A stretch of 64,000 nucleotides of DNA from Methanomassiliicoccaceae archaeon (lineage in GTDB: Archaea; Thermoplasmatota; Thermoplasmata; Methanomassiliicoccales; Methanomassiliicoccaceae). The position numbers and the translations under genes were made by a program. The stretch's first letter is position 1; each line of letters opens with the position of its first letter. The notes below the pieces were generated by a model, which saw only the letters and a program-made list of their open reading frames with translations, did no database searches and had not been told where the DNA came from. This document shows positions 1 through 64,000 of the stretch, piece after piece. The DNA is taken from positions 608,001-672,000 of the forward strand of contig JAXGZN010000001.1 in assembly GCA_040776945.1 (NCBI GenBank), in the 5' to 3' direction.

Positions 1-1
1 T

Positions 2-109
2 GGCCAGGTTGCCCAGCACCAGAAGGGGGGTAAGTTCGAACCGCTTCAGGAAGGCCAAGCCTAGAGTGGCGGCTATGATGACGATGACCAGCAGGGACGC
101 GGGCTCCAC
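2..109 (-). CDS. 5' fragment of a membrane protein running off the window edge
   Basis: GTG at 109 opens MEPASLLVIVIIAATLGLAFLKRFELTPLLVLGNLA, hydrophobic and open to position 1. Confidence 0.5.
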   Translation of the reverse strand, partial: MEPASLLVIVIIAATLGLAFLKRFELTPLLVLGNLA

Positions 110-222
110 GGGGACGGCGTATAGCTGTCGCGGATAAGACCGTTTCGATGCTAAGTTCCGGCCCGCGCCTCGTTCGCTCATATTTATGTCGAGGCAGCCC
201 GTCCCGGTGAGCGGAGAGCGAA

Positions 223-807
223 GTGAAGTACCGAATGGACATCGACATCCGGGAGTGCGGGGAGGTTTACCCTCCCTCAGAAGATACCTTCCTGCTGCTG
301 GACGTCCTGGACACCGTCCCGGGGGAGCGCGTCCTGGAGATGGGATGCGGGACCGGACTGATCTCCTGCCACCTGGCGGCGGGCGGGGCAGATCTCACCG
401 CCGCGGACGTCAACCCGAAGGCGGCGGAGTGCACCCGGGCGAACCTGCGCAGGAACGGCCTGCCGGGCCAGGTGGTGGAGAGCGACCTGTTCGCCAACGT
501 GCCAGGATGCTTCGACCTCATCGTGTTCAACCCGCCCTACCTCTCGGTGGAGGAGGAGGGCCTGCTGGAGAAGGCTTGGGCCGGCGGAAAGGAGGGCGTG
601 GACGTGCTCATCCCCTTCCTCGCCGGAGCGAGAGGGCACCTCAGCCCGGACGGCAGGATCGTCCTCCTGCTCTCCTCGGAGATGGCCAGGGGGGCCCTTG
701 ATGGCGCGCTGGAAGGGTTCTCCAGGCGCCGCCTCGGTTCCCGGAGGTACTTCTTCGAGGATCTCTGGGTGGAGGAGCTTGTGCCCTGCCGTCCGTGGTC
801 GCGCTGA
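223..807 (+). CDS. HemK2/MTQ2-family SAM-dependent methyltransferase
   Basis: VYPPSEDTFLL N-terminus, LEMGCGTG SAM motif, FNPPY motif, WAGGxxG; start may be ATG 235. Confidence 0.88.
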   Translation: MKYRMDIDIRECGEVYPPSEDTFLLLDVLDTVPGERVLEMGCGTGLISCHLAAGGADLTAADVNPKAAECTRANLRRNGLPGQVVESDLFANVPGCFDLIVFNPPYLSVEEEGLLEKAWAGGKEGVDVLIPFLAGARGHLSPDGRIVLLLSSEMARGALDGALEGFSRRRLGSRRYFFEDLWVEELVPCRPWSR

Positions 808-809
808 CC

Positions 810-1256
810 TCACGCCCCCATGATCGCCCATGCGCCTCCGATGATCCCCATGATCGAGCCGATGACGAACCCGCCCCCCGCGAGGACCAGGGCGATGACG
901 GACACGATGATCAGTCCCGCGCCGAACGCCACGTGCCTCGCCGGGTTCTGCCTAAGGCCGAGCGCCAGCCACAACATCACCAGCCCGAGGATTATGACCG
1001 CCATGCCGAAGATCAGGACTCCCAGGCCGAGGTCCCCGCCGGTCACCATGACCAGCGGCCCGGCCACGGCGATGATTATCCCCTCGATCAGCACCAGCAC
1101 CCCCCCGATCACGGCCAGTATGAACGGCCAGGAAGAGTGGGCGGCGCCGGCCGGGTACGCCGGTGTCGTTGCCACGTCTCTTGTCACAGCATCACGCCTT
1201 CCTGTCCCCTGAGCTCGGTCAGGCGGACGTTTAAGGAACGTCAGCGAGCCGTTCAA
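810..1256 (-). CDS. small multi-pass membrane protein of unknown function
   Basis: About four hydrophobic segments ending GGGFVIGSIMGIIGGAWAI; start uncertain. Confidence 0.65.
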   Translation of the reverse strand: MNGSLTFLKRPPDRAQGTGRRDAVTRDVATTPAYPAGAAHSSWPFILAVIGGVLVLIEGIIIAVAGPLVMVTGGDLGLGVLIFGMAVIILGLVMLWLALGLRQNPARHVAFGAGLIIVSVIALVLAGGGFVIGSIMGIIGGAWAIMGA

Positions 1257-1323
1257 GAACGTTTGGGACCACCGCGGCGGCCCGCGGCAGGAGGCTTGAG
1301 AAAAGGGCGGGGGCGGCCAGCCC

Positions 1324-3189
1324 TCAGGTGGAGAGCAGCCTCTCTATCTCCTTCCTGAGCAGCTCGCTCGCGGCCTTCCCGTCCAGCTTTCCCTTCAGCT
1401 CGGACATGACCACGCCCATGAGCGGGCCGACGGCGCCCTTGCCCTTCTCGCGGACGAAGGTTTCCCTCTCATTCACCACCCTGGCCACGATCGCCGTGGC
1501 CTCGTCCGAGGAGACCATGGATATCCCCAGCTCTTTTACTGCCTGGTCCACGCTCTTCCCCCTGGCCCTGAGAGCGAGGATGTCGGGCACCGCCTCCTTG
1601 GCGAACCTTCCGGCCGAAAGGGCGGAGAAGACCTCGCGCAGCGCCTCCTCGTCCAGCTTGCTCATGTCCACCCCCTGGCGCTCCAGCTCCGGGAGGGTCG
1701 ACAGCAGCGTCCTCGCTGCGGCGCCGGCCAGCTCCTTGCTCTTCGCCACCTCCTCGAACAGGTCGTCCCAGCCGTCATGGACAAGCTGCCTGGCCTGCTG
1801 ACCATGGATGCCGTACTCCGACGCGATGCGCGCTATGCGAACGTCGGTCAGCTCCGGCAGGTTCTCCCGGATGCGCTGCATGCGCTCCGCGCCGACGGTG
1901 ATCGGCGGCACGTCCGTCTCGGGGTACATCCTTGCCGCGCCGGGGAGCGGACGCGAGTACGCGGAAGCGCCGTCGGGCAGCGGGTCCCTCGTCTCCTCGG
2001 GCACGCCACCCAGCGCGTCGTACGCTCTCCCGATGGCGGCGCGCAGGGCGGCCTCGGCCCTCCGGGGCTCGTCGGCGCACAGCACGAAGGCGTCCTGCGG
2101 GCCTAGTTCCATGAGCTCGCGGAGCTTGTCCACGTAGCCCTGGTCGATGCCGTAGGCCGGCAGCTCGTCAGAGTGGAAGATCCCCGCCACGCCCTTGGCC
2201 CTGGCGTACTGCGCCATCTCCGCGCCCAGGCGCAGCTTGGCGTCCGGAGAGCGGAGCAGTCCGGCGAAGCCTGGGAGGGCCGCTCCGAGCGCCTTGCCCC
2301 CCTTCTTCAGCGCGCCGGCGATGACCTTGGATGGGCAGGGGGCGAAGAACTCCGAGAGGTCCCTGATCTCCGCGTCCTTCCTCGTCACGTCCCTCTCCCT
2401 CAGGATGTCGCGGATGCGCAGCAGCGAGCGCTGTCGCTCCACTTCCTTCTCCACGTACAGCGGTAGCAGCCGAAGTTCCTGAACGCCCTTGATCTCGACC
2501 CTGGCGCCGCCGGGGATGGATATGTTGACGTCCTCGCGGATCGTCCCGATGCCCCTCTTGACCCTCCGGGTGGCGCGCATCATCGATCCGAGGCGCTGCG
2601 CCGCTTCCTTCACCTCCTCGGGGGTGTGCAGCTCCGGTCCGGTCGCGACCTCGATGAGCGGGATGCCCAGCCTGTCGAGGCGGTAGGTGACCTCCCCGGC
2701 CTTGGCGTCGACCTTCCTGGCGGCGTCCTCCTCCAGGCAGAAGGTGGGGACGGAGATCATCCGGCCGTTGACCTCCAGCTTGCCGTCCATGGCGATCATG
2801 GCGGTGCGCTGGAATCCGGTCGTGTTCGAGCCGTCGACCACCAGCTTGCGCATGAAGTGGACCTCGTCCACCGGGCGGGCGTCGAGCATGGCGGCGAAGG
2901 TGAGCACGATGTCCATAGCGTCCGCGTTCGCGGCGTGCGGCGGCTCCTCGTCCGCGTCCACGAGGCAGGACGAGTCCGGGGGGGCCTGGTATCTAAAGCG
3001 CAGCTTCTTCTCGGCCTGCACCAGGGCGGCACGGTCGATCTCGCCAAGCTCGGACTGCGTCGGCCGCAGGCGGCGCAGGAAGTTGCTTCCTTCCTCGTCC
3101 ACCAGCACCGTTCGGCAGTCGCAGAACAGCTTCCTGGTGTCCAGCTGCTGGTGGATCTCCAGGCCGCAGGTCAGCTCGTGCTCGCTCAC
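1324..3189 (-). CDS. gatE: Glu-tRNA(Gln) amidotransferase subunit E
   Basis: CGLEIHQQLDTRKLFC, RKLVVDGSNTTGFQRT, LDRLGIPLIE, RPLPGAARMYPETD; overlaps gatD stop. Confidence 0.97.
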   Translation of the reverse strand: MSEHELTCGLEIHQQLDTRKLFCDCRTVLVDEEGSNFLRRLRPTQSELGEIDRAALVQAEKKLRFRYQAPPDSSCLVDADEEPPHAANADAMDIVLTFAAMLDARPVDEVHFMRKLVVDGSNTTGFQRTAMIAMDGKLEVNGRMISVPTFCLEEDAARKVDAKAGEVTYRLDRLGIPLIEVATGPELHTPEEVKEAAQRLGSMMRATRRVKRGIGTIREDVNISIPGGARVEIKGVQELRLLPLYVEKEVERQRSLLRIRDILRERDVTRKDAEIRDLSEFFAPCPSKVIAGALKKGGKALGAALPGFAGLLRSPDAKLRLGAEMAQYARAKGVAGIFHSDELPAYGIDQGYVDKLRELMELGPQDAFVLCADEPRRAEAALRAAIGRAYDALGGVPEETRDPLPDGASAYSRPLPGAARMYPETDVPPITVGAERMQRIRENLPELTDVRIARIASEYGIHGQQARQLVHDGWDDLFEEVAKSKELAGAAARTLLSTLPELERQGVDMSKLDEEALREVFSALSAGRFAKEAVPDILALRARGKSVDQAVKELGISMVSSDEATAIVARVVNERETFVREKGKGAVGPLMGVVMSELKGKLDGKAASELLRKEIERLLST

Positions 3190-4481
3190 GCGATGTCCCT
3201 CCTCTCGCTCAGCTCGCCGCGGAGGTTCGTGATCATCATCTTCCGTACCTCGTTCTTGTCATCGGTCTGCCCCAGCACCCACATCAGCTTGATGTACGCG
3301 GTCTCGGGCAGCATGTCCCCGCCCGGGATCACGCCCGCGGTCACGAGGTCGCGGCCGTTGTCGTACACGTTCAAGTTCACCGTCCCGTTAAGGCACTGCG
3401 AGGTCATCACTACCGTTGTGCCGTCGTTGACGGCCTTCGCGATGGCCTTCACCATGTCTGAGGAAACGTGCCCCAGGCCGGTGCCGGCGAAGACCACTCC
3501 CCGGCTGTCGTTGAGGACGCGTTCGAAGGTCGAGAGGCTCATGCCTGGGTAGAAGTGCAGCAGAGCGACGTTGCGCTCCATCTCGGTGCGCGCCACGACC
3601 TTGCCTTCCGAACGCTGGCGGTAAGGGCCGAGGAACTCGATGCCGCCCTCGAAATCGACGCGGGCGATCGGAGAGGCGTTGACGCTCTGGAACGCATCAC
3701 GGCGGGAGGTGTGCATCTTTCTAACTTTCGTTCCGCGATGCACCGCGGCGGTGGTGTCCGAGGAGGTCTCGTGCATGAGGACCACGACCTCAGCGGCGTC
3801 GGTGTCCACTATGAACCTCGCGGCCGACAGCAGGTTGGTGTAAGCGTCCGAGGACGGTCGGTCCGAGGAGCGCTGCGCGCCGACCAGGACGACTGGCCTC
3901 GTCAGGTTGTCGAGCATGAACGATAGCGCGGCGGAGGTGTAGCCCATGGTGTCCGTGCCGTGCGGTATGATGCACCCCTCGGCGCCGCCGTTGATGCGGT
4001 CCGCGGCGGCCTCGGCGATGCGCCGCCAGTGTTCCACGTTCATGTTCTCCGAGAAGATGGAGAACAACACCTCGGCTCGCACGTCGCAGACGTCGGCGAT
4101 CTCCGGCACCGTTGCGACCAGGTCCCCGGCCGACAGCGCCGGGTGCACCGCTCCGGTGCGGTAGTCGACGTATGAGGCTATCGTCCCGCCGGTTCCGAGC
4201 ACGGCGACCTTTTTCTTCCCCTTGCCGTTGGCGGCAGCCTTGGGGTGCTTCTCACGCGCCTCGGTCTTGTTGACGACCGTGAGCTCGGACGTATGAGTTA
4301 CCATAACGCCGACGTTGTAACCGCTCTTCAGCTTGAGGACGACGACGTCGGGATGGCTGAACTCGTGATGGGGCATGAGGACCCCGGTGCTGTCGCGGCC
4401 CTCGCTCCGCACCAGGAGCGTGTCGCCCTCGGCCGCGCCGGCCCGGTCCAGGATATCGCGCACGCGCGAAGAGTAGCTCAT
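3186..4481 (-). CDS. gatD: Glu-tRNA(Gln) amidotransferase subunit D
   Basis: LKLKSGYNVG, TGGTIASYVDYRTGAV, HGTDTMGYT, GAQRSSDRPSSD; start trimmed to ATG 4481. Confidence 0.96.
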   Translation of the reverse strand: MSYSSRVRDILDRAGAAEGDTLLVRSEGRDSTGVLMPHHEFSHPDVVVLKLKSGYNVGVMVTHTSELTVVNKTEAREKHPKAAANGKGKKKVAVLGTGGTIASYVDYRTGAVHPALSAGDLVATVPEIADVCDVRAEVLFSIFSENMNVEHWRRIAEAAADRINGGAEGCIIPHGTDTMGYTSAALSFMLDNLTRPVVLVGAQRSSDRPSSDAYTNLLSAARFIVDTDAAEVVVLMHETSSDTTAAVHRGTKVRKMHTSRRDAFQSVNASPIARVDFEGGIEFLGPYRQRSEGKVVARTEMERNVALLHFYPGMSLSTFERVLNDSRGVVFAGTGLGHVSSDMVKAIAKAVNDGTTVVMTSQCLNGTVNLNVYDNGRDLVTAGVIPGGDMLPETAYIKLMWVLGQTDDKNEVRKMMITNLRGELSERRDIA

Positions 4482-4674
4482 TGGAATGACACCGAGGCCA
4501 GGATGCTCCTTTTCACTAATAATAGGTGGCGGTAGAGCGGGGCTCGCCGCCCCCTCGCGCACCGTCTCCGTTCCCGGGGCCCGTGGCCTCACCGCCGCCG
4601 CGGGCGTTCCATCGAAGTAGATTTATCGAGACGTCAATATATCCGTGTAACGATGTCCGCATCCAGGTGGTCGG

Positions 4675-5277
4675 TTGGCGATCAGTTTTCAGTACACACA
4701 CGAGTTCAGGGGCGAGCAGGCGGACGAGGTCTACGACAAGGTCATGGGATGGTTGACCAAGGAGGAGGCAAGGAAGGTCGTCGGGGTCCGGCCGACGAGC
4801 ATCGAAGCGGTCCACGGCTCGCATAAGACCATGAAGGGCTGGAACCGCAACGCCAAGAAGAAGCTGGGCTTCCTGTTCTCGCCGTCGCCGAACGGGACGG
4901 CGGTCTCCGTCACCGCCTCCCCGACCATGGCCAACAGCTCGGACGTCGCCCAGATGGCCGAGGACGCCCGCCTGAACTGGGGCCTGCTGGCCGAGGTCTC
5001 CTGCCAGATCATGACCTATTCGTCCGTCGCTCACGCCAAGGCCGATTTCGCCACCATCTTCGAGAACTTTACCTCGTACCCCATGACCGAGGTGGGCGGA
5101 CACTTCGAGCAGTGCCAACTGCTGACGCTGTCCAGCTCCCCGGTGGTGGTCAAGGAGTACCTGTTCCAGCAGAAGAACGTCTGCGGAGTCATCGTCTTCT
5201 CCACCGTCTGGGGCTACGACCTGGACCAGGCATGGATCGACGAGATGTTGGACCTGCAGGAGAGCAGGATCGTCTGA
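4675..5277 (+). CDS. hypothetical protein, apparently a chimera of two local paralogous families
   Basis: N-half resembles the reading frame from 12760; C-half aligns with the C-half of 24938..25459. Confidence 0.6.
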   Translation: MAISFQYTHEFRGEQADEVYDKVMGWLTKEEARKVVGVRPTSIEAVHGSHKTMKGWNRNAKKKLGFLFSPSPNGTAVSVTASPTMANSSDVAQMAEDARLNWGLLAEVSCQIMTYSSVAHAKADFATIFENFTSYPMTEVGGHFEQCQLLTLSSSPVVVKEYLFQQKNVCGVIVFSTVWGYDLDQAWIDEMLDLQESRIV

Positions 5278-6019
5278 GCGCTCGGCTCCAGGAACGAAAC
5301 CATTTCCAGTTCATTTTTTCGATAGCCAATAGCTGAAACGGGCGTTGGTGGTCTGATTTAGCAAGGGGAAGTACCTGACAGATGATTCGACTCGCGCCCT
5401 CATGCCGGCTTGGCGCTGACCAATGTCAGTACGTTTTTTCAAAGATCGTTGATCAAGGCCATCGGCACAACGGCGACGAACGCGCCTGAGGCGAGTGGAG
5501 TGCGCCTGTGCAGACAGAGCTCGCTTACGTCCTCCGCTGCATCTCAAGAACCGAAGCTGCCGAGCCTGACCGCCATTGTCCTCCCTATTCTTACTTGATC
5601 TGCTAGACGGGTCGTCGCCAAACTCTATCCCTCGCTTTGTGACGATGAGATCCACTTGAGGCGCATGCTCTTGCTGCTTGAGATCGTTCTCGAATGTTCT
5701 ATTGTTGCCCGCGGCGCTCAGAATGTGCCCATCAGCGTGTTCCTCGACGCGTGAGGAGTGCCTCGATGACCAACCTGTCACGATCATCGAGCTCGACCCG
5801 GCACCTGAAAAAATTAGCGGTCGAGCCAGTGAGTTCGGACTTAACTTGCGAACGATCATGAGATACATCCATCTTCTCATCCAACCTCTCGATCATGTCT
5901 TGGACGATGTCCGGGATGTCTTAGATATCGCCTTTACCCTCAACGAACGCAGCCGGGCCACGAACTTTTTGGCGAACGGTCAATGAGGTTTTGCCAGAGC
6001 TATCGTTCCCATGCGAGAG

Positions 6020-6394
6020 CTAGTTAAGCGTGTATCTTTTCCTCAGCCCCGTAGACTCGGCCACCAACCAGGAGCGATGCCTAGTCAGTTCACGAAGAGC
6101 GTGTATTTCCTTCGGCGGCAAGTACGATGCCGGTACAGTGTTGATCCAAAGCAGCTCGGCCAGCATCTCTGCATCGTTTTTATCGCTCTTCGCTCGTTCC
6201 GCGGTCAGCGCCTTAAGCTTGAGAGGATTAGCGAGAACGACGACGAGGCCACGAGCTTCGATCGCTTCGCAGACGTTCGATAAGCGGGGTCGCTTCCATG
6301 ACCACCTTTGCTTCGACCGCTCCGAGGCGGTCGAGGAAAGCATCGATAGCTCGGACGTCTGATAGAAATCGCTCGTTGACGATATCTCGTCCAC
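6020..6394 (-). pseudogene. IS110-family transposase relic
   Basis: VVLANPLKLKAL...AKSDKNDAEMLAELL...YLPPKEIHALRELTRHR matches the IS110 N-terminal domain; truncated. Confidence 0.8.
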
Positions 6395-6627
6395 TCTCGT
6401 CCTTCACGCATGCCCGAGTGTTCTTTTTATGTTTTCGAGTTCGAGTGCTTGTGACTTACCAAAGAGCTATAATCTGAGAAAATAGAGATAGATATATCTG
6501 CAGTCAAGACACTAACTGGACTGCGCTACCGAATAGGGGGAAGTATAGTAAAAGGCCATTATCGCCCCTTATAAAAAGGGAATAGGTCTAAAAATATATT
6601 AGGCATTATAGTTTTGGGGTTGGACAT

Positions 6628-7299
6628 ATGAATAGCATCACAACCATTATAATTATCATAACCATAGGGCTAATAACAACCATCATAGGGCCGCTTAGCG
6701 CCCTAATCGCTGTGAAAAATGTTAATGCCCGTTACTCTAGAATAGTAAAAGAAATTGAAAAAAAAGTAGTGACTTCTGGGTACTTTGTTTATGGGGCACA
6801 AAGTAGACGAAAAACCATTCTTGGATTGTTTATGTGTGAAATGGTTGGATGGGCCTTATTAATCCTGATAATTCTCGTTGAATTCATGGACCCTTGGACC
6901 ACTGTTCAATTGATAGGAACGACATTAATCAGTCTGACCTTTATTTTTTTTATACCCGTGGCATCCGCCATTTTTCTGCTCATCACGGGTAGAAAGGTAT
7001 TGTTCATAAGTCCTCTCCAAATAGAGATATGGAAACACAAAAAAGAATTGACAATTAATATAAAGAGTATCGAATGGTCCAATATAAAGCGAGCATGGAT
7101 CAACCTGCCAAAATATTATGGCCTCGGAGGCAAAGATGGTTACATGCTGGTCTTGCTCTTAAGGCCTAAAGGCAGATTGATTATGTGGGGTGACTGGATT
7201 AATGTAAAATTGCTATTAAAAGACATTTTAAGGTACGCGACTTCAGCTGATTTTGGAGATTCGGAACTTTTTATCAGGAGAATGGCAAGAGATAATTAA
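6628..7299 (+). CDS. AT-rich membrane protein (3 predicted TM segments), candidate orphan immunity protein
   Basis: 223-aa intact ORF with AT-rich codons; N-terminal TM, TM hairpin and soluble C-terminal domain (I.WSNIK); immunity role inferred from context. Confidence 0.65.
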   Translation: MNSITTIIIIITIGLITTIIGPLSALIAVKNVNARYSRIVKEIEKKVVTSGYFVYGAQSRRKTILGLFMCEMVGWALLILIILVEFMDPWTTVQLIGTTLISLTFIFFIPVASAIFLLITGRKVLFISPLQIEIWKHKKELTINIKSIEWSNIKRAWINLPKYYGLGGKDGYMLVLLLRPKGRLIMWGDWINVKLLLKDILRYATSADFGDSELFIRRMARDN

Positions 7300-7517
7300 A
7301 CAAACGGGCCGTGACGTTAAACTCGAACCAAGCGAAGAAGGGCTAAAATAAGCTTGAATATTAATATTTAAGTTATGCCTAAGGCTGCTCACTTTATATA
7401 CAACTACCCAGGCGAGGCCATATGGTTGAATGCCACCGACATTCTAATGTAGAACGAAGTAACAAGAAAATGCGGACAATACAAGATCGATCTGTGGTCG
7501 CTCCGCGACCACTGGTA

Positions 7518-9184
7518 CCTGACCTCCCGACTTTTAGGCACTAACTTCCGTTGATCGCCTCACGGCCAGCATGCTTCACAGTGCTTTAATAGTACTATGC
7601 CTACATAGGCATAGTATATGAGGCCCTTCACCCGCGTCAAGAACATCAACGGCATCGATTACGTGTACGAGATCACGCCGTACTACGATGCCGCCACGAA
7701 GAAGACCAGGCAGCGGTCGAAGTACCTGGGCAAGCTGATCGACGGGGAGGCGAAGCGGGTTCGGAAGGCGCTGCCGCGCAATGCCTTCGATTACGGCGAT
7801 CTGCTGCCGGCGCTCAAGATCGTCCGGGACCTGGATCTCGATTCAATGCTGGACCGGCTGCTGCCGGAGGACAAGGCCAGGACCGCCCTGGCCTTGGCGG
7901 TGAACCGCGTGGTCGACCCCTGCTCGGTCAGCAACGTGAAGACATGGTATGAAAGAACGTTCCTCTCGAGAGAGTGGGGCGATCTTCCGCTGTCCTCGCA
8001 GACACTGAGCGACTTCTTCGCGGCGCTGGGAGGCAGCTCGATACCGGAGCAGTTCACCGAACTGCTCCTGGACAATGTCGGACGCCAGGGGCCGCTGCTG
8101 TACGACATCACCTCGTTCTCCTCCTCATCGAAGCTGCTGGAGACACTGGAGTACGGCCACAACCGTGACGGTGACGGACTTCCGCAGATGAATCTGTCGA
8201 TCATCGCCCACAAAACGCTCGGAATACCGCTGGGCTTCCAGACCTATCCAGGCTCCATCGCCGACGTCAGCACCATCAGGAACACCGTCGCGCTGCTTCG
8301 TTCCCTCGGACTGGACGCTCCGGTCCTCATCATGGACCGCGGTTTTTACTCTCAGTCGAACCTAGCCGACATCCTCTCCGCCGGATACGATTTCATCATG
8401 CCTGCGCCGATGCGGCTGGACGAAGCGAAGAGCATCGTCTCCAAGAGCCATGCGGAGATCGAGGACGCGGCCTACCTGCGCAAGCTGGAGAACGAGACCT
8501 TCTTCGTCAAGGAGGTGACGCTCCGGCTCGGCGAGCTGGACGTGGACGGCTACCTCTATTACGACCTCAGGCGGGAGCAGGAGGAGAAGACCTCCTTCTA
8601 CGAGTGGCTCGACCGCGTCAAGACCAGGCTGGAGTCGAGGGACGTTCGCCCCTGGCAGAGCCCCGCCAGGGTGTTCGAGGAGGAGGCGGGAGCGCTGGCA
8701 CAGTACTTCGGCTGGAAGCTGGACGGCCGCAGGTTCATCGTTGACGTCAAGAAGAAAGCGGTATCGGCCCGGCTGAACCGGGCCGGGAAGATGATCATCC
8801 TGCACTCCGGCCGGCACAGCTGGCAGGAGTGCCTGTCGTGGTCCCGGGAACGCGACATCATCGAGAAGATGTTCTATTCGTTGAAGAACGATCTGGCCTC
8901 CCTGCCGCTCAGAGCGCAGAAGGTCGATGTGGTCAAGGGAACGATCTTCGTGAACTTCGTGGCGCTGATCGTCCGGTCCAGGCTGCTGGCGCTGATGCGT
9001 TCGAGCGGCCTATGCCGTGACCACTCGCTCCCGTCCATCATGCTGGAGCTATCGAAGGTCCGAAGGATGGAGCTGCCGGACGGCAGCTTCGTCACCGGCG
9101 AGGTGACGAAGAGACAGCGCAAGATCATCGAGGCGTTGGAGCTCGACCTCGACCGACCATGTGCCTAAAACCCGGGAGGTCAGG
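7518..9184 (+). mobile_element. IS1634-family insertion sequence, apparently intact
   Basis: 24-bp TIRs cctgacctcccgacttttaggcac (7518-7541) and gtgcctaaaacccgggaggtcagg (9161-9184), 2 mismatches; no TSD seen. Confidence 0.88.
7618..9168 (+). CDS. IS1634-family DDE transposase
   Basis: YDITSFSS, EYGHNRDGDGLPQMNL, PGSIADVST, IMDRGFYS, RDIIEKMFYSLKN. Confidence 0.9.
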   Translation: MRPFTRVKNINGIDYVYEITPYYDAATKKTRQRSKYLGKLIDGEAKRVRKALPRNAFDYGDLLPALKIVRDLDLDSMLDRLLPEDKARTALALAVNRVVDPCSVSNVKTWYERTFLSREWGDLPLSSQTLSDFFAALGGSSIPEQFTELLLDNVGRQGPLLYDITSFSSSSKLLETLEYGHNRDGDGLPQMNLSIIAHKTLGIPLGFQTYPGSIADVSTIRNTVALLRSLGLDAPVLIMDRGFYSQSNLADILSAGYDFIMPAPMRLDEAKSIVSKSHAEIEDAAYLRKLENETFFVKEVTLRLGELDVDGYLYYDLRREQEEKTSFYEWLDRVKTRLESRDVRPWQSPARVFEEEAGALAQYFGWKLDGRRFIVDVKKKAVSARLNRAGKMIILHSGRHSWQECLSWSRERDIIEKMFYSLKNDLASLPLRAQKVDVVKGTIFVNFVALIVRSRLLALMRSSGLCRDHSLPSIMLELSKVRRMELPDGSFVTGEVTKRQRKIIEALELDLDRPCA

Positions 9185-9275
9185 TTTTGAGTCCGAACTT
9201 GGCCACCGACGGAGCTGAAGCTGACCGCTATGTCAGATCATACCCCACCGACTGCCTCGCCCTCCTCCCCAGAGG
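9185..9275 (-). pseudogene. short relic of another IS1634-like transposase
   Basis: Minus strand reads VGYDLT*...VAKFG, echoing the YDxT...AKFGY motif. Confidence 0.35.
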
Positions 9276-9487
9276 ATTGCCTATAATCTATTGGTCAATA
9301 TTTAATACCGACCATGGTGTAACAGAATGGTTAATAATTAGTAATTACAAATTTTAAAATTATTCAATCAGAAAAGTATGTTCGTTTCAATCGTAGATCT
9401 TCTTTCAATGAGCCAATTATGTGCATATTACTTAGGCTCATGAGATAGTACTTAACAAAGAAATGGGCATCAAATAACCGCGGCGAG

Positions 9488-10615
9488 GTGGCGCGAAAAA
9501 ATCAAGCTTCACTGCATCATAGTGGCCGATGCACACTACCTGCGCCATTTTATAAGGGAAAGGGCGACATCAGTAAAATCGAGACCAGCGACACCTACGC
9601 CTACCTCGCCGACGCTCTCGGCTCGTCGAGGTTCGTGCTCCGGAACGGCGTCCACGACGTGGCGAGCGTCTCTTACTACGCGCTAACTTACGAGCCGTTC
9701 GGCGAGGCCGTAGCGTCGTCCGGCTTCGACCGCCTGACCTTCGCCTCCGAGGTCCGGGACAGCACCGGTCTCGTGTACCTGGGAGCGAGATACTACGATC
9801 CCGAGCTCGGACGGTTCTACGCTCTAGATCCACTGATCGGTTCATCGGCGAACCCACAGACCTTGGACCGGTACGTGTACTGCGCCAACAGCCCGCTGAT
9901 ACACACTGATCCGCGCGGGATGGTGTTTAATCTGATTGCTGGTGCGGTTGGGGCAGTTGTTGGGGGCGTAATTGGGGGCGTAGTTGCAGGAGTATCAGGA
10001 GGGGATGTCCTAGCGGGAGCTTTAGGGGGGGCCGTTGGAGGAGCAATGGCCGGAGTAACATGTGGCGCTAGCCTTCTGGTAGCTGGCGCGGTCAGTGGTG
10101 GCGTCACATCGTTTACTACCAGCATGATTGAAACTGGCGGCGACCTTCAAAAATCTACTGCTGACGCGATAGTTGGAGGAGTTATTGGCGGCGTTACTGG
10201 TGGTATTGGAGGAGCGATTGTGGGGAAAATGGCGACACGATCAATTGTAACGTCACGTCTAGCTTCTCATTTTGATGATGCGGTCAAGGGTGTGGAGCTA
10301 TCTGATGATGTGATTAAGGCCGCACAGAGCACAAGGGGGTATAATCGGGTGGGTACAGCATTGCATAATTATATGGAAAAGCAAATAGGGAATGATCGTG
10401 TCCTAAAATACAGTATCCAAACGCCAGAAAAAAAAGGTGCAGTACAAATTGTGAGATATCCGGATGCCAAGATTATAAAAGATAACTATTGGTACGACTG
10501 GACAACCAACAGTCCAAAGCAAATCAATAACCATATGAATCGATATGCTGATTTTGGCAAAGGGAAATTATTCCTATATGATGTTAGGGACATAATGTCA
10601 AGATATCGGAAGTAG
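9488..10615 (+). CDS. orphan Rhs cassette: Rhs-associated core plus variable C-terminal toxin tip
   Basis: YLADALGS, YEPFG, TGLVYLGARYYDPELGRF..DP, NSPLIHTDPRG; core homology starts at 9590, so the first ~34 codons are probably fortuitous. Confidence 0.9.
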   Translation: MARKNQASLHHSGRCTLPAPFYKGKGDISKIETSDTYAYLADALGSSRFVLRNGVHDVASVSYYALTYEPFGEAVASSGFDRLTFASEVRDSTGLVYLGARYYDPELGRFYALDPLIGSSANPQTLDRYVYCANSPLIHTDPRGMVFNLIAGAVGAVVGGVIGGVVAGVSGGDVLAGALGGAVGGAMAGVTCGASLLVAGAVSGGVTSFTTSMIETGGDLQKSTADAIVGGVIGGVTGGIGGAIVGKMATRSIVTSRLASHFDDAVKGVELSDDVIKAAQSTRGYNRVGTALHNYMEKQIGNDRVLKYSIQTPEKKGAVQIVRYPDAKIIKDNYWYDWTTNSPKQINNHMNRYADFGKGKLFLYDVRDIMSRYRK

Positions 10616-10641
10616 AAAAATAAATGGAGCATCTGGAGTAA

Positions 10642-11634
10642 ATGGATGAGGAAATAATAAGACAACGAGAGAAAATTGTTAAAAAACTCATTAAAAGGAG
10701 GCGGATGAAAGAACTAGAAGAACTATTGAACTATGTCGAAGGTCGCCACAATCTTAGATGCTTTCCCTTTAACAATGTCGAGTCAAAATGTCAAACAGTA
10801 CGTTTCAAGGATTCCACATATGAGATTGTACAAAAAACATCCTATAAGAAAGTAAAATTCGATTCATATGATTTTTCTCATGCGGATTTCAATCACACCA
10901 TATGGGATTATGTCAAGTTTAACAACTGTTTGTTTGACAAAACAAGGATATTCAATGCAATATTTAGTGGATGTACATTTTCGAATTCTACCTTCATTGA
11001 TTGTGAGCTAACACACACTCTGTTGGGAGGTAGCAAACCATTAGATTATGGATTGTTTATCAATACTATTTTTCGTGGTGGTTCAATCAATTCCTGCCAT
11101 TTTGACTACCCACTTTTTAAAAAATGTATATTCGAATGCAATATCTCCGACGTAAATTTTGGAGGAACCCAGTTCGTCGATTGTACTTTCACTGGACGAC
11201 TAAATGAAGTGATATTTCATGGGTATTCAAAGCCAGGAACTTCCAATAGCCTATTTAGAAACATGGATATACCAAGGAACGACATGTTAAACGTGGACTT
11301 CTCTCAGGCATATTTCGATGGTTATAGCTTCTTGGGAGGAATCGAATTCACTAATATTGCCTTGCCCAAATCAAATAGATTACTGCTTATAAAAAAAGGT
11401 CCAAAAGTGATGAATCTAGTACGTAATACTATCGAAAACGAGTGGGACGGTGAAGATAAAAGAATTGGATTACGATGCATCGACATCGAGTCAGAAAAAA
11501 TATTTGGAGGGCAAACTCAGTTACTCCATAGTGTTGATGAGAATTCGAAACATTATGGTGAATCCTTTGCCATGAAGTTAGCGTCCCTTATTATTCAAAC
11601 ACAACAAAGAGTGAACAAGGAAGATGATGGGTGA
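10642..11634 (+). CDS. pentapeptide-repeat protein, candidate cognate immunity protein
   Basis: Repeats such as YDFSHADFNHTIW, AIFSGCTFSNSTFIDCEL, VNFGGTQFVDCTF; AT-rich; starts 26 bp after the Rhs tip stop. Confidence 0.8.
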   Translation: MDEEIIRQREKIVKKLIKRRRMKELEELLNYVEGRHNLRCFPFNNVESKCQTVRFKDSTYEIVQKTSYKKVKFDSYDFSHADFNHTIWDYVKFNNCLFDKTRIFNAIFSGCTFSNSTFIDCELTHTLLGGSKPLDYGLFINTIFRGGSINSCHFDYPLFKKCIFECNISDVNFGGTQFVDCTFTGRLNEVIFHGYSKPGTSNSLFRNMDIPRNDMLNVDFSQAYFDGYSFLGGIEFTNIALPKSNRLLLIKKGPKVMNLVRNTIENEWDGEDKRIGLRCIDIESEKIFGGQTQLLHSVDENSKHYGESFAMKLASLIIQTQQRVNKEDDG

Positions 11635-11650
11635 GTTTTGTAGCAAAGCA

Positions 11651-12586
11651 ACTCTGTTGACTAAATATCCTGCAAACACTAGGCAGTTGTACGCAATGAA
11701 CGTGTACTGCACCTCGAGCAACAATACGTCGCTGCGCTACGAACGCAACGCTTTTCTCCGAGAACTCTCTTGATCACTGAGAACACGATTTCCACTCTCC
11801 ACCGCAGCCGATACACGCGACGCTCCTTCCATACGAACTTAACGAAGAATCGCCGCTTCATGGCCGCCGCGTATTGTCCTGTAAGATATGCTTGGGAATG
11901 ACGGGGCCTTCCTCATCTTGATGCCGGCGTCGATGTTCTGCGAAGCGGCGAAAAAATATTTTCCGCGAGTCGTAAGCGCTGTCCGCGAGCATGCGGATGA
12001 TACACCATGGCAGCGTGCTCGCTGCCTTACGAATGGTGATAAGAGGAACCGCCGGTCAGGAGAGCTTTTATTCAAAACGATGACTATGCCGACTGATACG
12101 GTGCCGTATCGACCACGACGCGCAACTTGATGCCGATCAAGTTATTCGCCATAATGAGCTCTCGACCTCGCGGAGGAACGACCGGCTCCACCTTCCCCTT
12201 GCTCAGACACTTCCACAGAGTGCCAGGTTCGAGCTTCGAACCCGAGCGCCGCACCGAGAGTGCGCAGCTCGCCCTGCGCCACTATTAACGATAAAAGCCA
12301 GGACATCGCGCTGCAAGCGAACGAAGCGAACCAGCAAGCGAGGAAAGCAGTACGGTCGACCTTTCTTACCCAAGTAAATCTCGTCGAGTTCGCTTCGCCA
12401 AGAGGCAATCCATGAGAGGCCGTTTTCGATCTCTTCTGAGGTATTGCTCGGTCAACCGTCCCCAATCTCTTTGTACCGTGTGCTCAAATCTAGAACTGTC
12501 TGGTATGGTTCTCTACGAACCCGACGTGCCAGCGCATGTCGGTTAATAGTATGCCAGAAAATTTAAGCTACTTTAATCAACAAAGC
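11651..12586 (-). mobile_element. degenerate IS5-family (IS903-like) element with frameshifted transposase
   Basis: Fragments MLADSAYDSRK and YRLRWRVEIVFSVIKRVLGE; imperfect IRs actctgttgactaaa (11651) and tttaatcaacaaagc (12572-12586), 12/15 match. Confidence 0.7.
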
Positions 12587-12759
12587 ACAAGCTGTGCAAG
12601 GTGTTGAGCGACACAGTACCGAGCGATAGGTTCGATCAAGATGCACGTTCTTTCTGCTCGCCATATACGTGAGATGGCATCCAATCGGCCCACTTTTTTC
12701 AATAGCAAGACTATTGCAGTTTCACCCTTGATCCCGCCACGCTTTTCTTAAACCGATAG

Positions 12760-13275
12760 AAGCTGCGCTTCGACCTCTCGCCCCAGGGCCGGTCGGTCAT
12801 CGTCAACGCCGCGGTCAGGCCGTCCTTGGCCATCGCCGACGACATCCGGCCGGCCGAGGAGCAGACCAGGCTCAACCGGAGCTTCCTCCTTGGGGAGCTG
12901 TGGGCCAGCGTGGAGGGCGTCGCCGCCACCAAGAGCCGTGAGAAGCTCGTCACCGCGCAGAAGGAACTCGAGGCGAAGCAAGCGGAGGCGTCCAAGAAGC
13001 TGCCCAAGGTGCTGATCAGGTTCGGGCTGATGGAGCTCGGCTTCTGGGTAGTATTGCTCCTTTTCCTCATCTACTTCCTGGAGATGGAGTTCGATACCAC
13101 CATGTGGGCGCTGATCGCGATCCTGTTCCTCGGCTCAGGGACCATGAACGCATGGGGCCTGCTGAGGATGTGGAGGCAGAAGCGGGCGGACGCGTATCTC
13201 TTGACGTACGCACCTTCGCTCCCGGCAGACGCTGCCGGGGCAATCGTTATTAGTTCCGAGCCCACTTCGCGCCTC
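12760..13275 (+). pseudogene. 5'-truncated membrane-protein gene reading in frame into hypB
   Basis: Frame opens at the island edge (KLRFDLSPQGRSVIVNAAV...), has two TM segments and no stop before hypB. Confidence 0.55.
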
Positions 13276-13932
13276 GTGCATAAGGTATCTGACATCTCCA
13301 TCGAGACCGACGTTCTAGCGGAGAACCGCAAGCTTGGCCACGAGAACCATCACCGGCTCCGGGCCCACGGCATCCGCTCACTGGACGTCATGGGCGCCAT
13401 CGGCTCCGGGAAGACGCTGCTCATCCAGAAGATGGCGGTGCGCATGATGGAGAAGGGCCTCAAGGTCGCGGTCCTCGCCGGTGACCTCACCGGCCAAGAT
13501 GATTTCGACCGCTTCCGGAAGGCCGGCGTCGCCGCCGTCAATGTCAACACCGGCAAGGAATGTCACCTCGACGCGCACCTCGTCGACCATGCTCTCGACA
13601 AGCTCGACCTTGACGATCTGGACTTCCTGTTCATCGAGAACGTAGGCAACCTCGTATGTCCGGCGGACTTCCCCCTGGGCACCGACCAGCGGATGGTCGT
13701 CATCTCCGTCACCGAGGGCGATGACATGGTGCGCAAGCAGCCTGGCATATTCATCGAGTCGGACATCGCCGTGCTCAACAAGATCGACCTGTTGCCGTTC
13801 ATGGACGTCGACACCTCGCTCATGGACCGCGATTACGCCAAGGTGAAGAAGGGCGCCAAGCTCTACCGTACCAGCGCCAAGACCGGCGAGGGTTTGGACG
13901 AACTGTTCAAGGCGCTCAACATCCAGGTATGA
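13276..13932 (+). CDS. hypB: hydrogenase nickel-insertion GTPase HypB
   Basis: MGAIGSGKT, NTGKECHLDAH, FIENVGNLVCPADFPLG, SVTEGDD, NKIDL, TSAKTGEG; GTG start at 13276 inferred. Confidence 0.93.
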   Translation: MHKVSDISIETDVLAENRKLGHENHHRLRAHGIRSLDVMGAIGSGKTLLIQKMAVRMMEKGLKVAVLAGDLTGQDDFDRFRKAGVAAVNVNTGKECHLDAHLVDHALDKLDLDDLDFLFIENVGNLVCPADFPLGTDQRMVVISVTEGDDMVRKQPGIFIESDIAVLNKIDLLPFMDVDTSLMDRDYAKVKKGAKLYRTSAKTGEGLDELFKALNIQV

Positions 13933-13974
13933 GAACCAAGTTATTAGTAGCCTCGTCCTTTACCCTAGCGAGGC

Positions 13975-15303
13975 ATGTCCATGAAGGTCCTTGTAGTAGG
14001 CGGGGGAGGGCGCGAGCACGCCATCGCCTCGGCCCTGGCTTCCAGCGGTTCGACGGTTTACGCGGCGATGAGGAACCGCAACCCCGGCATCGCCAAGCTG
14101 GCGAAGGAGTTCAAGCTGGTCAAGGAGACCGACGTGAGCGCTGTCGTCGATTTCGCCCTGTCCATGGGCGTGGAGATGGCCGTGATCGGCCCGGAGGCGC
14201 CGCTGGAGGTGGGACTGGCGGACGCGCTTATCTCCAAGGACGTTCGATGCGTAGGGCCGAGCAAGGCCGCGGCGCGCCTCGAGATCTCCAAGTCCTTCAC
14301 CCGGGCGCTGATGCGCAGGCACCAAGTCCCGGGCAACATCGACTTCGCGGTCTTCGATGACCTCGCGTCGGCACGCAAGTTCGTCATGGACAACGACCGG
14401 GACATGGTCGTGAAGCCGGTCGGCCTCACTGGCGGGAAGGGCGTCAAGGTCATGGGCGAACACCTCCTGAGCAAGGAGGACACCATCCGCTATCTCGAGG
14501 AGATATTCGAACACCATATCGGCGGTGGCGGGGTAGTCCTCGAAGAAAAGCTGGTGGGCGAGGAGTTCACCCTGCAGGCGTTCTGCGACGGCAAGGTCGT
14601 CGTCCCCATGCCCCTGGTGCAGGACCATAAGCGCGCCTACGAGGGCGATGTGGGACCGAACACCGGCGGCATGGGCTCGTACTCTCAGCAAGATCACCTT
14701 CTCCCGTTCGTCACCGCCCGGGAGCGCGATGCGGCGCTGGACATCATGCGTCGCACCGTCGAAGCGATGCGGTCCGAGGGCCACGAGTACCGCGGCATCC
14801 TGTACGGGCAGTTCATGAACACCCGGGACGGACCGCGGGTCATCGAGTTCAACGCCAGGTTCGGCGATCCGGAGGCGATGAACGTGCTGTCCATAATCTC
14901 GGGATCGTTCACCGAGGTGTGCGACGGGGTAGCGAGCGGCAACCTCTCGCCGTCGAAGGTCTCGTTCCTGGACAAGGCCACGGTATGCAAGTATGTCGTC
15001 CCGCGCGGCTATGGCACCGAGCCCGCCGCCGGCAGGCCGGTGCAGGTTGACGAGAAGGCCATCGCCAGGCTGGGCGCTCGAGCTTACTACGCCATGGTCA
15101 GCGAGGAGGGCGGGAAGGTCCTTACGACGACGTCCCGCGCGGTCGGCGTCGTAGGCATCGGCGACACCATCGAAGCGGCGGAGAAGGTATGCGAGAGGGC
15201 GCTAACCCACGTCACGGGAGAGGCGCTGTTCGTCCGCCACGACATCGGCCGCCCGGAGGTCATCCGCAAGCGGGTCGAGCACATGGCCCGGGTGCGAAGC
15301 TAG
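13975..15303 (+). CDS. purD: phosphoribosylamine-glycine ligase
   Basis: VLVVGGGGREHAI, IGPEAPL, QDHKRAYEGDVGPNTGGMGSYS, EFNARFGDPE. Confidence 0.97.
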   Translation: MSMKVLVVGGGGREHAIASALASSGSTVYAAMRNRNPGIAKLAKEFKLVKETDVSAVVDFALSMGVEMAVIGPEAPLEVGLADALISKDVRCVGPSKAAARLEISKSFTRALMRRHQVPGNIDFAVFDDLASARKFVMDNDRDMVVKPVGLTGGKGVKVMGEHLLSKEDTIRYLEEIFEHHIGGGGVVLEEKLVGEEFTLQAFCDGKVVVPMPLVQDHKRAYEGDVGPNTGGMGSYSQQDHLLPFVTARERDAALDIMRRTVEAMRSEGHEYRGILYGQFMNTRDGPRVIEFNARFGDPEAMNVLSIISGSFTEVCDGVASGNLSPSKVSFLDKATVCKYVVPRGYGTEPAAGRPVQVDEKAIARLGARAYYAMVSEEGGKVLTTTSRAVGVVGIGDTIEAAEKVCERALTHVTGEALFVRHDIGRPEVIRKRVEHMARVRS

Positions 15304-15325
15304 AAGTACGGACGGAGGCGATGAT

Positions 15326-15949
15326 GTGTCCATGAAGAACCTGGAAGAGATCGCACAGCGCATCGAATCCAGACTGGAAGAGAAGGACCAAGTGAGGGAG
15401 ATCGCCATCAAGTCCTCCCGGGCGGTCAATAGGCTCTCGGGCGGCATCGTTCATCTCATCCACAAGGGCGAGGACGTCAAGCCCCAGATGCACGAGGCCA
15501 TCGACGAGGCTCATCGCCTGCGCTCCTTGCTTGAGGATTATCCGGAGATCTGGGAATCTGGACTGGTCGAAGGCGCGCTGCAGGAGCTGGCGGAGGCCGC
15601 GATCCTCCTGGCGCTGGTGCGCGACGAGGAACTGCCGGACCCCGATGACATGGGCATCACCGGCAACGCCTACATCCTGGGCATGGCCGATGCCATCGGC
15701 GAACTGCGGAGGTTCGCCCTGGAGAAGCTGAGGGAGGGCGACGTAGATCGCGCGACGACCTATCTGGACATGATGGAGGAGATGTTCCTGGTCATCATGC
15801 GGTTCGATTTCCCGGACGCTCTGATCCCGATACGCAGGAAGCAGGACGTGGCCCGCTCGCTGGTGGAGAAGACGCGGGGCGACATTGCCGTGGCGGTTTA
15901 CTCGTCCCGACTGCAGAGCAAGCTGGACGAGCTGTCCAGGAAGCTCTGA
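15326..15949 (+). CDS. translin/Trax-family protein
   Basis: RE.AIKSSR, ALQELAEA, YILGMADAIGELRR, RRKQDVARSLVEKT. Confidence 0.88.
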   Translation: MSMKNLEEIAQRIESRLEEKDQVREIAIKSSRAVNRLSGGIVHLIHKGEDVKPQMHEAIDEAHRLRSLLEDYPEIWESGLVEGALQELAEAAILLALVRDEELPDPDDMGITGNAYILGMADAIGELRRFALEKLREGDVDRATTYLDMMEEMFLVIMRFDFPDALIPIRRKQDVARSLVEKTRGDIAVAVYSSRLQSKLDELSRKL

Positions 15950-16273
15950 TCAGAGCTTCCGGCGCATGACCTCTTCGATCTCTTCCTTCGGCACCAGGCC
16001 GACGATCTGATCGACCACCTTGCCGTCCTTGAAGAACAGCAGGGTGGGGATGGCCATTATGCGGTAGGTCTGGGACAGCTGGGGGTTCTCGTCCACATTG
16101 AGCTTGGCGAAGGCGACCTTACCAGAATATTCCTTGGCCATCCGCTCGATGATGGGGCCGATCATCCGGCACGGTCCGCACCACGCCGCCCAGCAGTCCA
16201 CGACGAGCTTGGGGTTGGCCTTCAAGGTGGAGTCAAAATTGGATTGATCGATCTCGATGACGTTCTCGGCCAT
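15950..16273 (-). CDS. trxA: thioredoxin
   Basis: VDCWAAWCGPCRMI, AKLNVDEN, IPTLLFFKDG; start trimmed to ATG 16273. Confidence 0.95.
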   Translation of the reverse strand: MAENVIEIDQSNFDSTLKANPKLVVDCWAAWCGPCRMIGPIIERMAKEYSGKVAFAKLNVDENPQLSQTYRIMAIPTLLFFKDGKVVDQIVGLVPKEEIEEVMRRKL

Positions 16274-16691
16274 AGGTATCATCGCGAAATATCGCACACA
16301 GGGTATATGACGGTATTCCCAAAGCTCGTTGTTCCTAAAGTCTAAAAAGATATAGGTGCAATGGGCCATCTGAGGGTTTTTCAGGAGATGTGTACGTTAT
16401 AGCTGGGGGAGGCTATGACCGCTTTATGCCAATGACCTTCGGGCCCTCAATGATGCTTTCCGTCTCAAGCCCCTCGAGAACATGATGGAGCCATCCGCAG
16501 CTCACCATTGCGCTCATAGCATTGCGGCGACAGGTTCGGTCCTTCGCCTCCGCGCCAATGATGACCATGCAAATGCGTTCGATCCTGTCCATCTCTGAGC
16601 GCCTGAGAGGGGAACGCCATAAGGTGGTCAATAAAAAGGATGGCGGAAAGGGATTGAAAGGGAGGCCACAAGGCCCCTCTTAGCATAGGTC

Positions 16692-17423
16692 TTACTTCTT
16701 CCTTTTCTTCTTTCCCCGGTTCGTGTAGGTCAGGAAGACGACCACCAACAGGAGCACGACCATGATCGCCAGCACCATGTTGAGCGTGCCGTAGATGGTC
16801 CCTCCCTTGTGGAAGGTGGCGGTGAACGTCGTGCTGCCGTCCAGGAACCTCACGAACTCGCTGTTGGGGTCGAGGACTATCTCCACTGTGTGCTCCCCGT
16901 CCTTGAGGTCGCCGGCCGTCCAGTTGTAGGTCAGCGTCTTGGTCGAGTTCGCGGGTATGGTGAACGCCGTGGTGTTGATCACCGCCCCGTCGGCCTTGAA
17001 CTGCACCGGGACGTCGGTCAGCGTGACGTTGCCCGAGTTGTGCACCTCGGCGGAGATGACCACCGGCTTGACCACCTTGATGGTGTACCTCTCCGTCTGG
17101 TCCACGGTCCCGTTGGTGAGGCCTATGCTCAGCACCAGGTCGCCGAGGACGGTGCCCGCGGTCACCTTGACGGTGAAGTTCTCCGCATCGGTCGTCCCCG
17201 TCGTAGGGGCTACCGTTCCCGAGCTCACTGAGGCGTTCCAGGTGTAGTTTCCGGCCGGCCGGTCGGTCGACACGTGAACGATGACGTCCCCGGTCCCGCT
17301 GGGCTGCAGGTATTGAACGCTCCCGTCGAAGCTGACGCTGTATCTGTCGGTCTCCGCTGCCATGGCCGACGGAGCGGCCAGGCAGGCCATCAGCAGCAGC
17401 GATGCCGCCGCTGCCAGGATCAT
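16692..17423 (-). CDS. secreted CARDB-domain surface protein with C-terminal membrane anchor
   Basis: Signal peptide, ISAEVHNSG...VQFKADG...YNWTA...GEHTVEIVLDPN, C-terminal TM plus KKKRKK; ATGA overlap with aglB stop. Confidence 0.82.
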   Translation of the reverse strand: MILAAAASLLLMACLAAPSAMAAETDRYSVSFDGSVQYLQPSGTGDVIVHVSTDRPAGNYTWNASVSSGTVAPTTGTTDAENFTVKVTAGTVLGDLVLSIGLTNGTVDQTERYTIKVVKPVVISAEVHNSGNVTLTDVPVQFKADGAVINTTAFTIPANSTKTLTYNWTAGDLKDGEHTVEIVLDPNSEFVRFLDGSTTFTATFHKGGTIYGTLNMVLAIMVVLLLVVVFLTYTNRGKKKRKK

Positions 17424-20400
17424 CTCTTTCTTCGGCGTCCGAACACCCCCTTGTTGACCCTGAGGACCACGAACAGAACCAGCAGGAGCGCGACCAGGAC
17501 CGCCAGGGCCCAGGTGCCTGCCGGGATCTGCGGGGTTCCCATGGTTATCCCCTCGCCGCTTACCTCCAGGCCGCCGTCGGTCACGTCCACTGAGGTCTTC
17601 TGGATGGATTGCTCCGCGGAGGCGGTGGCGTTGGTGGAGACCACGGCGACGCGGACGGACGCGCCCATGTCGGGCGAGTCGGAGGCCTTGGTCAGTATGA
17701 CGTTGACCGTCTGGCCGCTGCCCGCGGAAACGGTCACCAGCCGGTAGTTGGTGTCGACCCCGGATATCCTCGCGGTCCAGCCGTCCATCGCCAGCTGATC
17801 GAGGTTGCTGACGGTGAAGTTGTAGGAGTCCTGGGCGTTGCCCTCGTTCTTGATCTGGAACGGATAGGTGATCGAGGTGCCGTCGACCGCCTGCGCCGAG
17901 CCCATGGACACCGACACCTTGTAGGTCGGGTTCACGTTGACGTCAAGGTTCACGCTGCCCTTGGCCGAAGTGTGGTTCAGGGAGGTCGCGGTGATCTTGA
18001 CCGGCGAATGGATCACCTTGGCGTTCTCGGGGACGATGATGGTCACCTGCACGGTGCGGGAGCTTCCAGTTCCCCAGGGCAGGCTTATGTCGTTCTCGGA
18101 GAAGGTCACGTTCCAGGTCGAGTCCGAACTCAGCCGGTAGGTGTCGTCCACGTTGCCGCGGTTATATACCGTGACATCGTAGGTGACCGTCTGCCCGGCG
18201 TCCACGGTCTTCTTGGTACCTGAGTCCCAGACCAGTTCGACCGCGCCGCTCAGCTGCCTGACCAGGTCGATGTTCCTGGTGGTGGCCCCGCTGACGGTGA
18301 TCTCGAAGCTGCTGGTGTGAGTTACGTTCACGCCCGCGACCTCCTCGTTGGTCCATGTGGCCGCGGCGTTGTAGGTGCCGGCCGGCAACAGTATGCTGTA
18401 CGAGCCGCCCGCCCCACTGGTCGCCGTGGCCTGCGCGTTGTCGGAGAAGGTCACCGTCGCCCCGCTCACGCCCGCCCCGTTGTAGCTGATGACCCCGGAG
18501 ACGGTGTTGCCGGGCTCGAAGGTCAGGTTCGCGGCGTTGGCCTGGTTGGGGTTGACGGTTATCACTCCGAGGTAAACGTTGGAGCCGGCAACGCCATAGG
18601 CGCTGTAGGTCCCTGGTGCCAGGGTGAACGAGTAGGAGCCAGCGTCGGAGCTTCCGGTGCTGTCCACCGCCGTGTCGGAGAGGGCCTTGAAGGTCCAGGT
18701 TACGCCGGATCCTGCCCCGCTCAGCGATCCGCTGATAGTGGCGGTGTCCAGCGTCCGGTTGAGCCCGATGTCCCTCTCAGTGGTACCGCTCACGGTCACG
18801 CTCTGCGTGCCGGAGTACACCACATATCTCGGCTTCTCGTCCACCGTGGCCTTGGTGTGGTAGTTCGCACCTATGCTGTACGTCCCATTGACCAGGTAGG
18901 TGGTGAACGAGCCTTTGCTGTTGGCGTTCATGGGAAGGCTCGCCGCGCCGGAGCCGATGGTCACGTTGGCCGGTATGCTCAGATCGCTGCCGTCGTACTG
19001 CAGCTGGCCGGTGAAGGCCGGGGCGTACTGGGGCGTGATGCTCATCGAGGCTCCGGCGGACAGGGCCTCGGAGCGCAGGTCCGCGAAGTGGGCGTTGTTC
19101 TCGGTCAGGCTCGTGTATATGGTGTAAGTTCCCGGCGCCAGATATTCGGTGATGGTCGGGGCCGCGTTGACCGTCATGTTCTGGGGCCCGATGAAGCGGA
19201 CCGAGCCGGTCGCCGACGCGCCCATGCTCACGCTGAGGGTCACCTTCGCGCTCTCGGTGACCGCGATGGCCTGGGCCGCGGGGTCCCTGCCTACCTCGAC
19301 CGTGAGGGGCTGGGAGGCCTTGTACCGAGACGAGTCGTCGCCGGAGGTGACGTTCTGGTCCACGATCATGGAGTAGGTCCCCGGGCTGAGGCTGACGCTG
19401 AACGCACCAGAGCCGCCGGTGACCGCCGAGGTCGACCGAGCGCCGCCGCCGTTGGCCGTGAAGCTCACGGTCACCCCGCCGACCCCGGAGCCTCCCGAGG
19501 TCAAGGTGCCGGTGACGGTGCGGTTGTCGGCGACCATGGGAATGTTCTCCTTGGCCGCGGCGTTCAGCGGGTCGTAGGTCTTCTCCCAGGTCTGGTATCC
19601 GCTCAGCGAGGCGGTCAGCTGGTAGCTGCCCTTGGGCAGGGTGATGTTGTATCCGCCGGAGGAGGCGGACACGAAGGACACCGTCTGCGCGGCGGCCGTG
19701 GTCGACCGCACGCTGAGCACGACGTTGGGTATGCCCTCGCTGCTGTCCATCTCCCCGTTGCCGTTGGTATCGTACCACGTCCTCCCGGAGATGTACACCG
19801 AATCCGTCAGAGCGATGTCCTGGGACGTCGCGCCGGAGACCGATGCGGTGCTCCAATATGCCTTGCTCGGACCGGAGGCGTATACGAAGTAGTCCCCGTT
19901 CGGCAGGACCAGGCGGTACGCTCCTTCCGAGTTCGTGGTCGCGGTGACGAAGGTCGCGTCAGAGGTCCTGGTGTACACGACCTTGGCGGAGCCTGCCGCG
20001 GTGCTGCCGTCCTTGACCGTGCCGGTGACCACGGAGCCCGCCGACATCGACAGGTCCACGGTCGCGGTGTTGCTGTTCGCGTTCAGAGGGGACATGGCCA
20101 CCTGGTCCACGCCGCCTACGCTGACGATCGCGTACGCGGTGTAGACGCCCTGGGGCAAGGTGATGCGATAGTTGCCCGAGGCGTCGGTGGTGGTGAACTG
20201 CTCCCTGGACGCGGATATGAACCCGACCGCGACATTGGCCTGAGGCGATCCTCCCAGGGTCACCGTGCCGGTGACCTGGGTGGCCGAGCGCACCCTGAGC
20301 TCCACGCTCTTGCTGCTCCCGGCGCTGACGCTCACCTTCACCGAGCCGGCGCTGATGTTATAGTCCGTCGTGTCAACGGTGTAGTTGCCAGGCAGCAGGC

Positions 20401-23400
20401 GGTCGAAGGTGAACGTGCCGCCCGAGCCGCTGGTGGCGTTGGTGACGTTGCCGTTCTTGTCGTCGGTGATGCTGACCCCGATGCCCTCGGCCGCTCCTCC
20501 GCTGACGAAGGAAAGGGTGCCGGAGACCGTCGCGGGCTTTACGGCCAGGTTCCGGTTCATGGCCTGGCCGGCCACGGTGGTCACGGTGGTCCGCCCGAAC
20601 TCGTGGCCCTTGTAGGTGGCGTAGAGAACGTTGGACTCGCCGCCCACCGCTGTCATGCTGTAGGAGCCGTTGGCATCGGTGGTGGCCGTGGCCTTGAACC
20701 CGGTGTCGTTGTTGATCATGGTGACCTCGGCCCCGGAGATGTACTCATCGCCGGTGCCGAAGCGGCCGTCCCCGTTCATGTCCCAGAACACCGAACCGGA
20801 GATTACGGAAGCGGGCAGGACGACGTCGCCGTTCGCGCTGAAGGCCTCTTTGCCCATGGCCTGAGCGTAGGAGACCGTGAAGTTCAGGCGGTCCAGCTCG
20901 GCGCCCACCAGGGTATCGCCCTTCGGGTCCCCGGCGGAGAACACCACGCTGACGTCGCCGAACGGCAGGAGGACGCTGTACGACCCGTCGGCCGAGGTCC
21001 TCACATTATCATGGGGGATGCCATACTCATCGACCACCGTCACCTGGATCCTTGCCAGCGGGGCGCCGTCGTTCGATGTGGCGGTCCCGCTCAGAGGCGC
21101 TCCGTCATAATACTGCAGGAATGTCACTCCGGACTGCAGGCTGGCGGCGGACATGTCCACCGTGCCGTTCATCTTGCCGGCGTCGATCTGCTGCTTGAGG
21201 TACAGCGCCTCGTCGAAGGAGATGGCCTTCCACTCGCGGGAGTGGTTGGCGACATCGGCCGAGCCGTACGGGTTGAAGTACGCGGTCCGGTACACCTGGC
21301 GGAAGTGCGTCAGGTTGTAGCCGGGCATGGCGTCGTATTTGGTCATCGAGCCGGAGATGCCGGGGATGCCCTGGCTGGTGGCGTCCACGTCACTGGGGCT
21401 CAGGCCCATGAACGAACGGTACAGCATGGTCTTATAGAACAGGTCGGTGTAGTAGATCTGGTAGCCGAGCACTCTGTCCATAGAGCCCACGTCCTTGACG
21501 TCGACCACGGAATAGTCGCTCAGCACCGCCTTGATCGAATAATAGTCGGTAGGGGCGTTGGTCGCGCGGTCGATGACCCGGTCGTTCAGCTTGGCCGGGG
21601 CGTAGAAGATGTTGCTGCTGGTGGCGCTGAAGGGGAACAAGCGGCTGTCGACAGCGACGTAGCCGATATCGTGGCCGGTTACCTCCCTCAGGTCCTGGTA
21701 CAGGCTGACCATTTTGCTCATGCCGGCCTTGCTTATCTCCACCCTGGCCGCGGCGTACTTGGCGTTGCCGGGGCTCAGGTCGTCGGTGAAGTTGCCGTAG
21801 ACCTCGGGGTTGTCCTTCACCTTCTGGACGTAGTTCGCGGGGTTCTGCATGATGTCCTTGACCGCGTCGGCGTCCACGCCATTCGCCCGCAGGGCGTTCA
21901 TCACCGAGCCGTTGAAGTCCGTGCCCTCGAGCAGCCTGACGATGAGTAGGGACACGGCGTCGCTCTCGTTCTCGGACATGAGGAACGAGCCGGCGAACTC
22001 GTAGCCGTCCTGGAAGTTGTCGGCGACCGTGGGATGGCGGCCCTGCTGGACCGCCTCGAAGCCGTAGTCCCACCATGACAGGTAGGCCGGCCGGTCCTGG
22101 ATCGGTTCCTCAGTGTCCTGGGTGGCGAACCATGACCAAGCCGCCGGATAGTAGGCGGTGGGCAGGGGAAGCGAGTAGCTGAACGCCCCCAGGTACCAGT
22201 AGGTGCCGTTCTGGACATCGTAGCCGGAGGGGTGTATGAAGTCCGGCAGAGCATGATAGATCTCCCGGTCATACTCCTTCTTGGTCTCCGAGGGGATGCC
22301 GGCGTCAACCGAGGTCCAGGCGTTGGGCAGAATGATCAGGAAGGCGAGGAACAGCGCCACGGCGACGTGGCGGACCTTGACCGCCTTCTTGAGAGTGGTC
22401 CAGGGGTTGGACCGGAACCCGCTGAGGGCCCGGGGGACCTCCTCGAACTTGATCAGCCCAATGATCAGCGCCAATATCCATCCGGCGGACATGGCGAAGG
22501 CCGGGGAGGCGTTGAACATGAACCTGCTGGCCGAGGCCGCCATGTAAATGCTCACGGCCATCCACACCACCACGAACACAAGGTATGGGGAGGGGTTCTT
22601 GGGTATCTTGACCGCTGCCCACACGATCCCGATCAGCGCCAGCCAGAAGGTCACGGCCCCGAATGACAGGACCAGGTACGAGAACGTCGGCGCCTGCGCC
22701 TCCGAGATGGTGGAGTACAGCTTGCTCTTGACCAGGTAGCCCTGGCCGGTGATGATCGCCTCGAATATGTTGGGGGCGATGAAGAATATCGCCACCAGCC
22801 CTATGGCGATGATGCCCGCCACTGCCGGTATTGCCAGCGTCCATGGGTAGTCGCGGGAGACCATTAACAGGCCGCCAACCAGCATCGAGCCGAGGAACAG
22901 ATAGAACGGCACGTCGAACCACTGGCCCCAGTAGTTCATTTGCCAGTAGAGCGGGGCCATCACTGCGAAGGCGGTTATCAGCATGACGAACACTATGAAG
23001 AACTCGCCCATGGAGTCGACGTTCCGAAAGCGGTTGATGAGGACCTGCACAAGGAAGTAGACCAGGACGATGATCAGCAGGTAGGTGTAGCCGGTCCAGA
23101 CCATGGCCACGGCGGCTATGCATGTCCCGCCCAACATCGCATAGATGAGCGACCGCTTGTTCGTGCTGAAGTAGCTCTCCAAACCAGACCGTATGGTCCT
23201 GCGGTCCCTCCAATCGGCGACCCATTTCGTACCCTTCATCGTGGCCAGGGCGCGGAACAGGAAGTACAGCGCGAACACCACGAAGAACAGGATCATGGCA
23301 TCATGGTCGGCGTCGGCAAGCACGCTGCGGGTGATGTTACCAGGCATCAGCGCGAACAGCAGCGACGCCAGAAGACCGGCCCGATTGCCGAACGCGGCAC

Positions 23401-23872
23401 GGGTGAGCATGTACAGCGGGATGATGGTAAGCGCGCTCCAGAACGGGGTGGACAGCACCAGGGTGTATCCGGTGGCGTCGCTGAGCGAGGCCCCGGATAT
23501 GCCTGAGATGAACATGCTGGTCACCGCCACCGACCAATCGTACAGGGGGGGCCTCATGTTCCTTATGCCCATGGGGTAGTTCAGAAGGGGGTCCTGGACC
23601 AGATGTTGGCCGTTATCCTCAACGTACTCGATCACGCGCATGTGATAGTATGAGTCAGAACCACCGGCGACCAGGAAACCGTTGTCCACCGAGGTGGAGA
23701 AGCCATAGTACGATCGCACGAAAAGCGCGATGAATATGACCACCACCAGGATGAGGATGGTGCCCCAGTTCTTACCCAGCCAAGTGTCCTTGAACCGGGA
23801 CTGGATGCCCTCCTTGGTCGGCTTCCGTTCCTTCTGGGACCGGCCGTCAGGCCTCCCTGCTTTCGCTTCCAT
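17420..23872 (-). CDS. aglB: giant oligosaccharyltransferase AglB (STT3) with long beta-sandwich repeat extension
   Basis: GSDSYYHMR, ADHD, TISEAQ, SWWDYG; multi-TM N-half, then carboxypeptidase-regulatory-like repeats and a C-terminal TM. Confidence 0.93.
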   Translation of the reverse strand: MEAKAGRPDGRSQKERKPTKEGIQSRFKDTWLGKNWGTILILVVVIFIALFVRSYYGFSTSVDNGFLVAGGSDSYYHMRVIEYVEDNGQHLVQDPLLNYPMGIRNMRPPLYDWSVAVTSMFISGISGASLSDATGYTLVLSTPFWSALTIIPLYMLTRAAFGNRAGLLASLLFALMPGNITRSVLADADHDAMILFFVVFALYFLFRALATMKGTKWVADWRDRRTIRSGLESYFSTNKRSLIYAMLGGTCIAAVAMVWTGYTYLLIIVLVYFLVQVLINRFRNVDSMGEFFIVFVMLITAFAVMAPLYWQMNYWGQWFDVPFYLFLGSMLVGGLLMVSRDYPWTLAIPAVAGIIAIGLVAIFFIAPNIFEAIITGQGYLVKSKLYSTISEAQAPTFSYLVLSFGAVTFWLALIGIVWAAVKIPKNPSPYLVFVVVWMAVSIYMAASASRFMFNASPAFAMSAGWILALIIGLIKFEEVPRALSGFRSNPWTTLKKAVKVRHVAVALFLAFLIILPNAWTSVDAGIPSETKKEYDREIYHALPDFIHPSGYDVQNGTYWYLGAFSYSLPLPTAYYPAAWSWFATQDTEEPIQDRPAYLSWWDYGFEAVQQGRHPTVADNFQDGYEFAGSFLMSENESDAVSLLIVRLLEGTDFNGSVMNALRANGVDADAVKDIMQNPANYVQKVKDNPEVYGNFTDDLSPGNAKYAAARVEISKAGMSKMVSLYQDLREVTGHDIGYVAVDSRLFPFSATSSNIFYAPAKLNDRVIDRATNAPTDYYSIKAVLSDYSVVDVKDVGSMDRVLGYQIYYTDLFYKTMLYRSFMGLSPSDVDATSQGIPGISGSMTKYDAMPGYNLTHFRQVYRTAYFNPYGSADVANHSREWKAISFDEALYLKQQIDAGKMNGTVDMSAASLQSGVTFLQYYDGAPLSGTATSNDGAPLARIQVTVVDEYGIPHDNVRTSADGSYSVLLPFGDVSVVFSAGDPKGDTLVGAELDRLNFTVSYAQAMGKEAFSANGDVVLPASVISGSVFWDMNGDGRFGTGDEYISGAEVTMINNDTGFKATATTDANGSYSMTAVGGESNVLYATYKGHEFGRTTVTTVAGQAMNRNLAVKPATVSGTLSFVSGGAAEGIGVSITDDKNGNVTNATSGSGGTFTFDRLLPGNYTVDTTDYNISAGSVKVSVSAGSSKSVELRVRSATQVTGTVTLGGSPQANVAVGFISASREQFTTTDASGNYRITLPQGVYTAYAIVSVGGVDQVAMSPLNANSNTATVDLSMSAGSVVTGTVKDGSTAAGSAKVVYTRTSDATFVTATTNSEGAYRLVLPNGDYFVYASGPSKAYWSTASVSGATSQDIALTDSVYISGRTWYDTNGNGEMDSSEGIPNVVLSVRSTTAAAQTVSFVSASSGGYNITLPKGSYQLTASLSGYQTWEKTYDPLNAAAKENIPMVADNRTVTGTLTSGGSGVGGVTVSFTANGGGARSTSAVTGGSGAFSVSLSPGTYSMIVDQNVTSGDDSSRYKASQPLTVEVGRDPAAQAIAVTESAKVTLSVSMGASATGSVRFIGPQNMTVNAAPTITEYLAPGTYTIYTSLTENNAHFADLRSEALSAGASMSITPQYAPAFTGQLQYDGSDLSIPANVTIGSGAASLPMNANSKGSFTTYLVNGTYSIGANYHTKATVDEKPRYVVYSGTQSVTVSGTTERDIGLNRTLDTATISGSLSGAGSGVTWTFKALSDTAVDSTGSSDAGSYSFTLAPGTYSAYGVAGSNVYLGVITVNPNQANAANLTFEPGNTVSGVISYNGAGVSGATVTFSDNAQATATSGAGGSYSILLPAGTYNAAATWTNEEVAGVNVTHTSSFEITVSGATTRNIDLVRQLSGAVELVWDSGTKKTVDAGQTVTYDVTVYNRGNVDDTYRLSSDSTWNVTFSENDISLPWGTGSSRTVQVTIIVPENAKVIHSPVKITATSLNHTSAKGSVNLDVNVNPTYKVSVSMGSAQAVDGTSITYPFQIKNEGNAQDSYNFTVSNLDQLAMDGWTARISGVDTNYRLVTVSAGSGQTVNVILTKASDSPDMGASVRVAVVSTNATASAEQSIQKTSVDVTDGGLEVSGEGITMGTPQIPAGTWALAVLVALLLVLFVVLRVNKGVFGRRRKR

Positions 23873-24228
23873 CGTTAGAATCTCCTAGGCGGAATCTGTC
23901 TGTGATTACCGGTCCGGTATAAAAAGTCTGCCTCCTTGCCTGAAGATGCTGGCACAACCGCAGACGTCCCCCGCGCGCTGCCCTCCTCCGACCACGCGAT
24001 GGCCGTGTGCGCGCCCGTGAACGAGGGACCGCCGGGGTGGCGGTCGGGGACCGTGCGGGGCGGGGAAGCCGCCGAGGATGGGGCAGACGACCTATCCATC
24101 GATCGGGCGGACCGTCGGGACCCGATGCCTTTCAGCGTCGGGGGACCAGTCCTCGAGCGGCCGCGGTCGGGGCGGAGAACAGGATGGGCCCCTCGGCGCC
24201 AGTCCCTGGACGGGGCGCATCAAGGCGT

Positions 24229-24894
24229 CTAGACCAGGGGCGAGCGTCGCCTCGGCAGTTTCCCGATCTCCTCTGCCAGCTTCGATGCGGCCTCGCGGGG
24301 GTCGGCAGCAGCGTATATAGAGCGGCCGACGATGACATGGTCCGCCCCCATTGCGATGGCGTCGAAGGCGCTTCCTCCCTGCGCGCCCACACCAGGCGAG
24401 AGGATGAGCAGGTCACCGACTATGCTCCGCATCTTCGCGATGCGGTCCGGGCGGGTGGCCGGGGCGATTATGCCTGCGGCGCCGGCCTCCACGGCCATGG
24501 CCGCGAAGCGCTCCGCCAGCGGAGCGGTGTACTCCTGGCCCCCCGGGTGGGACATCTCGGTGACCACGAGGACGTCGAGATCGCCGGCCTCATCTACCGC
24601 CGCCCTCAGCGAATCGGTCCCGGTGAACGCATGGACGATGACCCCGCTGGCTCCCCGCTTCCGCACCTGCTCCACGATGAGCCGGTCGGTGTTCGGTATG
24701 TCCGCGATCTTGAAATCGCAAATGACCGGCGCCAGCCGGGCCAGCCGGGTTATCATCTCCGGGGAGGTCGAGAGCACCAGGGGCCAGTTGATCTTGATCG
24801 CGTCCACCAGGTCTTGGACGTTCTCGGCGACCCTGAGGGCCTTCCGCTCGTCGGTCTCGTCCAGCGCTAAGATCATCCGCGTGCCTGTCCTCAT
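24229..24894 (-). CDS. pyrF: orotidine 5'-phosphate decarboxylase
   Basis: [38 protein letters not shown]. Confidence 0.96.
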
Positions 24895-24937
24895 GCTATC
24901 ACGCGGACCTGAAGAACGTGCCGCATAATAGATGTGC

Positions 24938-25459
24938 TCAATGCATGCGGGAGACCATTATACGCCCCATGCCGATGAGCCAGGAATCTGAGACGTTGCA
25001 GTCGGAGTCGCAGGACAGCATGATGAGGCCGTAAACGTTGCGCTCCACGAAGGCGAGGGCCTTCATCCTGCGCCCCGCCTTCCCCGCAGCCTCCATCATT
25101 GCCCCCGCGTCCCCCAGCGCCACCCTGGTCAGCTTGAGGCAGCTCATCCTGCTCAGCATCTTCACCAGGACATCTGAAGCGGCCTTGTGGTTCCGGTAGA
25201 CGATCGTCTCGAAGGACAGGAGCCCCTTTTCCTTCCGTCCGTCCATGAGGGCGAACCTGGAAACAGCGTAGTTCTCGGAATCATGGCGGAGCTTTTCCGA
25301 TGCCTTCACCGGCACCTCGGCCCACCGGGTCGGTAGGTCGCTAGGCACGATCGTCATCTCCCCTGCGGGCCTCACTATCGCCCGCTCGCCTCCCCTCGGC
25401 TCGGCCTTGCTGCCTTGAACATCGAATGGAAGCTCCGTTTCGACCGCCCTTATCGACAT
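24938..25459 (-). CDS. hypothetical protein, paralogous to the C-half of 4675..5277
   Basis: 173-aa ORF with host-like codons; alignable F..(R/K)NV.G.I..S......(D/Q).W.......SR pattern. Confidence 0.7.
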
Positions 25460-25677
25460 GACTTCCTCCCTGTTAGAAAATTCGAGCCGCCCTTATATAA
25501 CGATATGCGGACGATGGGGCCCTTGGAGCCAGCAGGTCGGACGCATGAGGCAGGAGGATTATCTCGAAAGGGCGGACGGCCCACTGCTCAGGTTTTGCCG
25601 CCGATGCCGGCGTCCCCTTGACATCACCGGTGAGGTTCGAGTAAAGGTTTATTAGCTGGCCGGGCCTCGTTCGGCCG

Positions 25678-26742
25678 ATGAAGGTCCGTTCCATGGAGGC
25701 GGGCTCGGCCTACACCGGCCGCCTGCCTCGCGGGTGCGTCCTGTGCCGCCAGGGCTCCAAGATGGTCCTGCTGGTCACCGGGAAATGCTCAACCGGCTGC
25801 TATTACTGCCCCCTGTCCCTGGAGAAGCGGGGGAAGGACGTCACCTATGCCAACGAGCGCAAGGTGAGCTCGGACGGCGAGATCATGGACGAGGCGAGGA
25901 CCATCGATGCGCAGGGCACCGGGATCACCGGCGGGGACCCCGTCGCCTGCCTCGAGAGGACGGTGCGCCTGGTCCGAGCGCTGAAGGAAGAGTTCGGCCC
26001 TCGGCATCATGTGCACCTCTACACCTCCTCCCTGGACCTTGACGCGTTCCGGGCCCTGGAGGAGGCGGGCCTCGATGAGCTGAGGCTCCATCCTCCGAGG
26101 GAGAGGTGGAGCACGATGCAGGATGCCGGCATCGCAGAGTTCAAGCGCTCGTCGAAGATGAGGATCGGGCTGGAGGTGCCGGCGCTGCCCGGGGAGGGGG
26201 AGAAGCTCATGGAGCTGGTGGCCTTCGCCGCCGACGCCGGCCTCGATTTCGTCAACCTCAACGAGCTGGAGCTCTCCGAGGGCAACTGGGAGAAGCTGTC
26301 GGAGCGGGGCATGGACGTCAAGGATGGGGTTTCCTCGGCGATCAAGGGCAGCGAGGAGACCGCGCTCGAGGTCTTGGCCGCCGCGAAGCGGGTCCCGGTG
26401 CACTACTGCTCGTCTAGCTTCAAGGACTCGGTGCAGCTGAGGAAGCGGATCAAGCGCCGGGCGCTTCGCGTCGCGCTGCCGTCGGACATCATCACCGAGG
26501 AGGGGACGCTCCTCAAGGGCGTCGTGGAGGGGCCGGTGGACGAAATCGCCGCCATGCTCCGTGACAGGTTCGAGGTGCCACCGAAGCTGTTCAGAATGGA
26601 CGCTGAAAAGAAAAGGGTTGAGGTGGCCCCGTGGGTGCTCGAAGAGATTTTCTCCGAGCTTCCCTACGAGTCCTTCCTGGTGGAGGAGTACCCCACCGCC
26701 GACAGGCTGGAAGTGGAGCGGGAACCGCTCAGGCCACGCTGA
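25678..26742 (+). CDS. archaeal radical SAM protein (COG2108-like)
   Basis: GCVLCRQGSKMVLLVTGKCSTGCYYCPLS, GITGGDP, LDELRLHP, NLNELE. Confidence 0.88.
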   Translation: MKVRSMEAGSAYTGRLPRGCVLCRQGSKMVLLVTGKCSTGCYYCPLSLEKRGKDVTYANERKVSSDGEIMDEARTIDAQGTGITGGDPVACLERTVRLVRALKEEFGPRHHVHLYTSSLDLDAFRALEEAGLDELRLHPPRERWSTMQDAGIAEFKRSSKMRIGLEVPALPGEGEKLMELVAFAADAGLDFVNLNELELSEGNWEKLSERGMDVKDGVSSAIKGSEETALEVLAAAKRVPVHYCSSSFKDSVQLRKRIKRRALRVALPSDIITEEGTLLKGVVEGPVDEIAAMLRDRFEVPPKLFRMDAEKKRVEVAPWVLEEIFSELPYESFLVEEYPTADRLEVEREPLRPR

Positions 26743-27157
26743 TGCTCTGGACGTTGTGGTGACGGTTCACGATGTCCCTGGCGATCTTGAGGTTGCGCCC
26801 GTTCTTGCCTATGGCGCGCCCCTTGACCTTGGGGTCCACGGTCACCGTCGCGTGAACGACGTTCCCGCGGTTCTCTATCACCACGTTCTGCACGTTGTAG
26901 TTGTAGAACACGTTCCGGATGAACTTCTCCGGCTCATCGGAGTACTCGATGACCTGGATGTTCTTTCCGGTCTGGTTCTTGAGGCGGATCACGTTCTCGC
27001 CGGCCTTGCCAACGGCCCGGTTGGCCTGGCCTGGCTCGACCACGAAAACGAGCTTTTCCTCGGTCTCCATGCAGTCCTTGACCCTGGTCTTGGTCACCGC
27101 CTCGAAGAGGTTGATGTACCTCAGGGTGTCCTCGGTGAATGTAATCTCAGCCGGCAT
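26729..27157 (-). CDS. nusA: archaeal NusA (KH domains)
   Basis: AVGKAGENV, KGRAIGKNGRN; follows rpl30e. Confidence 0.94.
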   Translation of the reverse strand: MPAEITFTEDTLRYINLFEAVTKTRVKDCMETEEKLVFVVEPGQANRAVGKAGENVIRLKNQTGKNIQVIEYSDEPEKFIRNVFYNYNVQNVVIENRGNVVHATVTVDPKVKGRAIGKNGRNLKIARDIVNRHHNVQSISVA

Positions 27158-27161
27158 AGGA

Positions 27162-27440
27162 TCACAACGAAAGGATGTTGGAGGTGCCCTTGTCGATGAC
27201 CGCCAAGGCGGACACCGAGAACGGCTTCCCGCACAGAGCCCCTAGCTCCATGTTGGTACCCTCAAACTTGACAACCTTGATGCTGTGGTTTCCAGATCTG
27301 AGGAACTCACTCGGGCAGTTGTCAGCGAAGATGACCATCTTGGCCGCCCCGCTGTTGACCGCCTTCTCTGCCTGCTGCACGCCGTAGACCACCTTGCCGG
27401 TGGTCGCAGCGGCCTTTATCGCTCTTCCCAAATCTATCAT
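27162..27440 (-). CDS. rpl30e: 50S ribosomal protein L30e
   Basis: [25 protein letters not shown]. Confidence 0.96.
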
Positions 27441-28915
27441 TGGTTTGCCTCCTTGGGCCTCTTCTTGGGCTCGTACACCAGGTTGACAGCACCTGTCCCC
27501 AGCGTCACCGGTTGCCCCACGATGATGTTCTCCGCCACTCCGTCCAGATCGTCCGTCTCACCGGTGAGGGCGGCGTGGAGCAGGTGGGTGGCAGTGATCT
27601 CGAACGCGGCCCTCGCGAGCACGCTCGACTTCCTGCCGGAGATCCCATGCCGGCCGATAGCCTTGACGTCGCCGTCATTGGTCATCAGGTCGGCCACGAG
27701 CATGATGTGCCGGATATCGACGGTAAGGCCCTGCTCTTCCAGGGTCCTCGACGCCTCGTGGATGATGGAGTTCCGGGCCGCCTCCACCCCCAGGACGTCA
27801 TATATCTCTTGGATCGAGTTGGTGGTGGTCCTCGTGCGGTCCACCTTTTCCTCGGCCAGCACATCGCGCAGGTTTGACCCCGCGGTATAGATGACGTACT
27901 CGCCGTTGGGCTGCCTCCTAAGGATGGCCCTCTCGATGCCGTCAAGACCCTGGATGACAGCGTCCCTGGTCGCCTGGACGATCCCCTGGAGCTTCTTGAA
28001 GCTCGGCTCGTCCGAGGTCACCACGATATACTGCCGGGCCTTGTCCTCGGCATCCTCCTCCAGCTTCACCTGGCCGCGGAGGCGGCGGTCCTTGTTCAGC
28101 CGCTCCACAATCTGTTCCGGGGTGATGCCCTTCTGGTCCATCTTGGACGTGTCCGGGTGGACTATCACCTTCATGTTGACGATGTCCGTCTCGATGTCGG
28201 CGATGTCCAGCAGGGTGGTCTTCTCGATGCGGGAGGCGACCCTGCGCACCTCCTCGACGCTCTCGCGGAACTCTGGCCGGATGTACACGGTCATCATCGG
28301 CGTAGAGGGAACGCGGCGGGCGTCCACGATCTCGATGAGGCGCGGAAGCCCTAGAGTGACGTTGATCTCGGCGACACCTGCGTAGTGGAAGGTACGCATG
28401 GTCATCTGGGTGCCGGGTTCACCTATGGACTGGGCGGCCAGGATGCCGGCCGACTCGTTGGCGTCCATCTTGTGGAGTTCATACTTCTCCGACGCCCGCT
28501 TGAGGATCTCCCTGATCTTGACCTCGGGGATGTCGGCGCCTTCCAGGCGCTCGCCGATAGTGACCACTACCCGGCGCGGGAGCTCCAAGCCGAGGTCGTC
28601 GAGCATGTCGTTGAGCTTGGCCTCGATTTCGGTGACCGGTTTGGCCTTGACCACCCGGTGGAACTCGACCTTCTTGGCCGGCTCGGCGGCCTGCTCCTTC
28701 TTCGCCGCTTTCTTGCTGCCCGACTCCTTCTTGGTCTTCCCGAGCTTGTTGAGAGTGTCCGCGGCCTGATCCTCGCTCAGGCCGAGGGACATGAGGTCCG
28801 CGGGGCTGGCGGATGCTATGTCGGAAATGCTGTTGTATCCCTGGAGGAGCTTGTCGGCGATCGCCGCCTCGATGTTCCTCCTCAGCAATGCGTTGAACGT
28901 GTCCTTGCGGGCCAT
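27437..28915 (-). CDS. rpoA2: RNA polymerase subunit A'' (Rpo1C) with N-terminal extension
   Basis: [56 protein letters not shown]. Confidence 0.97.
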
Positions 28916-31704
28916 CAGTCATCACCTCCGCCGCCGCCGGCATCGTACTCAGGCTCCTCGGCCTCCTCCTCCTCCATCGTCTCCATCAGGTCCTTCTCGA
29001 TGGTGGCGTAGCCGGAGAGCTTCTTCTCCTCGATGCGAGCCAGGGCCTCGGCGTCCTCGCCCAGCACCTCGGAAAGTATATCGTCCACGTCCACCGCGTC
29101 GCCCTGGACGCTGCGGCAGGGGTCCACTCCGTCCTCTCCGTAGCGCAGCTGGACGATGATGTCCGCGGTGTTGCGGACGGTACCGTCCTGCTTAAGCTTG
29201 AGGTCCTCCAGCGCGCTGATGAGACGGCGCTGCATGTAACCCGACCTCGAGGTACGCACGGCCGTGTCCACGAGACCCTCGCGGCCGCCCATGGAGTGGA
29301 AGAAGAACTCCGTGGGAGTGAGCCCGCTCTTATAAGAGTTCTGCACGAACCCCTTGGCCTCGGCGCCCAGATCGCCCTTCTTGAAGTGAGGCAGCGTCCG
29401 GTTCCAGTACCCTCTGGACAGCCTCTCGCCGCGGACGGCCTGCTGGCCGATGCAGCCGGCCATCTGGGACAGGTTGAGCATGGAGCCCCTGGCGCCTGAT
29501 CGGGCCATGATGACCGCGGAGTTCTCCATACCCAGGTGGCGGCCGGCGATCTGACCGGCCTCGTCCCTGGCGCGCCCCAGCACCTTCATGACCTCGACCT
29601 CCAGGGTCTCGTCCAGAGAGCGGCCGGGCAACTGCTCGAGGATGCCCTCGCGGTACGCCTGCACGAACTCCGATACTCGGCGGACAGCGTCGGTCAGCAC
29701 CTCCTTGATCTGTATGGACGCCTCCTCGGGAATGTCCTCGTCGTCGATGCCGGTGGTGAACCCGTGCACCATGATCGCCCCGATGGCCAGCTTGGTGACG
29801 TTGTCCAGGAACTCCCGCGAGGCGTCGGCGCCGTAGTCGCGGGTGATCTTGTCCAGGATCTTGCCCTTGAAGGAGCCGATGGCCTTCTCGTCGATGGTGC
29901 CGGTGATCAGCTTGCCCTTGCGTATCTTGACGTACGCGTCGAGGTCGCAGTCCTCCTTCTTGCACACCGCGCAGTTGCGGCAGATGGACGCCTTGAAGGT
30001 TATGTGGAAGTCCTCCGGGAGGACCAGCGAGAACAGCTGGTGTCCGGTCCAGTACTCCTTCCCGTCCACCACCACGGGCGCGGGAAGCTCGTCGTGCTTC
30101 ACCTTGGACAGGATGCTCAGCGTCTCCTTCTTGTCGAAACGAGGGTTCATGTGGGTGAGCAGGAAGGTCCCGGTGATGTGATCGTGGATGGCACCGATGA
30201 CCGGGCCTCCGAACCTCGGGGACAGGATATGCTCCTGCACCCTCATCAGGATCATCGCCTCAGCGCGGGCCTCGTCGCTCTGCAGCACGTGCAGGTTCAT
30301 CTCGTCGCCGTCGAAGTCGGCGTTGTACGGCGGGCACACGCAAAGGTTGAACCGGAAGGTCTTCCACGGCATCACCCGCACGGTGTGGGCCATCATGGAC
30401 ATGCGGTGCAGGGACGGCTGCCGGTTGAAGAGCACCACGTCCTTGTCCATAAGGTGGCGCTCCACGATGTATCCGACCTCAAGACCCTCGGCGATCGATT
30501 CTGCGTTCCGGTCGGTCACCTTCATCCTGCGCCCGTCGGAGCGGATCACGTAGTTCACGCCGGGGACGTACCTGTCGTCCACCCGGGGCGGGTTCGCTCC
30601 GCCCTTGACCATGTTCCTCAGGAACTCGAGGTTGGACTTCGTCACGTGCACTGGCACGGTGAGCTCTCTCGCCGCTTCCTCAGGTACGCCGACCTCATTG
30701 ATCGAGAGCGAGGGGTCTGGGGAGATCACGGTACGGGCCGAGAAGTTCACGCGCTTCCCGGAAAGGTTGGAACGGAAGCGGCCCTCCTTGCCCTTGAGCC
30801 TCTGCACGAGCGTCTTGAGCGGCCGGCCGGAGCGATGCCTGGCCGGCGGGATGCCGGAGGTCTGGTTGTCGAAGTACGTGGTGACGTGGTACTGCAACAG
30901 CTCCCACAGGTCCTCCACGATTAGCTGGGGGGCGCCGGCGTCACGGTTCTCCCGCAGCCTCTGGTTGATCCTCAGGACGTCCACCAGCTTGTGGGTGAGA
31001 TCGTCCTCGGACCGGTCGCCGGACTCCAGTATGATGGACGGCCGCACGGTGACGGGCGGAACCGCCAGAGCGGTCAGAACCATCCACTCCGGGCGGCAGG
31101 AGTTGGGATCGATGCCCAGAGGAGGAAGGTCCTCGTCGGGAATGCGCTCCAGCCGCTCCCTGACCTCCTTGGGGGTCAGCTTGTGGCCGTCCTCGCGGAA
31201 GGTGGTCGGCTTGTCCAAAGTGATCTTTCCCTGCTCCTGGCCGCAGTAGGGGCATATGGTGTTCTTGGACGCGTCCTTGGCCGTTCCCTTGGCCAGCAGG
31301 CGGTAGTCGATCGCGTCGCCGCCCAGGTCGTCCATGTCCGCCCACTCCTGGGCCTTGCGCTGCGCTTCCTCCTTGGTCATCAGGAGATGGCCGCAGGTCT
31401 TGCAGGTGGACTGCAGCAGCTTCTTGATCTCCTTGACCAGGCCGACGTGGATGACCGGCATGGCCAGGTCTATGTGGCCGAAGTGCCCGGGGCACTCGTC
31501 CACCTTGTTCCCGCAGGTCTTGCACCGCAGACCCGGCTCTATGACCCCCAGGTGAGGGTCCATGAGGCCCATGTCGATCGGGAAGCCGTCATCATCGTAG
31601 GTGTCCGCGGTGATGACCTTGGTGGCGGACATCTTCCTGACCTCATCGGGCGACAGTGTCGAGAACTTGATCGAACCGATCCTCTTTGAAACGCCTCGCA
31701 TCAT
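28915..31704 (-). CDS. rpoA1: RNA polymerase subunit A' (Rpo1N)
   Basis: [34 protein letters not shown]; start at 31704 in ATGA overlap with rpoB stop. Confidence 0.98.
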
Positions 31705-34700
31705 CTTAGGTCCTCCAGCTGAAGGCGCATGACGACGCCAAGTGACAGCAGCTCGTCGAGCAGCAGCTTGAACGCATAGCTTGTCTGGACGAGGTGCACG
31801 TTGGTGTTGTTGCCGCACACCGGACAGCGGATGGCGCCCCGGCGGTCCATCATGGCGATGTGACCGCAGGCGGGGTTGCCGCATACGTATAGGAACGTGC
31901 CGTCGGACTCGTCGAGCAGCCGGTCCTTGATGACCATGGCCGCGCCGTGCCCGATGAGGCAGTCCCTCTCCATCTCACCGAACCTGAGACCGCCCTGGCG
32001 GGAGCGGCCCTCGGTCGGCTGCCTGGTTAATATCTGCACCGGGCCGCGGGAACGCACGTGCATCTTCCCCGACACCATGTGGTGCAGCTTCTGGTAGTAG
32101 ATCACCCCGGTAAAGATCTCGGCCTCGATCCTCTTACCGGACTGGCCATCGTACATGACCTCCTTTCCGGTGGTGTTGAAGCCTGCTCGGCCCAGGGCCT
32201 CGCGCAGTGCCTCCTCCTTCTCCCCCGAGAATGCGGTGCCGTCGATCGAGCGCGCTTCCATCGCCCCGACCTTGCCGCCGATCATCTCCAGGACGTGGGC
32301 GACGGTCATGCGCGATGGTATGGCGTGGGGATTGATCACCAGGTCCGGCGTCACCCCGTCGCAAGTGAACGGCATGTCCTCCTGGGGCACGATGAGGCCG
32401 ACCACGCCCTTCTGCCCGTGCCGGGACGCGAACTTGTCCCCGAGCTCAGGGACCCTCTCGTCCCTGACCTTGACCTTCACGAGACGGGACCCGTTCTCCG
32501 ACTCGGTGAGCATGACCGAGTCTACCCAGCCGCTCTCTCCCGGCCGGATGGTGATGGAGGTCTCCCTCCTCTTCTGCGGGGTGAGGAAGTCCGTTTCCTC
32601 CTCCAAGAACCTTGGCGGGGAGGTCTTGCCGACCAGCACGTCGCCGCCGGAGACCAGCGTTTCCGGCGAGATCAGGCCGTCCTCGCCCAGGTTGGCGTAG
32701 GACAGGTCGGTTCGCGCTCCGCGCACGTCCGGTGAGGGGATCTCGAAGTGGTCCTCCTGCCCTCCGGGATACCGGCGCTCCTCGGCGCGGTAGGTCCGGA
32801 GGAAGGATGAGCGGCCAAGGCCGCGCTCTATGGACGCCCTGTTGAGGATCAGGGCGTCCTCCATGTTGTATCCGTGGTATGATATGACGGCGACGACGAA
32901 GTTCTGGCCCGCCGGACGGTCGTTGAACGCCACGAAGTCCATCGGTTTGGTCTGCACCATGGGCTTCTGCGGGTAGTGCAGGATGTGTCCCCTGGTATCA
33001 GGGCGCTTACGATAGTTGGTGCAGCTCAGGCCCAGCGACTGCTTGGCCATTCCCGAGCCCATGGTCACCCGCGGGGAGGAGTCGTGCTCGGGGTACGGCA
33101 CCACGCCGGCGGCCACTCCCAGGATGACCATGGGGTCGACCTCCATGTGGGTGTTCTCCGAGGTTATCAGCAGCGGGACCTTCATCTCCCCGCCGCAGTG
33201 CTTGCACCTCACGACCGCGTCTCCGGTCTCCGCACCGGGGTTCATCCAATCGACATCGGTCGGCGACAGCGCGCGGGCGCAGGAGGCGCATCTCTCCGGT
33301 GACTCGAACGGCTCGACCGCCACCAGGGAATCCTCTTCCTCCTCGGCATCTATCCATTCCATAACGCCCTCGCGCAACAGGTCGGCCCACTTGACCTTCC
33401 CGTCCCGGATGTCCTCGATGTGCTTGCGGGTGATGACCGGGCGGCCCTCCTGGACCACGAGCAGAGGGCGGCGCAGGCGGCCCTCGTCGCAGTTGATGAT
33501 GACCTCGCTCATCTCCTCGTCGTAGCGGATGTTGATCTCGTTGGACAATAGTCCTTGACGCCTGCCGGCACGGATCTCCGACACCAGCACGCGGGGGTTC
33601 TCGATGTATCCGACCAGGTCGCCGTTAACGTACACCTTCGCCCCGGTGACGGCCTCGCCTGCCTTGACCTCGACCACGCCGCGGTCTCGGAGGAGCCATT
33701 GCACGTCCTCCTCGCGGAAGCCCTCGGACACGTCGATGATCAGGGCGGCGTTCTTGACCAGGCCGCAGTTCTGGCCCTCGGGGGTCTCGTTCGGACACAA
33801 ACGGCCCCACTGAGTGGGATGCAGGTCACGGGCCTCGAAGTGAGGCTGGGAGCGCGTGAGCGATGAGGTCACCCTCCTCAAGTGGGACAGGGTGCTCATG
33901 TTGGACGTGCGGTCCAGCAGCTGCGACACGCCGGCCCGGCCGCCGACCCAGTTGCCGGTGGCGAGCGCGTGCAGCAGGCGGTGCGTCAATAGGTCCGGCC
34001 TTATGGCCGAGCCGATGCGAAGGTCCTTCTTCCTTGCGAACGAACGCTCCAGCTGGTACTTCAGATCCTTCATCAGGTTTGTGAAGGCGACCCGGAACAG
34101 GTCCTCCATGAGGTCCCCCGACAGCTTCAGCCGCTTGTTCGCGTAGTGGTCCTTGTCGTCCTCCTTCCTCATGCCGATGCTCAGCTCCAGCACGGAGCGG
34201 GCGATACGGCCCAGGAAGTAGGCCTTCTTGATGCGGTCGTCCTTGGTGTCCCCGAGGTGGGGCAGCAGGGAGCGGTCGATGATGGACTCGACCTTCTTCT
34301 CCCGGTACTCGCGAGCCTGGCCAGTGGCGAACTTGCGCTCCAGGTAGTTGAGGGCGTCCTCGGTGGTGAACACGCCGTTGGGAGGGTACAGCTTCTTGTC
34401 GTGGCACTCCTCGATGTTGGCGTACACGATGTTGGCCATGTCCGGCACGCTGACGATGGCGTCGTAGATCTCCTTGTCGTTCTCCATCCCCAGGGCCTTC
34501 ATCAGGATGACGAGTGGGATCTGCCCGGAGGCCGCCGGCACGGTGACCATGAGGATGCCGTCCTTCTTCTTCTCCACCAGGGTAAGGGCCCGATACCCTT
34601 CTTTCTGAGAGAAGACCTTGGCGACCTCAAGCTGGGTGCCGTAGCGCTCGTTGTACTCGACCATGACCCGGTTGGGAGCGAGGTCCTCAAGGGATATCAG

Positions 34701-35300
34701 CACCCGCTCGGTCCCGCCGATGATGAAGTATCCGCCGGGGTCCGCGGGGTCCTCGCCGGCCTCGATGAGCTTCTCGCGGTACTCGGACTCGGTGAGCTCC
34801 CGCTCATCCTCCATGCTCTCCTTGTAGAGGTTGCATCGCTTTGACCGGAGCATGATCGGCAGGTCGCCGATGTGCACCTTCTCCGGTTCTTTCTCGATGC
34901 CGTCCTCGATTATGGTGAAATCCAGCTCGATCGGCGCCAGGTAGTTGAGGTTCCTCAGCCTCGCCTCCATGGGCGTCAGCTTGTGCGTCGCCCCGTTGGC
35001 CTCCCTTACCACGGGGTTGAGGATGCGTATGGTGGGCCGGCTGTATTGCGGATCGATGGTGCCGGTCTTCTCGTCCCTGCGCCTTCCGACCCTGATTTCG
35101 ACCTTGCGGCCGTCGGTACGGTCCTGCTCCAGCCTGATTATCCCCCTGCTGGTATCGTCCGCCGAGACCCTCAGGTTGTCCACGATCTTCTGCATCCGAC
35201 TGTTGGGATTGTCCATCGTGGACAGGAAATCGTTGAAGCTGGAGATGTGATGGTTGACGATGGACCGGTCCTTGAAATAGAGTTCTATAAGATCACGCAA
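31701..35300 (-). CDS. rpoB: RNA polymerase subunit B (Rpo2, unsplit)
   Basis: [48 protein letters not shown]; TTG start. Confidence 0.98.
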
Positions 35301-35307
35301 TTCGTTC

Positions 35308-35580
35308 TCACCCCTTGAGCTCCTTGCTTATTACAAGGCGATATACTATGAACTCCTCGGCGGTGTCGCTCTTTCTTCTGATCTGGATTATCCTGCCGGG
35401 ATGTATCGGTCCCTCTATGCGCTCCAAGAGCCGGATGCAGGCATCGTCCCTCCGGATCTTCGGCAACTGGTCCCTGGTTATCTTCAAATCGGCCAAGATC
35501 TTCTCGGCCTCCTGCTCCGAGAGCAGGGAATGTTCTGGCACGAGATCGTGCTCCAAGACGTTCAAATCCGACTCTACCAC
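35308..35580 (-). CDS. rpoH: RNA polymerase subunit H (Rpo5)
   Basis: [21 protein letters not shown]...YRLV; SD GAGGTGA upstream. Confidence 0.96.
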
Positions 35581-35701
35581 CTAGATCACCTCGCCCGTTG
35601 TCAATGGAAAATGGTTTTGACTAAGAGTCAGGTCAATAAAAGACTGCCGCGCTGGCTTCCCGAACGTTTTACCTTCCATCGTTCCTCTCCCATTTCCAGG
35701 G

Positions 35702-35843
35702 CGGGCCCGCGGGGATTTTCGGAGCACGCGGGAAGGCCGCGCGCCTTTCGAACCCCGGACCACCTGGTTAAAAGCCAGATGCTCTTTCTAGGGAGCGGTA
35801 AGAGAACTCTCCCCACCGTCCTACCTAGCTGAGCTACGGGCCC
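35702..35843 (-). tRNA. tRNA-Lys(UUU) with two introns (D-loop 35786-35822, T-loop 35716-35746)
   Basis: Spliced product GGGCCCGTAGCTCAGCTAGGT|AGAGCATCTGGCTTTTAACCAGGTGGTCCGGGGTTCGAA|TCCCCGCGGGCCCG folds as a 74-nt cloverleaf; both junctions form BHB-type motifs; CCA not encoded. Confidence 0.93.
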
Positions 35844-35885
35844 ATTGCAAGCTAGTTCGCATTGCAGAACCCCATGTAAAGACTC

Positions 35886-35900
35886 TAATTATTTAAAGGT
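35886..35900 (-). promoter_or_regulatory. TATA box upstream of tRNA-Lys and the rpoH operon
   Basis: Minus strand CTTTAAATAATTA about 45-55 nt upstream of the tRNA 5' end. Confidence 0.6.
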
Positions 35901-36009
35901 TGCCTATGTGGCCGGTGCCGGGGCCGGCGGCCTGACGATATTCGAGGCCGCTCGGGCCACGGCCGGGACGCGCGTCCCATTATTGACATAATATAATCAT
36001 GAAAGATGT

Positions 36010-36714
36010 TCACGACCTCTTCCGTGCGCTGAGGCGGGAGAGGACCGGATCGCTCCTGAGCTCCCGGAGCGCGTCGGCGGCGATCCATCTGGCGGCCTTG
36101 CTGTCGCGCTTTGATATCCTCAACCCGCGCTCCACCGCCGCCCGGTTCAGCTCGAGGTTGCGCTTTCCTATCTGCCTCAGTGCCCAGTTCACCGCCTTGC
36201 GGACGTAGTTCCGAGGGTCAGCGCTCTCCCGCTCGATCGCGTCGAGGAAGGTGGTGAACTCGACGTTCCCGGCCTTCTTGTCATGCACCGCCAGCACGGC
36301 CATCAGCACGAAGCCGGCGCGCTTTACGAACTCCTCCTGTCGCGTGGACCACTCGATGGCCTTAGGCCAGGCGTACGGGGTCCTTCGGAAAAGGTTGGTG
36401 CAGGTCTGGTCGCAGAGGTCCCAAGAACGGAGGTCCGATGCCCACGCCTCCATCTGCGCCTCGGTCACCTTCGCCGGCTCATCCACCATCGTCGCCAGCA
36501 GCCTAGCCTCGAGAACCCCTGTGTCCCACAGCGCCGCGGCAAGCCCGTGGTCCCTGCCCGCGCGCCGGGCCATGGCCCGCAGCTGCGGCACCGAGGTGCC
36601 GCCGTACGCGCTACCGGTGTCGATTCCGTAGCGAGCCATCGCCTGCCTGGACGCCTCGTTGGCGCGTCCTCTCAGCTCGGCCAAGAGCTCCTCGAGCGCC
36701 TCCTCCGGATTCAC
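36010..36714 (-). CDS. DNA alkylation repair enzyme (AlkD-like HEAT repeat)
   Basis: MARYGI, LWDTGVLEARLLA, SWDLCD, EFVKRAGF, RNYVRKAVNWALRQIGKRN; GTG start at 36714 inferred. Confidence 0.88.
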   Translation of the reverse strand: MNPEEALEELLAELRGRANEASRQAMARYGIDTGSAYGGTSVPQLRAMARRAGRDHGLAAALWDTGVLEARLLATMVDEPAKVTEAQMEAWASDLRSWDLCDQTCTNLFRRTPYAWPKAIEWSTRQEEFVKRAGFVLMAVLAVHDKKAGNVEFTTFLDAIERESADPRNYVRKAVNWALRQIGKRNLELNRAAVERGLRISKRDSKAARWIAADALRELRSDPVLSRLSARKRS

Positions 36715-36793
36715 GTCCTGATGATGGCGTGCGGCGGTAAAAGGGCTGCGGCCAGGGTGAAGTATATCTCCATTCCCGCCGATGGCTGGACCC

Positions 36794-37525
36794 ATGAGGA
36801 TTGCACACATCACCGACCTCCACTTCTCCGCCTCATTGTTCGTCCAGGAGTACGCGGACAACGTCGAGCGCATCATAAAGGCCGAACGGCCAGACCTGCC
36901 GGTGGTCACCGGAGACCTCACCACCGAGGGCTACATCCACGAGTTCGAGGCGGCCAAGAAGTACCTGGACGGCCTGGAGGTGAGGGACAGGCTGATCGTC
37001 CCCGGCAACCACGACTCCAGGAACCTCGGCTATACGATATTCGAGGAGCTCATCGGCCCCCGCTTCCCGGTCCACCGCGGGGAAGGGATCACGGTGATGG
37101 GGCTCGATTCGACGGAGCCAGACATTGACGACGGCCATGTGGGGAGGGAGCACTACGGGGACATAATTAACAACCTGTCTGGCCCAGGGATCAAGGTCCT
37201 GGCGCTTCACCACCATCTCATCCCCATTCCCGGAACGGGGAGGGAGAGGCAGATCCCCGTGGACGCCGGGGACCTGCTGGGCATATGCAAGGAGGTGGGG
37301 GTGGACATCGTGCTCTCCGGCCACAAGCACCTGGCGTGGGTGTGGAACCTCGATGGCTGCCATCTCATCACCGCGGCGACATCCACGACCCGCCGCCTGA
37401 AAGGCCGCTCCCGACCGGCGATGAACATGATCGATATCGTGTCGGGAGAGGTCACGGTGCGCATGATATGCACCGACGACCTCCATGAGGAAACGGTGAT
37501 GAGAGGTCGTCTCAGATATCATTGA
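36794..37525 (+). CDS. calcineurin-like metallophosphoesterase (Icc/CpdA type)
   Basis: HITDLH, VTGDLT, VPGNHD, LHHH, LSGHKH. Confidence 0.92.
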   Translation: MRIAHITDLHFSASLFVQEYADNVERIIKAERPDLPVVTGDLTTEGYIHEFEAAKKYLDGLEVRDRLIVPGNHDSRNLGYTIFEELIGPRFPVHRGEGITVMGLDSTEPDIDDGHVGREHYGDIINNLSGPGIKVLALHHHLIPIPGTGRERQIPVDAGDLLGICKEVGVDIVLSGHKHLAWVWNLDGCHLITAATSTTRRLKGRSRPAMNMIDIVSGEVTVRMICTDDLHEETVMRGRLRYH

Positions 37526-37552
37526 AATCCTGCCTCATGCATTACCCTCACG

Positions 37553-38554
37553 ATGTCCCCGGACAGCGAGGCCGGCAGCGGCGCCAAGATCACGGTCATG
37601 GGCTACGACAGCTCGGCGGTGGTCCGCGAGGAGGTGTCCTCGATGGCCGAGGCGCTGGACCGCATAGGGCTGAAGAATGTCACCTGGATCATCGTGCGCG
37701 GCAGGCTCGGGAATGAGGGGCTTGATTCGCTCAAGGAGCGGCTCAATATCCACCCGGTGGCGTTAGAGGAGATAGTCGAGCGATATGGATCGAGACCGAA
37801 ACTGGTGGACTATGAGGAGCATATCTTCATAACTTGGCGGCTGCTGCGCCTGGCGGACCGGGAGGTCGTGGAGAGACAGGCGATAAGCCTGCTGGGCGAA
37901 GGCTACCTGATCTCCTTGGTCCCTGAGGACCATACCTTCTCGAGGACCGTGGACGCCCTGGGGAACGAGCATAACCAGGTGCGCGGTCTGGGCGCCGATT
38001 ACCTGCTCTATGATATCATCGATACAGCGATCGATGATTACTTCGGTGTCTCCGAGAACCTGGGGGATCTCATCGAGGATGCCCAGGACCGTGTGCTGAT
38101 CGACACCGGAACGAGGTCGCTGGCTGAGATCCAGCAGCTGCGGAGGGAGCTGATCAAGTTGCGGAAGGCCATCTGGCCGCTCCGGGAGGCTATCAACGTC
38201 CTGGTCAAGGGGCAGTCGGACCTGGTGGACGAGTATACCGCGCCGTACTACCGGGACGCCTATGACCATACCATCGAGCTAATGGATACCGTAGACACCC
38301 ACAGAGACATGCTATCCGAGATGCTGGACGTCTATCAGAGCAATGTCAGCAATCAGCTGAACAAGATCGTGAAGGTGCTGACCCTCATCTCGGTCGTCTT
38401 CGCGCCCCTCACCTTCATCGTCGGACTTTACGGTATGAACTTCGACCACATGCCGGAGCTGAGGTCCCCGCTAGGCTACCCGGTCGTGCTAGCGGTGATG
38501 CTCATCATCGCCATCCTCATGATCGTCCTGTTCAGGCGACGGGGTTGGCTCTGA
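37553..38554 (+). CDS. corA: magnesium/cobalt transporter CorA
   Basis: RPKLVDY, GADYLLY, KVLTLISVVFAPLTFIVGLYGMNF..MPEL. Confidence 0.95.
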   Translation: MSPDSEAGSGAKITVMGYDSSAVVREEVSSMAEALDRIGLKNVTWIIVRGRLGNEGLDSLKERLNIHPVALEEIVERYGSRPKLVDYEEHIFITWRLLRLADREVVERQAISLLGEGYLISLVPEDHTFSRTVDALGNEHNQVRGLGADYLLYDIIDTAIDDYFGVSENLGDLIEDAQDRVLIDTGTRSLAEIQQLRRELIKLRKAIWPLREAINVLVKGQSDLVDEYTAPYYRDAYDHTIELMDTVDTHRDMLSEMLDVYQSNVSNQLNKIVKVLTLISVVFAPLTFIVGLYGMNFDHMPELRSPLGYPVVLAVMLIIAILMIVLFRRRGWL

Positions 38555-38615
38555 GCAGAACGGCGGTCTTATATACCAAGACAAAACTGTATCGGCTCAA
38601 ATTTCGGTGATCATC

Positions 38616-38786
38616 ATGGAGACAGAGAAGATTTGCAGCTCATGCGGCGTCAGGCTGGGCAAGAACGACGGTATGACGTTCTTCAAGTGCCCCGAGTGCG
38701 GCGTAGTGGAGATCGGTCGCTGCCCCAACTGCAGGGACCAGAGCGTGACCTACACCTGCACCAAGTGCGGTTTCACCGGACCTTAG
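38616..38786 (+). CDS. small zinc-ribbon protein (COG2888/HVO_2753 family), absent from the ORF track
   Basis: METEKICSSCG...FKCPECG..EIGRCPNCR...YTCTKCGFTGP; four CxxC; GGTGA SD; usual position before aEF-1beta. Confidence 0.92.
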   Translation: METEKICSSCGVRLGKNDGMTFFKCPECGVVEIGRCPNCRDQSVTYTCTKCGFTGP

Positions 38787-38795
38787 GTGAGCGCC

Positions 38796-39062
38796 ATGGG
38801 AAAGGTCGCTGCCGTTTACAACATGGTCCCGGAGAGCCCTGAGGTCAACCCTGAGGAGATCGTCAAGGCCCTGCCGGCCGTCCTCCCGGACGGCGTGGGG
38901 ATCAACAGCGTTTCCATCAAGCCCTTCGCTTTCGGTCTTAAGATCATCGAGGTCACCGCCATAATGGACGACACCTCGGGCATCATCGAGAAGCTGGAGG
39001 AGGCGCTCCGCTCCATCCCCAAGGTCCAGAGCGTCGAGAACACCACCATCACCCTGATCTGA
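38796..39062 (+). CDS. ef1b: translation elongation factor aEF-1beta
   Basis: MGKV....MVPESPEV, PFAFGLK, VQSVE. Confidence 0.92.
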   Translation: MGKVAAVYNMVPESPEVNPEEIVKALPAVLPDGVGINSVSIKPFAFGLKIIEVTAIMDDTSGIIEKLEEALRSIPKVQSVENTTITLI

Positions 39063-39121
39063 AACCGCTTCGGCGCACGAGCGCCAAATCCTAATTTTTC
39101 TCACTTCCGATGTGTCGAGCC

Positions 39122-39565
39122 TTAAGGCTCGAGGAGCTCGAATCCGGTGCCTGCATCACGGACCTTGCGGGCGCTCGAGCCGATAAGCTCGAACATGATC
39201 ACTTCGAGCACCTGCCATACTACCACTCCGCTGCGGACGCATCCCGCTGACGCTTTCCCCTCGCGGCCGAACGCCGCGTGCACGTGGAGCATCGGACGGC
39301 CGTCCTCGTCCGGGAAGAGCGTGCCCACGCCGGTCAGCTCATGCACGTCCGGCAGCGTATGCTTCATAGGCTCGACCGGACGGGCGTCAGCGTCCCGGGG
39401 GCCACAGACGATAACGCTGCCGCGGTCAGCGGCGCCGACCATCAGCAGGGCCGCTCGCTGGACCCCGTGCTCTGACGCGAACTTCTCGAGGATCTCGTGG
39501 ACCACCTCGCCCTGCTCCAGCCGGATGATGAACACTCGACCCCTGGTCGCCTCTGAGAACTTCAT
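39122..39565 (-). CDS. PPC/DUF296-domain protein
   Basis: FIIRLEQGE, ELTGVGTL, HVHAAFG, EVIMFEL. Confidence 0.85.
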   Translation of the reverse strand: MKFSEATRGRVFIIRLEQGEVVHEILEKFASEHGVQRAALLMVGAADRGSVIVCGPRDADARPVEPMKHTLPDVHELTGVGTLFPDEDGRPMLHVHAAFGREGKASAGCVRSGVVVWQVLEVIMFELIGSSARKVRDAGTGFELLEP

Positions 39566-39598
39566 GGCGTCACCGAAAAAGAAGAAGGATGAAGGGGT

Positions 39599-40945
39599 TT
39601 ACTCTGGTGGAGCGCGGATGAAGTCCTTGTCCATCAGCAGCTTGGTCTGGTCCCTAGCCCGCCTGATGGCGCTCTCGGCGCGCTGCCACAGCTCATCGCG
39701 GCTCAGGTTCACGCGGGCCACGCCGGTCTCGATGGCCTTCATTCCCACCGCCACGGCCTCGCGGGGGAATACCTCCCAGTCGTCCATGGTCGGTACGATG
39801 TACTCTTCGCTCAAGCCCTTGTCCTCGGCGGTCTTGGCGATCTCCAGAGCGGCGGCGATGCACATCTCGTCGGTGATCGTCCTGGCGCGAACGTCCAGCG
39901 CCCCGCGGAAGATGCCCGGGAAGCCCAGCGAGTTGTTGACCTGGTTGGGGAAGTCCGAGCGGCCGGTAGCGACGATGCGCGCGCCCGCCTCCTTGGCCTC
40001 CCAGGGCCAGATCTCCGGTATGGGGTTGGCGGTAGCGAAGACGATGGCATCCTTGGCCATGCCCTTGACCCAGTCCTTCTGGATTACGCCGGGGCCGGGG
40101 CGCGAAGCCGCGACCAGAATGTCCGCGCCGGCCATGGCCTCCTTGATCCCGCCGACCACGTTCCTGGCGTTGGAGTGGGTGCACATGAACCACTTCTCGG
40201 CGTGCGTTTTCTTGATGTCCTCGCGGCCCTTGTGCAAGGTGCCCTTGCTGTCGCACATGACGATGTTCTTGATGTCGAAGCCCGCGGCGACCATGACCCG
40301 GGCGATGGCAATGTTCGCAGCGCCAGCACCGACCATGGCGACCTTGGACTCGGATATCTTCTTGCCCACGACCTTGTGGGCGTTGATGGCGCCGGCAGTG
40401 ACTATGGTGGCGGTGCCCTGCTGGTCGTCGTGCCACACGGGGATGTCCATCTCCGCCCGCAGGCGGTCCAGGATCTCGAAGCACTTGGGGTTCTCGATAT
40501 CCTCGAGGTTGATGCCGCCGAAGGAGGGGGCGAGGTATTTCACCGTCTTGATGATCTCCTCGGTGTCCTTGGTGGCCAGGCAGATGGGCACCGCGTCCAC
40601 GCCGCCCAGGTACTTGAACAAGAGTGCCTTGCCTTCCATGACCGGCAAACCAGCCTCGGGACCGATGTCCCCGAGACCCAGGACCCTCGTGCCGTCGGAA
40701 ACGACCGCGACCATGTTGCCCTTGCTGGTGTGCTCATAGACCTTCTCGGGGTTCTTTTTGATGTCCTTGCATGGCTCCGCCACGCCGGGAGTGTACCAGA
40801 TGGCGAAGTCCTGGAAGTTCCTGACCGGGCACTTGGCGGTGATCTCGATCTTTCCCTCGTAGAAGGGGTGGTACTTCATGGCCAGCCTAGCCGGCTCATA
40901 CGCCTTCTTCAGCAGCTCTTCCTCGGTCTTCTTGTCCATCGTCAT
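39599..40945 (-). CDS. NAD(P)-dependent malic enzyme
   Basis: YTPGVAEPC, VLGLGDIGP, PVMEGKALLFK, INLEDI, HDDQQGTA, GAGAA, ATGRSDFPNQVNN. Confidence 0.95.
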   Translation of the reverse strand: MTMDKKTEEELLKKAYEPARLAMKYHPFYEGKIEITAKCPVRNFQDFAIWYTPGVAEPCKDIKKNPEKVYEHTSKGNMVAVVSDGTRVLGLGDIGPEAGLPVMEGKALLFKYLGGVDAVPICLATKDTEEIIKTVKYLAPSFGGINLEDIENPKCFEILDRLRAEMDIPVWHDDQQGTATIVTAGAINAHKVVGKKISESKVAMVGAGAANIAIARVMVAAGFDIKNIVMCDSKGTLHKGREDIKKTHAEKWFMCTHSNARNVVGGIKEAMAGADILVAASRPGPGVIQKDWVKGMAKDAIVFATANPIPEIWPWEAKEAGARIVATGRSDFPNQVNNSLGFPGIFRGALDVRARTITDEMCIAAALEIAKTAEDKGLSEEYIVPTMDDWEVFPREAVAVGMKAIETGVARVNLSRDELWQRAESAIRRARDQTKLLMDKDFIRAPPE

Positions 40946-41134
40946 AGTGATGTCGCTCCACCGGGCTTGATACTCGATAGCAGGGCCCGGCTGGGTCGAA
41001 ATCCCCGATTTTATTATTAAACTGTTCGGTCGGCCCGCCCACTATCTGACGCCTTCCCGTTCGTTAAGGGCGGCGTATTTACTATATTCGTACAATGAAA
41101 TCGAAACGCATGTCTTTTTTTGGATTCTTGGACG

Positions 41135-42280
41135 CTAAGTGTCAGCCTCGTCCATATCCACCAGCTGTGTCTGATACTCGAAGCGAACGTCCCCCAAGAT
41201 TGTTGATGCGGAACCGCTTCGGAAGTCGCTTGCCGGCATCCAGGCTCTCCTGGATGCTGCGTGCCTCCTGGAGGAGCCGTTCGGCCTTGCGGCGTCGCGA
41301 CGCAAGATGCTCTTCCTTGAGCTTCTCAGAGAAGAAGTAATAGTTCGCTCGCGATGGAAAGACGCGTTTCGAGGCGTAGACGCCATCTTCCTCGTTAACG
41401 AGCTCCCAGACGTTCGCGTTGAAGGTTTGGAACACGGCATCGTCCGAGGAGTTCAGCTTCTTCGACGTCAGATAGTCGTTCGAATCCAGGACGATGCTTT
41501 CCAAGTTCCTCTTGTCGTTCGCGCCCTTGTCGAAGACGATCAACGAACCATCTTTCAGCACGTTGCGCACTTGATCGTAAGTACGCCGGAAATGCTCCTG
41601 GTCGTTGATGTTGCCCGGCTCGACGGTCATTCCGATCGGCACGTTCACCGGCGGAGCGAGCTGCGCTACGCCGAGCGTCACCTGCTTCTTGTCCGGTCGG
41701 TGGTCGCGAGAGTAACCGAACTTCGCCAGCTCGTTCATGTCCCCGTAGTAAACGATGGAGGTCCAGTCCATCAGCACGTCCGTCGTCTCGCACCCAAGCA
41801 GCTTCAGGACGCGGTCCTGAAGCTCTCGAACGATGCTCTCGCGGTTGCGTCCTAACGTCTCGATCGCCCGGTACAGCGTCTTGACGTTGAAGTTCGGAAG
41901 CTCGTAGTACTCCCTAACTTCCGACCTATTCAACCATTGACCAGCCTGAAGAACGCTGAAGTTGTCCCCCAATTCGTAGGCGAGCAGACCGCGGACCAGA
42001 GGATCGAGCGGAATCCCCTTAGCCTTGTGCCGGCCGATGACGGCCGGCAGCTCGAGATCTTCGTACCAACCGTCGACCATCAGCGAGGTGCCGATGGAAA
42101 ACGATTTATTGTCGTTCGGCGTGATGACGGCTGTCCTCAGTCTGAGCTGTCTTTGCACACACTACAGGAGGGCTGAGGACACTTTTAACCTCTCACCATC
42201 CTCCGCTCGCGAGCGGAGGCCAGCGTGATCGTCCCGGTCAAAACGAGAAATATTTAATTCAGCCCATTGTCAAAGTCAGG
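41135..42280 (-). mobile_element. truncated IS1634-family element (transposase 41142..42158, frameshifted and 3'-deleted)
   Basis: MDWTSIVYYG, AKFGYSRDHRPDKKQV, PGNIND, VFDKGA; frameshift near 41195; one end CCTGACTTTGAC at 42280, partner end not found. Confidence 0.85.
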
Positions 42281-43392
42281 CTCGAGGTCCAAAGCCGACC
42301 GTCATCGCTCCGTTCGAGGAATACATACGCGCGCGATTGGCCGAGTGCGATCTCTCGGCCAGACGGATCATGGAAGAGATCGAGGCGAAGGGCTACCGCG
42401 GCGGTTATACCGCCGTAAAGGACCTCGTGCTGCCGATCAAGCGGGACCGCGCCGTTCGCGCCGAGATACGCTTCGAGACCAGGCCGGGAGAGCAGGCGCA
42501 GGTGGACTGGATCGATCTCGGAAAGCAGGGGATCGACCATGAAACGGTGCATCTGTACTGCTTCACCATGGTGCTCGGGTACTCGCGCTACGCCTACGCC
42601 GAGTTCACCGACAACGTGCGCACTGAAACCTTTGTGCAGTGCCACCTCAACGCCTTCCGGTACTTCGACGGCCTGCCGCGCACCGTGCTGTACGACAACA
42701 CCAAGAACGTGGTGCTGCTCCGCGCGCTCAAGAGCTCCGAGTCCACCTTCAATCCTCTCTACCAGGACTTCGCTCAACACCACGGCATAACGCCGCGGCT
42801 ATGCCGTCCCGGCATCGCCGGAGCGAGGACCAAAGGCAAGGTGGAGCGGTTCATCCAGTATCTGGAGCGGGACTTCTTCATCGGCCGGTCGTTCGATTCG
42901 CTCAACGACATCAACTGGCAGCTCATCGTTTGGCTGTCCAAGGCGAACTCGCGCGTGCACGGCACCACGAACGCGGTGCCGTGCGAACGGCTGAAGGAAG
43001 AGGGGCTGAGGCCGCTTGGCCTTGAGAGGCCGTACCTGGTCACCCTGGTCGAGTTCAGAAAGGTGACCAGAGATTGCTTCGTTTCCTATCGCGGCGCAAG
43101 ATACTCGGTGCCGTGGCGCTACGCCGGACGCGAATGCCAGCTGCATGTGCGCTTCGACAGGTTCGAGGTCCTGGTCGACGGCGAGGTCATCGCCAGGCAC
43201 GAGGTCGTGCCTGGACCTCGCACCATCAGGGTGAAGGAGCATTTCGCCGGGCTGCACAAGATCAAGCGGGACGAGAACCTGGAGCGCCACAGGAAGCGGA
43301 TGGGGGTGGTGTTCGATCCTCTTCTCGTTCCGCCGGAGGTCCAGGTGAGGGAGCCGTCTTATTATGAGAGGTTCGCAGGAGGCAATGAATGA
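42281..43392 (+). pseudogene. istA: IS21 transposase IstA, 5'-truncated by the IS1634
   Basis: GYRGGYTAV, RFETRPGEQAQVDW, LGYSR, LYDN, RTKGKVER, YSVPWRYAG; N-terminal HTH missing. Confidence 0.88.
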
Positions 43393-44172
43393 CGACGAAC
43401 GAGATCTACGAGAGAGTGCACGAGATCGAACTCGATGAAACTGAGCACCGCTGAATCGATACTCGATTCGGTCGAGAACGAGGCGAAGACGGACGCCTCG
43501 TTCCTGGAGATGCTGGACCATCTGCTCGCCGAGGAAGTGAGACATCGCCGGTCCTCGTCCATCGAGACGCGAACACGGTTAGCGAACTTTCCGTCCAGGA
43601 AGCACTTGGACGACTTCGATCTCGGGTTCCAGCCGAGCATCGACCGCCGGGTGTTCGACGACCTGCGCACGCTGCGGTTCCTCGCGAACGGGGAGAACGT
43701 GATGCTGCTCGGTCCGCCTGGTGTCGGGAAAACGCACATCGCCATCGGCCTCGGCATCGAGGCCATCCGCGCCGGGTACAGCGCCTACTACCTTAACTCG
43801 GCCAGCATGATCGCCAAGCTGCGCTCGGGAGCGCAGCGGGGCACGCTGGAGCGGGCGCTGAAGAACCTGTGCCGTCCGAAGCTGCTCATCGTGGACGAGA
43901 TCGGCTACCTGCCGATGGACCGCGAAGCGGCGAACTTGTTCTTCCAGCTGGTATCTCGACGATACGAGAAGGGCAGCACCATCTACACTTCGAACAAATC
44001 GTACGGGGAATGGGGCGAGGTCCTGGGCGACAACGTCATCGCCAGCGCGGTGCTGGATCGCATACTGCACCACAGCGTCACGCTGAACGTTCGCGGAGAT
44101 AGCTATCGGCTGCAGCATCGCCGGAAGGCCGGCTTGACGGTAACGCCTCAAGGGGCAGGAGTCTTTAAATAA
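43389..44172 (+). CDS. istB: IS21 helper ATPase IstB, apparent frameshift near the 5' end
   Basis: GPPGVGKTH, LLIVDEIGYLP, RYEKGS, LDRILHH; coupled ATG 43389 (MTTNEIYERVH) is out of frame with ORF 43435..44172. Confidence 0.88.
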
Positions 44173-44175
44173 GGA

Positions 44176-44225
44176 TGGTCAATATTCAAATGGCAGTTCT
44201 GGTTAATTTTCAAGCGGCATTGACA
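44176..44225. repeat. IS21 right end with tandem transposase-binding repeats
   Basis: tggtcaatattcaaatggca and tggttaattttcaagcggca, terminating in TGACA at 44225. Confidence 0.75.
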
Positions 44226-44260
44226 TTATCTTGCTGAAATACCTTCACATAGGAGAGAAT

Positions 44261-44776
44261 ATGCTATTAGAACTCGATCATGAGAGCACTCTGCATTGGT
44301 ACAAGAAGCCGTTCAAGGGTCACTTCGAGCTGAAAGAAGGGGCGCGCTCTCAGCGGGTCTTCGCATCGCTGGATATTTCCAGGATCAAGCTCAAGGGTGC
44401 CGGGACGGTCGACGGCAAGAGGGTGGAGCTCAGCTTCGTTGATGATGACCTCCACTACATCGTGCCGGTCAAGGTCGAGGGCCACGAGGGGGAGTGGGGC
44501 ACCTTCAGGAGCAGGAGCAGCCTCATGTTTGAGCCCGCCGTGCTCAAGGTCCACGATGGCCGGGAGTATCTTCTTAAGAAGATCGAATGGAATGAGTTCC
44601 GTCTCTATACTGGTGAGGGTCGAACGGTGATGACCATGTTCATGGACCGCGTCGATAGCCCCGTTACCAAGATGGACATGAGGTTCGAGAAGGTAAGGGC
44701 AGAGGAGAAGGACTACCTTTTGCTCGCTACCCTCGTGTTTTGGGAAGTGGTCTTCTTCAACCGCCAGTCGTCATAG
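44261..44776 (+). CDS. hypothetical beta-rich protein
   Basis: Open frame with coding-like codon use and GGAG upstream of ATG 44261; convergent with the Rhs gene. Confidence 0.7.
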   Translation: MLLELDHESTLHWYKKPFKGHFELKEGARSQRVFASLDISRIKLKGAGTVDGKRVELSFVDDDLHYIVPVKVEGHEGEWGTFRSRSSLMFEPAVLKVHDGREYLLKKIEWNEFRLYTGEGRTVMTMFMDRVDSPVTKMDMRFEKVRAEEKDYLLLATLVFWEVVFFNRQSS

Positions 44777-44790
44777 AAAAGGAGAGGGGG

Positions 44791-46878
44791 CTATGCCCCC
44801 CAATACATAGTCGCATGGTTTGCGTTTGTTCTTAGCCCCTTTAATTGAGGGGAATCGTATATTGTTGTGGCTGTTAGTTTTATTCCCGTTTTTATCATCG
44901 CGTTATATCCCCCCACTGTAGTTATTTGAGCCGATAATCCCAACGCTGTGCCGGCTACTTTTGCAGTCTTCCCTTCAAACATTCTTACACCGACATCATC
45001 TACCCACATTTTTGTTGTGGCCGTAGCAATCTTCTTTTCGGCTACATTTGCGAATCTATCAAACACTTTTGTTTTGGAAACAAATTTACTCATAGAAGAA
45101 CCGCCTATGTAGCCTGTGGCACCGCCTAATAGGGCACCAAATAGGCCTCCTTTTACAGTTTCTTCAACATTCCAATTACTGTTTAGGCCTGATTCAATTG
45201 TGCCCTGAACCCCTCCTGATATTGCTCCCACCTCCGCAGCACTCAAACCGATAGATACTGTACTTCCCATGCCAAAAGTTGCTCCAGCGACAGCCCCACT
45301 AATGGCACCGCCTGCAGCTCCTGCGATCATTGCATTAGTATTCCAATTACTCGATGCTCCCGCCAGCACTGCTCCTACCACTGCCCCAATGATGGCTCCA
45401 CCGGCGATTTGAGCTATGAAGTTCAAAATTTGGCCAGTAGGGTCAGTATGGATTAGTGGGCTGTTAACACAGTAAACAAACCTATTCAGTGTTTGAGGGT
45501 TCGAATTGTTACCTGTCAACGGGTCCAGAGCCGTGAACCGCCCAAGCTCCGGATCGTAGTACCTCGCCCCGAGGTACACGAGGCCGGTGCTGTCCCGGAC
45601 CTCGGAGGCGAAGGTCAGGCGGTCGAATCCTTCCGATCCTACGACTTCGCCGAACGGCTCGTAAGTTAGTGCGTAATAAGAGACGCTCGCCACATCGTGA
45701 ACGCCGTTCCTCAGCACGAACCTCGACGAGCCGAGAGCGTCCGCGAGGTAGGCGTAGCTGTCGTCACCTTCTAGCCGAAGCTCGAGGCGAGAGTTCACGT
45801 ACACGAACTTGGAGACGTTCCCGTCCGCGACCTCGTACGCCGGATCGTGACCTTGATATACGCTGGTGACGACGCCTTCGGAGTCGGAGACAATTGCGCG
45901 AGCGCTGTTAGCGTCGTAGGCGTACGATGCTAAGGCGGTAAGAGGAGACCATATTCCACTGTTGTTCGTCTGTTTCTCCACCGAGATCATCTGCCCGAAG
46001 GAGTTGTACTCGAAGTGGAAACGCCCGGCGGTGGAGTTCTTCCATATGACATTTCCGTCGTTGTCGTAAGCGTACGAGAACGTGCCGTCGGAGGTCAGCT
46101 TGTTGTAGCTCGAGTACGAGTACGAGCGATTGGTGCCGTCGTTCATCCACAGCCGGTTGCCCATCGAGTCGTAGCCGTAGCGAAGCGTGCCCCAGACGCC
46201 GGTCGCCTTGGTCAGGCGGCCGAGCATGTCGTACTCGTATTGCTCGGTTCCGGCCGAGCCGACGGCGTCGACGATCCTGACGACGTTGCCGACATCGTCG
46301 TACGAGTACCGCAGGTCCATGAAGGTCCCGTTTCCATCGTACGCGCTGATCCTAGTGATCCATCCTCTGAAGTTGTAATTATACGACATGGTGGAGTTGC
46401 CGTCGCACTCGCTCTTCGCAGCTACGGAATCATCCTTGTTGTATGTGAACGAAATAAGCTCGTCGTTACCGGATAGTACGCGATCCAGCCGTCCGTAGTC
46501 GTCGTATTGATAGGTGATGACGGACGAGTCGGGATAGGTCACTCCGGTCACGGCCCCGGTAGCGTCGAAGCTGTAGGAGAACGAGAACGCGGTGCCGTTG
46601 ATCGTCTCGGTCATCGCATCCACGAGGTTACGGTCGTTGTACGAGTACGAGAAGTTGCCGAGGCTGTTCCTGGCTTCGATCACGTTCCCGGCCGAGTCGT
46701 ACCTCGTGATGTACTTGTCATCAGTACCGACCACACGGATCAATCGGCCCGAGGTGTCGTATTCGGACGATTGCACGTCCCCTCCTCGGTCGGTCCAGGT
46801 GGTGATCCGTCCAGCATTATCATATGTCCACGATTTCCACCGAGCGGGAGATGATGTGCCACAAATATATCTGTTCAT
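44791..46878 (-). CDS. N-terminally truncated Rhs/YD-repeat protein with core and C-terminal tip
   Basis: Many YD repeats (YDNAGRI, YDSAGNV, YDDVGNV, YDMLGRL, YDSMGNR), core YLGARYYDPELGRF, DPTG, AT-rich tip. Confidence 0.92.
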   Translation of the reverse strand: MNRYICGTSSPARWKSWTYDNAGRITTWTDRGGDVQSSEYDTSGRLIRVVGTDDKYITRYDSAGNVIEARNSLGNFSYSYNDRNLVDAMTETINGTAFSFSYSFDATGAVTGVTYPDSSVITYQYDDYGRLDRVLSGNDELISFTYNKDDSVAAKSECDGNSTMSYNYNFRGWITRISAYDGNGTFMDLRYSYDDVGNVVRIVDAVGSAGTEQYEYDMLGRLTKATGVWGTLRYGYDSMGNRLWMNDGTNRSYSYSSYNKLTSDGTFSYAYDNDGNVIWKNSTAGRFHFEYNSFGQMISVEKQTNNSGIWSPLTALASYAYDANSARAIVSDSEGVVTSVYQGHDPAYEVADGNVSKFVYVNSRLELRLEGDDSYAYLADALGSSRFVLRNGVHDVASVSYYALTYEPFGEVVGSEGFDRLTFASEVRDSTGLVYLGARYYDPELGRFTALDPLTGNNSNPQTLNRFVYCVNSPLIHTDPTGQILNFIAQIAGGAIIGAVVGAVLAGASSNWNTNAMIAGAAGGAISGAVAGATFGMGSTVSIGLSAAEVGAISGGVQGTIESGLNSNWNVEETVKGGLFGALLGGATGYIGGSSMSKFVSKTKVFDRFANVAEKKIATATTKMWVDDVGVRMFEGKTAKVAGTALGLSAQITTVGGYNAMIKTGIKLTATTIYDSPQLKGLRTNANHATMYWGA

Positions 46879-47153
46879 TGATAGTTATATACATTCAGAA
46901 TCGTTCCGAGCGGGGCGATGGTCCTTTGGCGGTAGATAGCCCATCTTCGTTTACCAGGGAGCATTGTGAGGCATGTTCATTCTCAAATCACCTATCGGAC
47001 GAGCAACGAACATCATACTGCACGCGTGAAAGCGATGACATCGCGTGCTGAATTGATTGGACCGGGCTCGGCCGATCATGAGCATGGATCGATGTGCAAG
47101 CCATCTTCCTGCACAGGGTGATTAGATATACGCCCCGTCCCTTCCTTCGAAGC

Positions 47154-48770
47154 ATGACCAAGGTGCTCCGGGCGCTCATCATCGACGGCTACGTGGACGA
47201 GCCGGCGTGCCTGGGGGTGCCGCCGTACATCTCCCCGCAGGTCAGGGCGGCGGTGGGCGCGGCCCGCGTGGCCGGAGCTGAGGCCGAGTACCTGACCATC
47301 GATCAGGTACGCCGCGGTGCCGCGTTACCGCATGCCGCCGTTAGCTTGATCATGGCCGGTTCGGCGGTCCCGGGGAAGTACCTGAGGGCCATGCCCGCCT
47401 CGGGGAGAGAGGTAGCGAACTTGGCGGAGCGGTTGCCAGGGATAAGGGTGCTGGGCGGGCCAGCCGCTTTGGAAAAGAGCGAACTTGGGCGGTTCGAGCA
47501 CCTGGCTCTCAAGGACCCCGCCGCCGCGGTGCACGATCTCCTCACCTCGGGAAGCGCAGGCCAGCGTTGGAGGTCCATGGAGGAGTGGAACGCCTGGCTG
47601 CTGGCCGGGGCCGATACGGTGCTCCACCACCCCGATTTCCCGCAACCGCTGGTGGCCGAGGTAGAGACCTACCGCGGATGCGTCCGCTACGCTTCCGGCG
47701 GATGCTCCTTCTGCGTGGAGCCGATGAAGGGTGCGCCGTCCTTCCGGGACGAGGATGATATCATCGCCGAGTGCCGGAAGCTCCGCGAGCTGGGAGTGGC
47801 GAACTTCAGGTTAGGAGCGCAGACCTGCATCGTGTCGTACAAGGCCGACCTATCTTCCGGCGACCCGCCCCGGCCGAGACCGGAGGCGGTGGAGCGGCTG
47901 TTCGCCGGCATCGCGGCCCTTGGGCCAGAGGTCCTGCACGTGGACAACGCTAATCCCGCGGTCATCGCCTCCTATCCTGAGGAGTCGGAGAAGGTCCTTA
48001 GGGCTCTGGTCGAACATTGCACCAGCGGCAACGTGCTCGCCCTCGGCCTGGAGTGCGCCGACCCCGAGGTCCGGGAGGCGAACAACCTGAACGCCAGCGC
48101 GGAGCAGGCCATGGAAGCGATCAGGGCGATCAATCGCATCGGCTCGGAGACAGGCAAGAGCGGCCTTCCCAGGTTGCTTCCGGGCCTCAACCTCATCGTC
48201 GGCCTGGAGGGCGAGATCGGCGAGAGCCTGGAACTCGACAAGGCATTCTTGCGCGCCGTGCTGGACGAGGGCCTCATGCTCAGGAGGATCAGCGTCCGGC
48301 AGGTAATCCCGGTGCGCCGCGAGTTCCCGCCGACGGTCGGTCACAGGGAGTTCATCAAGTTCAAGGAGTTCGTGCGGGAGCACATAGACCGTCCGATGCT
48401 CGAGCGCACGGTCCCTCAAGGAACGGTCCTGTGTAAGGTGTTCACCGAGCTCCGCGACGGCAACACCACCTTCGGGCGGCAGATCGGCTCGTACCCGCTT
48501 CTCGTGGGCATTCCATACCCGGTCGATATCGGCAGGTTCGTCGACGTCAAGGTCGTTGGCTGGGGGTACCGCAGCGTCACCGCCATCGAGCATCCTCTGA
48601 GGATAAATTCCTGCCCGCTCAAGGCCCTGGAGGCGTTGCCGGGCGTCGGAAGGAAACGCGCCATCCGGTTGTTCAACAAGAGGCCGATGAAGAACATGGC
48701 CGACCTGACCAAGGCGCTGGACGATGCCCAGATAGCTAAGGATCTCGATGGCCTCGTCGCCTTTGACTGA
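47154..48770 (+). CDS. radical SAM protein with TRAM and HhH domains (COG1031-like)
   Basis: IIDGYVDEPACLGVPPYISP, ETYRGC.......CSFC, HVDNANP, GRQIGSYP, LPGVGRKRA. Confidence 0.88.
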   Translation: MTKVLRALIIDGYVDEPACLGVPPYISPQVRAAVGAARVAGAEAEYLTIDQVRRGAALPHAAVSLIMAGSAVPGKYLRAMPASGREVANLAERLPGIRVLGGPAALEKSELGRFEHLALKDPAAAVHDLLTSGSAGQRWRSMEEWNAWLLAGADTVLHHPDFPQPLVAEVETYRGCVRYASGGCSFCVEPMKGAPSFRDEDDIIAECRKLRELGVANFRLGAQTCIVSYKADLSSGDPPRPRPEAVERLFAGIAALGPEVLHVDNANPAVIASYPEESEKVLRALVEHCTSGNVLALGLECADPEVREANNLNASAEQAMEAIRAINRIGSETGKSGLPRLLPGLNLIVGLEGEIGESLELDKAFLRAVLDEGLMLRRISVRQVIPVRREFPPTVGHREFIKFKEFVREHIDRPMLERTVPQGTVLCKVFTELRDGNTTFGRQIGSYPLLVGIPYPVDIGRFVDVKVVGWGYRSVTAIEHPLRINSCPLKALEALPGVGRKRAIRLFNKRPMKNMADLTKALDDAQIAKDLDGLVAFD

Positions 48771-48816
48771 AGCGACGATTGGAACTTATTTATGCGCGGA
48801 TGGCCTGACTTCGGGC

Positions 48817-49911
48817 ATGGAGGGCCTTCACCTCGCCAAATACCCGTTCCTCAAGGACGCAGCAGAGCACGTGAAGGACCAGGGCGTCACGTTAGACGAT
48901 CTATTGGAGCACCAGGCGTTCCGCCAGGCCCGGGCGCGGGGCAAGGCCAGGGTCATCGACGCGCTCGAGGACGGCATCGTCCGCCTCCGCCCCATGGGGA
49001 CGGCCGAAGAGCAGCTGGAGGAGATCCTCTCCTACCCCATGGCCAGGATGTTCGTCTCCAGCGTCGGTGATAAGTTCCTCACCAGGCGCTACGCGCTCGC
49101 TGAGGGGGTGGCGATGTGCGAGCGTCTGGAGAGGGAGAGGAGCGACATCGTCGAAGAGGTCGCCTACCAGCTCGGTGTTCCCGTGACCACGGACGTCGAT
49201 GAGAGCGACGAGCTCACGGTGCGCATGCACTTCTCCGATTATCTGAGGTTCACGTCGCGCATGCGCAGCAAGGAATGGAAGCTGGTGAACACCGAGGTCA
49301 AGGACGGGCACGTGACCCTGAACCAGGTCAAGTTCGCCCGGGTCATGCAGCAGGCGCTCCAAGATAGGATAGAAGCGGAGCTGCCCCTGCCGGTCACCGA
49401 CAGCATCGTTCGCGCGCTGGGCGACGACCTTCGAGAGCTGAAGGACCGTACCGCGATCAAGCGTGACCAGTTCAAGGCCGAGGACTTCGGCAAGGTCAGC
49501 GTGGAGAACTTCCCGCCGTGCATGAAGCACCTCATCGGCATGGCCCAGGCGGGGGAGAACATACCGCACTCCGGGCGGTTCGCGCTGACCGCGTTCCTGC
49601 ATCATGTAGGCCTATCTTCCGACGAGATCCTGGCGCTGTACGCGACCTCGCCGGACTTCGATCAGTCGAAGACCAAGTACCAGGTGGACCACATTACTGG
49701 AGAAACGTCGGGCACCGAGTACACCCCGCCGGAGTGCTCGACGATGAAGAGCTACGGCATCTGCTACGAGCCGGACTCTTTGTGCAACCATCCCAAGGAG
49801 TACGTCAAGCACCCGCTGTCGTACTACCGCATCAAGAACCTCCCGCCCCGGAAGGCCGGTCCTAGTCCTTCACCTTCTTCCATATCTCCATCGCCCGCTG
49901 GACCGCAGTGA
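48817..49911 (+). CDS. priL: DNA primase large subunit
   Basis: AKYPFL, RYALAE, WKLVN, FPPCM, HSGRF, PDFD..KT.YQVDHI, YTPPEC..MKSYGIC. Confidence 0.94.
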   Translation: MEGLHLAKYPFLKDAAEHVKDQGVTLDDLLEHQAFRQARARGKARVIDALEDGIVRLRPMGTAEEQLEEILSYPMARMFVSSVGDKFLTRRYALAEGVAMCERLERERSDIVEEVAYQLGVPVTTDVDESDELTVRMHFSDYLRFTSRMRSKEWKLVNTEVKDGHVTLNQVKFARVMQQALQDRIEAELPLPVTDSIVRALGDDLRELKDRTAIKRDQFKAEDFGKVSVENFPPCMKHLIGMAQAGENIPHSGRFALTAFLHHVGLSSDEILALYATSPDFDQSKTKYQVDHITGETSGTEYTPPECSTMKSYGICYEPDSLCNHPKEYVKHPLSYYRIKNLPPRKAGPSPSPSSISPSPAGPQ

Positions 49912-50542
49912 GGTTGCCGATCACGGCGAACCACAGCATCACCAGCTCGAACATTGAGAGATATATGCCGGCCCCGAGGTGGACCCATCCTGAGGTGAGG
50001 TACGCGGCCGCGTCGCTGGGAGGGGCGGAGCCGGTGAAGAGGACCATGAAGAACGCCTGGACGATGGGGGCTGCCGTCAAAAGCACGACGCGGTCGGCCC
50101 GGCCCAGCAGGCCGGCGTACAGCCGCCCCGCCCCGACCGCCTGAGATTGCGTGCCCATGTAGCTGGTGAGCAGCACGCCGATGATGGCCAGCATCCCGAT
50201 GTAGGGGTTGCACCACGCGCTGACCGCCACCGCGCCGATCATGACCACGTCGGAGTAGCGGTCCAGGATGTGATCGAGCAGGTCCCCGCGCTTCGAAGCC
50301 CGCCCGGTGATCCTCGCCACCTTTCCGTCCACCGCGTCGAGGAAGCCGCTGATCAGCACCGCCAGAGCCGACAGGGGCAGCAGCAGCTCCCAGCTCAGGG
50401 GACTGGCGAAGATAAGGAGTCCGGCCACGCAGGCCATGACGAAGGAGGCCCAGGAGATGGTATTGGGGTTGAACCTCGATAGCCGCTTCGCGCTCGGCAG
50501 CATGATGAACTCTACCTTGTCGCGCTTGGAATCTAGTACCAT
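49862..50542 (-). CDS. CDP-alcohol phosphatidyltransferase
   Basis: NPNTIS, DAVDGKVAR...SKRGDLLDHILDRYSD; start trimmed to ATG 50542. Confidence 0.93.
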   Translation of the reverse strand: MVLDSKRDKVEFIMLPSAKRLSRFNPNTISWASFVMACVAGLLIFASPLSWELLLPLSALAVLISGFLDAVDGKVARITGRASKRGDLLDHILDRYSDVVMIGAVAVSAWCNPYIGMLAIIGVLLTSYMGTQSQAVGAGRLYAGLLGRADRVVLLTAAPIVQAFFMVLFTGSAPPSDAAAYLTSGWVHLGAGIYLSMFELVMLWFAVIGNLTAVQRAMEIWKKVKD

Positions 50543-51060
50543 CCCAGAACCTCCTGGCTCCAGTCGATATTTCCCACGGCGTACTTTTCCCTTTCTCCTG
50601 CCAGGACGTCCTCGACGGCGTCGGCGACCTGGTCCTTGGACATCTCCGTGGTATCGATCTCCACCGTCTCCCGCTCGGACTCGACCGCCTCCACCAGGAT
50701 AACGTCCAGCGCCTCCGCTTCCATGTTCTCCCTGACCTTGGCGTCGGCCCATCCCCTGCCCATCAGGCGCTTCTCCAGCACAGAGGGGCGGCAGCGGAGG
50801 ACTATCACAAGCTCCGAGGGCACCAGGTGAGAGAGGTGCCCGATCAGCAGGACCTCACCGGCCGGCAGAAGCGCCGGAACACGGTCCGCGAGGACGTCAA
50901 CATCGACCTCGAGGCTGCCTCTCTCCTCGTCCACGCCCTCGTGCAGGCCATGCTCCCTGATGAGGTCGCCGAGCTCTACGACATGGCGGCCTCTCGCCCT
51001 GAGAGCAAGACCGGCGCTGCTCTTCCCCGTGCCCGGAGTGCCGGTGATGGAGATGATCAC
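50533..51060 (-). CDS. adenylate kinase AK6/Fap7 family
   Basis: ITGTPGTGKS, GHLSH, VLRCRP, KVRENMEAE. Confidence 0.93.
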   Translation of the reverse strand: MIISITGTPGTGKSSAGLALRARGRHVVELGDLIREHGLHEGVDEERGSLEVDVDVLADRVPALLPAGEVLLIGHLSHLVPSELVIVLRCRPSVLEKRLMGRGWADAKVRENMEAEALDVILVEAVESERETVEIDTTEMSKDQVADAVEDVLAGEREKYAVGNIDWSQEVLGWY

Positions 51061-51333
51061 GTGCGGAGGAACGGACGCCGTGCATAAAAAGGATTCATGA
51101 ACATTGAGGGGTTGCGGGGCTAAGCCCCTGACCCCGGTGCCCCGCGGACCTTCTTCCCATCTCAGCGATTCTCACGACGCTTGCCAAGGTATTAAACAGG
51201 TTTTAGAGCATGCTACACTTATCTTTTTATATTATGATCCTCGCGGAGATGGTGCCAGCAGCATGTTCTTCAACGAGCGCCTGTCCAACAGCCCCTGAGA
51301 GCGGCCTCGAGCAGATGCGAGTGACGGGAAACA

Positions 51334-52146
51334 TCAGCTTCGAGACCCCGGCCCGGCCTGACATCGCATGAAGAGCTCGTCGGCGAAGCCCAGTCGGCCG
51401 AAGGCGTCCAGACGGTACGCCTCGGCCCGCCGGCGCATGGTCGGGGGGCACTCGACGGCGAAGGGGAAGGGATACTCGACGTCCATCAGCGTCAGGTTCT
51501 CGGCGGGAGCGAGGCCGAAGCTCACGTCCCTTCCGTCCAGCGCGGAGCGGACCTCCTCCACGCTCGCCCTGCCCTCCCCGGCCTTGATCATGGCCGCGAC
51601 CATCCTGCGCACCATGTTGCGGAGGAACTCCCTGCCCCTGATGTCGATGATCAGCATGCCCTTCTCCTCCCGCACCGTGACGCTCTCCATTGTCTTGATG
51701 GTGGAACGGCCGTCAGGCTTGCAGAAACGCCGGAAATCGTGCCGCCCCTGCAGGGCATCCCCGCATTCGATCACCTTCGTGACGTCCAGATCGCCGGCCG
51801 GAAGGACGTACCGGTACCAACGGCCTTTGGCCCTCCGGGGGCTGAAGGCAGACGGCACGTCGGCAACGCCGTAAACGTAGAGGTCCTCGACGGCCGAGTT
51901 GACCGCCCTGAGCAGCTCGGTCCGGGGAAAGTTGGTATCGAAGGCGGCGACGTTCCCCAGCGCGCTGACCCCCCGGTCGGTGCGGCTGGCGAAGCGGAAG
52001 CGGGAGGCGGCGACCGAGCCGAAGGCCTTCACTTCCAGGAGAGCGGCGATGAGCTCCGATTCCACGGTGCGCTCCCCCGGCTGCCTCTGGGAGCCCATGA
52101 ACGCCCGCCCGTCGTAGGCGAGCTTGACGGCGGCGCGCCAGACCAC
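51334..52146 (-). CDS. truA: tRNA pseudouridine(38-40) synthase
   Basis: KLAYDG..FMGSQRQP..RTVE, ASRTDRGVSA, GRHDF, FLRNMVRR; GTG start at 52146 inferred. Confidence 0.93.
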   Translation of the reverse strand: MVWRAAVKLAYDGRAFMGSQRQPGERTVESELIAALLEVKAFGSVAASRFRFASRTDRGVSALGNVAAFDTNFPRTELLRAVNSAVEDLYVYGVADVPSAFSPRRAKGRWYRYVLPAGDLDVTKVIECGDALQGRHDFRRFCKPDGRSTIKTMESVTVREEKGMLIIDIRGREFLRNMVRRMVAAMIKAGEGRASVEEVRSALDGRDVSFGLAPAENLTLMDVEYPFPFAVECPPTMRRRAEAYRLDAFGRLGFADELFMRCQAGPGSRS

Positions 52147-52188
52147 GTCAGGATTAAGTAGAACTGGCCTATTAATGGTTCCGAGGGC

Positions 52189-52899
52189 ATGGGCGATTTC
52201 AGGGTCGTTCTGGTCGAGCCAGAACATGAAGGGAACGTCGGGGCGGTGGCCCGGGCGATGGGCAACTTCGCCTTCGACGACCTGTGCATGGTCAACCCCT
52301 GCCCCCTCGGGGACGAGGCGCTCAAGCGGGCGAAGCATGCCGGGCATATTCTCAGCAAAGCGGCCATTGTCGACACTCTCGATGAGGCGGTCAAGGGATG
52401 CTCCCTCGTGGTGGGGACGACCGGCGTGGTGACCCACGGCCCGAGGCGGTACATCCGGATACCGATGCCCGCGCGCGAGCTCGCGGCGAAGACCGCGGGC
52501 TACGAGGGGCGCATCGCCCTGCTGTTCGGCCGCGAGGGCCTCGGGCTCACGCAGGACGAGCTGGCAAGGTGCGATCTGCTGGCCCATGTGCCATCGAGCG
52601 ATGAATACCCCACTTTGAACCTGTCGCACGCGGTGAGCATCGTTCTCTACGAGCTGTACCAGACCCGCGGCCACCGCCTATCCAGGAACCCGGTGTCCTC
52701 GGAGGAGGAGCGCGAGCTCCTGCACAAGTACTTCGCTCGCCTCCTGGTGGCGATCGACTACCCCGAGTTTCGCAGAGAGAACACCGCGACGATGTTCCGC
52801 CGGATGATGGGCCGGAGCGTCCCGACCAAGTGGGAGTTCTACACCATCATGGGCGTCATCGGGGATGCTGCCAGGATCATCGAGAAGCACAAGAGGTGA
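52189..52899 (+). CDS. trmJ: TrmJ-family SPOUT RNA methyltransferase
   Basis: VVLVEPEHEGNVGAVARAMGNF, LFGREGLGL, YPTLNLSHAV. Confidence 0.92.
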   Translation: MGDFRVVLVEPEHEGNVGAVARAMGNFAFDDLCMVNPCPLGDEALKRAKHAGHILSKAAIVDTLDEAVKGCSLVVGTTGVVTHGPRRYIRIPMPARELAAKTAGYEGRIALLFGREGLGLTQDELARCDLLAHVPSSDEYPTLNLSHAVSIVLYELYQTRGHRLSRNPVSSEEERELLHKYFARLLVAIDYPEFRRENTATMFRRMMGRSVPTKWEFYTIMGVIGDAARIIEKHKR

Positions 52900-53943
52900 T
52901 CAGTACCTTCGAGGCTGGGCGACCAGCTCCTCTAGGGTGTCGTCCAGCTCCTTTCGCTCCTTGGAACGCTTCCCCTCCTTGGGCGCCAGCTCCCGGATGC
53001 CGGTGATCACCGCCATCACCCTGATGATGTCCTTGCACTCTGGGTCGACCCTAGCTCCAAAGATCACCTGGGCCTCGGGGTCCAGTTGCTCGCTCATGCC
53101 CGTGAGGACCCTGGTCGCCTTCTTCACCGAGAGCTTCTCGCCCCCGGTCACGTGGATCAACGCGCCGGTAGCGCCCTCGTAGTCGATCTCCAGCAGGGGG
53201 TTGCTCAGCGCCTCGCGCACCGCTCCCTCGGGGTCGGTGCTCTCGCCGTACAGGATGGTGGACACGCCCTTGTGGCGCATAATGGTCCTCAGGTCCGCGA
53301 AGTCCAGGTTCACCAGCGAGGGCATGGTGACCGCCTCGACCAACCCCTTGATGATCTCCGAGACCAACTGGTCCATGACCCCGAAGCCCTGCTCCATGGG
53401 CAGGTGATTGACCATGTCCAGCAGGCGGTTGTTGTCCAGGAGCAGCATCATGTCGGAGTTCTCGTTCAGCCTACTGATGCCTTGGCGCGCAGATGACATC
53501 CTCCGGCCGCGCTCGAACTCGAACGGCGTGGTGGCCATCGATATCACCAGGGAACCGTTCCTCCTCGCCTGCCTGGCCACCACGGGCGCGGCACCTGTCC
53601 CGGTGCCGCCGCCCAGGCCCACGGTGATGAAGGTGAGGTCGGCGTCCTGGAGGATCGCGTTCAGCGGTTCCAGGGCGTTCTCCATGCACGCCTCCCCCAC
53701 GTCAGGGATGCCTCCGGCACCGAGGCCGCGGGTGACCTGGCTACCGATGAGCAGTCTCTGGTCGGCGTTGATGGTCCGGAGGTGGCTCTTGTCGGTGTTG
53801 ACCGCCACGGTCTTGACGCCGCGTATACCGATGCTCATCAGGCGATGCACGCTGTTGCAGCCGCCTCCGCCGCACCCGATGACCAGTATCTTTAGGTCTG
53901 CGCATTCTCGACGCAGTTCCTCCTCGGTATCGCTTGGACTCAC
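52900..53943 (-). CDS. ftsZ: cell division protein FtsZ (FtsZ2 type by context)
   Basis: GCGGGGCN, GLGGGTGTG, NLDFAD; downstream of an RHH gene as in cdrS-ftsZ2 operons. Confidence 0.93.
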   Translation of the reverse strand: MSPSDTEEELRRECADLKILVIGCGGGGCNSVHRLMSIGIRGVKTVAVNTDKSHLRTINADQRLLIGSQVTRGLGAGGIPDVGEACMENALEPLNAILQDADLTFITVGLGGGTGTGAAPVVARQARRNGSLVISMATTPFEFERGRRMSSARQGISRLNENSDMMLLLDNNRLLDMVNHLPMEQGFGVMDQLVSEIIKGLVEAVTMPSLVNLDFADLRTIMRHKGVSTILYGESTDPEGAVREALSNPLLEIDYEGATGALIHVTGGEKLSVKKATRVLTGMSEQLDPEAQVIFGARVDPECKDIIRVMAVITGIRELAPKEGKRSKERKELDDTLEELVAQPRRY

Positions 53944-53983
53944 AGGACCGCCTCCGCTCTCATCCCGGAAGGGATGGACGCGG

Positions 53984-54292
53984 CTAGTGACCTTCCTCCA
54001 TCTTGGTCAGCCTTCTTCTCGTGTACTCTCTCACCGCGTTCCTTATCGCATCATCGATGGAGACCGAATCCCCATCTTTCACCAGGCACTCGAGCTCCAC
54101 CACGTTGCCCTTCGGCAGCTCCACGGTCACCCTCTCGATGTGCTCCGGGGTGAAGTTGCTCTCCACGAAGCTGTCAATGGCCGCGCGGATGGCGTCAGAG
54201 ATTGTGGGGAACCTGCCCTCCTTGACAAGTAAGCCCAGCGCCTCGACCTTGTCGCTCGGTATCCTGATGGTGATCCTTTCCGTCTCGCTCAT
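53984..54292 (-). CDS. cdrS: CdrS-like regulator with two tandem ribbon-helix-helix units
   Basis: ERITIRIP...LVKEG.FPTISDAIR.AI and ERVTVELP...LVKDG...SIDDAIRNAV; upstream of ftsZ2. Confidence 0.85.
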   Translation of the reverse strand: MSETERITIRIPSDKVEALGLLVKEGRFPTISDAIRAAIDSFVESNFTPEHIERVTVELPKGNVVELECLVKDGDSVSIDDAIRNAVREYTRRRLTKMEEGH

Positions 54293-54310
54293 GCTTACCG
54301 CTCGAGAGTA

Positions 54311-54341
54311 TGTCCGACGATATTGACAATTTTGTCGGACA
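54311..54341. promoter_or_regulatory. inverted repeat, candidate CdrS operator
   Basis: TGTCCGAC-N15-GTCGGACA between the AT-rich promoter region and the cdrS start. Confidence 0.5.
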
Positions 54342-54538
54342 ATCGTCATTATAGTATATTGACTATATAAGATTATAGAGCCGGCTCTCAGATAGCCAGC
54401 GGGACGGCCGACCATTAGGCCTCATTTATTCATATGATCGTATCAAAACTCTCGCCGGCCGGTGGCGTCGGACGCCGAGCTTCCGGGGAAGGATCGAGCG
54501 CTCTGTCCGTCTGGACTGTCCTTTCATACTTAAGCTAA

Positions 54539-54567
54539 CGCAAAAGCTTTATAAAGGTATATAAATA
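54539..54567 (+). promoter_or_regulatory. BRE/TATA promoter of tbp
   Basis: cgcaaaagcTTTATAAAggtatataaa, with GGTGA SD before ATG 54587. Confidence 0.7.
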
Positions 54568-54586
54568 CGCAGGTCCAGGTGACCTT

Positions 54587-55135
54587 ATGGCCAAGATAAA
54601 AATCGAGAACGTCGTCGCTTCCACGTCCCTGGGTGAGGAGCTTGACCTGCAGGCGATCGCTCTGGCCCTGGAGGGCGCGGAGTACGAGCCGGAGCAGTTC
54701 CCCGGTCTTATCTACAGATTGAAGGAGCCTAAGACCGCGACCCTGCTGTTCCGGAGCGGCAAGGTCGTGTGCACCGGGGCCAAGAGCCTGGAGCATGTGA
54801 AGGTGGCCATCAACAAGGTCGCCAAGCAGATCGAGAAGGCCGGCATCAAGATCAAGATGGAGCCTAAGGTCGAGGTCCAGAACATCGTCGCCTCCTCCGA
54901 CCTCGGCCAGGAGATCAATTTGAACGCGATAGCGATATCGCTTGGCCTGGAGCGCGTGGAGTACGAGCCGGAGCAGTTCCCCGGCCTGGTGTATCGCTTG
55001 GACGAGCCGAAGGTCGTCGTCCTCCTGTTCGGCTCCGGAAAGCTCGTGTGCACTGGCGCGAGGAAGCCGCAGGACGTCGAGGCCGCGGTCAGCAAGATCA
55101 CCGAGGAACTCAAGGCGGCGGGGCTGCTGCGCTGA
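54587..55135 (+). CDS. tbp: TATA-box binding protein
   Basis: IENVVAS, YEPEQFPGL twice, LLF.SGK.VCTGA twice. Confidence 0.98.
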   Translation: MAKIKIENVVASTSLGEELDLQAIALALEGAEYEPEQFPGLIYRLKEPKTATLLFRSGKVVCTGAKSLEHVKVAINKVAKQIEKAGIKIKMEPKVEVQNIVASSDLGQEINLNAIAISLGLERVEYEPEQFPGLVYRLDEPKVVVLLFGSGKLVCTGARKPQDVEAAVSKITEELKAAGLLR

Positions 55136-55974
55136 GCGCCTTAACGGTTTTCGACAACCATATTCACCTCCAGCCCTCCGGAGGGGGGGTGGAGGCTATG
55201 AAGGTCTTTTTTCGGGCAGGGGGGACGCACGCGGTGCTCTGCCATCTGCCATATGCCGAGGTGCCCATCGGCTCCGGCGCGGACTTCGCGGAATCGTACC
55301 GCATCACCCTGAGGATGGCGGAAAGGGTGAACGGCGAGACGGACGCCAGGGTCTTCGCCTGCGTAGGGCCGTATCCGATGCTGCTCATCGGCCTGGCGGA
55401 GCGTTTCGGCCTTGAGCGTGCGGTGGACATCATGAAGGCCGGGATGGAGGAGGCGCAGACGCTGGTGCTCGAAAGAAGGGCGGTAGCGATAGGAGAGATC
55501 GGAAGGCCTCACTTCCCGGTGAGCGCGGGCATCATGGATGCATCGAACGACATAATGCGCTACGGGATGGAGCTGGCCAGGGAGGCGTCCTGCCCGGTGG
55601 TCCTGCACACCGAGAGCGCCGATCCCGCGGTCATGGCCGATCTGGCACGAATCGCTGACCGCGCCGGGCTGGGCAGGGAGAGGGTCATCAAGCACTACTC
55701 ACCGCCGCTGGTGCTGGAGGAGGAGAACCATGGGCTGTTCCCGTCGGTCCTCGCCAGCAGGCAGGCGGTCCTCGAGGCCCTGTCCAAGGGCGACCGGTTC
55801 GTCATGGAGACCGATTTTCTGGACGACCCGTCCCGCCCCGGTGCGGTGATGAGCATCAACACCGTTCCGAAGCGGACCAAGGCCCTGCTGTCGTCCGGAG
55901 AGCTGAGCGTGGAGCGGGCGATGCGCATCCACAAGGACAATCCAGAGCGGCTTTACGGCATAACGCTGGAATGA
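55132..55974 (+). CDS. TatD-related metal-dependent hydrolase (archaeal COG1831-like)
   Basis: DNHIHL, AIGEIGRPHF, VLHTES, VIKHY, METDFLDDP.RPGAV; start probably CTG 55132. Confidence 0.88.
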   Translation: MSALTVFDNHIHLQPSGGGVEAMKVFFRAGGTHAVLCHLPYAEVPIGSGADFAESYRITLRMAERVNGETDARVFACVGPYPMLLIGLAERFGLERAVDIMKAGMEEAQTLVLERRAVAIGEIGRPHFPVSAGIMDASNDIMRYGMELAREASCPVVLHTESADPAVMADLARIADRAGLGRERVIKHYSPPLVLEEENHGLFPSVLASRQAVLEALSKGDRFVMETDFLDDPSRPGAVMSINTVPKRTKALLSSGELSVERAMRIHKDNPERLYGITLE

Positions 55975-55975
55975 C

Positions 55976-56251
55976 CTAGTGGCGGATGGAGAAGGAGTCG
56001 AAATCCCCTGTGCCCGGAGACCAGTCCACGACGAACCGCTCCACCTCGGCGACCGGGTGCTCAGAGCACAGTCTGTGTACGACCCGCTCGATGTCCGGCC
56101 TCTCGCCCTCGAACACCGCCTCCACCGACCCGTCCGGCAGGTTGCGGACCCAGCCATGAACGCCAGCGGCGATCGCATATCGCCGGGCATAGGCGCGGAA
56201 GGACACTCCCTGGACCTTCCCATAGAACCTCACCTCGGCCCTCGCTATCAT
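55976..56251 (-). CDS. acyP: acylphosphatase
   Basis: GKVQGVSFR, GWVRNLPDGSVEAVFEG; start trimmed to ATG 56251. Confidence 0.94.
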   Translation of the reverse strand: MIARAEVRFYGKVQGVSFRAYARRYAIAAGVHGWVRNLPDGSVEAVFEGERPDIERVVHRLCSEHPVAEVERFVVDWSPGTGDFDSFSIRH

Positions 56252-56513
56252 ATACTGGTGATGGGCCGGGCTTCCTATGTAAGTGTTGGGCTGGCCGTCC
56301 CTTCCGGTGAGCGGTGGTGCCTGACGCCGCGTTCCGGTCCACGGCCTTCCGGCTTCGTCGAGGCCTCCCCGCAGTTCTCCGGCGATGGAACGAAACGGCC
56401 TGTCGTCCATTCGCCCGATCGCGGAGAGGGCTCTCCCTGGGTGTGAGAAGATAAAAATCCTGTGTCAATTTATTAATACCTAAAATGGGATTTTACCGAA
56501 CAAGGGATGCACT

Positions 56514-57647
56514 ATGAAATCTTTGGTCGAGGAAGCGCTGGCTAGAGAGAGCGCTACCGGAGGCTCGTTCGGGCCCTCGGTCGCGCCCATAAGACCTGGC
56601 GTCCAGCAGGCGAGCTCCGCGGACGCGGAACTACTGGACCTTCTGCAGAAGCTTAAGACGAACATCAAGATCATCGGCTGCGGGGGCGGCGGATCGAACA
56701 CCATCAACAGGATAGCCCAGGAAGGCATCACCGGTGCCGAGCTGTATGCCGCGAACACCGACGCCCAGCACCTGCTGGCGGTGCGCTCGCCTCACAAGGT
56801 GCTGCTGGGCCGCAGGTCCACCCGGGGCCTCGGGGCCGGAGCGCTCCCCAAGGTCGGGGAGGAGTCGGCCATGGAAGCTGAGGAGGAGCTCCGCAAGGCC
56901 CTCATCGACGCCAACATCGTGTTCGTCACCGCGGGCATGGGCGGCGGCACCGGGACCGGATCGGCGCCCTATGTGGCCAAGATCGCCAAGGACATCGGCG
57001 CGCTGACCATCGCCGTGACCACCCTGCCCTTCAGGGGCGAGGGGAAGATGAGGATGGAGAACGCCGAGTGGGGGCTGGAACGGCTGAGGAACGCGGCCGA
57101 TACTGTGATCGTGATCCCCAACGACAAGCTGCTGGAGCTGTGCCCGAGGCTGTCCATCAACGCTGCGTTCAAGGTCGCGGACGAGGTCCTTATGCGCGCC
57201 ATCAAGGGCATCACCGAGCTGATAACGAAACCCGGCCTGGTCAACCTGGACTTCAACGATGTCAAGACCATCATGAAGGGCGCCGGCGTGGCCATGATCG
57301 GATTGGGAGAGAGCAACGGGCAGACCGAGGACCGGGCCATGGAGGCGATCGAGGATGCCCTGAACTCGCCGCTGCTGGACGTGGACATAGGCTCCGCCAC
57401 CGGAGTGCTGGTTAACGTCGTCGGCGGAGGGGACATGACCATCCAGGAGGCGCAGAAGGTGGCCGAGGTGCTCCAGTCCAAGGTGCAGCCGAGCGCGCGC
57501 ATCATCTGGGGCGCCGCCATAGACCCCACCCTCGATCATAAGATCAGGGTCATGGTGGTCATCACCGGGGTCAAGTCAAAGCAGATCCTCGGCCGCGCGA
57601 GGGAGACCTCGAGGCTGAAGGACACGGACGTCGACTTCATCAAGTGA
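56514..57647 (+). CDS. ftsZ: cell division protein FtsZ (FtsZ1 type, copy a)
   Basis: [37 protein letters not shown]. Confidence 0.96.
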
Positions 57648-57682
57648 GCGGGCATGGATGAGGATCTAGCATAGCGCACCTC

Positions 57683-57710
57683 CGGGCCGGGGCCCTCCCG
57701 GCCCGTTTTT
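57683..57710 (+). terminator. hairpin plus T-tract between the two ftsZ1 copies
   Basis: CGGGCCGGG-gccct-CCCGGCCCG followed by TTTTT. Confidence 0.6.
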
Positions 57711-57748
57711 GCCCCGACCAGATAATGTCTGGAACGTGTGACTGGCAC

Positions 57749-57770
57749 CGAAACCTTTTAAACTATAAAT
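57749..57770 (+). promoter_or_regulatory. BRE/TATA promoter for ftsZ1 copy b and the secE-spt5 cluster
   Basis: CGAAAccTTTTAAActataaat upstream of ATG 57835. Confidence 0.65.
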
Positions 57771-57834
57771 GCTTCTTAACCCTCGCCCGGGCTACCAGTA
57801 TTGATTAGGCTGGCCTTGCCCAGGAGGGCTTATA

Positions 57835-58941
57835 ATGAAGTCATTCCTCAGTGACGCCATATCCCGCGCTGGTGCCCAGGGCGGGGATCTCGGTCCCACC
57901 TACAGCAACGAGTACTCCTCGGCCGACCAGGAGCTAGTACGGATACTGGAGAGCCTGAAGACCAACATCAAGATCATCGGCTGCGGGGGCGGAGGAACCA
58001 ACACCATCGACCGGCTCTCCGAGGTGGGCATCATGGGGGCCGAGATCTACGCCGCGAACACCGACGCCCAGCACCTGCTGGCGGTGCGATCGCCGCACAA
58101 GCTTCTCCTCGGCCGAAGGTCGACGAGGGGGCTCGGGGCCGGGGCGCTGCCCCAGGTGGGAGAGGAAGCGGCCAGGGAAGCAGAGGATGAGCTGAGGAAG
58201 ATCCTGACCGGATCGGACATCGTCTTCGTCACCGCGGGCATGGGCGGCGGCACCGGGACCGGATCGGCGCCCTACGTTGCCAAGCTCGCCAAGGACATGG
58301 GCGCGCTGACCATCGCGGTGGTCACCTACCCGTTCAAGGCCGAAGGGGTCATCCGCTCGGAGAACGCTGAGTGGGGATTGGAGAAGCTCAGGCAGGCGGC
58401 GGACACCGTCATCGTGGTGCCGAACGACAAGCTGCTGGAGCTGTGCCCCCGGTTGGCGCTGAACGCCGCGTTCAAGGTGGCGGACGAGGTTCTGGTCCGC
58501 GCCATCAAGGGCATCACCGAGCTGATAACGAAACCCGGCCTGGTCAACCTGGACTTCAATGATCTGAAGACGATCATGAAGGGTGCCGGCGTGGCCATGA
58601 TCGGCATGGGAGAAGGTGACGATGATGACCGCGTCGAGCACGCGATCGGCGAGGCCATCAACTCTCCGCTCATAGACGTGGACATATCCGGCGCCACCGG
58701 CGCCCTGGTCAACGTGAGCGGCGGCGACAACATGAGCATCTCCGAGGCGGAGAAGGTCGCCGAGATCATCCAGAGCAAGATCGCCCCCAACGCTAGGATC
58801 ATCTGGGGAGCGGCGGTCGACCCCACCCTCAGGGACACTGTCAGGGTCATGGTGGTCATCACCGGGGTCAAATCGAAGAACATCATCGGTCCGCGCGAGG
58901 AAAGGTCCAAAAGGGTGGTAGACGTCGACTTTATTAAGTAG
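57835..58941 (+). CDS. ftsZ: cell division protein FtsZ (FtsZ1 type, copy b)
   Basis: Same motifs as copy a; directly upstream of secE-spt5 as is usual for archaeal ftsZ1. Confidence 0.96.
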
Positions 58942-58987
58942 TTGTCTCTAACCTACCGCACGAATCACCACCGAAGGGTGTCATAAG

Positions 58988-59212
58988 ATGGACGTTGTGG
59001 AGAAGTCCTGGGAAGTCCAAAAGGACATCGAGGAGCGGGTCCAGAGGATCGGCAAGGGCAAGTACGGCCGAGTCATCAAGATGGCCCGCAAGCCCTCCAC
59101 CGATGAGTACATCAAGGTCGTCCAGATCACCGGTCTCGGCCTTCTGCTTATCGGCGGGGTAGGCTTTCTCATCTACTGGTTGATGACGTACCTCCCAACG
59201 TACTTCGGCTGA
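58988..59212 (+). CDS. secE: protein translocase SecE/Sec61-gamma
   Basis: [16 protein letters not shown] followed by a TM with [15 protein letters not shown]. Confidence 0.94.
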
Positions 59213-59228
59213 CCAGCCTCGTTCAGGA

Positions 59229-60113
59229 TTGATTGACATGAAGGAAGATCAACAGGCCGTAGCCGCCTCCGCGGGAGGCAGCGGCATGCTCTCATTCGTA
59301 GGAAAGGGCGGGGAGGCCAAGGTGCCCGCCTCTGGCTCGACCAGCTGGAGCTTTCAGCTCAAGAGCAAGGAGCCCGCCAAGAAGAAGGTCCGCATGAAGG
59401 TGTCCATAGTCCTTACCCCGGCGGACGCGGCGGAGTGGGCGGTCCGCCTCTACGACGCCACCGGAAGCTCGCTCTTCGATACTCACAGCTCGCAGTCGCA
59501 TCCGGAGTTCGACTTCTTCCTGGAAGGCGCCAAGCCCAAGGAGCTGAGGCTGGAGGCCCATGCCCCGGTCGGCTCCGCCTACCAGGACAAGATCGATGTA
59601 GTGCTGGAGGCCTGCCTGGTGGAGTCGCCGTCGGAGTGCGACCGGCTGGAGTTCCTCGCCGAGGCCAGGCAGTCCATCCTCGCGCTCAAGACCTCCATAG
59701 GTCACGAGAGGGACGTCGCCGACGGCATAAGCGCGCGGGCCAAGTCCGGCCGGTCGGACATCTCCGCCATTCTCGCTCCTACCAACCTGCGAGGGTACGT
59801 GCTCATCGAAGGCATGAACACCGACCGCATGAGGGACGCGGTGAAGGGCGTGCGCAAGGCGCACAGCTTCGTCGACGGGGAGATGAACTTCAACGAGATC
59901 GACCACTACCTCGCGCCCAAGCCCCTGGTCTCCGGCATCACCGAGGGCGACGTGGTCGAGCTGGTGGCCGGGCCGTTCAAGGGCGAGAAAGCCAGGGTTC
60001 AGAACATCGACGAGGCCAAGGAGGAGATCACCGTGGAGCTGTTCGAGGCGATGGTCCCCATCCCGGTCACGGTCCGCGGAGACCATGTCAGGGTTCTAGA
60101 GAAAGACAGGTGA
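59229..60113 (+). CDS. spt5: transcription elongation factor Spt5 with N-terminal extra domain
   Basis: LKTSIGHE, LRGYVLIE, KOW motif GDVVELVAGPFKGEKARV, VELFEAMVPIPVTV. Confidence 0.94.
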   Translation: MIDMKEDQQAVAASAGGSGMLSFVGKGGEAKVPASGSTSWSFQLKSKEPAKKKVRMKVSIVLTPADAAEWAVRLYDATGSSLFDTHSSQSHPEFDFFLEGAKPKELRLEAHAPVGSAYQDKIDVVLEACLVESPSECDRLEFLAEARQSILALKTSIGHERDVADGISARAKSGRSDISAILAPTNLRGYVLIEGMNTDRMRDAVKGVRKAHSFVDGEMNFNEIDHYLAPKPLVSGITEGDVVELVAGPFKGEKARVQNIDEAKEEITVELFEAMVPIPVTVRGDHVRVLEKDR

Positions 60114-60119
60114 AGCTAT

Positions 60120-60599
60120 ATGGCAGATACAGTGGAAGTGCTAGTTGAAGGCGGCCGGGCTACCCCCGGCCAGCCGCTGGGCCCGGCCCTCGGCCCCCTG
60201 GGGGTCAATATCCCCAAGATCGTCGCCGAGATCAACAACAAGACCCGGGCGTTCGACGGGATGAAGGTCCCGGTCAAGATCATCATCGATTCCAAGACCA
60301 AGGACTTCGAGATCAAGGTCGGCACCCCGCCCACCGCTTCGCTCATCACCAAGGAGCTGGGAGTGGAGAAGGGCAGCGGGTCACCCAAGACGAGCAAGAT
60401 CGGCAACCTGAGCATCGCCCAGGCCATCAAGATCGCCGAGATGAAGGGCGACTCCTTGATGGGCAAGGACCTCAAGATGCGCGTACTGGAGGTCGTCGGC
60501 ACCTGCACCTCGATTGGCGTTACCATCGAGGGGATGGAGCCGAAGACGGCCCGCAACGAGATACTGGCCGGCAAGTTCGACCAGCAGCTCGTCCAGTGA
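60120..60599 (+). CDS. rpl11: 50S ribosomal protein L11
   Basis: GGRATPGQPLGPALGPLGVN, VGTPPT, GTCTSIGVTIEG. Confidence 0.97.
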   Translation: MADTVEVLVEGGRATPGQPLGPALGPLGVNIPKIVAEINNKTRAFDGMKVPVKIIIDSKTKDFEIKVGTPPTASLITKELGVEKGSGSPKTSKIGNLSIAQAIKIAEMKGDSLMGKDLKMRVLEVVGTCTSIGVTIEGMEPKTARNEILAGKFDQQLVQ

Positions 60600-60658
60600 A
60601 CGGGGCCCTGCCCCCATCCAAAACATTTTTAAGCATCTCCCTATTAAGGGAACCCGCA

Positions 60659-60698
60659 CTGTAGGAGAGCTTCATTGCTCAATTGCACTACAGGAGGT
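60659..60698 (+). promoter_or_regulatory. candidate L1-binding autoregulatory leader
   Basis: CTGTAG-GA-GAGC-ttcatt-GCTC-AATTGCA-CTACAG abutting SD GGAGGT; TATA-like TTTTTAAG at 60626. Confidence 0.6.
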
Positions 60699-60705
60699 AT
60701 CTTAT

Positions 60706-61344
60706 TTGGTAGAGAAAACAACCCTAGCGGCCGTCAAGAAGGCCCTTGAGTCCTCCCCCAAGAGGAACTTCAAGGAGTCTGTTGACCTGGCCATAAACCT
60801 CAGGGATGTGGACCTGTCCGTTCCCAAGAACAGGATACAGGAAGACGTTGTTCTGCCACATGGAAGGGGTAAGGCGCTCAGGGTCTGCGTAATCGGTGGC
60901 GCCGAGCTTGCCGCGAAGGCAAGGGACGTCGCCGACATGGTGATCACTCCCGATGAACTGGGAAAGATAGCCGATGACAAGAAGCAGGCCAAGAAGGTCG
61001 CCTCTCAGGTCGATTATTTCATCGCCGAGGCCCCCTTGATGCCCCAGATCGGTAAGCGTTTGGGTATCGTCCTCGCGCCGAGAGGAAAGATGCCCAAGCC
61101 CATACCGCCAGGGGCAGACCCCGCGCCCCTGATCGACAACCTGCGAAAGTCCGTATCGGTCCGCACCAAGGACCGCAAGACCTTCCAGGCTCCGGTCGGG
61201 ACGGTGGACATGACCCCCGAGCAGATTGCAGAGAACGTCGACGCCGTCCTAAAGAGGGTGATCGGCAAGCTAGAGAAAGGCAAGATGAATATCGACTCGG
61301 CCTATGTCAAGACGACCATGGGTCCGTCGGAGAGACTGATCTAG
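60706..61344 (+). CDS. rpl1: 50S ribosomal protein L1
   Basis: KRNFKESVDLAINL, LPHGRG, LAPRGKMPKP, YVKTTMGP; TTG start at 60706 after the SD. Confidence 0.97.
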   Translation: MVEKTTLAAVKKALESSPKRNFKESVDLAINLRDVDLSVPKNRIQEDVVLPHGRGKALRVCVIGGAELAAKARDVADMVITPDELGKIADDKKQAKKVASQVDYFIAEAPLMPQIGKRLGIVLAPRGKMPKPIPPGADPAPLIDNLRKSVSVRTKDRKTFQAPVGTVDMTPEQIAENVDAVLKRVIGKLEKGKMNIDSAYVKTTMGPSERLI

Positions 61345-61355
61345 GAGGCATCAAG

Positions 61356-62348
61356 ATGGCACATGTAGCATCTTGGAAGAAAGCGAAGGTCAAGGAGCTC
61401 GCCGATGTCATGGTGAAGAACCCTGTCGTCGCCATCGTCGATATCCACGGGATCCCCTCCCCGCAGATGCAGGACATGCGTCACGGGCTGAGGAAGCACG
61501 CCGCCGTCATGATGACCAGGAACAACCTGCTGCTCATCGCCATCGACGAAGCGGCCAAGGAGAGGCCCGGACTGGAGAAGCTGAAGCCGCTGGTTGCGGG
61601 GCAGTGCGCCATTGTCGCCACCCCCATGAACCCCTTCAAGCTGTACCAGCAGATGGAGGCCACCAAGTCCAAGGCCCCCGCCAAGCCGGGCGACATCGCT
61701 CCCGAGGACATCGTCGTGAAGGAGGGCGAAACGCCCTTCAAGCCCGGCCCCATCGTGGGCGAGCTGCAGAAGGCCGGTATCCCCGCTGCCATCGAGGGCG
61801 GCAAGATCGTCATCCGCAAGGAGAAGCTCCTGGTCGAGAAGGGGCACAAGGTGCCCGAAGAGCTCGCCAAGATACTCCCCAAGCTGGAGATCCTGCCCAT
61901 GATCGTCGGGATGGACCTCAGGGGCGCGTTCGAGGACGGCATCCTCTACGAGAAGGCCGTGCTTAACGTTCCCGCGGGCTACTACCCGACCATGCTGGCC
62001 ACCGCGGCCAGGAACGCAACCGCCCTAGGTGTGAGCATCGTTTACCCGACCAAGCAGACCATCGGTCCGCTCATGGGCAAGGCCTACCGCGAGGCATCCG
62101 CGCTCGGGGTCAAGGCCGCCATTCCCACCAAGGACACCATCGGTCCACTCCTGGCGAAGGCAAGGGCAGAGATGCTTGCCATCGCCTCCCGCGTGCCGGG
62201 GCTGGAGGATGACCGTATAAAGCAGCAGCTCACCGTGGCCGCTGCGCCTGCGCCTCAGGAGAAGAAGGCAGAGACGAAGGAAGAAGAGAAGAAGCCCGAG
62301 GTCACTGAAGAGGAAGCAGCAGCAGGCCTTAGCTCTCTGTTCGATTGA
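61356..62348 (+). CDS. rpl10: 50S ribosomal protein L10 (P0)
   Basis: [38 protein letters not shown]. Confidence 0.97.
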   Translation: MAHVASWKKAKVKELADVMVKNPVVAIVDIHGIPSPQMQDMRHGLRKHAAVMMTRNNLLLIAIDEAAKERPGLEKLKPLVAGQCAIVATPMNPFKLYQQMEATKSKAPAKPGDIAPEDIVVKEGETPFKPGPIVGELQKAGIPAAIEGGKIVIRKEKLLVEKGHKVPEELAKILPKLEILPMIVGMDLRGAFEDGILYEKAVLNVPAGYYPTMLATAARNATALGVSIVYPTKQTIGPLMGKAYREASALGVKAAIPTKDTIGPLLAKARAEMLAIASRVPGLEDDRIKQQLTVAAAPAPQEKKAETKEEEKKPEVTEEEAAAGLSSLFD

Positions 62349-62369
62349 AAAAACATTGGAGGAATAGAA

Positions 62370-62678
62370 ATGGAGTACATATACAGCGCTTTGGTCCTTC
62401 ACGCCGCTGGAAAGACCGTAGACGAGGATGCGATCGCGAACGTCCTGAAGAGCGCCGGCGTTGAGCCGGACGCCGCCAGGGTAAAGGCCCTCACCGCCTC
62501 CCTGGAAGGTGTCAACATCGACGAGGCCATCGCCTCCGCCGCCGTTGCCGCCGCTCCCGCCGCCGCGGCCCCCGCCGCTGCCCCGGCCGAGAAGAAGGCA
62601 GAGAAGAAGGAAGAAGAGAAGAAGCCCGAGGTCAGCGAGGAAGAGGCTGCCGCGGGCCTGTCCGCCCTGTTCGGCTGA
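62370..62678 (+). CDS. rpl12: 50S ribosomal protein L12 (P1)
   Basis: [11 protein letters not shown], Ala-rich hinge, [13 protein letters not shown]. Confidence 0.97.
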
Positions 62679-62690
62679 ACGAGTGGCTTC

Positions 62691-62752
62691 GGAGGGCTCG
62701 CCCTCCTTCCTTCGAACGGGCCTCGGCCCCCCTTCCAACCCTTTTCCCTTTT
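62691..62752 (+). terminator. possible terminator after rpl12
   Basis: GGAGGG-ctcg-CCCTCC hairpin and pyrimidine tract cttttccctttt. Confidence 0.4.
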
Positions 62753-63098
62753 ATTCCAATCTGCTGACGACCTGTCCCATCTCCCTCTCCAGAAGGGATG
62801 CGATGTCGCGGTCCATGCGCTTCTTGAGGTCCGGGGGCACCATGGCGATGCCCAGGTTGACGCCGCACTTACCGAGCTTCACCAGCGCGTACGCCTCGCG
62901 GGCCTTGGCGTCCATCAGCTCGGCGACCGCGGTCCGCACGTCGCTCTTAAGCTTGGGGTCCTCGTCCAGTTTCTTTCGGATGTATCGCTTGATCTCATCC
63001 TTGATCAGGTCCCTGGCCGCCTCCACTACCAGATCCTCGACCTTGACCGCTCCCAGAGGGTCCTTGATGATGGAATTTAGACCATCCTCGCCGTTCAT
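62751..63098 (-). CDS. helical hypothetical protein
   Basis: Host-like codon use, amphipathic helical pattern; start trimmed to ATG 63098. Confidence 0.7.
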   Translation of the reverse strand: MNGEDGLNSIIKDPLGAVKVEDLVVEAARDLIKDEIKRYIRKKLDEDPKLKSDVRTAVAELMDAKAREAYALVKLGKCGVNLGIAMVPPDLKKRMDRDIASLLEREMGQVVSRLE

Positions 63099-63177
63099 GA
63101 TGGTAAAGGTGAGCCCCGGCCCTATGAACTGTTCCCCATAGATTATATGTGGGCATGGGAATCCTTTGGAGACTTGC

Positions 63178-64000
63178 ATGCGTCTGTCGGACTACTATCG
63201 CTTGGCGGTGGAGGAGGCCAAGAAGGCCGACCCCCGGAGGGGGGCGGAGCTGGATTCGTTGCTGGCAAGAGCCAGGAAAAGGTACGATGGTCTCGATGCC
63301 AGGGGCCGCGATCTCTTCGACACGGACTCGCTATGGAACCCCTACGCCGACAGCCGCGTCCTTTACGATGACGGACGCGAGATAGGGTCGGTCATTTGGG
63401 GCATCGATATCACGCCGGCAGAGGCGATGCTCGCCGATCGGCTGCGGGAGAGGGGGAACAGCATCGACGCGATCATAGGCCATCACCCTCGGGGGCGTGC
63501 GCAGGCCGCGGCGTACAAGGTCGTCCCCATCCAGGAATCGATGATGTGCTCATGGGGCGTGCCCATCACCGCGGCGGAGTGCATAGTCTCTTCCCGTGCG
63601 CACGAGGTGATGTGCGCGACGCATGCCATAAACCACGCCCAGACAGTGGATGCCTGCCGTTTGCTCGACCTGCCGTTCATGTGCCTGCACCAGCCCTGCG
63701 ACCTCCTGGGACAGGAGTTCATGCAGCGGCTGATGGACGAGCGCGCCCCGGACCGCCTGGACGACCTGTTGGACGTCCTTCAGGAGGTGCCGGAGTACGA
63801 GCATGCCGTCCGCGAGTGCAACCCCCCTGAGGTATTCGCTGGCGCCCGTGACCGGCGCGCCGGCAGGATCGCGGTGAAGTTCGCTGGTGGGACCTCGGCT
63901 CCGAAGGGAATGTACGAGCAGTTGGGGCGGTCGGGAGTCGGCACCGTCATGTGCATGCACGTGCCGGAGAGCCACGTCGAGGAGGCGAGGAAGCACCACG
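63178..64000 (+). CDS. NIF3-like (NGG1p-interacting factor) protein, partial; absent from the ORF track
   Basis: MRLSDYYRLAV...ADPR...LWNPYADSR...GIDI...IGHHP.G...MCLHQPCD...CMH; open to the window end. Confidence 0.8.
   Translation, partial: MRLSDYYRLAVEEAKKADPRRGAELDSLLARARKRYDGLDARGRDLFDTDSLWNPYADSRVLYDDGREIGSVIWGIDITPAEAMLADRLRERGNSIDAIIGHHPRGRAQAAAYKVVPIQESMMCSWGVPITAAECIVSSRAHEVMCATHAINHAQTVDACRLLDLPFMCLHQPCDLLGQEFMQRLMDERAPDRLDDLLDVLQEVPEYEHAVRECNPPEVFAGARDRRAGRIAVKFAGGTSAPKGMYEQLGRSGVGTVMCMHVPESHVEEARKHH

Follow-up and report, generated by a model that had tools for sequence, protein, structure and literature searches.

The question raised by this locus is what a toxin-like open reading frame (ORF) and the pentapeptide-repeat gene directly behind it represent in the genome of a methanogen-type archaeon of the Methanomassiliicoccaceae. 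Both lie in a window of 64,000 nt, i.e., the whole stretch of DNA that was analysed, to which all positions given below refer unless the host genome is named. The window also includes archaeal genes for GatD/GatE, STT3/AglB and translin; the domain of the host had gone unnoticed in an earlier reading made from the letters alone (the sequence-only reading). Genomes related to that of the host are labelled as Methanomassiliicoccales. Our preferred reading (probability about 0.6) is that this archaeon carries an orphan rhs-CT/immunity cassette, with a restriction endonuclease (REase)-like, putative nuclease tip and a pentapeptide-repeat protein as the putative immunity protein.

The ORF at positions 9488-10615 (plus strand) is a 5′-truncated Rhs fragment, the translation of which comprises the end of an Rhs core, a hydrophobic Gly/Ala-rich segment and a tip of some 110 amino acids. 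The translation reads DPRGM (position 9920 is the M), then VFNLIAGAVGAVVGG, then GTALH...RYPD...WYDWTT...QINNH..RY...RYRK and the stop codon, in agreement with the succession of a Gly/Ala-rich stretch and a tip carrying GTALH...RYPD...WYDWTT...QINNH..RY described earlier; that an rhs gene is represented here by its 3′ fragment alone had escaped notice then. The open frame extends from stop to stop from 9449 and begins with a non-Rhs leader (9449..9574, plus strand) in AT-rich upstream DNA, with a GTG at 9488 as the earliest possible start and no Shine–Dalgarno (SD)-like motif seen before it. Similarity with the 695-aa Rhs protein discussed below begins near residue 30-36. The 3′ end of the Rhs core (9575..9922, plus strand) includes a match to Rhs_assc_core (TIGR03696) over aa 68-145 (65.3 bits, cut-off 32.5; E 5.2e-18) and ends with DPRGM (D141-M145, nt 9908-9922), the DPxG motif that directly precedes the variable C-terminus.

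Downstream of the motif follow the Gly/Ala/Val-rich hydrophobic segment (aa 146-247; 9923..10228, plus strand), recognised by hydropathy and nine GxxxG motifs, and the toxin tip (aa 248-375 plus the stop; 10229..10615, plus strand), the conserved core of which (10289-10612) is defined by alignments and an AF2 model. The gene for the pentapeptide-repeat protein P0002 (330 aa; 10642..11634, plus strand) starts 26 bp past the tip's stop at 10615, as the sequence-only reading had it. Neither stops nor frameshifts occur across the 375 codons of the toxin fragment and the 330 codons of the pentapeptide ORF. There are no RHS repeats in the toxin-fragment ORF, nor does it include a full Rhs/YD shell or an N-terminal delivery domain, and it is this lack that defines an orphan fragment. 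Because shell and delivery domain are missing, the toxin fragment is most likely a silent reserve, while the intact immunity gene may still protect against neighbours with the same tip.

The base composition changes abruptly within the ORF. The GC content is 0.629 in the Rhs core fragment, 0.41 in the tip and 0.359 in the immunity gene (genome: 59.7%), and GC3 amounts to 0.81 in the core, 0.39 in the Gly-rich segment, 0.37 in the tip and 0.35 in the immunity gene, so that the matching AT content of tip and immunity gene claimed earlier is borne out. The drop in GC3 from 0.81 to 0.35-0.39 falls exactly on the core/CT border, at the DPxG motif; the low-GC3 block after the Rhs core is foreign.

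An IS1634-family insertion sequence (7515..9184, plus strand; transposase ORF 7618-9168) is located just upstream of the cassette. Its transposase scores 246.5 bits with the NCBIfam model transpos_IS1634 (cut-off 100), and a second copy of the element occurs in the host genome (G000:C1:461511-463180) with 99.94% identity over 1670 bp. IS110 and IS21 elements are also found near the cassette. The only other rhs gene of the genome, P0005 (695 aa; 44791..46878, minus strand), is situated 34 kb away on the opposite strand and carries RHS repeats, a core end shared with the fragment, a separate Gly-rich segment and a tip unrelated to that of the cassette; all five RHS_repeat matches of the genome fall inside it. 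The host genome is without a full-length Rhs protein, its sole RHS-repeat gene specifying 695 aa as compared to 3094 aa in the archaeal genome G259. The core ends of the fragment and of P0005 are near-identical in a protein alignment, and at the nucleotide level, window positions 9589-9912 show 82.4% identity over 324 bp with G000:C1:653440-653763 (window 45440-45763, minus strand). Of the Rhs core, the fragment retains only some 110 final residues, as far as the DPxG self-cleavage motif, and this stretch forms a homology arm to the 695-aa gene; the orphan cassette could recombine with P0005. We noticed no T6SS genes in the archaea that bear orphan cassettes, an incidental observation rather than the outcome of a dedicated search.

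Relatives of the tip were found at nine further loci: in three related archaea (G229, G244 and G259), on one metagenome contig (L027) and in five Pseudomonas Rhs proteins (from 5 of 351 sampled genomes), four of which have frames of 1461-1481 aa. No Pfam or NCBIfam model matches the window tip. Common to the tips is the pattern G-x3-[H/D] ... PD ... W-x-D-x-[T/S]-T ... Y ... G, and in an alignment of six tips, G289, P325, D326, W335, D337, T340, Y353 and G359 (P0001 numbering) are invariant; as the aligned tips are just 22-29% identical to the window tip, the persistence of these eight residues makes the motif more than a product of chance. The fourth position after the Gly is His in three tips and Asp in the other three. 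The P-D and the second Asp are conserved in all six, and the position of the canonical Lys is taken by Thr in five and by Ser in one, Lys itself being absent from every aligned tip. From the alignments, the candidate active-site residues (all on the plus strand) are H293 (10364-10366), D326 (10463-10465), D337 (10496-10498), T339/T340 (10502-10507) and R352/Y353 (10541-10546). The charge of the tips is not conserved (pI 4.5 to 10.4), an uncommon trait in proteins that bind nucleic acids without specificity.

Wider screenings with the tip yielded little. A phmmer search against 1.84 billion cluster representatives gave no matches and missed even the query itself; Rhs tips are probably hidden behind cluster representatives that bear other tips, and the null result is therefore no proof of rarity. 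One word-indexed search returned the tip itself alone; another, a weak one limited to 8000 candidates, listed the tip and the G229 protein. Nothing below E 0.01 was found amongst PDB sequences with either the tip or the tip profile A2, and among 401 genomes of the archaeal phylum, profile A2 identified only the host genome. Weak tip matches were seen in G211 (E 0.004) and G309 (E 0.006, with one internal TAG). A match to Hemocyanin_M (E 0.0074-0.045) was below the cut-off and taken as chance.

The product of the downstream gene passes the Pfam gathering scores of Pentapeptide_4 (PF13599; 42.7 against 38), Pentapeptide (PF00805; 36.4 against 20.2) and PF13576 (33.7 against 27), and its homologues from Pseudomonas and L027 likewise exceed pentapeptide gathering scores. 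P0002 features a basic N-terminal segment of ~60 aa, repeats at ~64-245 and a C-terminal region of ~85 aa, and the sequence GGAG occurs 4-7 nt upstream of its ATG. An ORF of the P0002 family lies directly 3′ of the tip in 10 out of 10 tip loci, including all six loci that were found tip-first (G229 and the five from Pseudomonas); since the Pseudomonas loci are all closely related and several of the archaeal ones came to light via the immunity gene, these amount to independent observations in about six lineages, not ten. Homologues of P0002 at 26-35% identity lie right behind tip homologues, the identity between lineages amounting to 26-36%, and two other homologues, L029 and a second copy in G244, have no tip of their own. 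The Gly-rich segments of G229 and G244 are 97% identical, as compared to 35% for the tips and 36% for the immunity proteins next to them; judged by these alignments, the immunity gene varies with the tip and not with the Gly-rich segment. P0002 keeps the residues conserved in the core of its family, and the tip its eight invariant ones. The assignment of the pentapeptide gene to the immunity position, proposed earlier from its place alone, is supported by the recurrence of the pair, and the gene is a candidate for the cognate immunity gene of the tip. Tip and immunity protein appear to constitute a new family pair, absent from Pfam-A and NCBIfam, within a known kind of system.

Contigs from RNA libraries (three of four runs, from three studies) start at 10583-10588 and run into P0002 without differing letters, which is a weak hint only; DNA contamination of the libraries is possible. 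The contigs cover the toxin fragment incompletely, but such gaps carry no weight, nor do contig depths allow a ranking of the two genes. The predicted complex of tip (A2) and immunity protein (A1) scored 0.27 against a mark of 0.32, in a run made without controls, and speaks neither for nor against the pair. A word-indexed search with P0002 returned itself and one generic pentapeptide protein. An identity of P0002 with HalA (Hailong) was rejected, as the likeness is confined to the repeats (36 bits; cut-off 250), and a weak immunity match in G277 (E 3.2e-11), within a frame of 704 aa, seems due to a general likeness of repeats. The earlier suggestion that the protein acts as a nucleic-acid decoy found no support: net charge ranges from -9 to +2 and pI from 5.5 to 7.9 across seven immunity homologues, P0002 being about neutral, and its scores with the MfpA family (30.3 bits; cut-off 360) and Qnr (25.2 bits; cut-off 240) are far under the cut-offs.

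The fold of the tip was predicted with AF2 (model mbfb8e40d9af1; pLDDT 83.2, pTM 0.78) from four tips only, with one of the five models reaching just pLDDT 50.9; the single-sequence prediction was poor (pLDDT 43.4). The order of elements in the model, alpha-beta-beta-beta-alpha-beta, fits a PD-(D/E)xK core with the first strand hardly formed: a helix at 45-65, a strand at 90-92 directly after the PD, a strand at 97-103 with W-Y-D-W-T-T, a helix at 106-115 and a strand at 121-127. Four fold searches, in which PD-(D/E)xK enzymes prevail, and two language-model searches point towards this superfamily, all with modest scores (best Z 6.0). With VIA-align against 48,161 chains, seven of the top eight were type II restriction endonucleases, i.e., SwaI (Z 6.0, rmsd 3.9, 118 aligned), BamHI (5.8), OkrAI (5.4), BstYI (5.0), EcoRV (4.9), BglII (4.9) and EcoRII (4.5), along with the non-nuclease Rep15 (5.1); even the best Z is below the 7-8 often reached by unrelated models. 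The top rows of Foldseek against the PDB were influenza PA-N, arenavirus L endonucleases, Cas4 and YaeQ, and against BFVD, a PD-(D/E)XK nuclease of Halogranum tailed virus 1 (probability 0.94, E 0.046), with no match in either database at E <= 0.001. By ESM Atlas features, the window tip scores 0.92 with Tox-REase-9, followed at lower values by REase-5/-3/-7 and EC869-like, and a Pseudomonas tip 0.93 with Tox-REase-9 as its sole named family; these two tips are 26% identical, and the named neighbours of both are Tox-REase families only. An unnamed Atlas cluster of 67 members, mostly Myxococcota, also came up. None of the Tox-REase HMMs matched any of the six tips, even at E <= 10, including that of Tox-REase-9 (PF15650, gathering 27.3 bits). 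PF15650 was seen in 0 of 201 genomes of the archaeal phylum and in 0 of 400 scored Gammaproteobacteria (401 sampled), but the 14 control genomes gave no signal either, and these zeros carry no weight as to its absence.

The model comparisons support a toxin-type domain in the tip, with a predicted fold like that of restriction endonucleases. The sequence-only reading had it as a divergent REase fold with DxT in place of ExK; the predicted fold and the Thr/Ser at the Lys position speak for this, and the weak scores against it. Indeed, (D/E)-x-K is replaced by D-x-T/S, a variant that does not exclude the fold. Departures from the canonical Lys are found in BamHI (E113), in BglII (Q95) and in PA-N, where Lys134 is on a later helix; in PA-N, a His on the first helix is a metal ligand. 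Since the canonical Lys is missing from all six aligned tips, the domain could be inactive or use other chemistry. We infer a metal-dependent nuclease acting on DNA or RNA: the ~110-aa tip, with the signature G-x3-[H/D] ... P-D ... W-x-D-x-[T/S]-T ... [K/R]-Y ... G-x-G, would cut nucleic acid, the basic residue that precedes the invariant Tyr in the next helix perhaps making up for the Thr or Ser in place of the Lys. In the cytoplasm, the pentapeptide-repeat protein, a beta-helix, would bind and block the tip as its putative cognate immunity protein.

The Gly-rich segment (25 G, 14 A and 17 V among 92 residues) comes straight after the cleavage motif and holds, next to its nine GxxxG motifs, two strongly hydrophobic stretches; its match to Glycine-zipper 2TM is weak and non-significant (E 3.5). 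Other archaeal Rhs C-termini, namely those of P0005, the main gene of G244 and the G259 orphan, have Gly-rich hydrophobic stretches too. One could therefore ask whether this segment is the real toxin, a Tse5-like, membrane-depolarising pore former, with the C-terminal domain in an accessory or targeting role. The C-terminus of the Rhs pore-forming toxin reportedly uses glycine zippers. Such an Rhs pore-forming toxin is indeed on record (PMC10684867). However, all five tip-bearing Rhs proteins of Pseudomonas combine the tip with the pentapeptide partner and lack the Gly-rich segment, and the near-identity of the G229 and G244 segments contrasts with the divergence of their tips and adjacent immunity proteins. 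Immunity to pore formers is, moreover, usually conferred by a membrane protein, while P0002 appears soluble by eye, with no hydrophobic stretch noticed in its sequence. We consider a pore former improbable. The segment rather seems to be a membrane-insertion or translocation module and not the toxic determinant; glycine-zipper-like in character, it might help the released tip to enter or cross the target membrane. The pentapeptide protein, in turn, could be no immunity protein at all and serve as an accessory, chaperone, loading factor or passenger, like the T6SS pentapeptide/DUF2169 proteins: a reference listed in PMC10933656 counts pentapeptide proteins among the accessory factors of T6SS, and GH-E Rhs toxins adjoin YjbI-like pentapeptide genes of unknown role (PMC5714182). 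This we hold to be very improbable in view of the invariable position of the gene directly 3′ of the tip with a similarly low GC3, its retention in archaeal orphan cassettes where no T6SS gene was noticed, the orphan-immunity-like tandem or tip-less extra copies (the second G244 copy and L029) and a divergence of the P0002 family as fast as that of the tip. Moreover, Tsi6a, the cognate immunity protein of an Rhs C-terminal toxin, is described in a 2026 preprint as pentapeptide-antitoxin-like (10.64898/2026.07.13.738213).

A different objection is that the whole cassette is a dead relic, with a toxin fragment that can be neither made nor exported and a pentapeptide gene that is decaying too. 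The 5′ truncation of the toxin ORF, which has GTG only and no SD-like motif, the IS1634 copy directly upstream with IS110 and IS21 elements nearby, the reduction of the only RHS-repeat gene of the genome to 695 aa and the absence of the immunity family from all 10 other same-genus genomes searched would all be in line with decay. Yet both ORFs are intact over their full length and retain the invariant tip residues and the core immunity residues; the GGAG before the ATG of P0002 and, weakly, the RNA-library contigs over that gene also speak against a relic, and orphan cassettes with intact immunity genes are described as normal for Rhs/CDI loci (PMC3482391). We regard a wholly dead cassette as unlikely.

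One and the same pair of tip and putative immunity protein occurs on Rhs frames of 1461-1481 aa in Pseudomonas and in rhs genes of methanogen-related archaea, and its Lys-less tip offers a test case for the drift of a PD-(D/E)xK active site. An immunity role would also clarify the poorly understood pentapeptide-repeat fold, and the archaea-specific Gly-rich insert leads to a testable idea of toxin entry into archaeal cells. A bolder proposal, which we think unlikely, is that the beta-helix acts as a rod-shaped nucleic-acid surrogate in the cleft of the tip and, separately, that the archaea-only Gly-zipper is a self-inserting translocation module that takes an Rhs tip through the one membrane of archaeal target cells independently of a T6SS. 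If true, DNA/RNA mimicry by an immunity protein would be without precedent among polymorphic toxin systems; with both parts true, one toxin/immunity pair would have been re-fitted for warfare in both domains.

With regard to known structures, the best neighbours of the tip model are nucleases of the BamHI/BglII type and of the influenza PA-N type, at a Z of only 4-6 and 5-16% sequence identity; neither sequence specificity nor a common substrate is supported. Like MfpA, Qnr, McbG and AlbG, which are DNA-mimicking gyrase protectors, P0002 is a right-handed pentapeptide-repeat protein of presumptive self-protection, the named proteins protecting against agents that hit DNA or nucleic-acid enzymes; over the repeats, the immunity-family profile matched PDB chains of MfpA, QnrB1 and McbG-like proteins (E 6e-9 to 2e-4). 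Unlike the named proteins, P0002 is longer by ~60 residues at the N-terminus and ~85 at the C-terminus; its charge is about zero, and its putative partner is a secreted toxin domain instead of gyrase.

By ESM Atlas features, the nearest named family of two divergent tips is Tox-REase-9 (PF15650), for which the motifs GxxxH, E, D, ELKP and YxxE are given in Zhang et al. 2012 (PMC3482391). The tip resembles this family as a small Rhs C-terminal domain with a REase-like predicted fold and a G-x3-H helix followed by an acidic strand residue; it differs in having W-x-D-x-[T/S]-T for ELKP with no Lys, in the YxxE not being conserved, in the lack of an HMM match and in its partner, a pentapeptide protein as compared to the Imm54 listed for Tox-REase-9.

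Classical polymorphic toxin systems are rare in archaea according to the same source (Zhang et al. 2012, PMC3482391). The cassette is built like the orphan rhs-CT/immunity cassettes described there: a variable toxin begins right behind the DPxG core end, where the composition changes abruptly, the putative immunity gene lies directly downstream, and the 5′-truncated fragment shares only the core end with the other rhs gene. It departs from them in its archaeal host, in the Gly-rich segment between cleavage motif and toxin and in the want of a full-length rhs gene. In Stenotrophomonas rhizophila CFBP13503, Tse6 is reported as a rare Rhs C-terminal toxin of an unnamed family, provisionally a nuclease, that also occurs on other delivery scaffolds in distant phyla (10.64898/2026.07.13.738213). 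The Tse6/Tsi6a pair is bacterial and T6SS-linked, unlike the cassette described here; compared by description rather than by sequence, both combine a rare Rhs C-terminal toxin with a pentapeptide-like immunity protein.

Translation of the two ORFs bore out the coordinates and the tip sequence given by the sequence-only reading. The first ORF (P0001; 9488-10615, 375 aa) reads ...HTDPRGM, followed directly by VFNLIAGAVGAVVGG..., and ends in the tip, ...GTALHNYMEKQ...VRYPDAKIIKDNYWYDWTTNSPKQINNHMNRY...RYRK and the stop codon. Residues 68-145 match the NCBIfam Rhs-associated core domain (65.3 bits; cut-off 32.5). The frame is free of stops only from 9449 onward, and the earliest codon at which translation could begin is a GTG, with AT-rich non-coding DNA before it. 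The genome (2.17 Mb, 59.7% GC, two contigs) contains one other Rhs core, encoded by a 695-aa gene at 44791-46878 on the minus strand, to which P0001 is 82.4% identical in nucleotide sequence along 324 bp (window 9589-9912). The two proteins are almost identical as far as the DPxG motif; the similarity is loose across the Gly-rich part, and the stretches that follow are unrelated. All five RHS-repeat matches in the genome lie within the 695-aa gene, and this search of the genome yielded no full-length Rhs protein. Since P0001 has only the core end in common with the 695-aa gene, in which the RHS repeats all reside, it is an orphan C-terminal cassette, and its toxin part is probably not deployed. 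The 695-aa gene itself specifies no signal or delivery domain, its length compares with 3094 aa in the related archaeal genome G259, and an IS21 pair, istA/istB (42337-44172, plus strand), lies just past its 3′ end; this strain may not have a working Rhs system.

The GC3 value falls from 0.81 in the core fragment to 0.39 in the Gly-rich segment, 0.37 in the tip and 0.35 in the downstream pentapeptide-repeat gene (P0002), a drop that puts the border of the foreign block precisely at the cleavage motif and the immunity gene inside the block; the matching AT content of tip and partner gene noticed earlier is thereby borne out. An IS1634 copy (7515-9184), of which a second copy, 99.94% identical, occurs elsewhere in the genome, is located just upstream of P0001; the window also contains part of an IS110 element and an IS21 element. 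Genes for GatD/GatE, a translin-family protein and an oligosaccharyltransferase of the STT3/AglB type mark the host as an archaeon. Window 5000-12800 forms an island in which GC is lowered and uneven, flanked by the gatD/gatE genes and a cobW-like gene. Within it, the IS110-family transposase fragment (PF01548, E 4.8e-13; 6020-6394, minus strand) adjoins a 189-aa ORF without a Pfam family (5311-5880, minus strand). On the other side of the IS1634 copy, the ORF at 6628-7299 (plus strand, 223 aa, GC 0.375) specifies a multi-pass membrane protein with a weak match to the STM3941 family (E 0.0011; 18.9 bits, cut-off 40), and may be a stranded immunity gene from an earlier cassette. The STT3/AglB domain occurs in a 2150-aa protein (17420-23872, minus strand), together with about eight CarboxypepD_reg-like domains, an unusual length for an archaeal AglB.

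No Pfam or NCBIfam model matched the tip, even at E ≤ 10, and no sequence relative was found in PDB. Large protein searches gave no useful match, one of them missing the query itself; such searches have little power to detect Rhs tips, since the cluster representatives carry other tips. A tip-first search of whole genomes identified a homologue in the related archaeal genome G229 (E 1.9e-6), while the search with the immunity protein matched G229, G244 (two tandem copies), G259 and G224; at E ≤ 1e-10, the immunity profile is found in 6 of 261 genomes of the order, five of the matches being strong and one a generic repeat match. The tip homologues are a 318-aa orphan in G229, a 224-aa orphan in an orphan-cassette array behind a 715-aa rhs gene in G244, and the C-terminal end of the 3094-aa Rhs protein in G259, each directly upstream of a pentapeptide gene. 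Behind the rhs gene, the G244 array (L016 2208-9654, minus strand) runs from a small ORF through the orphan tip, a tandem pair of pentapeptide immunity genes and a further orphan Rhs C-terminus to a second small ORF.

Among species-representative genomes, a scan uncovered a Pseudomonas Rhs protein ending in the same tip, followed by a pentapeptide gene of 254-257 aa. The tip profile occurs in 5 of 351 Pseudomonas genomes, four times on Rhs frames of 1461-1481 aa, and HMM searches found the immunity homologue directly downstream in all five. Altogether, the partner gene is present at 10 of 10 tip-bearing loci and at all six of those found tip-first, although the Pseudomonas loci are close kin, so that the count represents about six independent lineages. 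In a metagenome scan, locus L027 carries a tip remnant (297-701, plus strand), out of frame with the upstream YD repeats and followed by an immunity gene; a frameshift, an assembly error or a scar left by recombination could account for the break. The Rhs core end is absent there and the neighbouring genes are bacterial in appearance. A second metagenomic locus, L029, has an immunity homologue with no tip upstream. The best ESM Atlas cluster for the Pseudomonas tip (L034:2540-2926) is unnamed (0.96; 67 members of ~111 aa, mostly Myxococcota) and has 195 of 256 features in common with it; in bacteria, the tip family probably extends beyond what these searches show. The family libraries and literature searched contained no description of it, and judged by these, the tip represents an uncatalogued family.

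AlphaFold2, run on an alignment of four tips, predicted a structure with mean pLDDT 83.2 and pTM 0.78 (83.2, 80.8, 80.6, 71.5 and 50.9 for the five models). With residue 1 of the model being P0001 residue 238, a long helix (45-65) carries G-x3-H; after it come a first strand that is poorly formed and a loop, then strand 90-92, which starts immediately behind P-D, strand 97-103 with W-Y-D-W-T-T, helix 106-115, strand 121-127 and helix 129-134. The elements of the model thus follow the order of the PD-(D/E)xK core (alpha-beta-beta-beta-alpha-beta), and its acidic residues stand at the positions usual in that family. Among 48,161 chains, VIA-align ranked type II restriction endonucleases as seven of the top eight (Z 6.0 to 4.5). 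Foldseek returned nothing from PDB at E ≤ 0.001; its top rows were influenza PA-N, the arenavirus L endonuclease, Cas4 and YaeQ. Re-alignment placed EcoRV, BglII, EcoRII, PspGI, Cas4 and PA-N at Z 5.0-3.9, with Rep15 (Z 5.1) as an outlier. The top BFVD match, with probability 0.94 and E 0.046, was a PD-(D/E)XK nuclease from an archaeal virus, and the nearest named family in ESM Atlas was Tox-REase-9 (window tip 0.92, Pseudomonas tip 0.93; identity between the two tips 26%). The modelled fold draws the same kind of answer from these searches, with weak scores. The REase-like toxin tip proposed beforehand is likely overall, in that the predicted fold order and the PD-(D/E)xK-dominated matches favour it and the low scores temper it: we put the probability of a PD-(D/E)xK-type fold at about 0.7, and the chances of an active nuclease are even.

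In an alignment of six tips (22-29% identity to the window tip), G289, P325, D326, W335, D337, T340, Y353 and G359 are invariant. Four positions past the conserved Gly, three tips have His and the other three Asp, both of which are metal ligands. The position of the canonical PD-(D/E)xK Lys is taken by Thr (five of six) or Ser (one), and a basic residue just precedes the invariant Tyr in five of the six.

GxxxG occurs nine times in P0001 residues 146-247, which also include two stretches of strong hydrophobicity. Between G229 and G244, the Gly-rich segments are 97% identical, the tips 35% and the adjacent immunity proteins 36%, while the second G244 copy, which has no tip of its own, shows 91% identity to the immunity protein of G229. 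The G259 protein has another hydrophobic stretch ahead of its tip, and the Pseudomonas tip proteins lack a Gly-rich segment. The Gly-rich segment is thus a separate module, which would aid membrane insertion or translocation in the archaeal versions; the tip would be the toxic determinant, because the immunity protein varies with it and not with the Gly-rich segment.

P0002 (10642-11634, 330 aa) starts 26 bp past P0001 and exceeds the Pfam gathering scores of three pentapeptide-repeat models. The positions common to its family are mainly buried Phe, Cys, Leu, Gly and Trp of the repeat helix; matches to solved pentapeptide proteins (MfpA, QnrB1, McbG-like, HalA) are limited to the repeats, and the family falls far below every NCBIfam family cut-off. 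Its constant presence beside the tip, with which it varies, agrees with the role suggested for it at the outset, and P0002 is likely the cognate immunity protein. The further suggestion that it mimics DNA found no support: the immunity proteins are near neutral (pI 5.5-7.9, net charge -9 to +2) and the tips range from pI 4.5 to 10.4, so that there is neither consistent electrostatic complementarity nor a sign of a polyanionic decoy. GGAG is found 4-7 nt before the P0002 ATG. In three of four metatranscriptome runs (three of four studies), contigs start at 10583-10588, ~55-60 nt ahead of the start codon, and run into P0002 with zero mismatches, those on the toxin fragment being shorter pieces; the libraries may contain DNA and contig depth cannot rank genes, and these starts give a weak hint of a transcript start of its own for P0002 inside the end of the toxin ORF.

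As for known systems, a 2026 preprint (10.64898/2026.07.13.738213) pairs the Rhs C-terminal toxin Tse6 with a pentapeptide-like immunity protein, Tsi6a, the only such link found in the portions of the literature searched. A 2017 survey (PMC5714182) has YjbI-like pentapeptide genes adjoining GH-E Rhs toxins, with no role given. In its first 300,000 characters, Zhang et al. 2012 (PMC3482391) does not contain the word "pentapeptide"; it gives the Tox-REase-9 motifs as GxxxH, E, D, ELKP and YxxE, and the partner as Imm54. The first of these motif elements are common to both families, but the tip lacks ELKP and YxxE and its partner differs from Imm54, which rules it out as a member of Tox-REase-9. 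What we describe is a new toxin/immunity family pair inside the well-known Rhs cassette scheme, set apart by its presence in archaea and Pseudomonas alike, its Lys-less active-site motif and a hydrophobic insert specific to archaea.

Follow-up and report, generated by a model that had tools for sequence, protein, structure and literature searches.

A tRNA-Lys(UUU) gene split in its D- and T-loops recurs across Thermoplasmata alongside a splicing endonuclease predicted to lack a specificity loop

The window, a stretch of 64,000 nucleotides from a Methanomassiliicoccaceae archaeon, contains on its minus strand a tRNA-Lys(UUU) gene in three exons, followed by rpoH, rpoB, rpoA1 and rpoA2 (Table 1). 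The genome consists of 2.17 Mb in two contigs, with a G+C content of 59.6% and an estimated completeness of 99.84%. Its RpoB is 97% identical to that of a record named 'uncultured Methanomassiliicoccus sp.', and the next matches are from Methanomassiliicoccales and other Thermoplasmata MAGs. The genome also encodes a tRNA with a CUA anticodon (Pyl), consistent with Methanomassiliicoccales. The TATA-like box upstream of the tRNA gene is a possible archaeal promoter, from which a leader of about 20–25 nt would be transcribed.

Table 1. Features of the tRNA-Lys(UUU) locus (positions in the window)
Feature	Position	Strand	Description
TATA-like box TTTAAATAA	35889..35897	minus	46–54 nt upstream of the mature 5′ end; read from sequence
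pre-tRNA-Lys(UUU), whole gene	35843→35702	minus	142 nt; G1 = 35843, discriminator G73 = 35702
Exon 1, tRNA positions 1–20	35823..35843	minus	acceptor 5′ strand, U8, A9, D-stem 5′ strand GCUC, part of D-loop
Intron 1, 20/21 in D-loop	35822..35786	minus	37 nt; precursor positions 22–58
Exon 2, tRNA positions 21–59	35747..35785	minus	A21, D-stem 3′ strand, anticodon arm, variable loop UGGUC, T-stem 5′ strand, T54–A59
Anticodon UUU	35772..35770	minus	in exon 2
Intron 2, 59/60 in T-loop	35746..35716	minus	31 nt; precursor positions 98–128
Exon 3, tRNA positions 60–73	35702..35715	minus	U60, T-stem 3′ strand, acceptor 3′ strand, G73
rpoH	35308..35580	minus	Rpb5 C-terminal domain; Pfam match; first gene downstream of the tRNA
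rpoB	31701–35300		unsplit; after rpoH, then rpoA1 and rpoA2; Pfam matches

The acceptor stem has 7 bp (GGGCCCG/CGGGCCC), the D-stem pairs GCUC with GAGC, the anticodon arm reads UCUGG-CUUUUAA-CCAGG, and the T-stem has 5 bp (CGGGG/CCCCG). G73 is directly followed by CC, so that the CCA end is only partly encoded. The part of the D-loop held by exon 1 is A14 G15 C16 U17 A17a G18 G19 U20. The strands of the D-stem are separated by 46 nt instead of the usual 9 or so, and those of the T-stem by 38 nt instead of 7, whereas the gene has no intron at 37/38. Excision of both introns in silico left a 74-nt sequence that ARAGORN drew as a flawless cloverleaf of tRNA-Lys(ttt). This spliced form carries U33, A37, A14, G18 G19, T54 Ψ55 C56 and G73, and its lysine identity is predicted from sequence. 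The exact coordinates and the cloverleaf agree with the initial annotation of this DNA, which had proposed a tRNA-Lys(UUU) gene with an intron of 37 nt at about 20/21, another of 31 nt at 59/60 and none at the canonical 37/38 site. The motifs that it had read, namely CTAG/CTAG with bulges GTA and AAA, and CGGGG-TTCG-AAA / CGAA-AAT-CCCCG, are all correct in the sequence, and the separate hairpin that it had given to each intron is found in the minimum-energy fold of the precursor. The two-intron gene is real and almost certainly functional.

The intron at 59/60 has the strict hBHBh′ structure. The outer helix is the 5-bp T-stem, and the two 3-nt bulges, AAA (A58 A59 | A) and AAU (A A | U60), flank a 4-bp central helix between UUCG (35752..35749) and CGAA (35721..35718). 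The inner hairpin consists of 9 bp and one extra C beside the central helix; one unpaired C adjoins the central helix in the inner hairpins of both introns of the window gene. Any archaeal EndA should accept this T-loop motif, whatever its site. The motif of the intron at 20/21 has a canonical 5′ bulge, GUA (G19 U20 | A), and a canonical 4-bp central helix, CUAG/CUAG, in which exon nucleotides C16–G18 (35828..35825) pair with intron nucleotides 35791..35788. The 3′ bulge, AAA (A A | A21), faces the unpaired A14 G15, which creates a 2×3 internal loop before the D-stem. Because the D-stem and the central helix are separated by the unpaired A14 and G15, opposite the 3′ bulge, the motif is not a strict hBHBh′ and fits the relaxed HBh′ class as defined previously (Fujishima 2011, PMC3239211; Kaneta 2018, PMC5829648). 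Inspection by eye of the sequence and the fold of the window gene revealed no other pairing by which the D-loop motif would become strict. The minimum-energy fold of the precursor (−73.6 kcal/mol, z = −3.49) was equalled by none of 200 shuffled sequences, and it holds the hairpins and central helices of both introns as well as the bulges of the T-loop.

A second tRNA with a UUU anticodon was sought in the 2.17-Mb genome with ARAGORN, a hairpin scan and blastn, and none was found. ARAGORN reported only Lys(ctt), at C1:980417, with the intron option on or off. The hairpin scan, which required a 5-bp stem enclosing a YU-UUU-RN loop, returned seven hairpins genome-wide, only one of which, that of the window gene, has tRNA-like flanks. 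With the spliced sequence as query, blastn recovered the three exons at the locus and, elsewhere, only Lys(CUU) and short similarities to the T-arm. An intronless tRNA-Lys(UUU) elsewhere, part of what the initial annotation had named as able to overturn its reading, is therefore not found in the genome by these searches. The AAA codon is rare, but it is used: rpoB, rpoA1 and rpoA2 contain 5 AAA and 146 AAG.

The unspliced gene was missed by ARAGORN, which gave no tRNA in a scan of the window and none for the unspliced precursor alone. A scan with Rfam at gathering thresholds produced no match for the gene, nor did an 801-nt slice searched with E values up to 10. When the Rfam tRNA model was run on the whole genome, again with E up to 10, the tRNA-Lys(UUU) gene was absent from the 42 matches.

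Orthologues were sought in 80 loci fetched by their RpoB together with 3 kb of upstream flank, 67 of which include the start of rpoB. Of these 67 Thermoplasmata loci, 62 have a complete tRNA-Lys(UUU) gene upstream of rpoH-rpoB; 60 of the genes were identified by script and two (L059 and L065) by eye. Neither a motif scan of the 3-kb flank nor reading of the stretch revealed a copy in L058 and L064; none was found in L054 and L069, where the flanks are short (558 and 226 nt), and a copy truncated by the contig end (L061) stands outside the 62. Intron states were assigned by spliced alignment to the mature sequence of the window gene, with the 3′ ends of L023 and L070 corrected by hand. The combination of D-loop and T-loop introns was the most frequent, with 26 loci in addition to the window itself. 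Eleven loci have a third intron at 37/38, four have the D-loop and 37/38 introns, five the T-loop intron only, and one the D-loop intron only. The remaining 15 loci, of Methanomethylophilaceae type (L046–L051), DHVE2, marine group II/III and L053, have no intron. The D-loop intron is thus present in 42 of the 62 loci, the T-loop intron also in 42, the 37/38 intron in 15, and at least one intron in 47. The rarity of such genes in euryarchaeal-type lineages, as stated in the initial annotation, fits the literature, but in its own lineage the split gene is the rule (47/62).

The 15 intronless orthologues are continuous genes of 73–74 nt in which neither junction holds an insert. The copies of Methanomethylophilaceae match the D-loop (AGCTAGGTA) and the T-loop of the window gene exactly. 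A tree of RpoB was computed with FastTree from 63 rows, including two without a tRNA call and omitting L038 and L045, in which rpoB is incomplete. On this tree, at least four state changes are needed for the D-loop intron, at least seven for the T-loop intron and at least one for the 37/38 intron. The intron-free Methanomethylophilaceae are nested among two-intron lineages, which suggests a precise loss of both introns in that family, on a quick tree with an assumed root.

Both splice motifs are conserved with compensatory changes. When the D-loop introns were anchored from both ends, all four pairs of the central helix were present in 39 of 41, the other two having a C-C mismatch. The helix is CUAG/CUAG in 29 genes, CCAG/CUGG in seven, GUAG/CUAC in two and GCAG/CUGC in one. 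Four further pairs follow immediately after a 3-nt bulge, GUN or GGA, in 35 of the 41 genes, and the 3′ bulge is A-N-A in all 41, its final A being A21. Among the T-loop introns, the central helix is complete in 39 of 42, as UUCG/CGAA or UUCG/CGGA, and is flanked by bulges AA-N and N-N-U60; of the three exceptions, one (L070) is a parsing error.

Covariation was measured on MAFFT alignments that were not fitted to any structure. In the D-arm alignment (43 sequences), 95.0% of the cells were paired, compared with 81.9% after shuffling, with a covariation score of 0.359 against 0.120. The corresponding values for the T-arm were 92.6% against 80.8%, and 0.372 against 0.143. The observed scores were reached by none of 500 shuffles in either arm, with the caveat that related sequences may exceed shuffles without any structure. 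As the shuffles are affected by sequence relatedness, stronger evidence comes from a slide control and from double changes in the central helix. When the 3′ partners were slid by one to three columns, pairing fell to 32–44% in the D-arm and 37–73% in the T-arm; the high T-arm value, at a slide of −1, is due to an inner helix that is offset by one unpaired base in some genes, including that of the window. The central helix of the D-loop intron shows CG↔GC double changes in three sequences and UA↔CG double changes in eight, and the inner helix shows double changes at all six of its pairs.

The two tRNA_int_endo matches in the genome both lie in one ORF, the single EndA-family ORF found. It encodes 351 residues in the order N-C-N-C, with Pfam domains tRNA_int_endo_N and tRNA_int_endo each occurring twice, and its halves are 30% identical (E = 2e-18). 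It aligns end to end with the A. fulgidus α′2 EndA (1r0v), and also with the fused M. kandleri enzyme. In the alignment, the catalytic residues Y125, H133 and K164 of A. pernix (numbering from Hirata 2011) are matched by the C-terminal unit, whereas F and Q stand at the Tyr and His positions of the N-terminal unit, leaving the Tyr-His-Lys triad only in the C-terminal unit. The C-terminal unit has an arginine at the position of A. pernix W183, where two arginines are used by the A. fulgidus enzyme (Hirata 2011). By its domain order and alignments, the protein is predicted to be a standard one-chain tandem α′2 enzyme, and its architecture points to a homodimer.

Crenarchaeal enzymes possess at the β3-β4 turn a 10-residue Crenarchaea-specific loop (CSL) with Lys44. 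No CSL-type insert is present at this turn in the window's EndA, where FYGKRLGSALQLSLIE has the same length as FYGSEKGDLVTLSLIE of A. fulgidus and is 10 residues shorter than the A. pernix segment, and the alignment shows no insert in the C-terminal catalytic domain. On this alignment, the enzyme lacks a specificity loop. The architecture check proposed with the initial annotation, which had in mind broad-specificity endonucleases, therefore went the other way, to an α′2 enzyme without loop. EndA was also sought in the genomes of 30 relatives and matched in 27, of which 26 were aligned with that of the window. They are full-length tandem proteins of about 335–363 residues, except those of marine group II (247 residues) and DHVE2 (281 residues). 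No insert was found at the β3-β4 turn of the relatives' enzymes, 24 of them full-length and those of the intron-free Methanomethylophilaceae included. The net charge of the three residues following (F/Y)(F/Y)G is at least +1 in 15 of 17 lineages with the D-loop intron and in two of eight without it; a link between turn charge and the intron was rejected, as the tree offers only three independent contrasts (sign test, p about 1). An RtcB ligase is encoded in the window's genome (591 bits).

Relaxed D-loop introns are also found in tRNA-Thr(CGU) and tRNA-Leu(CAA) of the same genome, and tRNA-Arg(UCU) combines another 59/60 intron with one at 37/38. A genome scan for an acceptor stem combined with a T-arm gave 249 raw candidates, mostly noise, which were reduced to 42 by a filter on G10, A14, G53 and C61; about 12 of these are real disrupted tRNA genes. 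Brute-force excision of BHB-compatible segments followed by ARAGORN yielded many spurious hits, and only full-length tRNAs of 72–85 nt with the expected anticodon were kept. The resulting census, about 15 introns in roughly 47 tRNA genes, is partial because tRNAs with unusual T-loops escape the acceptor-stem/T-arm scan. An ARAGORN 'Ala(ggc)' with a 61-nt intron, at 12220–12374 of the window, was rejected for its poor acceptor and D-stem.

Six RNA libraries were found among the public runs, and contigs of four of them were examined. All five pieces that cover the locus are collinear with the DNA, without joints, although contigs cannot show the absence of a mature form. One contig spans the entire unspliced gene (35614–35853) and two continue into rpoH. 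A further one stops at 35785, where exon 2 begins, but the end of a contig is not evidence for cleavage. These unspliced contigs could stem from precursor RNA or from DNA carry-over.

It is highly probable that the locus holds a working gene, the only detectable one for tRNA-Lys(UUU), from which a precursor of at least 142 nt would be made and freed of two introns by protein enzymes. The single 351-residue EndA would cut within the 3-nt bulges on either side of each 4-bp central helix, and RtcB would join the three exons into the 74-nt tRNA; the CCA end would be completed, and leader and trailer trimmed. At the D-loop intron, EndA would have to tolerate the 2×3 internal loop at the 3′ bulge. 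The tertiary pairs U8-A14 and G15-C48 may stack on the D-stem, replace the missing outer helix and back the 3′ bulge. Since no other tRNA-Lys(UUU) and only one EndA were found, the handling of relaxed motifs by EndA is logically required. Unless it is helped, the apparently loop-less α′2 enzyme must process at least three relaxed D-loop introns (Lys, Thr and Leu). Whether it routinely removes such HBh′ introns from tRNA-Lys(UUU), tRNA-Thr(CGU) and tRNA-Leu(CAA), the first of them inherited across much of Thermoplasmata, is a proposition to which we give even chances.

A decaying pseudogene, broken by two insertions and out of use, would go unrecognised by standard finders, as this gene does, and would appear only unspliced in the RNA-library contigs. 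We consider it very improbable: every exon position fits a perfect cloverleaf, the genome searches gave no second tRNA with a UUU anticodon, and the split layout is kept in 42 D-loop and 42 T-loop instances over deep branches, where compensatory changes preserve the motif and few state changes (a minimum of four and seven, respectively) are needed on the RpoB tree. There is an equally slight chance that the inserts are retained, so that both the D-loop and the T-loop of the mature tRNA would bear an additional hairpin. The elbow of tRNA is formed by the G18-Ψ55 and G19-C56 contacts, which would be blocked in such a molecule, as T54–G57 and C16–G18 would be locked with intron bases. That no spliced RNA was observed, and that one contig covers the entire unspliced gene, would suit retention, but the 3-4-3 geometry is kept exactly while the inner sequence drifts freely, and sister lineages carry the gene without inserts.

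The remaining alternative concerns the enzyme. On its own, EndA might excise no more than the strict T-loop intron, and cleavage at the relaxed 3′ site of the D-loop intron might require a helper protein, a modification, prior excision of the other intron or another nuclease. In vitro, where an α′2 enzyme was given an analogous HBh′ D-loop intron, cleavage occurred chiefly at the bulge that is well formed, and the loop-less M. kandleri enzyme removed its own D-loop intron only slowly (Kaneta 2018, PMC5829648); the alignments of EndA from the window and its relatives, in which no CSL-like insert is seen, point the same way. Set against this are the single EndA-family ORF in a genome estimated to be 99.84% complete, the two or more additional relaxed D-loop introns, in tRNA-Thr(CGU) and tRNA-Leu(CAA), for which the activity must be routine, and the fact that no candidate helper was identified. 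A need for such help thus appears rather improbable, and removal of both introns by EndA itself is the reading retained here.

This reading is in tension with the accepted view. According to the literature, α4 and α′2 enzymes need the strict 3-4-3 hBHBh′ motif (Fujishima 2011, PMC3239211; Fujishima & Kanai 2014, PMC4033280), and in vitro the α′2 EndA of A. fulgidus gave no clear or efficient release of the HBh′ intron that M. kandleri pre-tRNA-Glu carries at 20b/21 (Kaneta 2018, PMC5829648). The unpaired C beside the central helix in both inner hairpins of the window gene also speaks against this reading. Only the (αβ)2 and ε2 endonucleases with a specificity loop are described as tolerating relaxed, non-canonical introns, and tolerant endonucleases as having driven the spread of disrupted tRNA genes (PMC5829648, PMC4033280, PMC3239211). 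The main interest of the present locus is that, throughout a lineage, relaxed introns at non-canonical places occur together with what appears to be an ordinary α′2 endonuclease. A large euryarchaeal clade with a plain α′2 EndA, as predicted from sequence, keeps a relaxed intron in the D-loop, and another intron in the T-loop, of an essential single-copy tRNA, and some of its members add a third intron to tRNA-Lys(UUU). If EndA does remove the HBh′ introns routinely, the accepted tie between endonuclease architecture and intron type would be broken, and the folded tRNA body may supply the outer helix, a mature-domain-assisted mode otherwise linked to eukaryotic EndA. The system offers a testable counter-example with one enzyme, one substrate and the natural intron-free sisters, Methanomethylophilaceae, as controls.

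Thermoproteales use 20/21 and 59/60 among their intron sites. Their multi-intron tRNA genes likewise contain up to three BHB-type introns at non-canonical sites and are missed by simple finders, but their EndA is an (αβ)2 enzyme with the Crenarchaea-specific loop, instead of the predicted loop-less α′2 form (Sugahara 2008 and Fujishima 2010, cited in Fujishima & Kanai 2014, PMC4033280). They have 0.84 introns per tRNA gene, compared with about 15 introns in roughly 47 genes in the partial census here. The listing of multi-intron tRNAs given in that review names Crenarchaeota, Nanoarchaeum, M. kandleri, M. thermautotrophicus, Korarchaeum and ARMAN, and does not include Thermoplasmata (PMC4033280).

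Pre-tRNA-Glu(UUC) of Methanopyrus kandleri likewise is euryarchaeal and has two introns, with an HBh′ motif at the same D-loop site, 20b/21, and its endonuclease, like that of the window by alignment, has no specificity loop (PMC5829648). The M. kandleri EndA differs in being a heterotetramer, (αβ)2, rather than the one-chain α′2 form predicted here, and the second intron is at 37/38 instead of 59/60 (PMC5829648). Unlike the M. kandleri case, the layout here is common to dozens of species. In ARMAN-2, an hBH intron of pre-tRNA-Cys(GCA) occupies 59/60, the site of intron 2 here, and pre-tRNA-Pro(GGG) has strict hBHBh′ motifs at 53/54 and 59/60, based on the T-stem as here; the ARMAN-2 EndA is a three-unit ε2 enzyme with its own specificity loop, unlike the putative α′2 enzyme of the window (PMC3239211). 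The pylT genes of Ca. Methanohalarchaeum thermophilum HMET1, which are interrupted by one or two BHB introns, are also a euryarchaeal multi-intron case, in a different tRNA and a different lineage (PMC9071458).

No discussion of these introns, or of the question that they raise about the endonuclease in this lineage, was found in the literature, in a search that covered subscription journals poorly; a comparative-genomics paper on Methanomassiliicoccales gives tRNA counts and, in the passages found, does not mention introns. The supplement of tRNAscan-SE 2.0 has a row for Ca. Methanomassiliicoccus intestinalis Issoire-Mx1, chr.trna28-LysTTT, of 139 nt with 83.1 bits, which is tagged 'novel' relative to v1.3 (PMC8450103). 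This gene is from the same genus and of the same isoacceptor, and its length fits a two-intron gene, such as that of locus L052 (139 nt); it is very probably an orthologue of the window gene. The row itself gives no intron positions and no discussion of the endonuclease (PMC8450103). As the 139-nt Lys-TTT is a near-certain orthologue, the gene type has been catalogued by the current standard tool, in line with the reservation made initially that the novelty would fall if such introns were already catalogued in the order. The concern that the gene may escape annotation is borne out for ARAGORN and for the Rfam tRNA model, but not for tRNAscan-SE 2.0, in which the 139-nt gene is listed. Annotation based on ARAGORN or Rfam would report such genomes as being without tRNA-Lys(UUU), and this false absence can skew inferences of completeness and codon usage for Methanomassiliicoccales MAGs.

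The D-loop intron of the tRNA-Lys(UUU) gene has relaxed counterparts elsewhere in the genome. The D-loop intron of tRNA-Thr(CGU) folds with a central helix GCGG/CCGC and bulges UAG and GAA, and no continuous helix stands behind its 3' site, as in the tRNA-Lys(UUU) gene. This tRNA is matched by the Rfam tRNA model with 58 bits and was missed by ARAGORN. The D-loop intron of tRNA-Leu(CAA) combines bulges AAU and AAA with a central helix GGUC/GGCC. This helix is separated from the D-stem by six unpaired bases, and the motif is therefore relaxed too. A second intron at 59/60 is found in tRNA-Arg(UCU), in a region that was miscalled by ARAGORN. It is 21 nt long, with a central helix UUCG/CGAA identical to that of the tRNA-Lys(UUU) gene, and accompanies an intron of about 21 nt at 37/38.

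Coordinates of the tRNA and EndA features (G000:C1 and G000:C2, two contigs of the organism's genome; L001, locus holding its EndA; L046-L051, loci of relatives retrieved via RpoB with upstream flank)
Feature	Location	Strand	Remark
tRNA-Arg(UCU), two introns	G000:C1:243449-243565	minus	outside window
tRNA-Thr(CGU), D-loop intron of 25 nt	G000:C1:801413-801511	plus	outside window
tRNA-Leu(CAA), D-loop intron of 25 nt	G000:C2:1055485-1055594	minus	outside window
tRNA-Trp(CCA), 172 nt, long anticodon-loop intron	G000:C1:243088-243259	minus	outside window
tRNA with CUA anticodon, 72 nt	G000:C2:368947-369018	minus	outside window; tRNA-Pyl by ARAGORN
'Ala(ggc)' with 61-nt intron	window 12150-12450	minus	ARAGORN, introns allowed
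EndA ORF	L001:1462-2517 = G000:C1 ~721261-722316	minus (L001)	
Intron-free tRNA-Lys(UUU)	~2536-2617 in each of L046-L051		

The number of introns in tRNA-Lys(UUU) varies among relatives. Three introns (D-loop, 37/38 and T-loop) are present in 11 of them (L008, L013-L015, L017, L066, L067, L070, L071, L074 and L078), where the gene is 164-226 nt long; those of L071 measure about 51, 67 and 34 nt. When mapped on the RpoB tree, the 37/38 intron requires one single change. All six Methanomethylophilaceae-type loci (L046-L051) carry, at the equivalent location, a tRNA-Lys(UUU) of 74 nt without introns. As this intron-free clade is nested inside two-intron lineages in the RpoB tree, a precise loss of both introns is suggested.

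The splicing endonuclease EndA was compared at the site of the crenarchaeal specificity loop, by scoring the three residues that follow (F/Y)(F/Y)G in the catalytic unit. A net positive charge was found at this site in 15 of the 17 lineages with a D-loop intron, versus 2 of the 8 lineages without, an association that is not significant because it comprises just three independent contrasts.

Two RNA-library contigs, X16 and X17, run unbroken from within the tRNA-Lys(UUU) gene into rpoH (window 35500-35853), and a third, X18, ends at 35785, exactly the first base of exon 2. Co-transcription of tRNA-Lys(UUU) with rpoH and an intermediate of cleavage could explain these contigs, but so could simple DNA carry-over together with a chance end point.

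Within the window, the 'Ala(ggc)' call was rejected as a gene, its acceptor and D-stems being poor in the ARAGORN drawing. Since only the last ~25 nt of the region are tRNA-like, with a T-arm and 3' acceptor end, the element may be a tRNA 3' fragment.

Box C/D guide RNAs are known within tRNA-Trp introns of other Euryarchaeota. The tRNA-Trp(CCA) intron holds UGAUGA and CUGA motifs, and may be the source of such a guide. The tRNA with a CUA anticodon fits a pyrrolysine-using methanogen of the Methanomassiliicoccales.
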